Shown here: positions 1-32,000 of the stretch, in pieces | How the letters are laid out: each line of letters begins with the position of its first letter | Numbering within the stretch: position 1 is the first letter of the stretch | Origin: Candidatus Omnitrophota bacterium | Lineage (GTDB): Bacteria; Omnitrophota; Gorgyraeia; Zapsychrales; JANLHA01 | Assembly: GCA_963662715.1 (NCBI GenBank) | Contig: OY759724.1 | Span: forward strand, 300,001-332,000 | Reading direction: 5' to 3' | Length of the DNA: 32,000 nt | Made by a program: the position numbers and the translations under genes | Notes under the pieces: model-generated | Seen by the model: the letters and a program-made list of their open reading frames with translations, nothing else | Told to the model about the DNA's origin: nothing | The model's database searches: none

Positions 1-9
1 GATCTGCTC

Positions 10-1461
10 CTACCTGATTTTTTTATTGATAGACATATTTGGGGAAAGAATCCCAATTTTCTGAAAATTGTCCAAGCGGTCTTTCATTGTCTTAATAAAC
101 TTCCCCCGGAATGTCGAAGTGTTCAAATTCACAAGATCCTCGCGATTCCGTTTTAAATAATCAATCGCATACTGGTCAGCCTTTGTGAAGGACTTTGTCC
201 TCTCAATAGTACTTAGCGGCCCCCAATTGGTGAACGACAAATAAGTTTTCTTGACGCCATTCTTTTTATAAGACTTGACTTGCAGATGCACGGTATCTCC
301 GTTTTTAATCTTTTGCCTATCCCTCTGTCTGATCATCTCATTCTTAGGATGGGTATAATGAATTTTTCCATCCAAACCTTCAATCAACATGTAGCGTTTG
401 TCGTTTTGTTCATTGTGCAAGCCAAAGCCTACCACACGTCCGACAACATGCTGGCCTTCTTTAAGCTGGGTATAAACCAACGGTAACGAAGGATCAGAAA
501 TATGTTTGAGATGCATGGTCTTTCGTTTGATAATATCCTGTGTCATCTGATAGGTCTTAAGACCGTCTTCCAAGTCTTCGGATACATTCCAGGTCAGGAC
601 ACCGGTTTTACTGACAAATCCCATTGCCTCCAAGTATTGAAGACGTCCTAAAATCTGCAATCTCTTCTCTGTTTCAAAAAAACTTTCAGGAAGCTTTCCC
701 TTAAACGTTAATCTACCGGCATCATCTTTCATACGCAGAATATCCCTATCAAGTTCTGTCAACCTGTTTTGAGAAATCGTCTTTTCCCGGCGTCTTAAAA
801 TATCACTGTTTAATCGGACACCTATTTGCCGAGTAGCCTCTTCCCTTGAGCGGAAACGTATTCCTTTCTTAATATAATTTTTGTTCATAATAAGTTCATT
901 TCCCATCTCATCCTTTCCCCTTAAAACAATATGCACATGCGGGTCATCGGTGTTGTAATGATCAATCGCCATCCATTCCAATCGCGTCCCCAAATCCGAT
1001 TCCATTCTCTGCATAAGATGACGGACATGCACCTTTAAATCCATACGCTCTGCCTGTTCGGGAGAAACAATAATCTTAAACACATGCCCGTCACCTTCCT
1101 TTTGCCAGGCATCAAGTTTTTGTGATAAATCAACCTCTTCTTCCTCTGCTGAAAATCCCTTGCCACGCCTGCCCTCTATCTGCGCACCCTCACGTTCCAA
1201 ATACCGACCATGCGCTTTCCACTGTCCGGAATGATGATTCACCGCGTAAGAAACCTTCACCACACTATTTTGAAAATTCCTCCCAGGATAAAAAAACCGT
1301 CCGCTCCCCTTAATTTCACTAGTACCTTCCCGTGTTTTATTAACAGCAGCTTTAATTAACCAAAGCTGTCCAAAAGATGTTGACTTCTCAAACCTTCGCC
1401 TTGAAGAACGGACGCGCAACAGCAACTCATTTATGTCATCTTTATTTTTGTGCAGAACCAT
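10..1461 (-). CDS. Relaxase/mobilization nuclease, VirD2/MobA type, with a long C-terminal extension (DUF3363-like)
   Basis: 483-aa ORF. The histidine-triad motif DHYNTDDPHVHIVLRG resembles VirD2 HTDRDHPHLHVVV. The N-terminal VVKVSYAVNHH...AHGRYLEREGA resembles the conserved relaxase block that carries the catalytic Tyr. Confidence 0.85.
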   Translation of the reverse strand: MVLHKNKDDINELLLRVRSSRRRFEKSTSFGQLWLIKAAVNKTREGTSEIKGSGRFFYPGRNFQNSVVKVSYAVNHHSGQWKAHGRYLEREGAQIEGRRGKGFSAEEEEVDLSQKLDAWQKEGDGHVFKIIVSPEQAERMDLKVHVRHLMQRMESDLGTRLEWMAIDHYNTDDPHVHIVLRGKDEMGNELIMNKNYIKKGIRFRSREEATRQIGVRLNSDILRRREKTISQNRLTELDRDILRMKDDAGRLTFKGKLPESFFETEKRLQILGRLQYLEAMGFVSKTGVLTWNVSEDLEDGLKTYQMTQDIIKRKTMHLKHISDPSLPLVYTQLKEGQHVVGRVVGFGLHNEQNDKRYMLIEGLDGKIHYTHPKNEMIRQRDRQKIKNGDTVHLQVKSYKKNGVKKTYLSFTNWGPLSTIERTKSFTKADQYAIDYLKRNREDLVNLNTSTFRGKFIKTMKDRLDNFQKIGILSPNMSINKKIR

Positions 1462-1465
1462 ATAT

Positions 1466-1741
1466 TCACCTCATCATTTTGTTAATAGAAATCTTTTTAC
1501 TTCGGGTAAAATCAACCTTCAATCCTTGTTGAGTTTGGCGGACGGCAATCACGTTCCCTACCTTGAATTTCTTTACATAATCGCCTTTGACCCTCAATAT
1601 CCATTTCTTCTCACGATCCTCAAGAACAATATCGGATATCTTTTGTATTTTTTGATCAGGAGATTGCCGAATACTCTTGATTGTTCCCCTAACCTGCCTC
1701 CCAGGATGAAGCTCAATTTTTTTCATTTTTTCTTCTGCCAC
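1466..1741 (-). CDS. Small basic hypothetical protein (91 aa) between the VirB11-like ATPase and the relaxase; possible relaxosome accessory protein
   Basis: ORF packed 4 nt upstream of the relaxase start and 16 nt downstream of the ATPase stop, on the same strand. No recognisable motif. Weak resemblance to the relaxase C-terminal region. Confidence 0.5.
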   Translation of the reverse strand: MAEEKMKKIELHPGRQVRGTIKSIRQSPDQKIQKISDIVLEDREKKWILRVKGDYVKKFKVGNVIAVRQTQQGLKVDFTRSKKISINKMMR

Positions 1742-1757
1742 GACTTTATTCCTATGC

Positions 1758-2777
1758 TTAATTCGTCAACTCAAACAAGCTCACGATACGATTAAACGAC
1801 ATGTCCTGTCTCATTTTTATATTTTGTACGATATATCTTTCTCTCCTTCGATCATATCCTTGTACTTTGAGAATTTCTTTAATCGTCCTTCCTGCTAAAG
1901 TCCCCGGTGCCCTTGCGATAAAGATAATTACATTGATCGTATCAGCAATAACCTCCGGTAAAGGTATGACATTACCTTCACGGATCAACTGCTCAATTCG
2001 GCGAAGCCCGCCTATAGCATGACTGGCATGTACCGTACATGCCCCAGGATGCCCCGTATTCCAAGCCTTAATCATGGTGTTAGCCTCTTTACCTCTGACC
2101 TCACCGACTACGATACGGTCAGGATTGTTTCTTAAACAATTACGAAGAAGATCATCCATATTCCGATGACGGCAACTACGGAACGCCAGCCTTTTTTCTA
2201 TACGACACTGCAACTCAAAAGTGTCCTCAATAGTAATAATCCGCTCCTCAGGAAATTGTCGTCCCATATCATCAAGGATAGCGTTAAGTAATGTTGTTTT
2301 TCCTGACCCGGTACTCCCGGCTACAAGAATCGTCTGCCTGTTTCCAATCACTTCCTGAATAAAGTCCTTCTCATCAGCAGAGATAATTCCTTGCCCCACA
2401 TATTCCTGCAAAGTTACAACTCTTGAAGCCGGAATCCTGATGGTAAAACACGGGTGTGTCACAATGGGTGGAATCTGACCTTGGAACCTTAACAACCGCC
2501 ATTCATTATCAATACAAAACGGAATCTCTCCGCTTATATCCGGATTGTCCCGGTCAACAATCGCATCGGTTATCCCGGCCACCGTACAGATAATGTTATA
2601 GGCCCGTGATGCATCAAGAGTCCCGCATTTTCTGACTCCTTCAAACGTATCTGCCCACACAATCCCATCCGGATTAAGCATCACGTCCGTTACTCTATGA
2701 TCAGAAATCACAGACAATAAATCTTCACCAAGGACAGATACAAATTTCTCGTTATTAAAATGACCATTCAAAATCAA
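1758..2777 (-). CDS. virB11: T4SS traffic ATPase, VirB11/TrbB family
   Basis: 339 aa. Walker A is VAGSTGSGKTTLLNAI. IVVGEVRG and GHPG..T.HA are the typical VirB11/PulE His-box-like motifs. Confidence 0.9.
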   Translation of the reverse strand: MILNGHFNNEKFVSVLGEDLLSVISDHRVTDVMLNPDGIVWADTFEGVRKCGTLDASRAYNIICTVAGITDAIVDRDNPDISGEIPFCIDNEWRLLRFQGQIPPIVTHPCFTIRIPASRVVTLQEYVGQGIISADEKDFIQEVIGNRQTILVAGSTGSGKTTLLNAILDDMGRQFPEERIITIEDTFELQCRIEKRLAFRSCRHRNMDDLLRNCLRNNPDRIVVGEVRGKEANTMIKAWNTGHPGACTVHASHAIGGLRRIEQLIREGNVIPLPEVIADTINVIIFIARAPGTLAGRTIKEILKVQGYDRRRERYIVQNIKMRQDMSFNRIVSLFELTN

Positions 2778-2781
2778 TCCC

Positions 2782-4044
2782 TCACGGTGTTAAAATGATG
2801 TCTTTTAAAACCAAGACGTTAAATTTATAACCAGGCCGTATTTCAATGGTCGGTTGAATATTGATATTTTTTCTCATCATCTCGGTCGTGACCTGAGTCA
2901 ATTGCTGACCTATACCGGAAGCGACCTTATCTCTTGCTTCGTCACTATCTGAATCATCATTCAACAATTCATACCCGGCCCCAACCAGACTCAGTAAAAA
3001 CGCATTACCGTAAATCCGCCAATAATGATGATTGACTTTATCTTCAAACCCAGCGTATCCGGCAGAATCAACTCCCTGCATCTTATCCAGGTTTAAACTC
3101 GACCCATCAGGAAATATAAGTCTCGTCCAAATCACAAGGGCACGATTTTGTCCCAGGCTTACCTGACTGTTATACTGGCCGATTAACCTTGCTCCCTGCG
3201 GAATAAGCACATGCTCCCCAGTCACAGTATCGTAAATGTTTTCCCGAACCTGTGCGATAATGTTTCCCGGAAGATCAGAATTAATTCCTGTCATAAGGGC
3301 CGCTGGAATAACCGTACCAGCCTTTATTTCAAATTCTGAAATAGGTTTCTTCTTGGTGTGCATTAAATACTCCCCGGCATACCCGGCGGATTGGATGAAA
3401 TCTTTTTTACTGCCCTGCATATTCTGATCCTGATAACCAGCCAAGCCTTCGGGATATCGTGACGGCGATGATTCTTTTAATTGTGAAACCTTGTTATCAG
3501 AAGACATCGCCGTTGTATTATTCTCAAATTCATTCTCCCCGTTCCTGCCGACTAAGACCTCAGCCGGAGATTTTACCGCCCTTAAATAGAACTTGCGTTC
3601 CTCAATCTGCATCTGTTGCTCCAGCCGCAATAATTCCAATTGTGTTTTCCGTTCCTCTTCTTCATAATCCTGCTCAAACGAATTCTTTGGTTGCAAAACA
3701 ACCGGATTATCTTCAAAAGACACATTGTCAGATTTATCCTCATTTGTATTTTCTGTCTCTTTCGTGCTATCATCCGGCACATGCGTTTGGCGGATATCAT
3801 CATACTTTTTATCCAAAAACCATTCATCGTCCGAAACCTTTGAAATACTGCCTAACTGCGCCTGGTCAAGCCGGCTTTCCTTTTTCTGGCGTCTTTGTTC
3901 CTGTTTCCCGGCGACGTTAAAAATTAGATAAACAACTACACATATCAAACATGCTAAGGCCATGATAAGAGGGGTCTTTCTGATTTTGACAATACCGCTC
4001 GGAACAGGTTTAAGAATATTGGGGCCGTCTAATCGGTCACTCAT
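2782..4044 (-). CDS. trbI: T4SS protein TrbI/VirB10
   Basis: 420 aa with an N-terminal TM helix and an acidic linker. The C-terminal block GTVIPAALMTGINSDLPGNIIAQV...LIPQGARLIGQYNS...GQNRALVIWTRLIFPDGSS is the classic TrbI/VirB10 signature. It overlaps the trbG stop by 4 nt. Confidence 0.88.
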   Translation of the reverse strand: MSDRLDGPNILKPVPSGIVKIRKTPLIMALACLICVVVYLIFNVAGKQEQRRQKKESRLDQAQLGSISKVSDDEWFLDKKYDDIRQTHVPDDSTKETENTNEDKSDNVSFEDNPVVLQPKNSFEQDYEEEERKTQLELLRLEQQMQIEERKFYLRAVKSPAEVLVGRNGENEFENNTTAMSSDNKVSQLKESSPSRYPEGLAGYQDQNMQGSKKDFIQSAGYAGEYLMHTKKKPISEFEIKAGTVIPAALMTGINSDLPGNIIAQVRENIYDTVTGEHVLIPQGARLIGQYNSQVSLGQNRALVIWTRLIFPDGSSLNLDKMQGVDSAGYAGFEDKVNHHYWRIYGNAFLLSLVGAGYELLNDDSDSDEARDKVASGIGQQLTQVTTEMMRKNINIQPTIEIRPGYKFNVLVLKDIILTP

Positions 4045-5108
4045 CGTTTACCCCCCTTTACAACAGAAATAATTTCCTTACTCTTTTTTGTTCTTAATAC
4101 CAGCACTCCCTTATCAAACAACCGGTCTATCTCAAACACTAGATTTCCGTTCTCTGCTCGCTTGGTTCGGTAGTTGACAATTTCATACTCGTTATCATTC
4201 CCCACTACGAAAAATACCGGAAGCTCATAGGAATCAACTATCTTGGGGAACTGAATAAAAACTTTTTTCCCATCGTCGTATATCCTGTCCGGCCACCAGG
4301 GCTGTCTCTTTTTTCCTTTAACCTCGTAGTAAAAATTATAGTCATCAAACATATAAATCCTCGAATAATGATCTTTATCTGGCCGGTTAGATTGTGTTTC
4401 TGTGGACAATTCGGGTAAATCAACTTTTATGGAATGTTCCTGCGGATAAAAAAATCCGATGTATGGGGTATACTCCCCTTCCGGTACGGATTTTAAAACA
4501 ATGTAATAAAACCTCCTGTTTGTAGAAATAGCAATCGTTGTTTCCATTTTTTCGGTCACAAGCGGCTTGACGATCACATGCTGTTTGAACGTCTCCCCAT
4601 CACCGATATGCGAAACACCGATCCACCACCGCTGCGTATCTCCGGGATTAAGGTCCATCACCCGTTCTCCTGCTTCCAGTTCAATATGACATGTTCGCAA
4701 TGGAACACACACCAGTTCAGGCTGTGATAAGCTGTATGGAAAAAGAATTTTATTTCCTACAATAATAGGCTCTACTTTCCCATTCTTTTGATAGTTCAAG
4801 ATAGAAGCCTTAACAGCATTGTATTCACCGACAGGCCTTGCCTTGATCCCCAAAGCTTTCACGTCCACCGGATCATTTTTAAGAAACTCCTGCACCATCG
4901 AATTATTCAATGCTTCCTGATTTTTTTCTTGTTGTTTTTTCTCCGCCAACTCTTCCTTTCTTTTTTCCCTCATAGACCGGGTCAAGGACTCAACGGCAAC
5001 GTCTGTTTTCTCTGTCCATAAAAGCGATCTCTCGCATGTTGCACACCCGCTAAATCCAAATATCAGCGCAATAAATATACTCACTCTTTTCATTCTCATC
5101 ATCCTCAC
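4041..5108 (-). CDS. trbG: T4SS outer-membrane core protein TrbG/VirB9, predicted lipoprotein
   Basis: 355 aa. Signal peptide with lipobox IFGFSGC. The C-terminal WWPDRIYDDGKKVFIQFPK...PVFFVV resembles the TrbG/VirB9 C-terminal domain. Operon position is between trbF and trbI. Confidence 0.8.
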   Translation of the reverse strand: MRMMRMKRVSIFIALIFGFSGCATCERSLLWTEKTDVAVESLTRSMREKRKEELAEKKQQEKNQEALNNSMVQEFLKNDPVDVKALGIKARPVGEYNAVKASILNYQKNGKVEPIIVGNKILFPYSLSQPELVCVPLRTCHIELEAGERVMDLNPGDTQRWWIGVSHIGDGETFKQHVIVKPLVTEKMETTIAISTNRRFYYIVLKSVPEGEYTPYIGFFYPQEHSIKVDLPELSTETQSNRPDKDHYSRIYMFDDYNFYYEVKGKKRQPWWPDRIYDDGKKVFIQFPKIVDSYELPVFFVVGNDNEYEIVNYRTKRAENGNLVFEIDRLFDKGVLVLRTKKSKEIISVVKGGKR

Positions 5109-5115
5109 CCCCGCA

Positions 5116-5793
5116 TTAAAGTGTTTTTGACCAAGAAATGCTTTTAATAAATATCCCGAAAGGATTAGCCGGATTATCCCTTAATGTCTTTGGTGAATCA
5201 GGCGGGATTTGCGTAACAATAAATAATCCCTTCCAGCGGCAACGCTCAATTTCCGTGTTATTCATATCACGCTCAGTTTCCTCCCATTCAACAATATAGG
5301 TATTCTCGGTTTGCTTTAGAAAGGTTAAAGGCTTAACCTGGACAGACTTTTTCCTTGCCATATCAAAAGGATTATTCTCCTGGTAATATTCATTCAGGAA
5401 ATTCCTGACAGGCGGGGCAGCCAAACGGTAAACATCATCAAAATTTTTACGCATCGCTTCCGGGTCTGAAATTATTGACCGGGCCATTTCGATAAAATCA
5501 TATAAGTAGGCACGAATAATTTTGTCATCTGCCATTTCTGTTTTTTGTGCAGGACCAGAAGCCACAGCCCGTCCTGTTTGGTCAACTTCGACAATCCAGG
5601 GAACTATTTCTCTTCTTAACCCTGTGGCAATCAGTCCTATCGCCAAGACAAAAATTATCAGCAATTCAAAGCAAGCGGCAATTTGCCAATTGTGCTTCTC
5701 CTGAATCGGCTGATTAAATAAGGCATTCCATTCCTTTCGAATATTGTGATAAGGATTCTTTTGATCCTTAGATTGTTTATTTGGTGTTTCCAT
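5116..5793 (-). CDS. trbF: T4SS protein TrbF (VirB8-like)
   Basis: 225 aa. NPYHNIRKEWNALF...W, then a TM helix, then VPWIVEVDQTGRA match the TrbF N-terminal pattern. It overlaps the 3' end of trbL by 17 nt. Confidence 0.8.
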   Translation of the reverse strand: METPNKQSKDQKNPYHNIRKEWNALFNQPIQEKHNWQIAACFELLIIFVLAIGLIATGLRREIVPWIVEVDQTGRAVASGPAQKTEMADDKIIRAYLYDFIEMARSIISDPEAMRKNFDDVYRLAAPPVRNFLNEYYQENNPFDMARKKSVQVKPLTFLKQTENTYIVEWEETERDMNNTEIERCRWKGLFIVTQIPPDSPKTLRDNPANPFGIFIKSISWSKTL

Positions 5794-6952
5794 GATTGTC
5801 TCCTGTATTTAAACCTCGTCTGGTCCCTCTACCTAAACCAGCTCCTGCTGATAATGTCTTAATATAATTCGCAACCTTCCCGCCGCCGGTTCTTGAAATA
5901 GATGCCTGCATCCTCTCTTTAAATTGACTGCCGGCTGCTGAAGCCAGCGTCTTAATCGTTGTGCCCGTAGCTATACCTATTTTGCCTATAGGTGTTGCTC
6001 CCGGAGTCATCTGGGCCTTTGCAACTCCGACCTTTGTGGCTTCATAAACAGCCGCACCTGCACCGACCGTTTCCCGTGCTGCCCCTGTCGTGCTGTGGAT
6101 TAAAGTTCGTGCTCCGTATAGACCGCCTAAAGCAGTACCGGCAGCTATCGTTCCAATACCGTGTCCAAAATTCATATTAATTGATCCGGTTAATAATGAT
6201 GCGCCCATATCCGGCACCTTCAACGCCATAAAAAGATAAGTCAAACTTGCCGCCAGAATAGAAAAGTAAGACTCAAAAAGATTGCCCTGTGCATTTTTAA
6301 CAACATTGATCCAATTGGTCGTCAATGTCTCGCCTAACCCCACAATCAAGGTTAGGAATAAAAGTTTTAATCCAATGTGAACAGCAGTCACAAAATACCG
6401 TTCTGCAAACTGTCTCGTCCATTGGCTCCCTGCAAAGCCTAAAACAACTATCCCTCCGGCTAAAATTATTTTCCCTCCGATTAAGGTTAGGGCCATTTCA
6501 ATAGAAATAAGTAAAAACGAAAGGAATACAAGAAGAGCAACAATCACATTAAAGATCGCAGCCCCGACCTTTTCCAGTAATCCGCCCGCAAAGGATGTCG
6601 TGAGCATAGTGCTCGCCAAATCGACTCCCCGTCTTGCCACATCGCCGGGATACAATTGACTTACGCCCACCATCTGCTCCCCTGCCTCGCGCAAGCTGTT
6701 ATAGATAGCTGGTATCCATGTGTCGGCATGATCAATCACCATGAGAAAGAATGACAGCACCAAAATCTTTTTGGCAAACTCAACCATAAGATTCGTCGGG
6801 TCGTCTCTGTTGAGCATCCACACGATTCCGGCCCAAATGATTTGAATGACAGCCAGCAACATAAAAAGGTCATGCGCAATATTAATTGCGATCACTTCCC
6901 AATTAAAAATATCATTGTTGTACTGGGCTAATAAATTATCGAAAATCTGCAT
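5777..6952 (-). CDS. trbL: T4SS inner-membrane protein TrbL/VirB6
   Basis: 391 aa, polytopic with about 6 hydrophobic helices and a Gly/Ala/Thr-rich C-terminal tail. Sits after trbJ. Confidence 0.8.
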   Translation of the reverse strand: MQIFDNLLAQYNNDIFNWEVIAINIAHDLFMLLAVIQIIWAGIVWMLNRDDPTNLMVEFAKKILVLSFFLMVIDHADTWIPAIYNSLREAGEQMVGVSQLYPGDVARRGVDLASTMLTTSFAGGLLEKVGAAIFNVIVALLVFLSFLLISIEMALTLIGGKIILAGGIVVLGFAGSQWTRQFAERYFVTAVHIGLKLLFLTLIVGLGETLTTNWINVVKNAQGNLFESYFSILAASLTYLFMALKVPDMGASLLTGSINMNFGHGIGTIAAGTALGGLYGARTLIHSTTGAARETVGAGAAVYEATKVGVAKAQMTPGATPIGKIGIATGTTIKTLASAAGSQFKERMQASISRTGGGKVANYIKTLSAGAGLGRGTRRGLNTGDNHGNTK

Positions 6953-7035
6953 CGGATAACCTTTTCCTTCTTAGACACTTCTTCCTTTTCTTAACAAATC
7001 CAGAATATTTATTAATAAAGGGGAGTTTATAAGAA

Positions 7036-7758
7036 TCAATACCCAGGGGTATTTCCCGCCGTAAACGGTATTTCATGAAAAAACTCTTCAGCAGCGGCAT
7101 TGTCCGCGGCTTCCTTATTAACCTGATGCGCCATATAGGCATTTTGGGCCTGTATCTGTGACATATTAAGCTGACGAAGTTTTTGTAGCTGTCCTACCAT
7201 TTCATTAGCGATCATATTCGCTGCCTGTAAAGCCTGGGTCTGGCCTTCCGCACTATCTGAAAGATTTCGTATTGTTTTCATAGTGGCATCTTCTGTCTGA
7301 AACTGATTGCTTTGTAATCCCGCTGCCGCAAAAGATCCGGCAATCGAATCCAGTGTTGTCTGCGACCAGTCCTGATAAGATTGAATATAATCTACAGGCG
7401 GGTCATACCCAGGATACTTTGCTTTAAACACCTGTTCGATATTCTGCAAGGTATAAGACATGGCCTGCCCTTGCTTGACAATCTGCTGAAGTTGCTGCAA
7501 AGCCTGGATTGTTTTTCCCCACTCGCTTTGAGGAAACGTGGCAATACTTTTAAACATCTCGATTTGATTCTGGATCATCTGAATTTGATTAACTACCATC
7601 TGTGCCTGTTTGGCTACTGAAGCAATCAACTCAGCATGATTCAATAACTGTGTCATTTCCGTCGCATAGATAGCATAGGAATTTTTAATAGGAACAATGC
7701 TAAAAATAAATATAAAAATCATATGTGTTATACGTTGATGTAATAGTTGTGTCTTCAT
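7036..7758 (-). CDS. trbJ: T4SS protein TrbJ (VirB5-like), secreted coiled-coil
   Basis: 240 aa with a signal peptide and a Gln-rich helical body (QMVVNQIQMIQNQIEMFK...). Lies immediately after trbE with a 4-nt gap. Confidence 0.7.
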   Translation of the reverse strand: MKTQLLHQRITHMIFIFIFSIVPIKNSYAIYATEMTQLLNHAELIASVAKQAQMVVNQIQMIQNQIEMFKSIATFPQSEWGKTIQALQQLQQIVKQGQAMSYTLQNIEQVFKAKYPGYDPPVDYIQSYQDWSQTTLDSIAGSFAAAGLQSNQFQTEDATMKTIRNLSDSAEGQTQALQAANMIANEMVGQLQKLRQLNMSQIQAQNAYMAHQVNKEAADNAAAEEFFHEIPFTAGNTPGY

Positions 7759-7762
7759 CGTC

Positions 7763-10231
7763 TTACCCCCTCCTGTTTGTTAAACTTTCATAAACCTCAT
7801 CCCATAAACCAGCCTCTTCATTCAAGCCATACTCACTCAACCAATATTTCACCCACGCCTCACCATGTTTTTGCTCCAAAGATTTAATTCGTTTGATATC
7901 TTCTAAAGAAGTCTTTCCCATAAAACTTAAAAATGCTTTCTCCAACTCCAAATCTATTAAGCGCATCCCTAAAGGAGAAGTGTAATAATAATGTTTCTTC
8001 GCAATCGCATTGGCAATGATCCCAATTTGCGTTTCATTTAGCCCTAAAGTTTTATACGCTTCTTCTCCTGTGGGGGATGCGGCTTGAGGATTGGGTAAAT
8101 AGACTTTGACCGGACAAGATTCAAGGATCACATCTTTGATCGAAGAATGAATAATGTCTGTGACATGCTGAGTACAAAAAACCACACATGCATTAGCCTT
8201 GCGCAGTTCACGAAGCCAGATTTTGAGTTTTTCTCTAAACATTTGATCATCAAAGACCGTCCATGCTTCATCAACCGCGATAAGTGTCGGGGCGCCGCTT
8301 AATCGCCGTTCAATCTGGTGAAACAGATAAGATAAGACCGGAATCGAAAACCGTTTTTCCTCTTCCATGAGCTTTGAGATTTCAAATACCTGGAAATGTC
8401 CATCCTGTAAGCTGTCATGTGATGCATCCAGCAAGTGCGCCATAACTCCCTTTTGGGTTGAGACGAACGGGTCAAGTGCTTTGCGTATTTCAGTGTTTTG
8501 AATGTTTAAACAAAAGTTCGAAAGTGTTTTCTCTTTATCTGACCGCAAGGCATTTATGGCATTACTGATCGCAATACGCTTCTCCGGGTTCATTTCAACC
8601 CCGGCTAATACGATCAACTCTTCCATCCATTCGCAGGCCCATCGTTTTTCGCTCTCAACAGCAATGTCTTTTAACGGAGAAAAGGTCAGGTGACTGTCAT
8701 CATCCAGGATGGGATAATGACGCGCACTACACGCCTTGACTAAAGCAAACATACTATTTCGTTTATCAAAACAAAATACCTGTGCTCCAGGGTAACGCAA
8801 GAATTGAACGCACATAAGGGAAAGTAATGTTGATTTACCTGATCCGGTCGGCCCGCAAATCATAGTATGCCCCACGTCATCCACATAATTGTTAAACCGG
8901 AAAGGCGCAGCTCCTTGCGTCGAAGCATAGAATAAGGAAGGGCTGTTTTTCTCAAGTCGAGGATTAGGATTGTACTCCTGTCCTGTCCATGTTCCGGCGA
9001 GCGGCATCAAATGAGTCATATTCAATGTATGTATGAGCGGCTTTCTGACATTACGAGCACTATCACCCGGCAAACTTCCAAGATACGCTTCAATAGCATT
9101 AATTGTTTCCACACGGGCCGGAAACCGTTTATCCGTTAGTAAATCACGGACAATTTTAACGCGCCGTTGACATTCACTCTCATCCTCGCAAATGATAACA
9201 ATGACCGATGAAAAATAACCGTAACGAACACCCCCTGCCTGAGCGATAGTCATAGCCTGATGAGCGTCCGCAGCCTTTTCGGCAGCTTCAATATTGCCAT
9301 ACTGACTCTCAGAGCCAGGCGAGATAATTTGCAGGATGATATTCTTTAAATTAAATTGTTTATTGTGCCATTTGAGCAATACCTTTTTGATTTCTTGCTC
9401 CGCATCAACCGGATCAAGGACAATAAAACGGATGGAGAACCGGTATTCAAAAGGCAAAGACATCAAGGCATTGCCAAGCATCTCGCTATGACTTTCCGAA
9501 GGGAACCCAACCACAGCAACCACACCGATATATTTCCCATCAATTTGCGGATGTATCCCACCGGTGAAGTCATACCCGCCCAGCAGATAATTAAGAAAAC
9601 CACCCTGCACATCGGCAAAATCAATGTATCGTGCAGTAATACAATAGTGAAGAAATCCCTGCATTTGTGTAGATGACATCTGTTCAACGTTTAACCGTGC
9701 ACCGCTAAGTCCGGATTCCACCTCAAGAATGACCTGCTTAAATTCTCGGCACAAAGATTCCATGTCTCTTTGCTTAACAGCATCGATTTTGTTTTTCTTC
9801 TCAGAAGTGACAAATAGCTTTTGAAACTTCCTGTCCTGTAAAGCCGAAGGTTTGTAGGTCAACGTTAAAACGTAGACCGTTTCAAAATGCCTCTGTGCCG
9901 ACTCAAAATTACTTTTTCGCTCACAATCAATAAGCCAGGATGTAGCATCAGGGAAAGAATTGTCATGAGGATATTCTGTAACAGGAATACGAATGGCATT
10001 AACATTGATAACCCAGCCTGTGCGCAGACTGCCCAGGACTGCGTTAACCTGAGAACATAGCGCATCTTTATCCTGAGCAGAGGACGAATCCAGATCAGGG
10101 CCGTGATAGTAAAATCCGGCCATTAAACTTCCGTCTTTATTGAGCAGAATACCCTCGTCTACAAAACCGAAGTAATTGATAAGATCAGGGAATCCTTTAA
10201 AATTATTTTGTGCTTCACTGTTTTTCTGCAT
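7763..10231 (-). CDS. trbE: T4SS ATPase TrbE/VirB4
   Basis: 822 aa. Walker A is ICGPTGSGKSTLL. Walker B-like region is PTLIAVDEAW, followed by VVFCTQH. Confidence 0.95.
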   Translation of the reverse strand: MQKNSEAQNNFKGFPDLINYFGFVDEGILLNKDGSLMAGFYYHGPDLDSSSAQDKDALCSQVNAVLGSLRTGWVINVNAIRIPVTEYPHDNSFPDATSWLIDCERKSNFESAQRHFETVYVLTLTYKPSALQDRKFQKLFVTSEKKNKIDAVKQRDMESLCREFKQVILEVESGLSGARLNVEQMSSTQMQGFLHYCITARYIDFADVQGGFLNYLLGGYDFTGGIHPQIDGKYIGVVAVVGFPSESHSEMLGNALMSLPFEYRFSIRFIVLDPVDAEQEIKKVLLKWHNKQFNLKNIILQIISPGSESQYGNIEAAEKAADAHQAMTIAQAGGVRYGYFSSVIVIICEDESECQRRVKIVRDLLTDKRFPARVETINAIEAYLGSLPGDSARNVRKPLIHTLNMTHLMPLAGTWTGQEYNPNPRLEKNSPSLFYASTQGAAPFRFNNYVDDVGHTMICGPTGSGKSTLLSLMCVQFLRYPGAQVFCFDKRNSMFALVKACSARHYPILDDDSHLTFSPLKDIAVESEKRWACEWMEELIVLAGVEMNPEKRIAISNAINALRSDKEKTLSNFCLNIQNTEIRKALDPFVSTQKGVMAHLLDASHDSLQDGHFQVFEISKLMEEEKRFSIPVLSYLFHQIERRLSGAPTLIAVDEAWTVFDDQMFREKLKIWLRELRKANACVVFCTQHVTDIIHSSIKDVILESCPVKVYLPNPQAASPTGEEAYKTLGLNETQIGIIANAIAKKHYYYTSPLGMRLIDLELEKAFLSFMGKTSLEDIKRIKSLEQKHGEAWVKYWLSEYGLNEEAGLWDEVYESLTNRRG

Positions 10232-10240
10232 GGCAACCTC

Positions 10241-10528
10241 TTAAATTCTTACACTCGTTTCACCGGCAGGGTAATAATCCCGATATTTGATGTGTCGAAA
10301 AAATATCTTGGTAAGCTGAGGATCGATCTTGGCTGCTTCACGGGCAAGAATGCTGCCGATCAGCCAGATAATCCCCGAGAGGATTAACGAGTTGATATCC
10401 TTTCCGGCTACCCAAACAATAGCTGACGTAAAACCGATCAATATAATTAATTCCCTTTCTGCCCCAGCAACTAACACAGGTTGTACAAGCGATTGATGAA
10501 TAGTTATTATTTTTATTTCCTCTGACAT
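10241..10528 (-). CDS. trbD: T4SS protein TrbD/VirB3
   Basis: 95 aa with two TM helices. The N-terminal IHQSLVQPVLVAGAEREL is typical of VirB3. Lies between the pilin and VirB4 genes. Confidence 0.8.
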   Translation of the reverse strand: MSEEIKIITIHQSLVQPVLVAGAERELIILIGFTSAIVWVAGKDINSLILSGIIWLIGSILAREAAKIDPQLTKIFFRHIKYRDYYPAGETSVRI

Positions 10529-10552
10529 CCGATCTCTCCCGGATAAAGGTGT

Positions 10553-10864
10553 TTAAAGCAACGATGCATTAAGACCAAATAATCCCATCAATCCCCAGGC
10601 GGAAGACACAATGCTAAAACCCAAGACTGTAGTAATGAATGCTCGAATTCCCCTGTTGACCTCCGAGAACATCAACGCCACAGCCGCAGCCACAAGAGCA
10701 ATGATTGAAATGCTGGTTGCTACCGGGCCCTGTAACGATTCTGCGATTTGAGTCAAAGGCCCTTCCCAAGGTAAGCTGCTCCCCACAATCCCGGCAAAAG
10801 CATTGTTTGCAAACCAAGCCATAAACCAGGGAGTTAAAATACATAACCGGATTATTGTTTTCAT
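10553..10864 (-). CDS. trbC: T4SS pilin precursor TrbC/VirB2
   Basis: 103 aa. Long signal peptide ending AFAG, followed by two hydrophobic helices. First structural gene of the operon. Confidence 0.8.
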   Translation of the reverse strand: MKTIIRLCILTPWFMAWFANNAFAGIVGSSLPWEGPLTQIAESLQGPVATSISIIALVAAAVALMFSEVNRGIRAFITTVLGFSIVSSAWGLMGLFGLNASLL

Positions 10865-10880
10865 ACGAAACCCCTTTCGT

Positions 10881-11162
10881 TTAAACTTTTATTTTTTCCT
10901 TTTCATAAGCTGCCAATACCCGCTTTTTGATTTCTTGACGAATGCTTGCTGTTGTGCAATAAACCGTGTCATACCAGCGGCCATTTTTATTGAGATGCTG
11001 CGGCATCGACACAAATAATCCAGTTTTACCATTAATAACCCGAAGATTTTTAACGACAATTTCATTGTTCAAGCAAATGTCAGCAAAGGCCTTAAGATAA
11101 CGTGCGTCCTTAATCCTTCTTATCCTACCGACAACATTAATTTTGATTTTATTTTTATCCAT
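10881..11162 (-). CDS. spoVG: SpoVG-family nucleic-acid-binding protein
   Basis: 93 aa. LKAFADICLNNEIVVKNLRVINGKTGLFVSMPQ aligns with B. subtilis SpoVG [33 protein letters not shown]. Ends 16 nt upstream of the pilin gene. Confidence 0.8.
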   Translation of the reverse strand: MDKNKIKINVVGRIRRIKDARYLKAFADICLNNEIVVKNLRVINGKTGLFVSMPQHLNKNGRWYDTVYCTTASIRQEIKKRVLAAYEKEKIKV

Positions 11163-11240
11163 CCCATATCCCCCTACACTTATATATAGCGGTTCATTTA
11201 CAGTTTTTTACCTATCGGCAGAAAAAATATTTAAAAAAAT

Positions 11241-11405
11241 TTAATCGGCTCTCCTTAAGGGATACCGTTTATCAATGTCAATATAACTGATCGGCGGGTG
11301 TTCCCCCTGACTTAATTTGGCCTCCACAATGGCAAAGGCCTCATTTAAACTCCCGGCAGGAATTTTCCATGCCTCAAACTCAACGTAATACATCTCTTGC
11401 TCCAT
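11241..11405 (-). CDS. Unlisted small ORF (54 aa, MEQEMYYVEFEAWKIPAGSLNEAFAIVEAKLSQGEHPPISYIDIDKRYPLRRAD)
   Basis: Hand-translated; below the 60-aa track cutoff. Strong SD: AGGAGGGGAGAA directly precedes the ATG at 11405. Same strand, 78 nt upstream of the spoVG-like gene. Confidence 0.4.
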   Translation of the reverse strand: MEQEMYYVEFEAWKIPAGSLNEAFAIVEAKLSQGEHPPISYIDIDKRYPLRRAD

Positions 11406-11635
11406 TTCTCCCCTCCTGTGTTTATGTTGTTTTTATACTTTCAATTTCTGCTGATATCGCCTTACGGCCCTTCGATATATAAAAACGCCTTTGTTTGACA
11501 AATGACATATTCTTATCGAATGAACAAAGAGCCTCCTCAATTCTTTTTTACCTGTTATACAATGTCTGGAATAAGAAGTAGATGAGAAAGACGTTACTGC
11601 AGAATGATCTCGCCGAATTATTGTATTTTTGCAAT

Positions 11636-11691
11636 AAAAAAAGGTAGTGCCTGCTTTATGTTCCATGAACATAATTTCTGCAAGCACTACC
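11636..11691 (-). terminator. Rho-independent terminator or attenuator-like hairpin upstream of the T4SS operon
   Basis: On the minus strand, GGTAGTGCTTGC...GCAGGCACTACC pairs 11 of 12 positions. It encloses the inner palindrome ATGTTCatgGAACAT and is followed by a 7-nt T tract (A run 11636-11642 on plus). Confidence 0.5.
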
Positions 11692-11869
11692 TATTAATAA
11701 AAACCGCAGCCTGGGCAAACCCAGAGCCTATATAAAATTTCTTATTGCTTCATTGAGAACACCCTATTTTTATCGTCAAGGGCGTCTCATACATTTTCTA
11801 AGATTTTTTTGCAATCCTTGTTAATTTTTTCGAGAATATAATTTACTTTAAATATTATATATACCAAAA

Positions 11870-11902
11870 GGGGAGCAGGTGCTCAAAATGCTCCCCCTTT
11901 TT
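11870..11902. terminator. Bidirectional rho-independent terminator
   Basis: GGGGAGCA (11870-11877) pairs with TGCTCCCC (11889-11896). It is flanked by AAAA upstream and TTTTT downstream, so a U tract follows the stem on either strand. Confidence 0.55.
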
Positions 11903-12003
11903 CATTCAGTCCCACGATGAATTTGTCACGCTTAAAACAACATCGCTACAATGTTATTCAAATATACAGCAAATTATCTTTCAAAGAATAGGCCAACTTC
12001 GTT

Positions 12004-12168
12004 TTAAGATGACTTCTTTCTACCAATAAGCTGCTTCATCTTTGCCTTTTTCTTTTTTTTACTATTCTTGGCATGAATCTTTTTTAACTGATCTTTATCA
12101 ATTTCCAATAACTCAAAAACCGCCTTTACCCTCTTGTCCGTGGCCTTTTTCGTTATTTTTTTTATCAT
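12004..12168 (-). CDS. Unlisted small lysine-rich ORF (54 aa, MIKKITKKATDKRVKAVFELLEIDKDQLKKIHAKNSKKKKKAKMKQLIGRKKSS)
   Basis: Hand-translated. The ATG overlaps the stop of the upstream gene by one nucleotide (TGATG junction at 12166-12170). The AT-rich context means it could be spurious. Confidence 0.3.
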   Translation of the reverse strand: MIKKITKKATDKRVKAVFELLEIDKDQLKKIHAKNSKKKKKAKMKQLIGRKKSS

Positions 12169-13085
12169 CACACAACCTTCTTGATCCTTTTTTCTTTACG
12201 GATGATCTGCCCAACATCTTCTATAATACAAGCCATATCGTCCTCACTCAAGAGATTATTTGCCTGCATGAATTGATCCCAGTAGCCAAAAAACCGATAG
12301 AAAAGCCTCCTTAATTGCCGAAGAACTTTTCTGACCTGGATTATTTCTAAATCCAGCAATATGGCGATGCCTTCCAAGCTTAAATGATCCATTTGCCGAA
12401 TTGCCCTGTGAACTTTGCGTTTTATCTCATAGGATTTATTGATCGGGAGTTTACACGGACGGCTTAATCGATTGAATTTCCAGGTCGGTTCCAATCTTTC
12501 ATCAAGAATTCCTTTTTCCTTGAGTTCTAGCAGTATGACCTCGCTATCCTTAACATTTAACTTATCAAAATATTCTCGAAGATCAAGATCATGATAAAAC
12601 ATAAGTTCAATGATTTGATAGTGAATGCCGTTTTTGTCAAACGAGTCAACAAAATCACTGACGAGCTTCTGGACAACCTCATCTTTTTCCTGCTCTGTTA
12701 AATTCTTAACATGGTTATTTTTCCCTGGGAAACCCTCAATGAAATTAACCCATTCTTTAAAAAAGGATGACTCTCTGACTAACATGCGATATTCCGGGAG
12801 CTTGACACTATCAGATATAATTTTTCTTTTACGGTTGTGCAGCCATTTAAGAAAAGATTCTCCTATTCCCGTATCCCAATTCCCGGTCACTGCATGCATA
12901 GCTAACAAAACATCGTGAGCACAATCTTCACCATCCAAATCCGGCCTAATGCTGCAATAGGGTTTCATCCTCATTTTTCTAGCTGCCGAACAAGCAAGTC
13001 TACAACGAACTTCCTTTATAGTCATTGTCTTTTTTTTGACATATTCTTCCTTTTTCTCGGATTTCTCCTCCTCTTTTTTACCCAT
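12168..13085 (-). CDS. Hypothetical regulator, divergent sigma-70-like (region 2-like N-terminus, region 4-like HTH C-terminus)
   Basis: 305 aa. Strong SD: AGGAGG 7 nt before the ATG. EDCAHDVLLAMHAVTGNWD...FLKWLHNRKRKIISD resembles sigma region 2. HLSLEGIAILLDLEIIQVRKVLRQLRRL resembles a region 4 HTH. The coding call is solid; the family assignment is tentative. Confidence 0.55.
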   Translation of the reverse strand: MGKKEEEKSEKKEEYVKKKTMTIKEVRCRLACSAARKMRMKPYCSIRPDLDGEDCAHDVLLAMHAVTGNWDTGIGESFLKWLHNRKRKIISDSVKLPEYRMLVRESSFFKEWVNFIEGFPGKNNHVKNLTEQEKDEVVQKLVSDFVDSFDKNGIHYQIIELMFYHDLDLREYFDKLNVKDSEVILLELKEKGILDERLEPTWKFNRLSRPCKLPINKSYEIKRKVHRAIRQMDHLSLEGIAILLDLEIIQVRKVLRQLRRLFYRFFGYWDQFMQANNLLSEDDMACIIEDVGQIIRKEKRIKKVV

Positions 13086-13112
13086 CGCCCTTTCCTCCTA
13101 CAGTTTCAAATC

Positions 13113-13189
13113 GACGTTAATTAAATAAATCTTCACGAAACGCCCCTTTAAATGGACGTTAAATAAATAATTCTTCACGAAACACCCCC
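13113..13189. repeat. Tandem imperfect ~35-bp direct repeat in the promoter region of the sigma-like gene
   Basis: gacgttaattaaataaatcttcacgaaacgcccc (13113-13146) and gacgttaaataaataattcttcacgaaacaccccc (13155-13189), 28-105 nt upstream of the ATG at 13085. Confidence 0.7.
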
Positions 13190-13695
13190 TCTCGATAAAA
13201 ATGCTCTCTTAATTATTTTAATACATCATTTCACTGCTGTCTCGCTTAAAAATTGCACCTGATGTAATTTATTACAACAAAGGGATTAACAAGAAAAAAA
13301 ATATTTAGACCTGGCCAATAAGGTTTACGCATTGGACGCACCAACAACCGGCCAATGCCCCTCCGTATTCCCGTAGGCCAAATTTCGCAAAACCAAAGCA
13401 GGCATCAAACTTCACAAATAAAAGCCAGGGGGAGCGTAAAACTGGCCGCCGACAGCGTTAACGCGGACATTAACATTTGTTAGATAAAATACCAATTTGT
13501 TAAACAAAACACCCCTCTTCCCCGCATAAAATACCCCTGTGTTAAACGTCCTTTATCTTGCTGTACGGCTGACAGATAGGGGTTTTTTGTTAACATTTTG
13601 GGATTTTGGGTTTATAGGATTATTTTTGGGAAGGAGAAACCGGCAGGCCTTGTCCGGGCCTTTTAATAGCGAGAGGCCCGACTCGCGGGAAAAGA

Positions 13696-14214
13696 TCAGA
13701 TGTTTAAAAAGACATAAACAGTATATTGACTACTTTGGACACTGTAATAATCACACATGAAAAGGTCACGGGCAAATTTTTCGTAATCAAAATAGAAAGC
13801 TAACCGTTCCGGGATGTCCATTGTTTCATCAGCCAAATTTTCCGCAAAGGCCTCTTCTGAGTCCCATTCCCCTTGATAGGATTCTTCAAACCCTTCTTCT
13901 GTGGCATAATCAACGCCCACGTTATTGGCATAAGCCGCGTAGGCTTCCCCATGCTCTTCAATGAGCCGGGCGTATCGGACCACATCTTTGATGCTTTCAT
14001 ATTCCGATAGATGAAGTCCTTCAAAGCCCTCGTAATCATGAATCGCGTACTCCTCTGCGAAGGGTTCCGGGCTGTTTTTTAGCATATCCTGAATTTCTTC
14101 ATGGATAGCATCCGCATCCTGATTCGCGTCAATCCATCTTCCATGCAGTTTGCCGTTGTTGTACGCCGCCAAACAGGCAACGTAAATCCGGGGTGTAATC
14201 GTTTGAGTAGCCAT
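13696..14214 (-). CDS. ardA: Anti-restriction protein ArdA
   Basis: PRIYVACLAAYNNGKLHGRWIDA, a very acidic body and a C-terminal FDYEKFARDLFMCDYYSV are typical of ArdA. I place the start at the internal ATG at 14214 (MATQTITPRIY...), which has AAGGAG 8 nt upstream, rather than the track start at 14280. Confidence 0.9.
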   Translation of the reverse strand: MATQTITPRIYVACLAAYNNGKLHGRWIDANQDADAIHEEIQDMLKNSPEPFAEEYAIHDYEGFEGLHLSEYESIKDVVRYARLIEEHGEAYAAYANNVGVDYATEEGFEESYQGEWDSEEAFAENLADETMDIPERLAFYFDYEKFARDLFMCDYYSVQSSQYTVYVFLNI

Positions 14215-14248
14215 GAGCGCATCTCCTTTTTTGAGGATTAATCCGTTG

Positions 14249-14407
14249 GAGATCGAACCCTCGATCTCTGTTTGACTCACTCATGGACATATGCCATGCA
14301 AGGATGCGCAGGCTTTCCTTAAATGATCAAAATAACCATTTGGGAGAAAGCCAAGCACTCGCAAGTCCTGATGGTCTTTTATCAGGACGCCGTCCTTGTG
14401 GCATATG
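14249..14407 (-). promoter_or_regulatory. Highly structured ardA leader or upstream region with nested inverted repeats
   Basis: Outer arms CATATGCC..CAAGG (14288-14303) and CCTTG..GGCATATG (14394-14407). They enclose GGCTTTC/GAAAGCC (14311-14317/14346-14352) and GTCCTGAT/ATCAGGAC (14365-14372/14381-14388). A further hairpin GAGATCGA/TCGATCTC sits at 14249-14268. Confidence 0.35.
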
Positions 14408-14515
14408 TAAAAATGGGCAAACAGAGATTGATGGGGTTGCCCTCGACTCGAAGGGCTGGATGGAAATGGTGGTTTACAAATTATTTAAAAAACTGAAGCA
14501 GGAGATTTTGACGCA

Positions 14516-15412
14516 TTACATTATTGAGGCAGTTGCCGTGGACTTGCTATCTTCGATTTTACCCAAGTCCGCAGTAAAATAATAGCGCGAGGTGAGGATA
14601 GCATAAAGCCGCTTTGCCAGGCATTCAGCTTCTTGATCAGTTCCTTCTACCGAAACAACTGCCTCGTCGCCTTCCTGTAAACCCAAACATAAAAGAGCCA
14701 TGATAGATTTGGCATTGGGTTTATTATCATCCGAAGAGTTTTTTTCGCTGATAAAGACAGCATGTGGATATTTTCTGCATTCTTTTACTATTCGGGTGCC
14801 AGCGAAGAACCCAAGTCCGCCATTAAGATGAATCTGTACTTTAACAATGGTCTGATTATTTTCTTTTGATAGCTTGAATGGTTCAATGACATAGGGATTT
14901 GCCTGATATTTCTTGAGAAGATAGTCCAGGGATTGCTCAAGTTGTTTGCAGTCCTCCTTGTAATCATGAGTCCTCAGCACAGTGCAATCAGCGGCTTCCA
15001 AAAACCAAGCATCGATAAAAGACTGAATTTCTTCTTCAATATAGAGGATAACCGGGATATCATTTGTCTTCTTAATGGCCTTAATGAGCTTCCACCCTCG
15101 CCCATACGCTCGCTCATATTGAACCCGTCGGTCGAAGCATACAACTTCTTCTTCAGGAAGCGGAAATTTGCAGGCAAAGGCATAAGGCACATGCGTGATA
15201 ACAGCGTCAAAGGCTTCTTCTGTCCCGGCTTTTGCGCGAATGATTTCGATAGTATTATCATCCAATCCAAAGCAGGTCTCGAGATGATAGTGGCGGGATA
15301 ATGAATTGCAGATATATCGAAAGGCCGTGGATGTATCCTGCTCTTCCGTCTTTGACCTTTCGACGAAAAGGATTCGTTTTTGAGCTTGGGTTGTTGGATT
15401 GTCGGGGTTCAA
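14516..15412 (-). CDS. Fusion protein: N-terminal receiver-like alpha/beta domain plus C-terminal HPr-like (Crh-like, His15-less) domain
   Basis: 298 aa. Residues ~187-275 align with HPr/Crh: KVQIHLNGGLGFFAGTRIVKE...NAKSIMALLCLGLQEGDEAVVSVEGTDQEAECLAKRL against Crh KVEVRLKTGLQARPAALFVQE...NAKSIMGLMSLAVSTGTEVTLIAQGEDEQEALEKL. The N-terminus has KRILFVE...DAVITHV...IPVILY. The track start is a TTG placed directly against the SD, so the true start is uncertain. Confidence 0.7.
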   Translation of the reverse strand: MNPDNPTTQAQKRILFVERSKTEEQDTSTAFRYICNSLSRHYHLETCFGLDDNTIEIIRAKAGTEEAFDAVITHVPYAFACKFPLPEEEVVCFDRRVQYERAYGRGWKLIKAIKKTNDIPVILYIEEEIQSFIDAWFLEAADCTVLRTHDYKEDCKQLEQSLDYLLKKYQANPYVIEPFKLSKENNQTIVKVQIHLNGGLGFFAGTRIVKECRKYPHAVFISEKNSSDDNKPNAKSIMALLCLGLQEGDEAVVSVEGTDQEAECLAKRLYAILTSRYYFTADLGKIEDSKSTATASIM

Positions 15413-15471
15413 CTCCTTTTACCTGTCCCCTTATCGGTGCACTGGCACCTTTTTTGGAGAATCCCAAGGTG

Positions 15472-15744
15472 TCACGGTTTATTAATATTTGAAAATGTCG
15501 ATAGTAACAACAAAATAAATGCTATAAGACCTAAGTAAAACGGGAACCGCACTAAATTCACTCTCTTACTATCAAAATATATTTCTGGTTTCTTCAAAAA
15601 CCACAGATTACCAAAATTCATAGGAAATTTAATAAACGCATCGCTGTATGACAAATCTTTTCGTTTAAAAATAAACAAAAAAAATATATGGGTCATAAAA
15701 GAAAAAACTAATAAACTGAAAAGAATTAGGGTTGTATTTTTCAT
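15472..15744 (-). CDS. Small two-TM membrane protein, putative immunity protein for the RHS C-terminal toxin
   Basis: 90 aa with hydrophobic helices at both ends. Starts 17 nt after the RHS stop on the same strand. Very AT-rich: 11 G+C in the 60 nt at 15661-15720, by hand count. Confidence 0.55.
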   Translation of the reverse strand: MKNTTLILFSLLVFSFMTHIFFLFIFKRKDLSYSDAFIKFPMNFGNLWFLKKPEIYFDSKRVNLVRFPFYLGLIAFILLLLSTFSNINKP

Positions 15745-15761
15745 AATATAAAAACCAATTG

Positions 15762-18700
15762 TTATTTTAATAAAAAGTTTCGTAATTGAGGAAATTTTCT
15801 ACCCACATTACTTAATAAATCCTGCAAATCTGGAGGATTTATTGTCCCCTCTTCATGGCCCCATGTAACAACGAATTCAGGAGAAATACCAGCCCCAATT
15901 CCTCCAGCAATTCCACATGCACCTCCCAGCTCTCCTTCTCCATAAGTACCGGTTCCAGATATCTGTCCCGCAACACCCTGTCCAGCAGCGGCAAATCCAG
16001 ATATTGAGAATCCAAATTGCGAAATGTCTTCAGGGTCAATGAATGTTTCATAGATACCGACCTGTATGCTAACATACGCACCTCCTTTAGGTCCAACACC
16101 AACTGAACCATAAAACCATCGATGGTACTCACCAGTAGTAATATTGACTAATATCATTTCTCCACCGCCGCCAGTCAAACCTAAACCACCGGAGCCGCCA
16201 GCTACTATATACAACCATTTCTCCAACCCCATCGGATCTACAAAATTCACCGGATCGCCGAGGGTGTACGCATACAGATCCCAATCCCCACCATCAAAAC
16301 CGATAGGATCTTTGGCCGTCCATCTCCCTACTTCTGGGTCGTAATCGCGGAAGCCGAAGCGGACGAGGCCAGTATCGCGATCGTGGAGACCCCCAGCAAA
16401 ACCGAATGGGACTTCGAAGCTTGGTGCGCTGTCGTTAATGATGTTTCCGAAAGAATCGTAGTCGATGCGCTTGACAACTGCCCCACTTGCATCGGTGACT
16501 ACGCGCAACGAGCCGACTTGATCATAGGTCAAGTAGTAAGCGGAACCACCCTTCACCATTTTAAATGGCATTCTAGCGTCAGCATACTCAAACCGCATCA
16601 GTAGGTTATTCGAGCCGTTATATACCGCCAATAACTGCGTGAGGCCATCCCAGAGATATTTCTCGGTTGTAACGCTGTTGACTTGCTTGGCGATCCTTCT
16701 GCCTAGTGGATCGTGGACATATTTGATGGTATTTCCACCCGGAAGGGCTACCTCAAGCAGTTCTCCTCTTGAAGAATAATCATAGGTCGTTGAAGATATG
16801 CCTTCGACTTTCGTCCGCAGAAATCCGTCATCATCATACTGATACGTTGTACTTCCTGCGGTTAAAAGCTGGTCCTCATCATTGTAGCCGTAGCTCTTAC
16901 CGCTGATCCCCCGAAGAATGTTGGTTTCCAAAGAACGTATGCCATTATTATATGCATATTCTTCAACTAATGTACTATCCTTATACACTTTTGTCAATCG
17001 TCCAACAGCGTCGTACTCATAAGAATAGTCCGCTGTCACGCCTGCGACGGTTTCGGTCTTAGCCGAAATCTGTCCGTTATCATTATACGTCAACGACCAA
17101 TTCGTGACCGGTAAACTGTTAACTATGACAGCCTGATTCTCCAGTTCGCCATACCCATTAAAGGTGCGGCCTAGGTTGAGAACACCATCGTCAACAGACT
17201 CAGGCAATCCATTATTTGCATTACGGATAATCGTAAAGCCTGAAGCCGAAGTCAACAACCCGTCATTGTCATACCCAAATCCAGCAGTATCCCCTGAATA
17301 CGTAAAACCGGTCAATTGAAAATCATTGTTGTATGCATAGGAAAGCGCCTGATTCAGCGTCCCAGCCAATGTTTTGGATGTGACCAGAGCGCCGTCATAT
17401 CCATACGTCACAGATTCGCCGCTCTTGGACATGGTCTGCAACTGCCCTGATGACGGGAAATATATCATATCCACATTGCCTTCAGGCGTCTGAATCTGCG
17501 TGAGCTGGGTGTTGGTATAGATATTTTTGATAATTTTCCCGGATGGAAACGTCTTCTGCAATAGCCGCCGGTCTTTATCATAAGTATACGCATAATCAGC
17601 AGACAAGGGCGGATCATAGGTTTTAACTCCATTGACCTTGTTATAAATATACCCATGATTGATTGTTTTCGGGTTAGTCAGCACGGTCATGTTTCCGTTC
17701 AAGTCATACGTGAAATGGATATCCGTGGAATCCGGGCGATGCACCGCGGTAGTGCGGCCCACAGCATCATATTCAAAGGTCGTGATCTTATGCAGAGGAT
17801 CTTCAATGGACTGAACATTACCGTCGCTGTCATACATATACTGAGTCTGGCGCGTTCCGGTTGTAACCGACTGCAGGCGTCCGTCCGGATAATACAGGTA
17901 ATCCGTATCCAGCAATCCCGGCGCACTTACCTTTGAAGTTAACAGCGTTGCCGGATCATAGGTCGTCGTTACTGCCCTGCCTAGCGGCGAGGTCTGAGTG
18001 ATCTGCGAGGTAAGCGTATCATTAACGGATGAAGATGTCTTGCCGTTAACCGTGACTGTGCGTTCAATATGGTCAACCGCGCCATCCGTGTTCGTATCCG
18101 TGTATGTGCGGCTAGACGTAGTTTGCATTATCAGCCCTGCCGGAGTTTGTGCAGACATTTCCTTGATATATTTTGTTTTGTACTCCGGATCATAATCATA
18201 TTGAAAATCAAGGACTGTCCCATCTGGAAGAACTTTGTTGACTGTCAACTCATCCGCGGAGCGGGTGTAATCTGTGATCAAGCCGTCAGGGTCTGTAATG
18301 GTTGAGCTATATGTCCCATTGGTATCCGTATGATCTAGATACGTTGTGATATTGCCTTCGGCGGTGGTAACGGTCGTCTCAATATCGCCGTTATTCAGAA
18401 CCGTTCGGGCAAAAGATTTATGCCCTTCCTCCTGATCATAGGCATCGGTCAAACGTCCGTTTGCATCGAATGTATGCGTGAAATAATTGCCGTTAGGCTC
18501 GGTCTCTTTGGTCATGAGCCCGCCTAAAGTATACTCAAAATCATAACCCGTACTGTCAGGATATTCGATACGCGTCAGATGATCATCTGTATCAACGGTC
18601 AGTTCGTTGCGAACGCCGTCAGGTGAAATGATCGCGGTGGGTACGCCATCGCCATCGCGTTCGACCGTAACCACATTGCCCATATTGTCCGTGATCGAAA

Positions 18701-21700
18701 CAAGGCGGTCTTCACTATCATACCCAAACGTCTCAAGCGTAACACCTGTGTCCAGGTCGCGCGTTTCTTTGTGAAGTCCTGTTTCTGACATCACATACTC
18801 AAAGCCGTCTTCCACAAAGACCTTCTCTTGGGACGTCGAGGTCATCAGCGAATTCATTTCCTCTTCAGGAAGGTCCCGGTCATAGACCCGCACATCATCC
18901 ATCTTTCCTTTAAAATAGTTACCCCATGTTCTCACTACACCTATATATCCAACACCATTAGAATAATACATTGCCCCTGCATCCCCACTATATGCTCCAC
19001 CGACATTGATGCCATTAATATAAATATCCATATTATTGCGACCTCGAATCACACCAACAATATGCGTCCACATATGCAAAGGCAGTACTGTGCCGGTCGA
19101 TTTCGAGTTTCTTGTATGACTGGATGCACGAGTGCCTTCCCTATCCCTCCCGCTTCCAAAATGTGCCTCAACTCCTCCGGTTCCCGAAACCTCCATAAAC
19201 GGCCCAAAATAATGATCCGGCGGATCATCCAGGGAAATGAGTCCTCCCGTTTGATATCCTTCCGGATATATCCACATCGAAAAGGTTACCGGCAAAGATG
19301 GCCTAATTTGATTGCCAATATTAATATAGTCGTTCACTCCATCAAATTCATAGGCACTATTTTCCTGACCAAATCTGTCGTCAGACATTATCGCCCCGGA
19401 AACCGTCCCATCATTACTATAACCACCCTCATCATTGGCATTGCCGTCAAATGGATAATAGGCGATTAAGCCGGAATAAACACTGTTAATCAACGCATCT
19501 TTCAAAATCCGCCCGTCTCCCGTATACAACTTACCTGCGTTTTCTCCATGATGATTCGATAACGCCCATCCTTCCATCAGGATATTTTTTGCCTTTGACG
19601 GACTGCTGATTTTTAAAGTATATTTCTCCCATAACGTTATTTCATTCCGCGCTTTGACTCCTGTTACAGTTGTGCCGGTACTTCCAAAAGCACTTGATGA
19701 TGTAATCCCTTGATAAACGTTATCATACACAAACCCCACCTCTACAGAAGCGATTGCGGTCCCCACCCTATTCCCTAAATAATTCAACCCATCCCACAAA
19801 AATTCTATCTGTTGGTTAGGCAACGGATCAAGTGTCTGTTTCATCACCTGACCAGCGATCGTAAGACGCACAATAATACTTTTAAGCGAATCTGGGACCA
19901 TATCATCAGTAACAGGAACATTGATCACGGTTTTATAGTCCTGAGTCCGGTTGCTCGCGTAATGCAGGGTCAGGCCTGTGCCGGAGACAGGGATATCTTC
20001 ATGATATACACGGCTGCGGCATGTGGCATAAGAATTCAAATTTTCTTTACATGGATCAGAAGTTTGCTGATCAATATTTACTAACTTCGACAAGAGCCAT
20101 GTGATGGCATCAACTGGTATCCCAAACGGCCAGTTACAATCCCAAGGTGAAAAATGTTTTGTTGAAAAACGCCAATACGTCGTTCCCGGCACATATTTCG
20201 CCGGATTATTTAATCCCAAGACCTCATCATCAAAAAAACCATCTCCATCTAAATCATCCTCAACATCATCTCCATCCGCGTCTAAGGCATCCACCACACC
20301 ATCGCTGTTGGTGTCCAGAAGTTTCACAACGACCCCATTCTCCGAGGGAACCCAAACTCCTCGGTCACGATCGTAATATCCCACCGGGACTATTTCTCCT
20401 ACATCAAACCCTAAAAAGTTATCTACGTAATTGACAATGGGTTTATCAAAACGCACGCGCTCTACTCCATCCACTTTAAGCTCTGCGCAGTATGTAAACG
20501 CGGATGTCGGAGGCAGGACTGCCGGCATGGACTCAGGAGTAGTGTATTCCGTAGCACGGGTAGTAATAGTATTAAGCTCAAACATATCGTTACCGTATTC
20601 ATCAACCGCATAAGCTTTATTATCTCCTGTGAAAACCATCGTTGCCCTGCGCGTGCCGGATTCGTCCGTAACCGGCGTACTTTCGTGGACGATAACTGTA
20701 TTCGGGTTACTGTCAAATGTAAAAGTAGTGGCCTTGGTGTCTTCGGCAATCATTGTGATTGTCTCAACAATCGCGATATCATTCCATGGAACATTCACCT
20801 TACGGTGCGCGGTCAGCAGACCATCTTTACTAAAGATAACATTGAGCGTGCCGCCCCCTTCAACTGGCAATGAATACTGACCATTCATATTGGTTTTTGT
20901 CGTCCCGTATTCCGGATGGTTGTCGATGGCAACAAGCACATCGGCCAAAGGAACTTCATTCACGTCATTAACATATCCTGTAATAAGAGAAAACCGCTTG
21001 GAATCATATTCTTCAATGGTTGCGTCGGGTGGGATAATGTTTTCATATTGCTTTCCAAAAGAACCCTCCGGTAAAGGCGTTGGAGTAGATTCAACGGTTA
21101 CCATGACTTGTGCGCTAGCAGAACCTTCCGGGCCCGTTGCTGTGATCGTATAGATGGATGTGCTGGCCGGAGAGACTTCCATAGTGTCGTTGGCAGAAAC
21201 AAGCCCTATGCCGTGATCAATGTATACACTGGTAACATTTTCCGCAAGCCAGGATAAAATCGTTGAGTCACCTTTTTGAATTGTTTGCGGAGAGGCCGTG
21301 ATATTGACAATTGGAAGAAGTGCAGAGCTTTCGACAACAATGGTAACATTATCAGTTGCAACCCCTCCCGCCCCCGACACTGTAATTGTGTAAGCTATGG
21401 TTGAGGCAGGTGAAACATCCTGCAAATCATTGCAATCCACAATACCAATGTCAGGCACAATTTCACACGTGTCTGCATTTGTTGATATCCAACTCAGTGT
21501 AGATGTTTCTCCTTCCTGAATTGTCATTGGATCAGCTTCTATATCAACCGTAGGCGCCTCCGGTGGCGGATTGACCGTGACTGTCACACTATCTACCGCA
21601 CTCCCGCCCGCACCTGTGGCGGTTATTGTGTACGTGGTAGTCTCATCGGGTGTGAGGGGAATTGATCCTGACGGGCCGAAAGTGCCCAATCCAGGAGTAA

Positions 21701-22229
21701 TCTCACAGGAATCAGTATCCGTTGAGGTCCAACTCAATGTGATTGATTCCCCTTCTATGACCGTTGCAGGATTAGAATTGATGCTGACCGTCGGTTGAGC
21801 TGGCGGCACTTTTATATCCCCTAAAATCTCGACTGTATAAGTAAACCTTGCCCGCTGGGAATTGTCAAATTCCCATCTTTTACTATCAGTTGTTGCACCC
21901 GGTAACAATTCGCCCAAAGCAACAGAATATTCAAAATATGGCTTTCCATCAGATGTCATCCCATCTGGATTCGCTACGGTAACACTGGCAGCACTGATAC
22001 TATCAATAACCGCCTTCATCGGAGTTAATAATGTATCCTGAGAGGTATTCTTTAACGAAACGTCCAAGTAATTAATACTGGTTCTGCGGTCAAAACTGAG
22101 TCTTGATTTAATCAGCTCAATCTTACCGGTAATATCCGTTTCCGCCGATGAAATGGTTAAAAATGAAAAAAGTGCGCAAACGATTCCCAGGACAATCAAC
22201 CAAATAGACTTCTTAAAATGTTGAGTCAT
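15762..22229 (-). CDS. RHS/YD-repeat polymorphic toxin, teneurin-like architecture (2155 aa)
   Basis: Domain order: Sec signal peptide; 3 Ig-like repeats; CarboxypepD_reg-like domain; Asp-rich Ca-binding-like stretch (DALDADGDDVEDDLDGDGFFDDE); LamG/ConA-like domain (YYPFDGNANDEGG...MDDVRVYDRDL); dozens of YD repeats (YxYDxxGR/N); RHS core end motif GDPVNFVDPMGL; then a 153-aa C-terminal domain. SD GGGAGGAG precedes the ATG. Confidence 0.95.
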   Translation of the reverse strand: MTQHFKKSIWLIVLGIVCALFSFLTISSAETDITGKIELIKSRLSFDRRTSINYLDVSLKNTSQDTLLTPMKAVIDSISAASVTVANPDGMTSDGKPYFEYSVALGELLPGATTDSKRWEFDNSQRARFTYTVEILGDIKVPPAQPTVSINSNPATVIEGESITLSWTSTDTDSCEITPGLGTFGPSGSIPLTPDETTTYTITATGAGGSAVDSVTVTVNPPPEAPTVDIEADPMTIQEGETSTLSWISTNADTCEIVPDIGIVDCNDLQDVSPASTIAYTITVSGAGGVATDNVTIVVESSALLPIVNITASPQTIQKGDSTILSWLAENVTSVYIDHGIGLVSANDTMEVSPASTSIYTITATGPEGSASAQVMVTVESTPTPLPEGSFGKQYENIIPPDATIEEYDSKRFSLITGYVNDVNEVPLADVLVAIDNHPEYGTTKTNMNGQYSLPVEGGGTLNVIFSKDGLLTAHRKVNVPWNDIAIVETITMIAEDTKATTFTFDSNPNTVIVHESTPVTDESGTRRATMVFTGDNKAYAVDEYGNDMFELNTITTRATEYTTPESMPAVLPPTSAFTYCAELKVDGVERVRFDKPIVNYVDNFLGFDVGEIVPVGYYDRDRGVWVPSENGVVVKLLDTNSDGVVDALDADGDDVEDDLDGDGFFDDEVLGLNNPAKYVPGTTYWRFSTKHFSPWDCNWPFGIPVDAITWLLSKLVNIDQQTSDPCKENLNSYATCRSRVYHEDIPVSGTGLTLHYASNRTQDYKTVINVPVTDDMVPDSLKSIIVRLTIAGQVMKQTLDPLPNQQIEFLWDGLNYLGNRVGTAIASVEVGFVYDNVYQGITSSSAFGSTGTTVTGVKARNEITLWEKYTLKISSPSKAKNILMEGWALSNHHGENAGKLYTGDGRILKDALINSVYSGLIAYYPFDGNANDEGGYSNDGTVSGAIMSDDRFGQENSAYEFDGVNDYINIGNQIRPSLPVTFSMWIYPEGYQTGGLISLDDPPDHYFGPFMEVSGTGGVEAHFGSGRDREGTRASSHTRNSKSTGTVLPLHMWTHIVGVIRGRNNMDIYINGINVGGAYSGDAGAMYYSNGVGYIGVVRTWGNYFKGKMDDVRVYDRDLPEEEMNSLMTSTSQEKVFVEDGFEYVMSETGLHKETRDLDTGVTLETFGYDSEDRLVSITDNMGNVVTVERDGDGVPTAIISPDGVRNELTVDTDDHLTRIEYPDSTGYDFEYTLGGLMTKETEPNGNYFTHTFDANGRLTDAYDQEEGHKSFARTVLNNGDIETTVTTAEGNITTYLDHTDTNGTYSSTITDPDGLITDYTRSADELTVNKVLPDGTVLDFQYDYDPEYKTKYIKEMSAQTPAGLIMQTTSSRTYTDTNTDGAVDHIERTVTVNGKTSSSVNDTLTSQITQTSPLGRAVTTTYDPATLLTSKVSAPGLLDTDYLYYPDGRLQSVTTGTRQTQYMYDSDGNVQSIEDPLHKITTFEYDAVGRTTAVHRPDSTDIHFTYDLNGNMTVLTNPKTINHGYIYNKVNGVKTYDPPLSADYAYTYDKDRRLLQKTFPSGKIIKNIYTNTQLTQIQTPEGNVDMIYFPSSGQLQTMSKSGESVTYGYDGALVTSKTLAGTLNQALSYAYNNDFQLTGFTYSGDTAGFGYDNDGLLTSASGFTIIRNANNGLPESVDDGVLNLGRTFNGYGELENQAVIVNSLPVTNWSLTYNDNGQISAKTETVAGVTADYSYEYDAVGRLTKVYKDSTLVEEYAYNNGIRSLETNILRGISGKSYGYNDEDQLLTAGSTTYQYDDDGFLRTKVEGISSTTYDYSSRGELLEVALPGGNTIKYVHDPLGRRIAKQVNSVTTEKYLWDGLTQLLAVYNGSNNLLMRFEYADARMPFKMVKGGSAYYLTYDQVGSLRVVTDASGAVVKRIDYDSFGNIINDSAPSFEVPFGFAGGLHDRDTGLVRFGFRDYDPEVGRWTAKDPIGFDGGDWDLYAYTLGDPVNFVDPMGLEKWLYIVAGGSGGLGLTGGGGEMILVNITTGEYHRWFYGSVGVGPKGGAYVSIQVGIYETFIDPEDISQFGFSISGFAAAGQGVAGQISGTGTYGEGELGGACGIAGGIGAGISPEFVVTWGHEEGTINPPDLQDLLSNVGRKFPQLRNFLLK
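15765..16223 (-). other. RHS C-terminal toxin domain (153 aa), glycine-zipper-rich, candidate membrane-active effector
   Basis: Begins right after DPMGL (GAG codon at 16221-16223). Contains GGSGGLGLTGGGG, GFAAAGQGVAGQISG and GGACGIAGGIGAGI. No nuclease, deaminase or peptidase motif recognised. Confidence 0.5.
21090..21797 (-). repeat. Three tandem ~80-aa Ig-like repeats inside the RHS N-terminus (protein-level repeat)
   Basis: Repeated pattern P.TI.EGES.TLSW.S...C.I.P.IG......SP..T..YTIT.TG.GG.A...VTV at residues ~145-380. The DNA copies have diverged. Confidence 0.7.
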
Positions 22230-22290
22230 TATATACTCCTCCCGATGAAATTTGACAGTTTACAAGAAAATAAATGGGGCGTTATTAACT

Positions 22291-22899
22291 TTATAAAGCG
22301 GACAACTTGTCATAAAGCTCTTTCTGGGCTTTAGAAAAAGTCCTGTTAATAGCTAGGTTTGCTCTTTCATGTGCTTTTCGGTGATAAGTGGGTCCCGTTC
22401 CAGCACCGCTTTCCTCTCGATCATGACAGACAACCTCGGCTAAAGTTACTGGCTGACCGTTTTTAACTTCAATGACTTCAAAACGAATGCTAATCTCAAA
22501 AGCGGCTTTGGTGAATAACATCATTTTAGCTTTATAATGGACATCTTCTATTGTGACTCGAAGAACAAGGGGATGGTCTGCTGAGGCTGAATTTTCTTCC
22601 TGCTCTCTACCGAAGAGCGACGTCATTAAATTTTTGCTGTTTTGCAAAAAGACATCATAGAAATCCGCACGCATACGTTCTAGCCTTTCTCCTTTGTGAC
22701 CAATCGGGAATATTTCCAAAACACGAGCATCTTCAAAGGAGTCAGTATCGATTGTCCACGGACGGTTTGAAACAAGCTTCGACTCCATCTTGAATGAATG
22801 GTGCGTCCGTGAAGCCATGCGCTCAGATGTGCATGCTGAGAACAGAATCGGTAAAAATAAGATTGAAAAATATATCTTCACACATTTATTCATAATCAT
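22291..22899 (-). CDS. Lipoprotein, unknown function
   Basis: 202 aa. Signal peptide with lipobox LFSAC. Its start shares one nucleotide with the upstream gene's stop (TAATG). Lies 61 nt upstream of the RHS gene. Confidence 0.75.
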   Translation of the reverse strand: MIMNKCVKIYFSILFLPILFSACTSERMASRTHHSFKMESKLVSNRPWTIDTDSFEDARVLEIFPIGHKGERLERMRADFYDVFLQNSKNLMTSLFGREQEENSASADHPLVLRVTIEDVHYKAKMMLFTKAAFEISIRFEVIEVKNGQPVTLAEVVCHDREESGAGTGPTYHRKAHERANLAINRTFSKAQKELYDKLSAL

Positions 22900-23519
22900 T
22901 ACTCCTTTTTATTAAGCAAGGGAGAATTATTTATAAGTTTCTTAACTAGGCTCCCAATTGCCGTTTTTTGCGGATCAGTGCTAAATTCATGAATCACCGT
23001 CCTTGAACTTGAAAGAGCAACTAAAGTAAAAGGTGTGTCGATCCAATCCTGATTTGCCTGTTCAGACCAGAACAATTTCCCTGTTTCATTATCGACAATA
23101 TAAAGGGTAACTGCGGCTTTTCCCGTTTCTGCCAAAATGGGAATACCCTCTTTTTCATTTTTATCGATAGTATAAATAAGGACGTGTTTGAAGGCTGTCG
23201 GGGCTATAGCACGCATGTTTTTTCCTGATTTAATTGATTCGATTTGGGCTGGAGTGATTTTGAAATCAGGACAGCAATCACTTGAAATGATGAGTGAATA
23301 ACCGTTATCGGCTAAATTACTGACTATTCCTGTATAAAGCCAATTCTTAATGGGGTAATATTTCTCTTTAGAGCCTGTGTCCTCAATAACAAGCAATGGC
23401 GCGAGAATGACTTTTTCACGAGTCGAATAATCAGCGGTATGCTCCATAGTACCGCAACCCGCAAAGATAAGAAGGAAAACGATAAAGGTAAATAAAAATA
23501 CCGACCTTTTTATAGACAT
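22899..23519 (-). CDS. Lipoprotein, possibly LpoB/DUF799-like alpha/beta fold
   Basis: 206 aa with lipobox IFAGC. The pattern VILAPL...LADNGYSLI...HVLIYTID...VTLYIVDNETGKLFWSE recalls TolB-N/LpoB/GNA1162-type lipoproteins. That family call is inference only. Confidence 0.7.
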   Translation of the reverse strand: MSIKRSVFLFTFIVFLLIFAGCGTMEHTADYSTREKVILAPLLVIEDTGSKEKYYPIKNWLYTGIVSNLADNGYSLIISSDCCPDFKITPAQIESIKSGKNMRAIAPTAFKHVLIYTIDKNEKEGIPILAETGKAAVTLYIVDNETGKLFWSEQANQDWIDTPFTLVALSSSRTVIHEFSTDPQKTAIGSLVKKLINNSPLLNKKE

Positions 23520-23671
23520 ATGCCCCCCTCTGTTTAATTTCGGATGGCAGGAATTCGGCAGTGAACGTTTTTCGTATAATCAATTCCTTCTATGGTTATT
23601 CTCGACAGTAAAGGAACCTCTATGAAATAAATAATTTCATAGTATTACCTCTCCTGCGCATTGAATGGAGT

Positions 23672-23711
23672 AAAAAAGCCGGAATATTATGGATACCATA
23701 ACGTCCCGGCT
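23672..23711 (-). terminator. Rho-independent terminator downstream of the PEP-CTERM gene
   Basis: On the minus strand, AGCCGG..TTATGG tat CCATAA..CCGGCT forms the stem and is followed by a run of 6 T (A run 23672-23677 on plus). Confidence 0.55.
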
Positions 23712-23860
23712 GCTATTGACATTCTTGAACTTTTCGATTTATTTTGTAATCATAAAAATACTGGGCACTCGTGCTTGAGGAATAAATAAAAATTTGTCTC
23801 ATGAAACAAAAATTCCAAATACCTCATTCTTAATTTTTATGGGTTAATCATCACAACAAG

Positions 23861-24403
23861 CTATGTACGAATTCTTCTCTTCTTTCTGCTGCCAAATACA
23901 CCAGCCAAGCCCGTGCTGAAAAGAAACAATGTACATGGCTCAGGAATGACATTCGACTCTGTGGCCAAATCAATGTTATAAAGGCGTGCGGTACTGCCAG
24001 CGTCAAAATCTCCTCCCCAGATCAATCCCCAGGCCAGAGATACTTCACTTCCCTGATACGAGGATAAGTCGATGTCATAATGACCGGCAGATGTGTTAGC
24101 ATCCACCTCCAATTCCGGGAAAAAGTCCAGTTCAAACGTAAAATAATCATCCACATCATCGGGCCCAAGCTGAAAATCATAGTCAAAAGACAAAATCGTG
24201 GCATCATTCTCGACAAGAAAGTTATCATTGAAAAAATACCAAGCCACGTTATCCATTGTTTCCGTGAATGAAACTTCCCCGCCACTGACAACCACATCAT
24301 CCTCTGCCGTAAAACCGCTTAAATCGAGCGGCATGGCTTGTGCAATCCGACAGCATAATAACATGCAAAAACTTACACATAGCACCATAAACATTCGTCT
24401 CAT
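23861..24403 (-). CDS. PEP-CTERM sorting-domain secreted protein
   Basis: 180 aa with an N-terminal signal peptide. The C-terminal VIPEPCTLFLFSTGLAGVFGSRKKRRIRT gives a PEP motif, a TM helix and a basic tail. Confidence 0.9.
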   Translation of the reverse strand: MRRMFMVLCVSFCMLLCCRIAQAMPLDLSGFTAEDDVVVSGGEVSFTETMDNVAWYFFNDNFLVENDATILSFDYDFQLGPDDVDDYFTFELDFFPELEVDANTSAGHYDIDLSSYQGSEVSLAWGLIWGGDFDAGSTARLYNIDLATESNVIPEPCTLFLFSTGLAGVFGSRKKRRIRT

Positions 24404-24549
24404 AAAACCGGTCTCCTTTTAAAATTTATTATCGATTAACGTGTAACTAGATCAAAGCTTAGCAAAACGCTCAAGAATCGTCAAGATGACATAGCCGGAC
24501 AAAAGTAGACAATGAAAAAAAGCAAAAAAGAAGCGTAATTAGCTTGGGT

Positions 24550-24723
24550 TTAATCTGAAAATAGGAAATGTCTCATTCCTCCAACGATCCCAAAAAAAAT
24601 CATAAAAAACGGGAGCAAAACACATCCCAATACACATCCGGCAATCATTCCGACGATAATAAAAATACGGTCAATTATGCAAAAAATTGCAACCAATAAT
24701 AAAATAGACAATACTATACTCAT
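24550..24723 (-). CDS. Unlisted small hydrophobic ORF (57 aa, MSIVLSILLLVAIFCIIDRIFIIVGMIAGCVLGCVLLPFFMIFFGIVGGMRHFLFSD)
   Basis: Hand-translated. GAGG lies 8 nt upstream of the ATG at 24723. Two predicted TM helices. Divergent from the XRE gene. Confidence 0.35.
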   Translation of the reverse strand: MSIVLSILLLVAIFCIIDRIFIIVGMIAGCVLGCVLLPFFMIFFGIVGGMRHFLFSD

Positions 24724-24789
24724 ACTAATTCCCTCAAAAACATATAAAAAGATTTTTGCTAGCAGCGTGGAAAAATAAAACGCCTAGAG

Positions 24790-24808
24790 ACATACCTATA
24801 CGGTATGT
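24790..24808. promoter_or_regulatory. Palindromic candidate operator between the small hydrophobic ORF and the XRE gene
   Basis: ACATACC tatac GGTATGT: perfect 7-bp arms with a 5-bp spacer, ~90 nt upstream of the XRE ATG. Confidence 0.4.
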
Positions 24809-24897
24809 ACATTATACACAAATCTTGTACTCTTGTAAAGGCATTTCATACCCCTACCTGAGTGTACCTTAGCGGTATTGTCATAGATAATAAATCC

Positions 24898-25125
24898 ATG
24901 AAAAATGATCCCAAATATATCAAAAGCATTCTTGCCAAAAACATAAAAAAATATCGCGGGAAATTAAACCTGACTCAGGAACAAGCCGCGGAAAAGGTGG
25001 GCATCACCGCAAAATACTGGCAACGGCTGGAAATGGTTTCCCAAATTGACCTTCCCTCTCTACAAGTCCTCTTTCGCATCGCGGAAGGTCTTAAAACAAA
25101 ACCCTATAAGCTGTTGGTGGAATAG
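24898..25125 (+). CDS. XRE-family helix-turn-helix transcriptional regulator
   Basis: LAKNIKKYRGKLNLTQEQAAEKVGITAKYWQRLE is a canonical Cro/C1 HTH. I prefer the ATG at 24898 (75 aa) to the GTG at 24862 used by the track. Neither has a strong SD. Confidence 0.85.
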   Translation: MKNDPKYIKSILAKNIKKYRGKLNLTQEQAAEKVGITAKYWQRLEMVSQIDLPSLQVLFRIAEGLKTKPYKLLVE

Positions 25126-25311
25126 AAAAAATTTCATCTATAATGAAACTGTTTGTCACGGAATGTTAGCTTGTAGGATTAACTGCCTATAAGAACGCCC
25201 ATTGTGAACACTAATCCTCAATTCATTTTTCTAGTTATAAACTTACTACAAAAAAAGACATCATTCAATTTTTAAGGAAATAAATAAAAGGATTATTGAT
25301 AGCTTCTATTT

Positions 25312-26466
25312 TTATACTTTACGGCGCATTACAACTTTAAACATGTTCCCATCTTTATCATTGACAAAATCAATATCTGGATACTCTTTTAAAGCTCTTT
25401 GCACGCCGGTCCCGATCCCGCGATAGGGTAATATCTTTGTTGCAAATGAAGACAATATTGGATTGCGTACATTGGAATTACCATTTTTGATATTCTCAAC
25501 TGTCAAGTTATTGGGCAAATGACCAGGACTAATAAATTCAAGACGGTTATCAAATATGAATATTCTTATGGATGCAGAAATAAAATAATCTCTATGGATT
25601 AATGCATTGACCAATAACTCCTCAATTGCTATTTCGGGTATTTCAAGCACTCCAAGAGAATTAATATTTTGACCATTTTGAACTTTTTTTAAATTTCTAA
25701 GAATAAACGATTTGCTTTCTTTGAAAACGTCTTCTAATTTTCCTACCACATCAACACTTTCTATATATGTTGTTGAATGAATGTCATTGCCTGGATAACA
25801 TATAGCCTTAACTATGCTTCTAACTGGCAACTTTATTTGTGGATTTTTAGCAAAAAGAAGTGCTCCACCTACATTCATATTTCCATCTTTCATCAAATTC
25901 ATGTTTTCCAGAAGGACTGGAAGAGGGTTTTCTTGATCATCGAGCTTGATCCCATTGATTTTTTCAAAAAACATGGAAAAATATTGCACGTCTAATTCAG
26001 CAACAGTCATATTAGAAATAATTTCCTCATCCCCATGTAGTAAACCAGCTTTTTGAAATAACCGTTGTATTTCTTCTTTGGCAGTAGCTTTGCGTTTGTC
26101 TGCACCACTTTTTACCCAGAAAACGCCATCTTTGTCAGAATACGGCTTGCTTATACCATCTATGACAGTAATAATGATTATAATCTTTCCGTCTAACGAA
26201 ATGTTTTCCGTATGGGGATTAATGGGATTCTTGACATGCTGGGATGCTGCGTTAGATATCAGATTATTCAATCGGTTAATATCCTGCTGTGACAAACCAA
26301 CAATATCACCATTATCGTTTACACCGATAAATATTTGTCCTCCTCCAGAATTACTAAAAGCAATCATTTCTTGTGCTAATGAAATCTCGTTGGTGAAATC
26401 CTGTTTGAATTGATGTTTACTATCTTCCCCCCGAGAAATTATTTCTAAGAATTCTGTAACTTCCAT
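25312..26466 (-). CDS. AlbA_2 (Schlafen-like DNA/RNA-binding) plus HATPase_c_4 domain protein
   Basis: 384 aa. The N-terminus EDSKHQFKQDF...EMIAFSNSGGGQIFIGVNDNGDIVGL is AlbA_2. The C-terminus EELLVNALIHRDYF...IFIFDNRLEFISPGHLPNNLTVENI..GNSNVRNPIL...RGIGTGVQR is RecG-C/HATPase_c_4-like. Its start overlaps the upstream gene by 22 nt. Confidence 0.85.
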   Translation of the reverse strand: MEVTEFLEIISRGEDSKHQFKQDFTNEISLAQEMIAFSNSGGGQIFIGVNDNGDIVGLSQQDINRLNNLISNAASQHVKNPINPHTENISLDGKIIIIITVIDGISKPYSDKDGVFWVKSGADKRKATAKEEIQRLFQKAGLLHGDEEIISNMTVAELDVQYFSMFFEKINGIKLDDQENPLPVLLENMNLMKDGNMNVGGALLFAKNPQIKLPVRSIVKAICYPGNDIHSTTYIESVDVVGKLEDVFKESKSFILRNLKKVQNGQNINSLGVLEIPEIAIEELLVNALIHRDYFISASIRIFIFDNRLEFISPGHLPNNLTVENIKNGNSNVRNPILSSFATKILPYRGIGTGVQRALKEYPDIDFVNDKDGNMFKVVMRRKV

Positions 26467-29087
26467 ATCTGATAAATCTCCTTTCGTCGATTAAAAGCCT
26501 CTTTACCACCTTCCATAATATCGACTATTTTCTTCTGTGTGTATGGGCAGTCAATATTCCCTTTATCGACATCAATTTTATCATCCGTATAATGACACGC
26601 AAAAATACACTCAGAATCGCCAAGTACTGGTATATTCGCATTGTGTGTGGCAAATATAAATTGAGTTCCTTCCTTTAGTTCCTTTATGAGCTTTATAACA
26701 TCTTCATAGATTGTCTGATTATCCAAATCATCCTCTGGTTGATCAATCAATATTAAATCGTTGTCTCGTTGACTTAAAACAAAAAGAATTAATGCCGATG
26801 CCCTTTGTCCGAGAGAATGATGTTTTAATTCCTTCCCCCGATAATTAATCGTAAAACGATTAGGTACTTGCCAAGTAAGCAATTCAATCAAATTATCATT
26901 AAAATAACTCTCGAAAATATTTGAGGCTGCCCCTAACATGTCCTTTACTTTTTCGAATTCCTTAAACATTGCTCCAAAATCTGCGAACGACTCTGACAAA
27001 CTTTTAAAGGTGGTTTCTCTAATTTTGCTACCACGAAAGATGTTTTTCATATAATCGACGCATGCGTTCTTATCTTCTTTAAATTCAACGATAATTTGTA
27101 GAGCAGAATGATTTTTATTAACCTTTTCAAGTTCTGCTTGGACTGCGATATATTCTTCATGCCATAAATTGTTTAAAGCAGTCAACTCCGTGATTAATTC
27201 TGTCTTTAATTTTGCTTGTTGAGTTTGTTGTTTCTCAAGAGCTGTTAACATTTGAGTTGCCTGATCAACAATTTTCTTTAATTTTAGGAATTCGTCAGGA
27301 CGTATTGCTTGTGCACCTTTCTCTTTTAACTCCTCCGAAAGTTTTCTCTCTATCTCAGCAAATTCTTCTTTAAGACCATTTTTCAGTTTGTCAAATTCTT
27401 GCGCACGACTAGTCAAATCATTTATGCCGGAAGTCGCGATTTCAAAAGCCTTTTTAATCTGCTCAAATGATTGAATAATTTTTGTATATGATTCAAAATA
27501 TCTTAAAAAGAAATCTTTGTTGCGCTTTGACTCATAACGGTTTTGACTAACAATTTCATCCTCATAGCGAGCGATAAAATTTGTCAATGATCCCAAGTAA
27601 TCCTTTGTTATTTTTAATACCTGTTGTGTTTTTCTACTATCTGCTTCGAAATCAATTTGTTTTTGAAGTTTATCTTCAACAGAATGTTTCTTGTAAAAAT
27701 CCAGTTTAAAAACGGCGTCTTTTTTCTTTGCATCATATTCTTTCTTTTTTTCTTCAACATTTTCCAATTTTTTTAATTGGGCTATAACATCTGCGACTTT
27801 TTGTTTCTGTGCTTCAATACGGTTTCTAACACCCGCTAAATGATCTCCAACTAATTTCTCAACAAGGTCTTTTTCAAATCCTTCGCCTGAACTTGATAAA
27901 TCCTTTTGTCCAAAATATATAGGCCGAGAAATAATTGTTTCTCGAATAGACACTCCTACCTGAAGAGTGTCATTAACATATACGTCGGGTTGTTCATTTA
28001 AAATGCGACGTATTTCATACTCCTGTCCCCTCCGGTCTACGGCTTTCAATACAACCTTCCCACCACTTCCCAAAACATGTTGAACTAATTTATTTTTATA
28101 TACATCATCTACAACTTTGTCACCAAAAGGTATATCTAATGCATATCTTACCGCTTCCAATATTGATGACTTCCCACTCCCACGGATACCTATCAAAGAG
28201 TTTAATTCGGGAGAGAAATCAATTTCCTTTCCCGCAAGCACACCCCCCTCAAAAGATATACTTTTAACAAAAGAATGCTTATGTTCAACGGGTTTAGAAG
28301 CAACTCTGTTAGCAAAGTCAACTAAGGCATACTTAACAGCGCCAAAATTAAAATCACCAATTTTTATATAGCATTTTTCGCCAGATCCTATTGTATCAAT
28401 AGATTTACAATCTGATCCTTCAACCTCAGCGGGGTACCAATCTCCAAGCCAATTCTGAACCTTGACTCTACATACTCTATCTTTTTCAGCCTCGTGTGTA
28501 CGCACTTTTTGAAAAGCCAGTGTTTTTTCTTTAAATTGTTCATTTCTCCCCAGCTCTTGAATGCGTCCTCCCGAAAGACTTCCCCATAAACCATTGTCTG
28601 CCTCGACATGAGCAAAAATGAGAAAGTAATCCCTTTCAAATTTATCTAATTCACGAATCGTCTCTAATAAATCATGATTTGATCTAGCATTTTCGTTATC
28701 ATAATTAGGTTGTCCAGAAAAAGTAACATTTAAGAAGTCATTAATATAGTTTTTATTCTCAGTGTTGCATATCCAATCATCATTAAAGACAACAAGAGCA
28801 TGAACACCTGCCTTGCCATCTTTTACTGAAAGCTCTATTCCAGGCAATAAAAATATTTCTTCTTTCAAAGCGCTTTTTCTTAAGGCTTTAAACTCATCTA
28901 GATCAAATTTATTATGATTCGTAATTATTCCCAAACGAATGCCATTATTTTTTAATGCAACAACATATTCATTTATGAAATTATTTTTATCTCCCTCGCA
29001 GGTGAATTCTTTATCTTTAATCGTGTGCAAGTGAAAGTCAGCACGAATCCAAGTAGAACCATATTTTAACAAATTAATATCACTCAT
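26445..29087 (-). CDS. PHP-domain phosphoesterase fused to an SMC/Rad50-like ABC ATPase with a coiled-coil insert (Ppl-like)
   Basis: 880 aa. PHP ligand motifs: ADFHLHT (H19/H21), ITNHN, PGIELS, VHALVVF, FAHVE. Walker A: GIRGSGKSS (28167-28190, K306). A Lys/Glu-rich helical region of about 300 aa follows. Signature-like HSLGQRA, Walker B LILIDQPEDDLD and H-loop FATHN are present. SD GAGGAGG precedes the ATG. Confidence 0.9.
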   Translation of the reverse strand: MSDINLLKYGSTWIRADFHLHTIKDKEFTCEGDKNNFINEYVVALKNNGIRLGIITNHNKFDLDEFKALRKSALKEEIFLLPGIELSVKDGKAGVHALVVFNDDWICNTENKNYINDFLNVTFSGQPNYDNENARSNHDLLETIRELDKFERDYFLIFAHVEADNGLWGSLSGGRIQELGRNEQFKEKTLAFQKVRTHEAEKDRVCRVKVQNWLGDWYPAEVEGSDCKSIDTIGSGEKCYIKIGDFNFGAVKYALVDFANRVASKPVEHKHSFVKSISFEGGVLAGKEIDFSPELNSLIGIRGSGKSSILEAVRYALDIPFGDKVVDDVYKNKLVQHVLGSGGKVVLKAVDRRGQEYEIRRILNEQPDVYVNDTLQVGVSIRETIISRPIYFGQKDLSSSGEGFEKDLVEKLVGDHLAGVRNRIEAQKQKVADVIAQLKKLENVEEKKKEYDAKKKDAVFKLDFYKKHSVEDKLQKQIDFEADSRKTQQVLKITKDYLGSLTNFIARYEDEIVSQNRYESKRNKDFFLRYFESYTKIIQSFEQIKKAFEIATSGINDLTSRAQEFDKLKNGLKEEFAEIERKLSEELKEKGAQAIRPDEFLKLKKIVDQATQMLTALEKQQTQQAKLKTELITELTALNNLWHEEYIAVQAELEKVNKNHSALQIIVEFKEDKNACVDYMKNIFRGSKIRETTFKSLSESFADFGAMFKEFEKVKDMLGAASNIFESYFNDNLIELLTWQVPNRFTINYRGKELKHHSLGQRASALILFVLSQRDNDLILIDQPEDDLDNQTIYEDVIKLIKELKEGTQFIFATHNANIPVLGDSECIFACHYTDDKIDVDKGNIDCPYTQKKIVDIMEGGKEAFNRRKEIYQIWKLQNS

Positions 29088-29118
29088 ATATTCCTCCTCG
29101 ATAATAGAAAATTTTCAT

Positions 29119-29724
29119 TCAAAGTATTGCATCAAGCCATGTTTGGATTAACGGTTTGATACGACAAATTTGCGCATATTTTAACAGCTTTTCTATATTG
29201 CGGTTTTTCTGTTTTAAATATTCAGACAAACCTTCTTTTGCGATGTCCACTCCTAATTTATTTCTATATCTAAAACAGTCGCAAATGGTTTTTTCCATAC
29301 AATATATACGTACAGGATTATCTTTTATTTTTATCTCAACGATTCCAGACTGAAACTGTTTCTGAGAAAAATAATAAAATTCTACAGGGGGATATGCTAA
29401 TTTAGGGCGCCATGATTTTCGATAGATGGCAACAGAAATCATAGACGGATTAAAAGTAGTCAACTCATAATATGAAAGTGCTGATAACAAACACACTACA
29501 CTTTCAGGAACGGCTTTTGAAACATCAATAAAACTTTGATTTGAAGTAGATGGTATCTGCGCCAGTTTATAAAGTCCATTCTTTACTTTTACGATATTTC
29601 CACCTTCAACCATCTCTTTTATTTTACGGGAATGAAATCCGTTAGCCAAAATATCTTTCGACCTTGCATATCCATTATGGCTTTTAAAGATATCTATAAT
29701 ATTATTTTGTTTTTTATTATTCAT
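29119..29724 (-). CDS. AbiEi-family (type IV TA antitoxin-like) transcriptional regulator
   Basis: 201 aa. The N-terminal wHTH IIDIFKSHNGYARSKDILANGFHSRKIKEMVEGGNIVKVKNGLYKLA and the C-terminal VCLLSALSYYELTTFNPS...VRIYCMEKTICDCFRYRNKLGVDIAKEGL match the AbiEi pattern. Lies 31 nt upstream of the PHP-ATPase gene. Confidence 0.8.
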   Translation of the reverse strand: MNNKKQNNIIDIFKSHNGYARSKDILANGFHSRKIKEMVEGGNIVKVKNGLYKLAQIPSTSNQSFIDVSKAVPESVVCLLSALSYYELTTFNPSMISVAIYRKSWRPKLAYPPVEFYYFSQKQFQSGIVEIKIKDNPVRIYCMEKTICDCFRYRNKLGVDIAKEGLSEYLKQKNRNIEKLLKYAQICRIKPLIQTWLDAIL

Positions 29725-29757
29725 AAAATTTATATTTCCCTTATGGATAATTTCATC

Positions 29758-29791
29758 GGCACATTATAACAAGTGCCTATGATGATGTCCA
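29758..29791 (-). promoter_or_regulatory. Near-consensus sigma-70 promoter of the AbiEi/PHP-ATPase/AlbA_2 operon, with an overlapping inverted repeat
   Basis: On the minus strand: TGGACA (29791-29786), a 17-nt spacer, then TGtTATAAT (-10 at 29768-29763), ~40 nt upstream of the ATG at 29724. The inverted repeat GGCAC(29758-29762)/GTGCC(29773-29777) brackets the -10. Confidence 0.55.
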
Positions 29792-30145
29792 GACATTTAT
29801 TTCCAAAAAATTAAGAGCATTAAAATAAGAATTTTTCTTAAATCCTCTATATATTTATTTTAAGTCTAATTATACCAATATGTTATCTGTTCTTATCATA
29901 ATTGTTCTGCTCTGTAACCATCTGCCAGCCGAAAATTTTGAGGAAAACGTTCTTCATAATGAAAAAATAATACGTTAATCGGTGGGATAAAGCAAGGCGG
30001 GTTACTTGGAATCAAGACAGGGCAGCTGCCCCCTATTATTTACCCCAATTATTTTTGCAAGTGGCACAGTTTTTTGGGGGGGCTCCGGAAGTCAATGTGT
30101 CTCGGGTTATTCATAACTTAGCGTCCAATTCCTCAATAGTCAGCA

Positions 30146-31105
30146 TTAGCCATAAACATGATTTGATATATCTTCTTCCTTCTTCTGAATGGCGGCAATG
30201 GTGTGTTTCGCCTCAAACGCCTCTTTTGACGCGGGGCCAGCTAAGATTTCAATAGCGCAGGCAATATCATATTGCTCCTTAAGCTTTTCATGTGCCCAAA
30301 AAGTGCTCTTAAAATATAGATCATACTTGCAAAGTGTATCCGCCAAGGGTCGAATCCCCCGTACATCTCCTATGGACGCCAATGCTCGCGCTGTAATTCC
30401 GCACAGGTCTGATGCTTCAGTGGGAACAATCCGGCTCGTAGAACCATCAGCTTGAGGGAATTCCTGCCGTGGATAAATGAATGATGTGAAGTGCTCGATA
30501 AGAACGATAAGGATATCCTCCGCTTGCGGGCTAGCCATCTCTCCAAGGGCGATGACAGCTTCTTTAACCCCTGTCTCAATATTCGATAAACGACAATGTC
30601 CTCTGTATCCATACACCATTTCGTGGACACCGAAAGCTTTTTCTTCGAGAAAGCGTATTATCGTTGGAATACAGCGGAGATCGCGAATATGGCCAAATGC
30701 TTTAAATATGCAAGATTGGGCAAGCGCGCTGCACTGTGTCACCTGGGCCATCATACACTCCACATCATGCGGCGAGCCCTTCCCTGAAAGTGATTTTTGT
30801 ATTGATGCAACAAGTGAATCATAGACTTCATATGACATTTTACCTCTTTTGGAATCAAAACGATCTAGTGTCCTAATCAATGCCAGGACAATCCGCGGGT
30901 CATCCATAGCAGCTAAAGCTGTCGCTGCGTCACAAATAACCTGCCAATTAGGACAAGACAAAGCTCTTAACAAACAGCCCGTTCGTTTTTTTAAAGCCCA
31001 CATATGGACGTCGGCACAGTCCGTTGTGGACAATTGCACCCTCCGAATTGTTTTTATGCAAAACCAGACAAAAAACGCACAAATTAAAATTTCGAAAATG
31101 ATCAT
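30146..31105 (-). CDS. Membrane-anchored HEAT-repeat protein
   Basis: 319 aa with an N-terminal TM helix. Repeated HEAT/PBS-lyase-like units: AATALAAMDDPRIVLALIRTL, AVIALGEMASPQAEDILIVLIE, ARALASIGDVRGIRPLADTL. Confidence 0.7.
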   Translation of the reverse strand: MIIFEILICAFFVWFCIKTIRRVQLSTTDCADVHMWALKKRTGCLLRALSCPNWQVICDAATALAAMDDPRIVLALIRTLDRFDSKRGKMSYEVYDSLVASIQKSLSGKGSPHDVECMMAQVTQCSALAQSCIFKAFGHIRDLRCIPTIIRFLEEKAFGVHEMVYGYRGHCRLSNIETGVKEAVIALGEMASPQAEDILIVLIEHFTSFIYPRQEFPQADGSTSRIVPTEASDLCGITARALASIGDVRGIRPLADTLCKYDLYFKSTFWAHEKLKEQYDIACAIEILAGPASKEAFEAKHTIAAIQKKEEDISNHVYG

Positions 31106-31345
31106 AAGAGAATCCCGGTTGTTATAGGGGTTAGCGTGAGCCGCCCTTTATTATTATCTCCTGATTTCCCAAGGCCTTAGCAATATTTTCCATTACCGTC
31201 CTTTTTCGGTACCATCGGTCAGCTGCCGTGGGTGCGGATAAGAACTGCTTTTTATATTGTTTATTTTCAGCAATTTATAAAAATGTCCTTTTGGTGTTCA
31301 TCTGCCAGATAGATGAACGCTTATGACTTCGATTCTTATTTTGGC

Positions 31346-31933
31346 CTAAAAAGTGGTCCAGTTTTCTCCGAGCATTACAGAAATAATGACACCGGGCAAA
31401 CCATCATCAATCTCTGGATTGACTGGAGTTTCACTCTTTCCTAACTTTACAATCTTTCCATCTGGATAAACAACTTTCCCTTTACCTCTCAGATAGACAT
31501 AGCCTACGCCCTCTAAAAGAACAAAGGTCAGCCTATCTCCCTTTCCTCCTTCACCAATGACAGTAGGCAGGCCTTCTCCACCCAATCCTCCACCCAATCG
31601 AACTTCACCCGCAAAGCGATGAATACTTTTATTTCCCAATAATAATGGCTTCGCGTCCAAAGACTCGAAACCATCCCTTGGCATTTCTAAACTGAAGATT
31701 AAAGCCTTCCCTCCCAACTTAGATGATATTGTCCCCGCACACGGAGGCCCCTCTTGGGCGTATATCCCTTTAATCACCAGCCGGTCTCCCGCTCCCTGTT
31801 CCAGAATAGAAGATGCAACATAATTTTCTTCCGCTACAATTTGTTCATTGGAAAGGGTTTGTTCTGCGATTGCAAATGGATGCAATGAGACAACTGCAAT
31901 AAAAACAGCCAGTATAAAAAAAGTTTTTTTCAT
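31346..31933 (-). CDS. Secreted Gly-rich hypothetical protein
   Basis: 195 aa with signal peptide MKKTFFILAVFIAVVSLHPFAIA. No recognisable family. Confidence 0.6.
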   Translation of the reverse strand: MKKTFFILAVFIAVVSLHPFAIAEQTLSNEQIVAEENYVASSILEQGAGDRLVIKGIYAQEGPPCAGTISSKLGGKALIFSLEMPRDGFESLDAKPLLLGNKSIHRFAGEVRLGGGLGGEGLPTVIGEGGKGDRLTFVLLEGVGYVYLRGKGKVVYPDGKIVKLGKSETPVNPEIDDGLPGVIISVMLGENWTTF

Positions 31934-32000
31934 TGTGCCTTCTTTTTCTTTTTAATTCGGGTTACGGTATGTGTCTAGGAATTCGTGCAATTACCTTATC

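Follow-up and report, generated by a model that had tools for sequence, protein, structure and literature searches.

RHS/teneurin-like proteins are known to carry toxin modules that can be exchanged, and the architecture of the gene described here is therefore ordinary. The question that this locus raises concerns the cargo: what kind of module ends the RHS protein, where it came from, and whether the small gene behind it is its immunity partner. The window, i.e., the whole analysed stretch of 32,000 nucleotides, contains the following elements of the locus:

15762..22229, (-) strand: RHS / teneurin-like polymorphic toxin gene, an ORF encoding 2155 aa
16224..16256, (-) strand: RHS core boundary DPVNFVDPMGL (aa 1992-2002), predicted autoproteolytic release site
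15765..16223, (-) strand: C-terminal (CT) tail after DPVNFVDPMGL, 153 aa with 35 Gly (23%)
15745..15761, (-) strand: spacer from the RHS stop to the orf90 start, 17 nt, no Shine-Dalgarno motif
15472..15744, (-) strand: orf90, candidate immunity gene, encoding a 90-aa TM-loop-TM protein

The RHS protein begins with a signal-peptide-like segment, followed by Ig-like repeats, a TTR and an FN-plug region, a LamG domain, the YD shell, the RHS-associated core and the CT. Pfam searches revealed TEN_YD-shell (2.7e-42, aa 1144-1988), RHS_repeat (2.2e-34, 9 stretches), TTR_TEN1-4 (9.8e-18) and Laminin_G_3 (2.5e-19, aa 963-1124), and the FN-plug match alone was sub-threshold (0.0055); NCBIfam TIGR03696 (Rhs_assc_core) matched aa 1924-2002 at 1.4e-21. 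A PDB search revealed similarity of the shell with a bacterial teneurin-like protein (TLP), that of B. inaquosorum (BiTLP; PDB 9pt5/9ifo; E 9e-122), and the shared TTR/TIP/FN-plug region extends over aa 410-851, which align with BiTLP 397-842 (E 1e-75). The window protein and the TLPs (PMC13018210) also have in common the YD shell, the RHS-associated core, the DPxGL motif, a polymorphic C-terminal domain (CTD) of about 15 kDa and a small gene immediately downstream. However, the NHL beta-propeller that defines the TLP 'superfold' is missing: neither Pfam nor the PDB gave an NHL match between plug and shell, and BiTLP 842-1272 has no counterpart in the window protein, where the LamG domain is found instead. 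Two further differences are that the window CT comes from a different, unnamed family and that the window gene sits on a conjugative element.

Cleavage at DPVNFVDPMGL is predicted from the behaviour of the family. The boundary and the 153-residue tail behind it lie where the earlier note had placed them, and the replacement of the tail at DPxGL, which that note had proposed, was found among the RHS relatives. With the 120 closest RHS cores (60-70% identity), the alignments stop at residue 2002 (mode) or 2003 (median), and none of the 120 carries the window CT. The CT therefore varies among close RHS relatives exactly at the core boundary. The closest cores are from Desulfobacterales-type bacteria, a group that is among the reported TLP carriers (PMC13018210).

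A word-indexed homologue search with the window CT found no homologue, and exhaustive phmmer alone recovered its family, with 50 clusters (defined at 50% identity) at E<1e-3, i.e., 49 others and the window's own protein. The family alignment A1 comprises 42 sequences. Its members consist of about 125 aa of Gly/Ala/Ser/Thr-rich beta-hairpins and a short helical tail, and the L128-L129-P130 columns at the junction are conserved. The domain is C-terminal in every case and directly follows DPxGL in most; in other genomes it is nearly always fused to RHS cores, with a small integral-membrane protein next. The window CT scored 125.4 bits in a leave-one-out HMM search, within the family range of 100-192, and its two parts are as follows:

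15840..16223, (-) strand: CT beta-domain (CT aa 1-128), Gly-rich all-beta module of the unnamed RHS-CT family
15765..15839, (-) strand: CT C-terminal helical tail (CT aa 129-153), with the family motif LPxx...

The CT matched nothing in Pfam, NCBIfam or the PDB by sequence or profile, and the Pfam and NCBIfam searches with all 42 members gave the same result. These searches revealed no known enzymatic toxin family, in agreement with the earlier reading of the tail as free of enzymatic motifs. An HMM search of the window in all six frames detected no second CT copy, and blastn and tblastn searches of the PLSDB plasmids with the cassette region, the CT and orf90 found no matches. Taken together, the position and distribution of the CT tail support its assignment as a variable toxin-type module after a canonical RHS core.

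The earlier note had gone further and read the tail as a glycine-zipper module that inserts into membranes. A pore-former of the Tse5-CT / EsxX / TelE type, in which GxxxG helices insert and oligomerise in the membrane, would be in keeping with the 23% glycine content and its GxxxG strings, with the small membrane protein encoded by orf90, which resembles Tsi5 in this respect, and with the presence of such toxins on Rhs proteins (PMC12744356). The three glycine strings that had been quoted are indeed all present. However, the CT contains 9 GxxxG and 8 zipper motifs, whereas shuffled sequences are expected to contain 7.6 (p=0.33) and 4.9 (p=0.19), respectively, so that both remain at the chance level, because a glycine content of 23% produces them. 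No 19-residue segment of the CT reaches TM-level hydropathy (Kyte-Doolittle maximum 1.28), and therefore no TM helix is predicted. AF2 with the 42-sequence alignment instead gave an all-beta model (pLDDT 93.4, pTM 0.84) with strands 2-14, 16-26, 32-43, 48-59, 70-90 and 99-127 and tail helices 130-143 and 145-152, and the Gly runs fall inside the beta strands. The CT also matches no PDB chain by sequence or profile in a library that includes the Tse5 shell chain. Lacking a hydrophobic helix and with GxxxG at chance, the CT is therefore not a helical glycine zipper of the Tse5 type, and we consider this mechanism very improbable. For sequence-only readings in general, the case is a caution that high glycine yields GxxxG strings by chance.

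In the CT model, hydrophobic strand positions alternate with near-invariant Gly/Ser positions, and charged residues make up 10% of the beta-domain compared with 21.7% of the RHS shell. A Foldseek search with the model against the PDB and BFVD found nothing at E<=1e-3, and no outer-membrane protein was among the top matches. GFP-like matches proved spurious (TM ~0.2, RMSD 16). The sole structure-like match was VapG (5aeo), with a borderline TM-score (probability 0.99, TM 0.42/0.52, 118 columns, RMSD 5.1 A, E 0.013). Like the CT, the Vap proteins of Rhodococcus (Prescottella) equi are small Gly-rich beta domains, with an eight-stranded beta-barrel fold, and VapA is reported to raise the pH of endolysosomal compartments by rendering membranes permeable to protons. 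However, profile-profile comparison of A1 with six Vap sequences by hhalign gave a probability of 0.1, and Pfam R_equi_Vir did not match the CT family. We therefore treat the VapG resemblance of the model as a lead and not as evidence of homology; the predicted fold has no confident structural neighbour pointing to function.

A downstream gene was identifiable in 14 related loci, and it encodes an integral membrane protein in all 14, so that the CT family is consistently paired with such partners over more than a dozen metagenomic loci. In 12 of these loci the partner (class i) has two TM helices and a PH-like domain. An HMM trained on 7 class i loci recovered the remaining 5, on which it was tested, at E 8e-8 to 7e-13, and searches of class i partners against Pfam and NCBIfam gave sub-threshold bPH_6/bPH_10 matches only. 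The other two loci are L016 and L018; their CTs form sister taxa, and their partner is a 91-aa TM-loop-TM protein (class ii). The soluble parts of orf90 and of all partner classes are K/R-rich, which predicts a cytoplasmic location. Because all identified partners are integral membrane proteins, membrane-linked action of the CT family is favoured and appears plausible. To this extent the earlier proposal of a membrane-targeting CT holds, and its helical glycine-zipper form is the part left unsupported. Membrane-damaging CTs have precedents on RHS/TLP shells in the BiTLP CTD (PMC13018210) and on Rhs proteins in Tse5 (PMC12744356). The system compares with Tse5-CT/Tsi5 of Pseudomonas aeruginosa and other helical glycine-zipper depolarising toxins (EsxX, TelE, TspA, CdzC/D) in that a glycine-rich tail is carried by an Rhs protein, a small membrane protein is its partner and membrane-linked action is plausible. 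The window CT nevertheless differs from the Tse5-CT type in having no hydrophobic helices, chance-level motifs, a predicted all-beta fold and no sequence similarity.

Membrane partners might also be explained without a pore. The beta-domain could bind, or act enzymatically on, a target in the envelope or associated with the membrane, for example a membrane protein or a lipid carrier, and the membrane partners would then merely co-localise with that target. The family alignment bears on this, since E19 is present in 40/42 members and D27 in 38/42, and these are the only two conserved acidic residues of the family. Together with the compact fold confidently predicted as a monomer, and with partner soluble domains that are predicted to be cytoplasmic as in toxin-sequestering binders, this conservation would suit a binding or enzymatic domain. 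Against it stand the absence of matches to enzyme families and to solved structures, the very low charge content and the Gly/Ser strand faces. Moreover, both acidic residues are missing in the window copy, which has G19 (E19G) and N27 (D27N). We regard such a non-pore mechanism as unlikely.

In the window, the candidate partner of the CT is orf90. The earlier note had described a 90-aa two-TM protein 17 nt downstream of the RHS gene, and the ORF, Kyte-Doolittle analysis and AF2 all agree with this description. Two hydrophobic segments were found at about aa 7-25 and 64-82, and single-sequence AF2 predicted helices 2-39 and 59-87 (pLDDT 70). The loop of 38 aa contains 8 K+R, and a cytoplasmic location is predicted for it. 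The six-frame HMM search of the window did not detect a class i gene either, and orf90 is unrelated to class i partners (hhalign probability 0.3, HMM E 1.2). Its likeness to class ii partners is limited to size and topology, as no BLASTP alignment was significant (the best one covers 16 residues at E 0.1). No similarity was found with the immunity proteins of D. oleivorans and S. fumaroxidans, and neither the word-indexed homologue search nor tblastn against the PLSDB plasmids found homologues of orf90. No Shine-Dalgarno site was found upstream of orf90, whereas most other window genes have GGAGG-like sites. The position and membrane topology of orf90 thus fit the proposed role of immunity partner, and its relationship to the family does not, as it belongs to neither partner type and has no Shine-Dalgarno site and no homologue. 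We infer that orf90 is the best immunity candidate in the window and that the CT/orf90 pair represents a divergent singleton lineage that is atypical for the family.

The base composition bears on the origin of the pair. The G+C counts made by hand in the earlier note, 11/60 in 15661-15720 and 33/60 in 16381-16440, are exact, and the foreign composition of the downstream gene that they suggested was corroborated, with a break that is sharper in GC3 than had been noted and with the CT itself inside the low-GC segment. The total GC is 26.7% in orf90 and 46.3% in the RHS body. The GC3 values of the RHS body, the CT and orf90 are 0.456, 0.268 and 0.289, respectively. The change point lies at about codon 2022, i.e., about 20 codons into the CT, where GC3 falls from 0.51 to 0.24 (LLR 17), and GC3 remains low from there through orf90. 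The resulting segment is:

15472..16166, (-) strand: low-GC3 cassette comprising the CT from about residue 20 and orf90, differing in compositional origin from the RHS body

Because GC3 is low from early in the CT through orf90, the CT and orf90 appear to form one acquired cassette. The low-GC3 pattern of CT and partner is repeated in 10/11 related loci. A repeat search for recombination scars around the cassette gave chance-level short repeats only. For sequence-only readings, this is a second caution, as total GC hides the compositional break that GC3 reveals.

Several features of the cassette might suggest decay, with the window CT as an inactivated or relic copy from which the key residues of the family and the canonical immunity gene have disappeared, and with orf90 unrelated or spurious. 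In addition to E19G and D27N, the window CT has G46K and G115P at conserved columns, and with these and the loss of the acidic pair it may be inactive. A class i or class ii partner is lacking, and orf90, with no Shine-Dalgarno site and no homologues, has a GC that is flat over codon positions (0.26/0.26/0.29). However, the CT frame is intact and its score lies within that of the family, and D27N is shared by another member, P0011, which retains a class i partner. A 90-codon open frame at the AT-rich composition of orf90 has P ~7e-4 per frame, and orf90 is found at the usual partner position, with class ii size, TM-loop-TM architecture and CT-like GC3. On this evidence, decay is improbable.

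The explanation that we prefer, and to which we give an even chance, is that a horizontally acquired toxin/partner cassette occupies the 3' end of a gene for a Sec-exported teneurin-like RHS protein, with a membrane-acting CT that is neutralised by the partner. The RHS protein, itself cargo of the conjugative element, would be exported by Sec, and the CT would be freed from the YD shell and delivered to a neighbouring cell. There it would act on the cytoplasmic membrane or within it, with a disturbance of membrane integrity or potential as the most likely effect, and it would work as a beta structure, either compact or oligomerising, and not by transmembrane glycine-zipper helices. A membrane-anchored partner would neutralise it from the cytoplasmic face, and orf90 is the candidate for this role in the window.

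The new part of the locus is its cargo, a CT family unannotated in Pfam, NCBIfam and the PDB, with a predicted all-beta fold that has no clear neighbour. A broader and more tentative reading, which we consider fairly unlikely, is that the family represents interbacterial membrane toxins of a new structural class. Its members would be small beta domains with glycine faces and without a close match among solved folds, except perhaps for a remote likeness to Vap, and they would damage the cytoplasmic membrane without TM helices. They would be countered by dedicated membrane-anchored partners, namely the family with two TM helices and a PH-like domain and at least two unrelated TM-loop-TM mini-proteins, and the window would represent a switch of immunity class accompanying the loss of the conserved acidic pair. 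If membranes are indeed the target of the CT family, a beta-type mechanism would take its place beside the dominant helical glycine-zipper and colicin-like pore-formers, and the 2TM + PH-like partners would constitute a new immunity family.

Among the TLPs, a likeness in CT type is seen with the 'OMP-like' CTDs of Desulfosudis oleivorans TLP1 and Paenibacillus oryzisoli (PMC13018210), which are likewise Gly-rich, beta-type and about 135-150 aa long. The beta-rich D. oleivorans CTD was reported to be non-toxic in the E. coli cytoplasm (PMC13018210), a point against the preferred explanation. The TLP1 CTD is not a detectable member of the CT family (hmmsearch -2.8 bits, hhalign probability 10%) and shares with it a local DPCTG...GW motif only, and the D. 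oleivorans TLP2 CTD (PMC13018210 supplement) was likewise rejected as a member. The D. oleivorans 'OMP-like' CTD is preceded by a very similar Desulfobacterales YD shell, and the TLP1 partner, like those of the CT family, is a small multi-TM protein.

The candidate toxin gene encodes a long RHS protein whose C-terminal tail (CT) is followed by a short reading frame, orf90, the candidate immunity gene:

15762..22229, minus strand: RHS open reading frame from the ORF list, 2155 aa
Amino acids 1992-2002 of the RHS protein: core motif DPVNFVDPMGL
15765..16223: CT of 153 aa with 35 glycines, after DPVNFVDPMGL
15472..15744: orf90, 90 aa, starting 17 nt after the RHS stop

Its identity as an RHS protein is solid, with a TEN_YD-shell match (2.7e-42), RHS repeats and an RHS-associated core (TIGR03696) at amino acids 1924-2002. 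The shell aligns with the recently solved Bacillus inaquosorum teneurin-like protein BiTLP (9pt5/9ifo) at E 9e-122, and the TTR/FN-plug region at E 1e-75. Although both flanks align, the carrier lacks the NHL beta-propeller, the defining feature of the teneurin superfold, and a region of ~290 aa with Laminin_G_3 (LamG) takes its place (amino acids ~852-1140, approximately 18810..19670). The N-terminal part of the protein has a signal-peptide-like N-terminus followed by three tandem Ig-like repeats of ~95 aa each (amino acids ~140-390, approximately 21200..22100) with the pattern '...SWxSTxADxCxIxPxIG...YTITAxGxGG'.

The CT sequence had no match in Pfam, NCBIfam or the PDB, and a word-indexed homologue search returned nothing. 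Exhaustive phmmer found 50 clusters at E<1e-3, including the window's own protein, and 17 at E<1e-10. The domain was always C-terminal and in most proteins started directly after the RHS DPxGL; a few proteins have other or unrecognised N-terminal regions, and one has a sub-threshold match to DUF637, a CdiA/FHA-type domain. None of the 42 aligned members matched Pfam or NCBIfam (0/42), nor did the family profile match the PDB. The CT therefore belongs to a recurrent, unnamed polymorphic-toxin CT family. It is the cargo family that is new and unnamed; the RHS system itself is well known.

The earlier note described the CT as a glycine-zipper module, and the three strings that it quoted are all present in the tail. 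However, the motifs occur at the level expected from shuffles of the tail: 9 GxxxG against 7.6 ± 2.1 (p=0.33) and 8 zipper motifs against 4.9 ± 3.0 (p=0.19). No 19-residue window of the CT reaches transmembrane (TM) hydrophobicity (KD maximum 1.28). AlphaFold2 with the 42-sequence family alignment gave a very confident model (mean pLDDT 93.4, pTM 0.84) that is all-beta at residues 2-127, numbered from the end of DPMGL (strands 2-14, 16-26, 32-43, 48-59, 70-90 and 99-127). Two short helices (130-152) complete it, and the runs of glycine fall within strands and tight hairpins. Chance-level motif counts, the lack of a TM window and the all-beta model together rule against a helical glycine zipper, which we now consider very improbable. 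In the family alignment, strongly hydrophobic strand positions alternate with near-invariant Gly/Ser, several positions are aromatic, and charged residues make up 10% of the beta-domain versus 21.7% of the YD shell of the same protein.

A Foldseek search of the CT model against the PDB and BFVD gave no match at E<=1e-3. GFP-like matches were spurious (TM about 0.2, RMSD 16 Å). The sole structure-like match was VapG of Rhodococcus equi (probability 0.99, TM 0.42/0.52, 118 columns, E 0.013). Profile-profile comparison of the family with six genuine Vap sequences, extracted from a virulence plasmid, gave a probability of 0.1, so that the resemblance to Vap is no more than a structural lead.

DNA around family members was collected from a genome collection, metagenomes and a contig index. 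In loci L001-L008, L010/L011, L012, L015 and L017, the gene directly 3' of the CT gene encodes a class i protein, whose 150-185 aa comprise two TM helices at the N-terminus and, C-terminally, a basic soluble domain of some 90 aa. These proteins are mutually homologous, as an HMM from seven loci matched the other five at E 8e-8 to 7e-13. Their library matches were only sub-threshold, to the bacterial PH-domain families bPH_6 and bPH_10, and class i is a partner family previously without a name. L016 and L018 have class ii instead, 91-aa TM-loop-TM proteins homologous to each other (BLASTP 1e-20). The CTs of L016 and L018 group as sister taxa by neighbour joining, which shows co-variation of toxin and partner at class level. 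For L009 and L014, the partial ORFs downstream gave too little sequence for a confident partner call. Applied to both classes, the positive-inside rule predicts cytoplasmic soluble parts. L001 and L012 also contain orphan CT/immunity remnants of the kind usual at RHS loci: a same-CT 3' fragment with a truncated second class i copy in L001 (5008..5357), and more RHS-CT fragments with different toxins downstream in L012 (7541..8914).

The window's CT clearly groups with the family by its leave-one-out HMM score of 125 bits (family range 100-192), and it departs from the family at 4/22 conserved columns. The only two conserved acidic residues of the family are both changed, E19 to G (E in 40/42 members) and D27 to N (D in 38/42); the other changes are G46 to K and G115 to P. 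The 90-aa two-TM gene proposed earlier was recovered with both strongly hydrophobic segments, and single-sequence AlphaFold2 placed helices at 2-39 and 59-87 with a moderate pLDDT of 70. orf90 matched neither class i (hhalign probability 0.3, HMM E 1.2) nor class ii (no significant BLASTP alignment), and is atypical for the family. No class i gene was found in any frame across the window, and no orf90 homologue by word-indexed protein search or in plasmids. Most window genes are preceded by a GGAGG-type Shine-Dalgarno site, whereas orf90 is not. It is doubtful, however, that the toxin is decayed and the downstream ORF spurious or unrelated. A real gene is favoured by the frame length (P of about 7e-4 for 90 open codons in this composition), the position exactly where partner genes sit in family loci, the class ii-like size and TM-loop-TM topology with a K/R-rich loop, and the GC3 shared with the CT.

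Beyond the demonstrated family membership, all-beta prediction, membrane-protein partners and cassette composition, we propose that the CT would be released at DPMGL and delivered, would act at the cytoplasmic membrane, and would be neutralised by its membrane-anchored partner. We give this composite an even chance of being right. A rival reading, which we hold to be unlikely, is that the CT is a binder or an enzyme against a membrane-associated target. Teneurin-like proteins carry polymorphic C-terminal domains (CTDs) of ~15 kDa, followed directly by an immunity gene, and the hydrophobic BiTLP CTD permeabilised E. coli only if sent to the periplasm (PMC13018210). Some of these CTDs, such as that of D. 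oleivorans, look 'OMP-like', and the latter was non-toxic in the E. coli cytoplasm (PMC13018210). The D. oleivorans CTDs, taken from the supplement of that paper, were not detectable members of our family. If the beta-domain turned out to represent a novel kind of membrane toxin, the finding would gain importance.

The earlier observation was correct throughout (ORF, boundary, tail, two-TM gene and GC counts, with 11/60 and 33/60 G+C exact), and of its interpretation cassette swapping was supported while the glycine zipper was not. GC3 is 0.456 in the RHS body, 0.268 in the CT, 0.289 in orf90 and 0.35-0.46 in neighbouring genes. A likelihood change-point (LLR 17) placed a drop from 0.51 to 0.24 at about codon 2022, ~20 codons past DPMGL (window 16166, CT residue ~20). 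The break is concealed in total GC, since the glycine codons of the CT push up GC at its first and second codon positions. In 10/11 related loci, CT and partner likewise share a GC3 below that of the RHS body. Independently, among the 120 closest RHS cores (60-70% identity), whose source names include Desulfobacterales, Thermodesulfobacteriota and Ca. Electrothrix, similarity ends at residue 2002 (mode; median 2003), and none carries this CT (0/120). The GC3 pattern and this divergence support cassette swapping, with a foreign cassette that takes in the CT itself, beyond the downstream gene alone. Since the change point adjoins E19G, a possible but unproven site for the recombination junction is the first hairpin, which would make the CT chimeric.

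The surrounding genes are as follows:

10..10864 and 13696..14280, minus strand: complete P-type T4SS module and ArdA
14516..15412, minus strand: 298-aa protein bordering the cassette on its downstream side, with a PTS HPr domain (E 6e-10) at the C-terminus and no domain assignment for the N-terminal half
22291..22899 and 22899..23519, minus strand: two co-oriented genes for ~200-aa proteins, directly upstream of the RHS gene
23861..24403: PEP-CTERM protein gene
25312..29087, minus strand: Schlafen/AlbA_2-HATPase_c_4 gene overlapping an 880-aa AAA/SMC-like ATPase gene

The transfer genes encode a relaxase, VirB11, TrbI/VirB10, VirB9, VirB8, TrbL/VirB6, TrbE/VirB4 and TrbC/VirB2, accompanied by the ArdA antirestriction gene; TrbE shares no more than 41% identity with any PLSDB entry. 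With this gene content the window as a whole is a conjugative element, and the RHS toxin gene is therefore carried as cargo by a conjugative plasmid or ICE. Neither upstream ~200-aa protein matched Pfam; both have lipoprotein-type signal peptides (lipoboxes LFSAC and FAGC) and may serve the RHS protein as accessory or export factors. The Schlafen/AlbA_2 and AAA/SMC-like genes look like a defence-system pair.

Follow-up and report, generated by a model that had tools for sequence, protein, structure and literature searches.

A TrlF–TrlG two-gene module directly behind an orphan abiEi gene, with proposed roles in expression and defence

Analysis of the window, which comprises the whole 32,000-nucleotide stretch presented here, revealed a TrlF–TrlG two-gene module directly behind an orphan abiEi gene, and this arrangement, with the expression and defence roles proposed for it below, is the reading that we favour with moderate confidence. 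The two large genes (880 aa and 384 aa) are TrlF–TrlG, a widespread but barely studied pair, for which at least 4826 TrlF and at least 6761 TrlG homologues were detected. The preliminary description of this DNA had taken them for an undescribed two-protein combination, which does not hold, since the pair is already known as the TrlF–TrlG of the Photorhabdus "temperature restriction locus" (TRL) (Hapeshi 2020, PMC7554251), and TrlF scores 561 bits over residues 10-873 on NCBIfam NF045780 ('TrlF family AAA-like ATPase'), where the curated cut-off is 350 bits.

Architecture of the locus and its proteins

The three genes all run along the minus strand; 31 nt separate abiEi from trlF, and trlF and trlG overlap by 22 nt. 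The following features were located.

29763..29791, minus strand: promoter-like site upstream of abiEi (-35 TGGACA at 29791-29786, 17-nt spacer, extended -10 TGtTATAAT at 29771-29763)
29758..29777, minus strand: palindrome GGCAC-N10-GTGCC bracketing the -10 box, candidate AbiEi operator
29119..29724, minus strand: abiEi, full-length AbiEi-family regulator/antitoxin (201 aa) without an AbiEii partner
29093..29099, minus strand: Shine-Dalgarno GAGGAGG of trlF, within the abiEi-trlF gap
25334..29098, minus strand: transferable TrlF–TrlG two-gene module, 83% nucleotide identity to locus L081 (blastn against L081, L001 and L004)
26445..29087, minus strand: trlF, TrlF-family protein (880 aa), Ppl paralogue
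28278..29060, minus strand: TrlF PHP domain (~aa 10-270), predicted metal-dependent exonuclease/phosphoesterase, from fold and conservation
26448..28271, minus strand: TrlF ABC/SMC-like ATPase head, from Pfam AAA_21, AAA_23 and SMC_N and conservation
27114..27878, minus strand: TrlF coiled-coil insertion (~aa 404-658), separating the two ABC head halves
25312..26466, minus strand: trlG, Schlafen + GHKL ATPase protein ('Schlatpase', 384 aa)
26086..26427, minus strand: TrlG Schlafen (AlbA_2) domain, motif E14-D15-x2-H18-Q19-x-K21
25378..25659, minus strand: TrlG GHKL/HATPase_c_4 ATP-binding domain, from Pfam and invariant residues

The gene layout, the promoter-like site and the AT-rich block (13/60 G+C in 27721-27780) given in the preliminary description were all recovered, and the GC content is 0.338 over 24500-30000 versus 0.426 and 0.435 in the flanks. 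Its neighbours were likewise found again: a T4SS block at 10-10231 with relaxase, VirB11, TrbI, CagX, TrbL and VirB4-like genes; an RHS/YD-shell protein of 2155 aa (15762-22229); and, at 24862-25125, an XRE HTH gene convergent with the operon. For the proposal that the locus is cargo of a conjugative element, the link is one of proximity only (T4SS genes ~15 kb away), and a search at the locus for a tRNA, an integrase or flanking repeats marking a mobile element found none.

TrlF is paralogous to Ppl, a validated anti-phage protein, and combines a PHP nuclease fold with an SMC-like ATPase. The PHP domain proposed earlier was not called by the Pfam search of TrlF, and is backed by Ppl homology, by Foldseek matches to the RNase AM PHP (7ug9, TM 0.64), Pol III alpha PHP domains and phosphoesterases, and by the family-invariant residues H19, H21, H58, E85, H96, H160 and D226; the earlier suggested mutation targets H19, H21 and K306 are all invariant across the family. 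In the AF2 model the PHP core (~residues 11-160) reaches pLDDT 87-95, decreasing to 54-88 towards residue 270, within structural models of moderate overall quality (pLDDT 70 and 73.5). The coiled-coil insertion, with helices at 404-440, 444-467, 471-517, 524-587 and 597-658, matches MukB, SMC, JetC, RecN and Rad50 in Foldseek, and a CxxC hook is absent from it. The N half of the head carries Walker A (G300-S307) and Q394, and the C half carries the signature (S758-R762), Walker B D782 followed by Q783, the D-loop D789 and H815, in alignment with the SMC head chain 5h68, whose sequence reads 'VLDQVEAALD'; the head thus has Gln (Q783) instead of the catalytic Glu, which would make it an NTP-sensing or switching element and not a motor.

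Ppl is said to be a single-gene anti-phage system from the work of Gao et al. in 2020. The kinship of TrlF with it, suggested in the preliminary description, is borne out by homology, by the common order of N-terminal PHP and SMC-like ATPase with coiled coil, and by shared motifs (HxH, H58, E85/H96, H160, D226, Walker A, signature and the 'DQPEDDLD' Walker B). TrlF differs in being only 26% identical to Ppl, in scoring 138.6 on the NCBIfam Ppl model against a cut-off of 1000, in ending its PHP motifs with D-x-K where Ppl has D-x-H, and in its nearly constant translational coupling to TrlG, where Ppl acts on its own; the Ppl mechanism is summarised in a review (PMC12904381).

For TrlG, both domains of the proposed AlbA_2 + HATPase_c_4 architecture were called by Pfam (SLFN_AlbA_2 at residues 14-127, HATPase_c_4 at 298-363), and Foldseek returned DIP2311, SLFN11/13/14/5/12, the SAMD9 tRNase and His-kinase CA domains. 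The invariant GHKL residues are E283, N287, H291-R292-D293, S313-P314-G315 and G350/G352/G354, of which the E-x3-N pair is the counterpart of the Mg-ATP ligands E314/N318 in RzAgo. TrlG resembles the pSlfn (PMC13056530) and SLFN-pAgo (bioRxiv 10.64898/2026.05.29.728809) proteins in having an AlbA_2 Schlafen fold followed by PF13749 GHKL with intact Mg-ATP ligands, and in its association with defence islands and BREX; it differs from them in having a dedicated partner gene, trlF, instead of a fused sensor domain. Canonical pSlfn enzymes carry E(x)4(D/E)xK (PMC13056530), and mutation of the acidic position in RzAgo (D32A) abolished both tRNA cleavage and defence (bioRxiv 10.64898/2026.05.29.728809), whereas TrlG has Gln at this position: E14 and Q19 were conserved in 83/83 sequences and K21 in 81/83.

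The TrlF–TrlG pair and its host operons

The likeness to the trlR-trlF-trlG operon of Photorhabdus laumondii was drawn through the family profile and domain coordinates, and covers the two core genes, their order and overlapping ends, the TrlG length class (~384 aa) and the TrlG domains (14-127 and 298-363 here, 14-128 and 298-365 published); the differences are the upstream regulator, a 201-aa AbiEi here and a 79-aa TrlR there, and the setting, an AT-rich island near T4SS/RHS genes here and the interval between polA and dsbA there. TrlF adjoins TrlG in 61/77 TrlG-seeded genome loci, and TrlG adjoins TrlF in 58/63 TrlF-seeded metagenome loci, with mostly overlapping stop and start codons and with the pair present in many phyla; many database records of the family carry RecG or histidinol-phosphatase as a wrong annotation. 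TrlF and TrlG are thereby shown to be an obligately linked, translationally coupled pair, yet ~20% of TrlG-seeded loci have TrlG with no TrlF, and TrlF-family genes stand alone on IncF plasmids, so the proteins can function separately. At two loci (L160 and L161) the place of TrlG is taken by a GNAT acetyltransferase, an arrangement that fits a sensor-plus-swappable-effector layout.

TrlFG was further shown to travel as a promoter-less unit, often on IncC plasmids and repeatedly inside type 1 BREX, type I/III restriction-modification (RM) and AbiE operons, such as PglX-TrlF-TrlG-PglZ-BrxL in type 1 BREX; HsdR-TrlF-TrlG-HsdS-ATPase-HsdM on the IncC plasmid pNDM102337; and neighbourhoods with type III Mod/Res, HsdM or HsdS. 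DNA homology between the window and its BREX-embedded relative L081 is confined to 29098-25334, beginning at the trlF ribosome-binding site only 11 nt before the ATG, and TrlFG therefore brought no promoter.

Proposed function of TrlFG

TrlF–TrlG is likely an anti-phage module, and the defence role put forward in the preliminary description is plausible given the embedding of the pair in BREX and RM operons; no report of phage protection by any TrlFG locus was found in the literature searched. PrrC/EcoprrI and PARIS (AriA/AriB) are RM-linked or ABC-ATPase-guarded tRNA-targeting abortive systems that TrlFG recalls by analogy: like prrC, it lies within a type I RM operon (pNDM102337), and like PARIS it joins an ABC-type ATPase to a separate effector, with a weak PADLOC AriA match to TrlF (1.5e-10), but TrlF and TrlG belong to neither family by sequence, and TrlF has its own nuclease domain.

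It is unlikely, by our estimate, that TrlFG is instead a stress- or temperature-responsive growth-arrest or addiction module that hitch-hikes into defence operons on mobile DNA. Such a module would agree with the only experimental phenotype, a growth arrest that depends on temperature, with transcription induced by heat (PMC7554251), with the frequency of the pair on conjugative plasmids (32/50 TrlG-bearing plasmids), with the many immediate neighbours outside defence (radical SAM, ferredoxins, response regulators), and with the lack of protection in E. coli by two Enterobacterales Schlafen-HisKinase proteins (PMC13056530), which may not be TrlG orthologues and may have lacked a TrlF partner. 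Against it, the pair does not just lie near BREX/RM operons but is inserted into them, with stop and start codons that overlap; TrlF is paralogous to validated Ppl with catalytic motifs in common; Schlafen-GHKL modules defend in SLFN-pAgo (bioRxiv 10.64898/2026.05.29.728809); and phages almost never carry the pair.

For an anti-phage module, TrlF would act like Ppl, as a PHP exonuclease restrained by nucleotide binding to the SMC-like head, and TrlG, which may oligomerise on ATP via its GHKL domain as judged from the GHKL role in RzAgo, would be the growth-arresting effector; in Photorhabdus, arrest was relieved only by trlG mutations, with no suppressors in trlF, and the operon could be deleted without loss of viability (PMC7554251). 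Because an invariant Gln replaces the acidic residue that Schlafen RNases need, the probable role of TrlG is either to bind tRNA/RNA without cleaving it by the canonical chemistry or to hand substrate to TrlF.

The abiEi junction and the expression of trlFG

The AbiEi identity was confirmed by PADLOC (1.6e-68, residues 5-200) and by closest homologues that carry the name AbiEi, with no AbiEi match in the Pfam search of the 201-aa protein. Compared with AbiE, the AbiEi/AbiEii type IV toxin-antitoxin and abortive-infection system, the window retains full-length AbiEi and the promoter region of its lineage, but the ORF list of the window contains no AbiEii nucleotidyltransferase after abiEi, and trlF-trlG, starting at its own ribosome-binding site, occupies that place, as the preliminary description had proposed; the nearest AbiEi relatives are orphans too and have AbiEii stubs. 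From the sequences compared, a promoter-less TrlFG cassette probably took the place of AbiEii, and the AbiEi promoter now probably drives its transcription. The promoter-like site has the top score (11/12) in 24.7-30.2 kb, in a region where such sites occur at chance level (26 observed versus 23.5 +/- 4.7 in shuffles); its -35 to -10 block also precedes 74-75% identical orphan AbiEi genes at three loci (L084, L087 and L089) and therefore belongs to the AbiEi lineage, and GGCA...TGCC recurs there at the equivalent spot within divergent flanks.

That abiEi is a decaying relic, with the trlFG promoter in its 3' part and an adjacency of no regulatory consequence, appears quite improbable: orphan AbiEi genes are common, and weak minus-strand promoter-like matches lie inside abiEi at 29649..29621 and 29400..29371 (9/12 each), but these are no better than chance, abiEi is intact with its promoter and palindrome conserved, no terminator-like site was found between abiEi and trlF, and the TrlFG homology brings no promoter. 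The only toxin that AbiEi is known to counter is the AbiEii nucleotidyltransferase, 98% of TrlFG loci are without AbiEi, and close AbiEi relatives persist as orphans without any toxin, so abiEi retention needs no toxin. These points make it still more doubtful that AbiEi is a true antitoxin for TrlFG in a type IV-like pair, despite an intact abiEi, the exact AbiEii position of TrlFG at three independent junctions and the growth arrest caused by Photorhabdus TrlG (PMC7554251).

The preliminary description had proposed a three-gene defence unit, for which synteny across genomes holds for the TrlF–TrlG pair and fails for the trio. Judged by synteny and sequence comparison, the trio is not a conserved new system and AbiEi is no part of TrlFG; the three AbiEi-TrlFG junctions (window, L013 and L035) arose independently, their AbiEi proteins being only 32-42% identical and their closest TrlF relatives lacking AbiEi. 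A co-evolved three-component system with AbiEi as dedicated regulator is thus very improbable and largely refuted by synteny, notwithstanding the tight spacing, the one good promoter-like site and the two further genomes, since AbiEi is co-oriented upstream of TrlF in only 2/44 genome and 0/60 metagenome loci (2/104), L013 and L035 both keep truncated AbiEii N-terminal remnants between AbiEi and TrlF, abiEi lies outside the DNA homology to L081, and other TrlFG loci carry XRE, RHH, HTH_17, TrlR or no regulator.

Under the displacement of AbiEii by a TrlFG cassette, AbiEi probably sets expression, as suggested earlier, since TrlFG carries no promoter itself: the autorepressed native AbiEi promoter would drive trlFG, and AbiEi would set the TrlFG dose without being a mechanistic component. 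Together with the proposed actions of TrlF and TrlG, the net outcome would be an abortive-infection-type back-up defence.

Gene layout and assignment of the TrlF-TrlG pair

Three co-oriented genes with tight spacing were observed in the window, and their open reading frames bear out the arrangement given in the preliminary description, with 31 nt between abiEi and trlF and a 22-nt overlap of trlF and trlG:

29791..29763, minus strand: promoter-like TGGACA-17-TGtTATAAT
29724..29119, minus strand: abiEi, 201 aa
29087..26445, minus strand: trlF, 880 aa
26466..25312, minus strand: trlG, 384 aa

The promoter-like sequence is indeed present ahead of abiEi as described and is the top-scoring match within 24.7-30.2 kb, an interval in which such matches are altogether about as numerous as expected by chance. 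Both trlF (GAGGAGG) and trlG (AAGGAG) have a strong Shine-Dalgarno sequence in front of them. The block is AT-rich, its GC content being 0.338 across 24500-30000 compared with 0.43 on either side, and the earlier hand count of 13 G+C in 60 nt was exact. The neighbours reported before are also present, including relaxase/T4SS genes, a 2155-aa RHS/YD-shell protein and a convergent XRE gene, whereas the status of the locus as cargo of a conjugative element is plausible only, because neither a tRNA gene nor flanking repeats mark an insertion in the window. The XRE-family HTH gene (87 aa, 24862-25125, plus strand) lies within the same AT-rich block and converges on trlG, 186 nt from its stop codon; the XRE genes of other loci lie 5' of TrlF in the same orientation. 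The RHS/YD-shell protein (15762-22229, minus strand) carries teneurin-like TTR and Laminin_G_3 domains, and two small ORFs (22291-22899 and 22899-23519), one of them lipoprotein-like, are located just upstream on the same strand. A 180-aa secreted-looking protein (23861-24403, minus strand) has a PEP-CTERM-like sorting signal at its end (…VIPEPCTLFLFSTGLAGVFGSRKKRR), a hint of an exosortase system in the host.

The first gene was confirmed as AbiEi over its full length by PADLOC (1.6e-68), with no match in a Pfam search of the protein. The two genes behind it had been taken for an unrecognised combination, but they constitute an already described gene pair, TrlF-TrlG, as established by the NCBIfam assignment of TrlF and by the TRL operon of Photorhabdus laumondii. 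TrlF scores 561.2 bits on NF045780, 'TrlF family AAA-like ATPase' (curated cut-off 350 bits), its residues 10-873 aligning with positions 2-944 of the 944 in the profile, and TrlG contains SLFN_AlbA_2 at 14-127 (1.3e-24) and HATPase_c_4 at 298-363, in accordance with the AlbA_2(Schlafen-like)-HATPase_c_4 architecture proposed earlier. The trlR-trlF-trlG operon of P. laumondii causes growth arrest at 36 °C, and its TrlG, misannotated as RecG, has AlbA_2 at 14-128 and HATPase_c_4 at 298-365, while its TrlF is annotated as histidinol phosphatase (Hapeshi et al. 2020, PMC7554251). In both cases trlF is directly followed by a trlG of about 384 aa; however, a 79-aa TrlR stands upstream in Photorhabdus and the 201-aa AbiEi in the window, where the XRE gene is downstream of trlG and convergent. 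AbiEi-TrlFG is hence a swapped-regulator variant of a known pair.

The PHP-ATPase gene had also been likened to the single-gene system Ppl, and this held for architecture and motifs but not for membership. The PHP metal-binding motifs, P-loop, signature and Walker B (DQPEDDLD) of annotated Pantoea Ppl are common to TrlF, the sole motif difference seen being the last PHP motif, D-x-H in Ppl and D-x-K in TrlF. The PADLOC Ppl match is chiefly N-terminal (1.9e-33), and on the NCBIfam Ppl model NF042955 TrlF reaches 138.6 bits against a cut-off of 1000 bits. Moreover, Ppl is a single gene, whereas TrlG abuts TrlF in 58 of the 63 assessable loci of a TrlF-seeded sample (80 metagenome loci). TrlF is therefore not simply Ppl, as its score is far below the cut-off and it has an obligate partner; judged by the common motifs, it is a clear paralogue.

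Domain anatomy and predicted activities

The PHP plus Rad50-like ATPase architecture assigned to the 880-aa gene was recovered by fold search, on structure models of moderate confidence for both TrlF and TrlG. The N-terminal 270 residues of TrlF adopt a PHP fold, the closest solved folds being the PHP domain of RNase AM (TM 0.64), those of Pol III alpha, and metal-dependent phosphoesterases. Invariant in the family are H19, H21, H58, E85, H96, H160 and D226. A helical insertion of about 250 residues divides the remainder, a head like those of SMC, MukB, JetC, RecN and Rad50, in which Walker A, Q-loop, signature, D-loop and H-loop are all intact. This split head with its coiled-coil insertion resembles SMC/Rad50-like ABC ATPases, and no Rad50-type CxxC zinc hook was found in the translated residues 404-658. 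It differs from them in Walker B (IDQPEDDLD), where D782 is followed by Q783 (window 26739-26744) instead of the catalytic Glu, this Gln being invariant in 55 of 55 TrlF sequences; the corresponding stretch of the aligned SMC head chain 5h68 is VLDQVEAALD. The Gln is not a peculiarity of TrlF, because Ppl carries DQPEDDLD too, and the substitution was observed across the whole Ppl/TrlF superfamily.

Replacement of Glu by Gln after the Walker B Asp is an experimental trap that holds ABC/SMC ATPases in the ATP-bound state. A role of the TrlF Gln as a nucleotide sensor or switch would fit the sequence. A 2026 review (PMC12904381) describes Ppl as a ssDNA 3'-5' exonuclease that NTPs inhibit by binding to the PHP and NTPase domains and that is switched on when nucleotides are depleted and 3'-OH ends are present; by analogy TrlF would work similarly.

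The fold search with TrlG retrieved the uncharacterised protein DIP2311, followed by SLFN11/13/14/5/12 and the SAMD9 tRNase domain, and then histidine-kinase CA domains. TrlG shares the AlbA_2/Schlafen fold with the pSlfn nucleases and differs from them in lacking the catalytic E(x)4(E/D)xK, which is replaced by E14-x4-Q19-x-K21. Since Q19 is present in 83 of 83 TrlG sequences, canonical Schlafen RNase chemistry is doubtful, and an assignment of TrlG as a canonical Schlafen RNase is not supported. The order of PF04326 and PF13749, the Mg-ATP ligands (E-x3-N) and a glycine-rich lid, with E283, N287, G350, G352 and G354 invariant, mark TrlG by its motifs as a stand-alone 'Schlatpase' (the SLFN plus GHKL supradomain), E283/N287 standing, in a comparison by motif only, for E314/N318 of RzAgo. 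In SLFN-pAgo, ATP binding via E314/N318 drives the assembly of a tetramer that forms the nuclease, while tRNA cleavage and defence both require D32 of E(x)4(D/E)xK (bioRxiv 10.64898/2026.05.29.728809). The genetics of Photorhabdus suggest that TrlG brings about the growth arrest, as the stable temperature-tolerant mutants map to trlG and none to trlF, and deletion of the whole trl operon is viable (PMC7554251).

Synteny, module boundaries and the fate of AbiEii

Both families are large, with at least 6761 TrlG and at least 4826 TrlF homologues, very uniform lengths and about 60-65% identity between phyla. Corresponding to the metagenome sample, TrlF lies next to TrlG in 61 of 77 assessable loci among 80 TrlG-seeded reference-genome loci, and the stop/start overlap of trlF and trlG is nearly universal among pairs. 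TrlG is carried by 50 plasmids, 32 of them conjugative, and 848 plasmid records hold TrlF-family genes. A phage origin was rejected, as TrlF-TrlG had no match among 50,697 phage records and only 2 among 2.9 million viral contigs. The pair is not invariable: about 20% of the TrlG-seeded loci have TrlG but no TrlF, and solo TrlF-family genes are found on IncF plasmids. In two divergent TrlF loci a GNAT acetyltransferase of 145-148 aa (L160:7163-7597 and L161:2690-3133; Pfam Acetyltransf_1, 5e-10 and 1.7e-10) overlaps TrlF and occupies the TrlG slot, a hint that the effectors behind TrlF can be exchanged. In L148 (3734-10680), a BREX operon contains a divergent TrlF (51% identity) with no TrlG, directly before a PglZ-like 745-aa gene and then BrxL, so that TrlF can apparently be embedded alone. 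DUF3800 genes (L174:1003-2136 and L175:5206-6249) were observed near a solo TrlF-family gene of an E. coli IncF plasmid and only 24 nt downstream of an annotated Pantoea ppl, respectively, and single-gene Ppl/TrlF proteins may thus have a partner in DUF3800 that has escaped notice. The replaced TrlG slot, TrlG without TrlF, solo TrlF and the Photorhabdus genetics fit a model in which TrlF would be a sensor/nuclease and TrlG an exchangeable effector, their exact division of labour being conjectural.

The proposal of one conserved three-gene system did not survive the synteny check, in which the pair itself was syntenic but AbiEi, counted in the same orientation within 1.2 kb upstream of TrlF, was found in only 2 of 44 genome loci and 0 of 60 metagenome loci; it was rejected on synteny, module boundaries and phylogeny. 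Elsewhere the slot 5' of TrlF is filled by other regulators (XRE, RHH, HTH_17 or TrlR), by type III Mod or Res, by type I HsdM or HsdS, or by unrelated genes. The nearest TrlF relatives of each of the three AbiEi-TrlFG loci (75-87% identical) are without AbiEi and the three AbiEi proteins are mutually only 32-42% identical, and from these comparisons the three junctions are independent of each other.

The closest relative (L081) has TrlG 90% and TrlF 87% identical to the window, yet its TrlFG sits without AbiEi between PglX and PglZ-BrxL in a type 1 BREX operon. Nucleotide identity to the window (83%) extends from 29098 to 25334 only, beginning 11 nt ahead of the trlF ATG, and these limits show the mobile unit to be exactly trlF-trlG with its RBS, promoter-less. 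An integron-like cassette was rejected, as the 11-nt gap or 4-nt overlap between TrlFG and the downstream gene in L081 and L091 leaves no space for attC-like sites, and a repeat-flanked cassette was likewise rejected, as the window has no flanking direct repeats or tRNA.

The earlier claim that the usual AbiEii partner is replaced was upheld: the AbiE-like AbiEi antitoxin/regulator is present, but the adjacent AbiEii nucleotidyltransferase is absent, and the 31 nt to trlF hold no remnant. In the other two loci with AbiEi upstream (L013, L035), an AbiEii N-terminal stub of 90-100 aa remains between AbiEi and TrlF (PADLOC 3e-23 and 1.4e-28; profile positions 4-71 and 1-78 of 299). The closest relatives of the window AbiEi (74-75% identity) are orphans, each followed by a 32-55-aa N-terminal AbiEii stub, in loci L084-L089:

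4001-4603: orphan abiEi gene in each of L084-L088
3063-3689: orphan abiEi gene in L089

These orphan genes adjoin a HinfI-type RM system or a Fic gene. Their upstream regions carry the same -35/-10 block as the window and, in common with it, a GGCA(C)...(G)TGCC palindrome around the -10 box, which in the window is GGCAC-N10-GTGCC at 29777-29758. In this AbiEi lineage the AbiEii toxin seems to have been lost repeatedly while AbiEi was kept. A promoter-less TrlFG cassette would have repeatedly entered AbiE operons at the cost of AbiEii, cleanly in the window, where no stub was left, and trlFG would there be driven from the AbiEi promoter, the only good candidate. AbiEi is thus most likely an occasional, independently acquired neighbour, only supplying an autoregulated promoter.

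Defence context and significance

A defence role of the module, as suggested in the preliminary description, is plausible from its embedding in BREX and RM operons and its kinship with Ppl. In the E. coli IncC plasmid pNDM102337 (L091; NC_019045.2 134295-145342) the overlapping genes HTH-HsdR-TrlF-TrlG-HsdS-ATPase-HsdM form a type I RM operon; this operon of an NDM plasmid embeds a second, AAA_13-like ATPase and adjoins a Tn7-like tnsD and an integrase. Downstream of the BREX-TrlFG genes in L081 (13730-17061), a ThsB-like TIR gene, a HARE-HTH gene and a phage-type integrase were observed, which make up a typical defence island carried by a mobile element. Among the 93 immediate TrlFG neighbours in 63 loci, ResIII, N6_N4 and N6 methyltransferases, HsdS, HsdR, PglX, BrxH, DrmD and mad3 were recurrent, together with non-defence genes, a picture that is qualitative only as PADLOC counts are split over many sub-models. 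In a 2026 BREX survey, Schlafen-histidine-kinase proteins are named as 'backup effectors' that are often embedded in BREX, and a PHP partner goes unmentioned (PMC12839542); TrlF-TrlG is missing from the 2023 PADLOC catalogue, and our literature search found no paper testing TrlFG against phages. On this genomic context, TrlFG is a probable and widespread defence module.

A fuller reading is held tentatively, at somewhat under an even chance: TrlFG would be a distinct two-gene immune module, spread over thousands of loci, many phyla and IncC NDM plasmids, in which a Ppl-like nucleotide-sensing PHP exonuclease joins an acid-less Schlafen-GHKL protein with a new Schlafen mechanism (substrate capture for TrlF, or non-cleaving tRNA sequestration), serving as a back-up layer in BREX, RM and AbiE operons, with AbiEi-TrlFG as a recurrent 'toxin replacement' outcome.

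Schlafen-GHKL is the largest bacterial Schlafen class, at 34-59% of all (two 2026 studies), yet defence is not documented in the literature for any of its small stand-alone members, and the two examples put to the test failed. TrlG represents a large, highly conserved clade with a dedicated partner, the Ppl paralogue TrlF, and the pair usually resides within another defence operon; therefore, tests of lone Schlafen-GHKL proteins out of context may miss their function. The assignment links an unexplained growth phenotype of Photorhabdus with defence-island biology and places the pair on clinically important IncC plasmids. The window further provides a concrete case of defence-cassette re-wiring, in which the autoregulated promoter of an orphan antitoxin was captured by a promoter-less module that it would now drive. 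The main interest attaches to the TrlFG module, which is widespread, probably acts in defence and carries unusual substitutions at its active sites.

What the first reader, a model, noticed from the sequence alone, without database searches (positions are those of the whole stretch)
26445..29087. Single-chain analogue of Mre11-Rad50/SbcCD in which a PHP domain supplies the nuclease
- The 880-aa protein has all recognisable PHP metal-ligand motifs (HxH at 19-21, ITNHN, GIE, VHAL, FAHVE), so the phosphoesterase is probably active.
- It is followed by a split ABC ATPase head: Walker A GSGKSS at ~303-308, and signature-like SLGQRA, Walker B LILIDQPEDDLD and H-loop ATHN near the C-terminus.
- The two halves of the head are separated by ~300 aa of Lys/Glu-rich heptad-like sequence, which is the Rad50/SbcC/RecN topology.
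- In SbcCD and Mre11-Rad50 the nuclease is a separate calcineurin-like subunit. Here a PHP fold is covalently fused instead.
- This implies ATP-gated cleavage of DNA ends, hairpins or replication intermediates, a logical way to target phage or plasmid DNA.
Basis: partly seen in the sequence, partly recalled or inferred. Interest (0 to 1): 0.7.

Follow-up and report, generated by a model that had tools for sequence, protein, structure and literature searches.

The report
TrlF–TrlG mobile defence-island gene pair
The 880-residue protein is real and built as described (a PHP phosphoesterase fused to an SMC/Rad50-like ATPase), but it belongs to the already named TrlF family, a relative of the anti-phage protein Ppl, and it works as a two-gene unit with an overlapping Schlafen-type partner gene.

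Summary
ORF 26445..29087 (minus strand, 880 aa) carries every cited motif at the stated position. An AlphaFold2 model (pLDDT 82) shows an N-terminal beta/alpha domain, a split ABC head and about 255 aa of long helices. Its best PDB matches are MukB, SMC, JetC, RecN and Rad50.

- The architecture is not new. The protein scores 561 bits on NCBIfam "TrlF family AAA-like ATPase" (cutoff 350). It is a distant relative of the anti-phage protein Ppl (139 bits against a cutoff of 1000).
- It is not a single-chain system. A 384-aa Schlafen(AlbA_2)+GHKL protein (TrlG, 25312..26466) overlaps its stop codon by 22 nt. TrlG follows TrlF in 68 of 73 related genome loci and co-evolves with it (r = 0.91).

The pair is the TRL operon known from Photorhabdus, where it causes growth arrest at 36-37 C that depends on TrlG. 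Elsewhere the cassette sits inside BREX loci and type I/III R-M loci, and on conjugative plasmids. In the window it lies beside conjugative-transfer genes. The most likely function is a mobile anti-phage or anti-MGE module, but this has not been tested.

Two points remain unexplained. Both proteins carry an invariant Gln where relatives have a catalytic acid: TrlF in Walker B (D-Q-P-E) and TrlG in the nuclease motif (Ex4QxK).

Verdict: a new member of a known kind, of moderate interest.

The parts
26445..29087 (-). trlF: 880-aa TrlF-family protein (PHP phosphoesterase + SMC-like ABC ATPase with coiled-coil insertion)
   Evidence: ORF. NCBIfam NF045780, 561 bits against a cutoff of 350, full length. 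AF2 model pLDDT 82. Foldseek matches MukB, SMC, JetC, RecN and Rad50.
28353..29060 (-). TrlF residues ~10-245: PHP-type metal phosphoesterase domain (D17, H19, H21, H58, E85, H96, H160, D226)
   Evidence: Motifs. Invariance down to 30% identity. N-domain profile hits PHP structures 2anu, 1m65, 9etk and 2yb1. NCBIfam CehA/McbA metallohydrolase domain, E=1.2e-4. Alternating strand/helix pattern in the model.
27888..28280 (-). TrlF residues ~270-400: N-terminal half of the ABC head (Walker A G300-S307, Q-loop Q394)
   Evidence: Pfam SMC_N, AAA_23 and AAA_29. Invariant residues.
27114..27878 (-). TrlF residues 404-658: long helices forming the predicted antiparallel coiled coil. Apex at 518-523 with conserved aromatic residues. 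No CxxC hook.
   Evidence: AF2 secondary structure: H404-517, turn, H524-658. Lys/Glu enrichment and no CxxC. Conserved apex residues D510, Y518, S520, Q522, N523, F526, F527, F530, F531, Y534.
26463..27110 (-). TrlF residues ~660-875: C-terminal half of the ABC head (signature S758-L-G-Q-R, Walker B D782 followed by Q783-P-E785, D-loop D786-D789, H-loop H815)
   Evidence: Pfam AAA_21, 6.5e-11. Motif conservation.
25312..26466 (-). trlG: 384-aa Schlafen(AlbA_2, 14-127) + GHKL ATPase-like (HATPase_c_4, 298-363) partner ('Schlatpase'). Its start overlaps the trlF stop by 22 nt and it has its own AAGGAG SD.
   Evidence: Pfam. Immediately downstream of TrlF in 68 of 73 loci. AF2 and Foldseek: 3lmm, SLFN11/14/12/5/13, SAMD9 tRNase, histidine-kinase CA domains. 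Motif analysis. Co-evolution r=0.91.
29119..29724 (-). AbiEi-like wHTH gene, 31 nt upstream of trlF. Probably co-transcribed and a possible local regulator. Not a conserved part of the cassette.
   Evidence: PADLOC AbiEi, 1.6e-68. No homologue beside trlF in 73 loci. No AbiEii-sized ORF adjacent.
29763..29791 (-). Sigma-70-like promoter (TGGACA-17-TATAAT, 11 of 12, with TG) upstream of the AbiEi-like gene. Candidate promoter of abiEi-trlF-trlG.
   Evidence: Consensus scan. This is a pattern match only.
24862..25125 (+). XRE-type HTH_3 gene convergent with trlG. Membership in the unit is uncertain.
   Evidence: Pfam HTH_3, 2.3e-8. No homologue near trlFG in other loci.

Best explanation
The ORF is trlF. 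Together with the overlapping downstream gene trlG it forms a self-contained, horizontally mobile two-gene cassette, the TRL module first named in Photorhabdus.

TrlF:
- A PHP-type metal phosphoesterase fused to an SMC/Rad50-like ABC ATPase.
- The two halves of the ATPase head are joined by a coiled coil with arms of about 115-135 residues.
- The coiled coil ends in a conserved aromatic apex instead of a zinc hook.
- It is a paralogue of the anti-phage protein Ppl.

TrlG is a Schlafen (AlbA_2) + GHKL-ATPase 'Schlatpase'.

Proposed mechanism. Only the anatomy, gene linkage and conservation are shown here; every mechanistic step is inferred.
1. A TrlF dimer binds ATP through its head. Hydrolysis is probably slow, because the Walker B catalytic position is Gln.
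2. TrlF surveys DNA. By analogy with Ppl, free 3' ends of invading DNA and/or a fall in NTP levels engage the PHP nuclease.
3. This state is communicated to TrlG, which oligomerises through its ATP-binding GHKL domain.
4. TrlG arrests growth, giving an abortive-infection type backup to the BREX or R-M systems in which the cassette is so often embedded.

In Photorhabdus the same module arrests growth on a shift to 36-37 C, and this arrest requires TrlG.
For: Identity and architecture:
- NCBIfam TrlF, 561 bits against a cutoff of 350, full length.
- PADLOC Ppl 1.9e-33 and NCBIfam Ppl 1.9e-40 show homology to Ppl.
- AF2 model, SMC/MukB/JetC/RecN/Rad50 fold matches and PHP structure hits for the N-domain.

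Two-gene unit:
- TrlG lies immediately downstream in 68 of 73 loci, overlapping by 13, 19 or 22 nt in 62 of them.
- The same pair occurs in the closest relative.
- TrlG occurs on 53 plasmid records; the annotated records listed show it adjoining a TrlF-family gene.
- TrlF and TrlG distances correlate at r=0.905; Mantel test 0 of 2000.
- The domain layout is identical to Photorhabdus TrlG: AlbA_2 14-128, HATPase_c_4 298-365.

Defence context:
- PglX-TrlF-TrlG-PglZ-BrxL.
- hsdR-trlF-trlG-hsdS-AAA-hsdM on IncC plasmid pNDM102337.
- Type III MTase and REase neighbours.
- 830 of 1161 plasmid records with a match are conjugative.
- T4SS genes and ArdA in this window.
- A drop in GC to 0.31-0.36 across the cassette.

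Function of relatives:
- Ppl is an NTP-inhibited 3'-5' ssDNA exonuclease that senses 3'-OH ends (PMC12904381).
- SLFN+GHKL modules are ATP-dependent oligomerising tRNase effectors in anti-phage defence (10.64898/2026.05.29.728809; PMC13056530; PMC13462974).
- Schlafen + histidine-kinase-like genes are linked to BREX in at least 1017 taxa (PMC12839542).

Growth arrest: in Photorhabdus TRL, all suppressors map to trlG and none to trlF (10.1101/2020.06.02.129163).
Against: - No phage, plasmid or biochemical test exists for any TrlF-TrlG pair in the literature I could search.
- TrlG lacks the second catalytic acid of the Schlafen nuclease motif: Ex4QxK in 67 of 67 orthologues. Mutating that position, alone or with the first Glu, kills tRNase activity in RzAgo, CbCash and RorSlfn5. 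TrlG may therefore not be a nuclease.
- The Photorhabdus authors interpret TRL as a temperature-adaptation locus, not an immune system.
- Some TrlF-family genes are solo, as Ppl is, so TrlF can presumably act alone.
- No physical TrlF-TrlG interaction has been shown or modelled.
- The PHP assignment is remote: there is no Pfam PHP hit for this protein, relatives reach 25 bits against a cutoff of 26.4, and the last canonical His ligand is Lys.
Confidence: 0.6

Rival explanations
1. One reading: TrlF is an autonomous single-chain Mre11-Rad50/SbcCD analogue. Its ATP-hydrolysis cycle gates PHP-mediated cleavage of DNA ends or hairpins, and TrlG is an unrelated or merely regulatory neighbour.
For: - Ppl works as a single gene (PMC12904381; solo).
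- Solo TrlF-family genes exist on plasmids.
- The PHP ligands and ABC motifs are conserved.
- The head and coiled coil are SMC/Rad50-like.
Against: - TrlG is present in 68 of 73 loci of this clade, with overlapping reading frames and correlated divergence.
- The pair moves as a unit between BREX, R-M, plasmid and ICE contexts.
- The Photorhabdus phenotype maps to trlG, not trlF.
- The Walker B catalytic Glu is Gln.
- There is no Zn hook.
Confidence: 0.15
2. The TRL pair is not an immune system. It is instead a stress- or temperature-responsive growth-arrest or addiction module that stabilises the mobile element or tunes host physiology, as proposed for Photorhabdus.
For: - The only experimental data show temperature-induced transcription and reversible growth arrest (10.1101/2020.06.02.129163).
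- The cassette is located on conjugative plasmids and ICE-like elements.
- An AbiEi-type antitoxin/regulator gene sits upstream here.
Against: - The cassette is repeatedly inserted inside BREX and R-M operons.
- Its relatives Ppl and the Schlafen-GHKL proteins are demonstrated anti-phage factors.
- Temperature-dependent autoimmunity is a plausible side-effect of a defence system. This last point is my inference.
Confidence: 0.15
3. TrlG is a DNA-binding transcriptional regulator (as many records annotate it) that controls trlF, and TrlF is the only effector.
For: - Source annotations read 'putative DNA binding domain-containing protein' or 'transcriptional regulator'.
- The degenerate nuclease motif Ex4QxK suggests binding rather than cleavage.
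Against: - TrlG has no HTH domain; it ends with the GHKL fold.
- The GHKL ATP-binding residues E283 and N287 are invariant.
- If TrlF were the only effector, trlF loss-of-function suppressors should have been common in Photorhabdus, yet none were found among 31.
Confidence: 0.07
4. TrlF is a housekeeping DNA-repair enzyme, a functional substitute for SbcCD or Mre11-Rad50 in this organism.
For: It has an SMC/Rad50-like fold and a nuclease-type domain.
Against: - Its distribution across phyla is patchy although sequence identity stays high.
- It is carried by plasmids, ICEs and phages.
- It lies in a low-GC island.
- Its neighbours differ in every genome.
Confidence: 0.03

Closest known systems
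TRL operon (trlR-trlF-trlG) of Photorhabdus laumondii; NCBIfam NF045780 'TrlF family AAA-like ATPase'
   Same: - TrlF scores above the family cutoff over its full length.
- The downstream partner has the same AlbA_2 + HATPase_c_4 layout at the same residue positions.
- The gene order trlF then trlG is the same.
   Different: - The upstream gene here is a 201-aa AbiEi-like protein rather than the 79-aa TrlR.
- The host differs, and the context is an ICE-like element.
- The temperature phenotype is unknown here.
Ppl (anti-phage protein, PHP + P-loop ATPase; NCBIfam NF042955, PADLOC Ppl)
   Same: - Same overall architecture: PHP domain, split ABC head and helical insertion.
- Same unusual Walker B sequence, DQPEDDLD.
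- Homology is detectable over residues 10-637.
   Different: - Only about 21-27% identical; 139 bits against a cutoff of 1000.
- Ppl is a solo gene, whereas this clade has TrlG.
- Ppl keeps the canonical PHP 'SDAH' motif, whereas TrlF has 'SD(C/P)K'.
Rad50-Mre11 / SbcCD and other SMC-like ABC ATPases (MukB, JetC, RecN, LmuB)
   Same: - Head split by an antiparallel coiled coil.
- Walker A, Q-loop, signature, D-loop and H-loop are present.
- The ATPase is associated with a metal-dependent nuclease.
   Different: - The nuclease is a PHP fold fused in cis, not a calcineurin-like subunit.
- The coiled coil is short (about 115-135 aa per arm).
- There is no Zn hook or hinge.
- The catalytic Glu after Walker B is Gln.
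- Sequence scores are far below the family cutoffs.
Two-component ABC-ATPase defence systems (PARIS AriA-AriB, Lamassu LmuB-LmuA, Septu PtuA-PtuB)
   Same: - An ABC/SMC-like ATPase gene is paired with a separate effector-type gene.
- The location is a defence island or mobile element.
- PARIS also ends in tRNA-directed growth arrest.
   Different: - TrlF carries its own PHP nuclease-type domain.
- The partner is a Schlafen+GHKL protein, not TOPRIM, Cap4 or HNH.
- PADLOC similarity to AriA, LmuB and PtuA is weak (E 1e-10 to 1e-3) and is limited to ABC motifs.
Prokaryotic Schlafen-GHKL 'Schlatpase' proteins (SLFN-pAgo RzAgo; pSlfn-HisKinase class)
   Same: - TrlG has the SLFN fold, the AF(S/A)N Schlafen box, the GHKL N-box (E283/N287, matching RzAgo E314/N318) and the stand-alone SLFN-GHKL layout.
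- It is also linked to BREX and R-M loci.
   Different: - The nuclease motif is Ex4QxK, not Ex4(D/E)xK.
- There is no Ago, NACHT, Ig or HTH sensor domain.
- Instead it has an obligate TrlF neighbour.

Membership tests
TrlF family (NCBIfam NF045780) | Whole-protein HMM score at or above the curated cutoff (350 bits), with full-length coverage | tested here: met
   561.2 bits, residues 10-873 against profile positions 2-944 of 944
TrlF family / TRL operon | Immediately downstream TrlG partner (AlbA_2 + HATPase_c_4) | tested here: met
   25312..26466, overlapping trlF by 22 nt. Pfam AlbA_2 at 14-127 and HATPase_c_4 at 298-363, against 14-128 and 298-365 in Photorhabdus.
TrlF family / TRL operon | Small upstream regulator TrlR (79 aa) | tested here: not met
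   The upstream gene is a 201-aa AbiEi-like protein. Upstream genes vary across 57 loci.
TrlF family / TRL operon | Temperature-induced growth arrest | not testable with these tools
   Needs culture experiments.
Ppl (NCBIfam NF042955) | HMM score at or above the cutoff (1000 bits) | tested here: not met
   138.6 bits. About 21% identity to E. coli Ppl.
Ppl | Single-gene system | tested here: not met
   TrlG is conserved and coupled to TrlF here. Ppl is solo in pDC71-2.
Ppl | NTP-inhibited 3'-5' ssDNA exonuclease activity | not testable with these tools
   Needs biochemistry. The claim is taken from PMC12904381.
PHP phosphoesterase superfamily | Conserved metal ligands (HxH, H, E, H, H, D, H) | tested here: inconclusive
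   - H19, H21, E85, H96, H160 and D226 are invariant.
- H58 is conserved in close relatives and is Tyr in distant ones.
- The final His is Lys: SDCK, against SDAH in Ppl.
- About 7 of the 9 canonical positions are kept; the canonical count is from my own knowledge of YcdX.
PHP phosphoesterase superfamily | Pfam PF02811 at or above the gathering score | tested here: not met
   No hit for the window N-domain. Relatives reach 25.0 bits against a cutoff of 26.4.
PHP phosphoesterase superfamily | Profile or fold similarity to solved PHP structures | tested here: met
   The N-domain profile hits TM0559 (2anu) at 1.9e-4, then YcdX, 9etk and 2yb1, with the motifs aligned. A domain-level fold search was not possible.
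Rad50/SbcC | Family HMM score | tested here: not met
   Rad50 models score 27.8 and 23.1 bits against cutoffs of 1000 and 700.
Rad50/SbcC | Zn-hook CxxC at the coiled-coil apex | tested here: not met
   There is no CxxC in the protein.
SMC-like ABC ATPases (topology) | Head split by an antiparallel coiled coil, with Walker A, Q-loop, signature, Walker B and H-loop | tested here: met
   AF2 helices 404-658 lie between the two head halves. Foldseek matches MukB at 2.6e-12, SMC, JetC, RecN and Rad50. Motifs.
SMC-like ABC ATPases | Catalytic Glu immediately after the Walker B Asp | tested here: not met
   D782-Q783 in 25 of 25 diverse members, and also in Ppl.
Schlafen nucleases (for TrlG) | Ex4(D/E)xK catalytic motif | tested here: not met
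   E14-x4-Q19-x-K21 in 67 of 67 orthologues. Unlinked paralogues in the same loci have Glu at this position.
Schlafen-GHKL 'Schlatpase' (for TrlG) | SLFN fold plus a GHKL domain with the ATP-binding N-box | tested here: met
   Foldseek matches SLFN11/14/12/5/13, SAMD9 and histidine-kinase CA domains. E283 and N287 are invariant.
AbiE toxin-antitoxin | AbiEi paired with an AbiEii nucleotidyltransferase | tested here: not met
   AbiEi is present (PADLOC 1.6e-68), but the adjacent genes are trlF on one side and, beyond a non-coding gap, a HEAT-repeat protein on the other.

The most novel reading that the evidence does not exclude
TrlF-TrlG is a distinct two-component immune system that has not yet been described. 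In it, a Ppl-like DNA-end-sensing PHP nuclease/SMC-like ATPase controls a Schlafen-GHKL partner. Both proteins sit in natural 'E-to-Q' states: Walker B D-Q, and SLFN Ex4QxK. That would make them nucleotide-binding switches rather than turnover enzymes. The 'temperature restriction' of Photorhabdus would then be autoimmunity of this system. The system would also explain why the commonest prokaryotic Schlafen class (Slfn-HisKinase) did not protect in the one published screen, where such genes may have lacked their partner (whether a partner gene was included is not stated).
Probability: 0.4. Interest if true: 0.6.

Novelty: new member of a known kind. Interest (0 to 1): 0.35.

Why it matters

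What the follow-up adds is a testable link between three separate literatures:
- the Photorhabdus temperature-restriction locus,
- the anti-phage protein Ppl,
- prokaryotic Schlafen-GHKL effectors.

The TrlF-TrlG cassette is widespread. It occurs across many phyla, inside BREX and type I/III R-M operons, and on IncC NDM plasmids. In the literature I could search, it has never been tested as a defence system.

If it is one, it would:
- give a partner-dependent mode of Schlafen regulation,
- give an example of an SMC-like sensor with a built-in nuclease,
- explain a host-range-limiting temperature phenotype as autoimmunity.

Tried and rejected
- AbiE reading. The upstream AbiEi-like gene suggested a toxin-antitoxin pair with TrlF (Pfam even labels AAA_21 'putative AbiEii toxin'). 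No AbiEi homologue lies beside trlF in 73 other loci, and there is no AbiEii NTase here. I rejected AbiEi as a core part.
- Rad50/SbcC and Ppl membership. Both fail their curated cutoffs.
- Sequence search of PDB with the whole protein and with its profile gave only weak P-loop hits to SMC and Rad50. No Ppl or TrlF structure was found.
- Pfam gave no PHP hit for this protein. The PHP assignment needed a custom N-domain profile.
- No tRNA genes were found that could mark an integration site.
- Literature that could not be obtained:
  - The primary Ppl mechanism paper was not found; only a review statement is available.
  - Krishnan et al. 2020 on ABC ATPases, which may already describe PHP-ABC fusions and their neighbours, is not held.
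  - The two defence-modularity preprints do not mention this pair.

Full report
**1. Observation**

The window has a single ORF at 26445..29087 on the minus strand: 880 aa, ATG start, preceded by GGAGG.
- HLH 19-21, ITNHN 55, GIE 83, VHAL 95, FAHVE 158
- GSGKSS 303, SLGQRA 758, LILIDQPEDDLD 778, ATHN 813

Residues 431-740 are enriched in Lys and Glu.

The gene is real:
- At least 4828 homologues exist at E<=1e-5, with about 61% identity kept across Nitrospirota, Desulfobacterota, Clostridia, Actinomycetes, KSB1 and Brocadia.
- An exhaustive HMMER scan finds 496 clusters (50% identity) at E<=1e-30, with full-length relatives down to about 30% identity.

**2. What the protein is**

Family assignment:
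- NCBIfam places it in NF045780, 'TrlF family AAA-like ATPase': 561 bits against a cutoff of 350, full length.
- It is well below the cutoffs of the related families Spaf_1101 (162 against 475) and Ppl (139 against 1000).
- PADLOC's best hit is Ppl (1.9e-33, mainly residues 9-317), followed by weak ABC-type hits to mad3, AriA, PtuA and LmuB.
- Ten diverse relatives at 30-36% identity all still pass the TrlF cutoff and fail the Ppl cutoff. TrlF and Ppl are therefore sister clades.

AlphaFold2 model (56-sequence alignment, mean pLDDT 82, pTM 0.64):
- residues 12-243: alternating strand/helix domain
- residues 273-392: mixed alpha/beta head half containing Walker A
- residues 404-517 and 524-658: long helices, with a turn at 518-523
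- residues 663-875: second head half

Foldseek against PDB returns MukB (2.6e-12), the Smc head with coiled coil, JetC, condensin and cohesin heads, RecF, RecN and Rad50.

PHP domain:
- Pfam gives no PHP hit for this protein; relatives reach 25 bits against a cutoff of 26.4.
- A profile of 16 diverse N-domains hits only PHP-family structures, with HxH, GxE and the following His aligned: TM0559 at 1.9e-4, then YcdX, 9etk and 2yb1.
- D17, H19, H21, E85, H96, H160 and D226 are invariant down to 30% identity.

- The residue after the Walker B Asp, where ABC/SMC/Rad50 ATPases have the catalytic Glu, is an invariant Gln: D782-Q783-P-E785. This holds in 25 of 25 diverse members and also in E. coli Ppl.
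- The last PHP ligand His ('SDAH' in Ppl) is Lys in TrlF ('SDCK').

There is no CxxC hook. Instead the coiled-coil apex carries a conserved aromatic patch.

**3. It is not a single-chain system**

The next gene, 25312..26466 (384 aa), starts 22 nt before the trlF stop codon and has its own AAGGAG inside trlF. It has Pfam SLFN_AlbA_2 at 14-127 and HATPase_c_4 at 298-363.

Linkage evidence:
- Among 73 genome loci encoding TrlF relatives (46-79% identity, many phyla), 68 have this gene immediately downstream. It is 54-78% identical, and the reading frames overlap by 13, 19 or 22 nt in 62 of them.
- The AbiEi-like upstream gene of the window has no counterpart in any of the 73 loci. Upstream genes vary: small XRE, excisionase-type or RHH regulators, or PglX and R-M methylases.
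- Pairwise divergence of the two proteins is tightly correlated over 55 sequence pairs, the 54 loci plus the window (Pearson r = 0.905; Mantel 0 of 2000).
- On plasmids the partner occurs in 53 records, and the annotated records listed show it adjoining a TrlF-family gene.

**4. Origin of the name and the only experimental data**

TRL is the 'Temperature Restricting Locus' of Photorhabdus laumondii, an operon trlR-trlF-trlG (bioRxiv 10.1101/2020.06.02.129163, published as PMC7554251).
- TrlG there has AlbA_2 at 14-128 and HATPase_c_4 at 298-365, the same layout as the window's partner.
- The operon is induced on a shift to 36-37 C and arrests growth.
- All characterised temperature-tolerant suppressors carried trlG mutations. 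None lay in the 2.3-fold larger trlF.
- Deleting the whole operon is tolerated and relieves the restriction.
- No phage or plasmid experiments were done.

**5. Context points to defence**

- The closest relative (TrlF 86%, TrlG 90% identical) lies in the order PglX-TrlF-TrlG-PglZ-BrxL, followed by a ThsB-TIR gene.
- Other loci show PglX upstream with PglZ and BrxL downstream, BrxHI, and type III methylase and restriction genes.
- On IncC plasmid pNDM102337 the pair is inside a type I R-M operon: hsdR-trlF-trlG-hsdS-AAA-hsdM.
- TrlF-family genes occur on 1161 plasmid records, 830 of them conjugative. They also occur in small phage or satellite records and in a P2-like phage.
- In the window the cassette lies in a low-GC stretch (0.31-0.36, against 0.40-0.47 on either side). 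It is next to a type IV secretion/relaxase gene set and ArdA, so it looks like cargo of a conjugative element.

**6. What relatives do**

- A 2026 review describes E. coli Ppl as a single-gene 3'-5' ssDNA exonuclease. NTPs bound to both the PHP and NTPase domains inhibit it, nucleotide depletion relieves this, and it detects 3'-OH ends made by phage homing endonucleases (PMC12904381). I could not find the primary paper.
- TrlG's model (pLDDT 73) matches the uncharacterised protein 3lmm, then SLFN11/14/12/5/13 and the SAMD9 tRNase domain, then histidine-kinase catalytic domains.
- This SLFN+GHKL 'Schlatpase' module is an ATP-dependent oligomerising tRNase effector in SLFN-pAgo (10.64898/2026.05.29.728809).
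- Prokaryotic Schlafens are anti-phage tRNases with an Ex4(D/E)xK motif (PMC13056530; PMC13462974).
- Schlafen + minimal-histidine-kinase genes are linked to BREX in at least 1017 taxa (PMC12839542). None of these papers mentions a PHP/ABC partner.

TrlG differs in one key respect. It reads E14-D-S-K-H-Q19-F-K21, with Gln at the second catalytic position in 67 of 67 orthologues. Three of four unlinked Schlatpase paralogues in the same loci keep Glu there. Mutating that position, alone or together with the first Glu, abolishes activity in RzAgo (D32A), CbCash (E17Q/D22N) and RorSlfn5 (E15A/D20A). The GHKL N-box residues (E283, N287) are invariant.

**7. Mechanism (inference)**

Shown here: the architecture, the gene linkage, the conservation and the genomic context.

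Inferred:
- TrlF acts like Ppl, as a nucleotide-regulated, DNA-end-directed PHP nuclease on an SMC-like scaffold.
- Its ATPase is a binding switch more than a motor (Walker B D-Q).
- TrlF and TrlG form a complex.
- TrlG, through GHKL-driven oligomerisation, delivers the growth arrest seen in Photorhabdus.

The absence of trlF suppressors in Photorhabdus argues that TrlF is not the sole toxic effector. It may even restrain TrlG. The Q19 substitution leaves open whether TrlG cleaves RNA or arrests growth by binding nucleic acid.

Rivals:
Solo TrlF genes do exist.
- A stress or addiction module.
- TrlG as a regulator of trlF.
- Housekeeping DNA repair.

**8. Comparison and novelty**

The protein is a member of the TrlF family, with the cutoff met and the partner present. 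It works like, but is not a member of, Ppl and Rad50/SbcC. It resembles two-component ABC-ATPase systems such as PARIS and Lamassu in logic only.

What remains open is the function of the TrlF-TrlG pair as a defence module, and the meaning of the two natural Gln substitutions. This is of moderate interest.

Noticed in passing
window 10-10231 (-) and 13696-14280 (-): A conjugative transfer gene set: relaxase/DUF3363 and homologues of VirB11, TrbI/VirB10, CagX/VirB9, VirB8, TrbL/VirB6 and VirB4. An ArdA antirestriction gene is also present. The window appears to be part of an integrative conjugative element on a 3.36-Mb contig.
   Followed up: partly
window 15762-22229 (-): A 2155-aa teneurin-like YD-shell/RHS-repeat protein with Laminin_G_3 and TTR-like domains, probably a polymorphic toxin. 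Two small lipoprotein-like ORFs (22291-23519) without family hits lie downstream of its 5' end.
   Followed up: partly
window 29119-29724 (-): An orphan AbiEi-like gene (PADLOC 1.6e-68) with no AbiEii nucleotidyltransferase partner. It lies 31 nt upstream of trlF, behind a strong sigma-70-like promoter match at 29763-29791. It may act as the local regulator in place of TrlR.
   Followed up: partly
window 26445-29087, TrlF residues 782-789; also L075 (E. coli Ppl) and L074/L076: Walker B reads D-Q-P-E-D-D-L-D throughout the Ppl/TrlF clade. The position of the catalytic Glu of ABC/SMC/Rad50 ATPases is an invariant Gln, like the engineered 'EQ' hydrolysis-deficient mutants.
   Followed up: partly
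window 25312-26466, TrlG residues 14-21: The Schlafen nuclease motif is Ex4QxK instead of Ex4(D/E)xK in all 67 TrlF-linked orthologues. Unlinked Schlafen-GHKL paralogues in L027, L047 and L053 keep Glu at this position.
   Followed up: yes
window 27485-27560 approx., TrlF residues 510-534: The coiled-coil apex is unusually conserved and aromatic (D510, Y518, S520, Q522, N523, F526, F527, F530, F531, Y534). It is a candidate dimerisation or TrlG-docking element in place of a zinc hook or hinge.
   Followed up: no
L077 (E. coli IncC plasmid pNDM102337) 3377-7164: trlF-trlG is inserted inside a type I R-M operon (hsdR-trlF-trlG-hsdS-AAA ATPase-hsdM) on NDM-carrying IncC plasmids of E. coli, Klebsiella and Proteus. 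This recalls prrC embedded in the prr R-M locus.
   Followed up: partly
L078 1722-13712 (JGI metagenome 3300009480): The closest relative of the cassette (86% and 90% identity) is embedded in a type 1 BREX locus between PglX and PglZ. BrxL and a ThsB-TIR gene lie downstream.
   Followed up: yes
H56-H60 (phage collection): TrlF-family genes occur in 20-kb Listeria 'phage' records (41% identity, full length), in a 14-kb Vibrio element and in a P2-like Yersinia phage. Carriage by satellites and prophages is likely.
   Followed up: no
window 23861-24403 (-) and 30146-31105 (-): A PEP-CTERM-anchored protein and a HEAT/PBS-lyase repeat protein flank the low-GC cassette. GC rises again from about 30 kb, which suggests the island boundary lies near 29.8-30.1 kb.
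   Followed up: no
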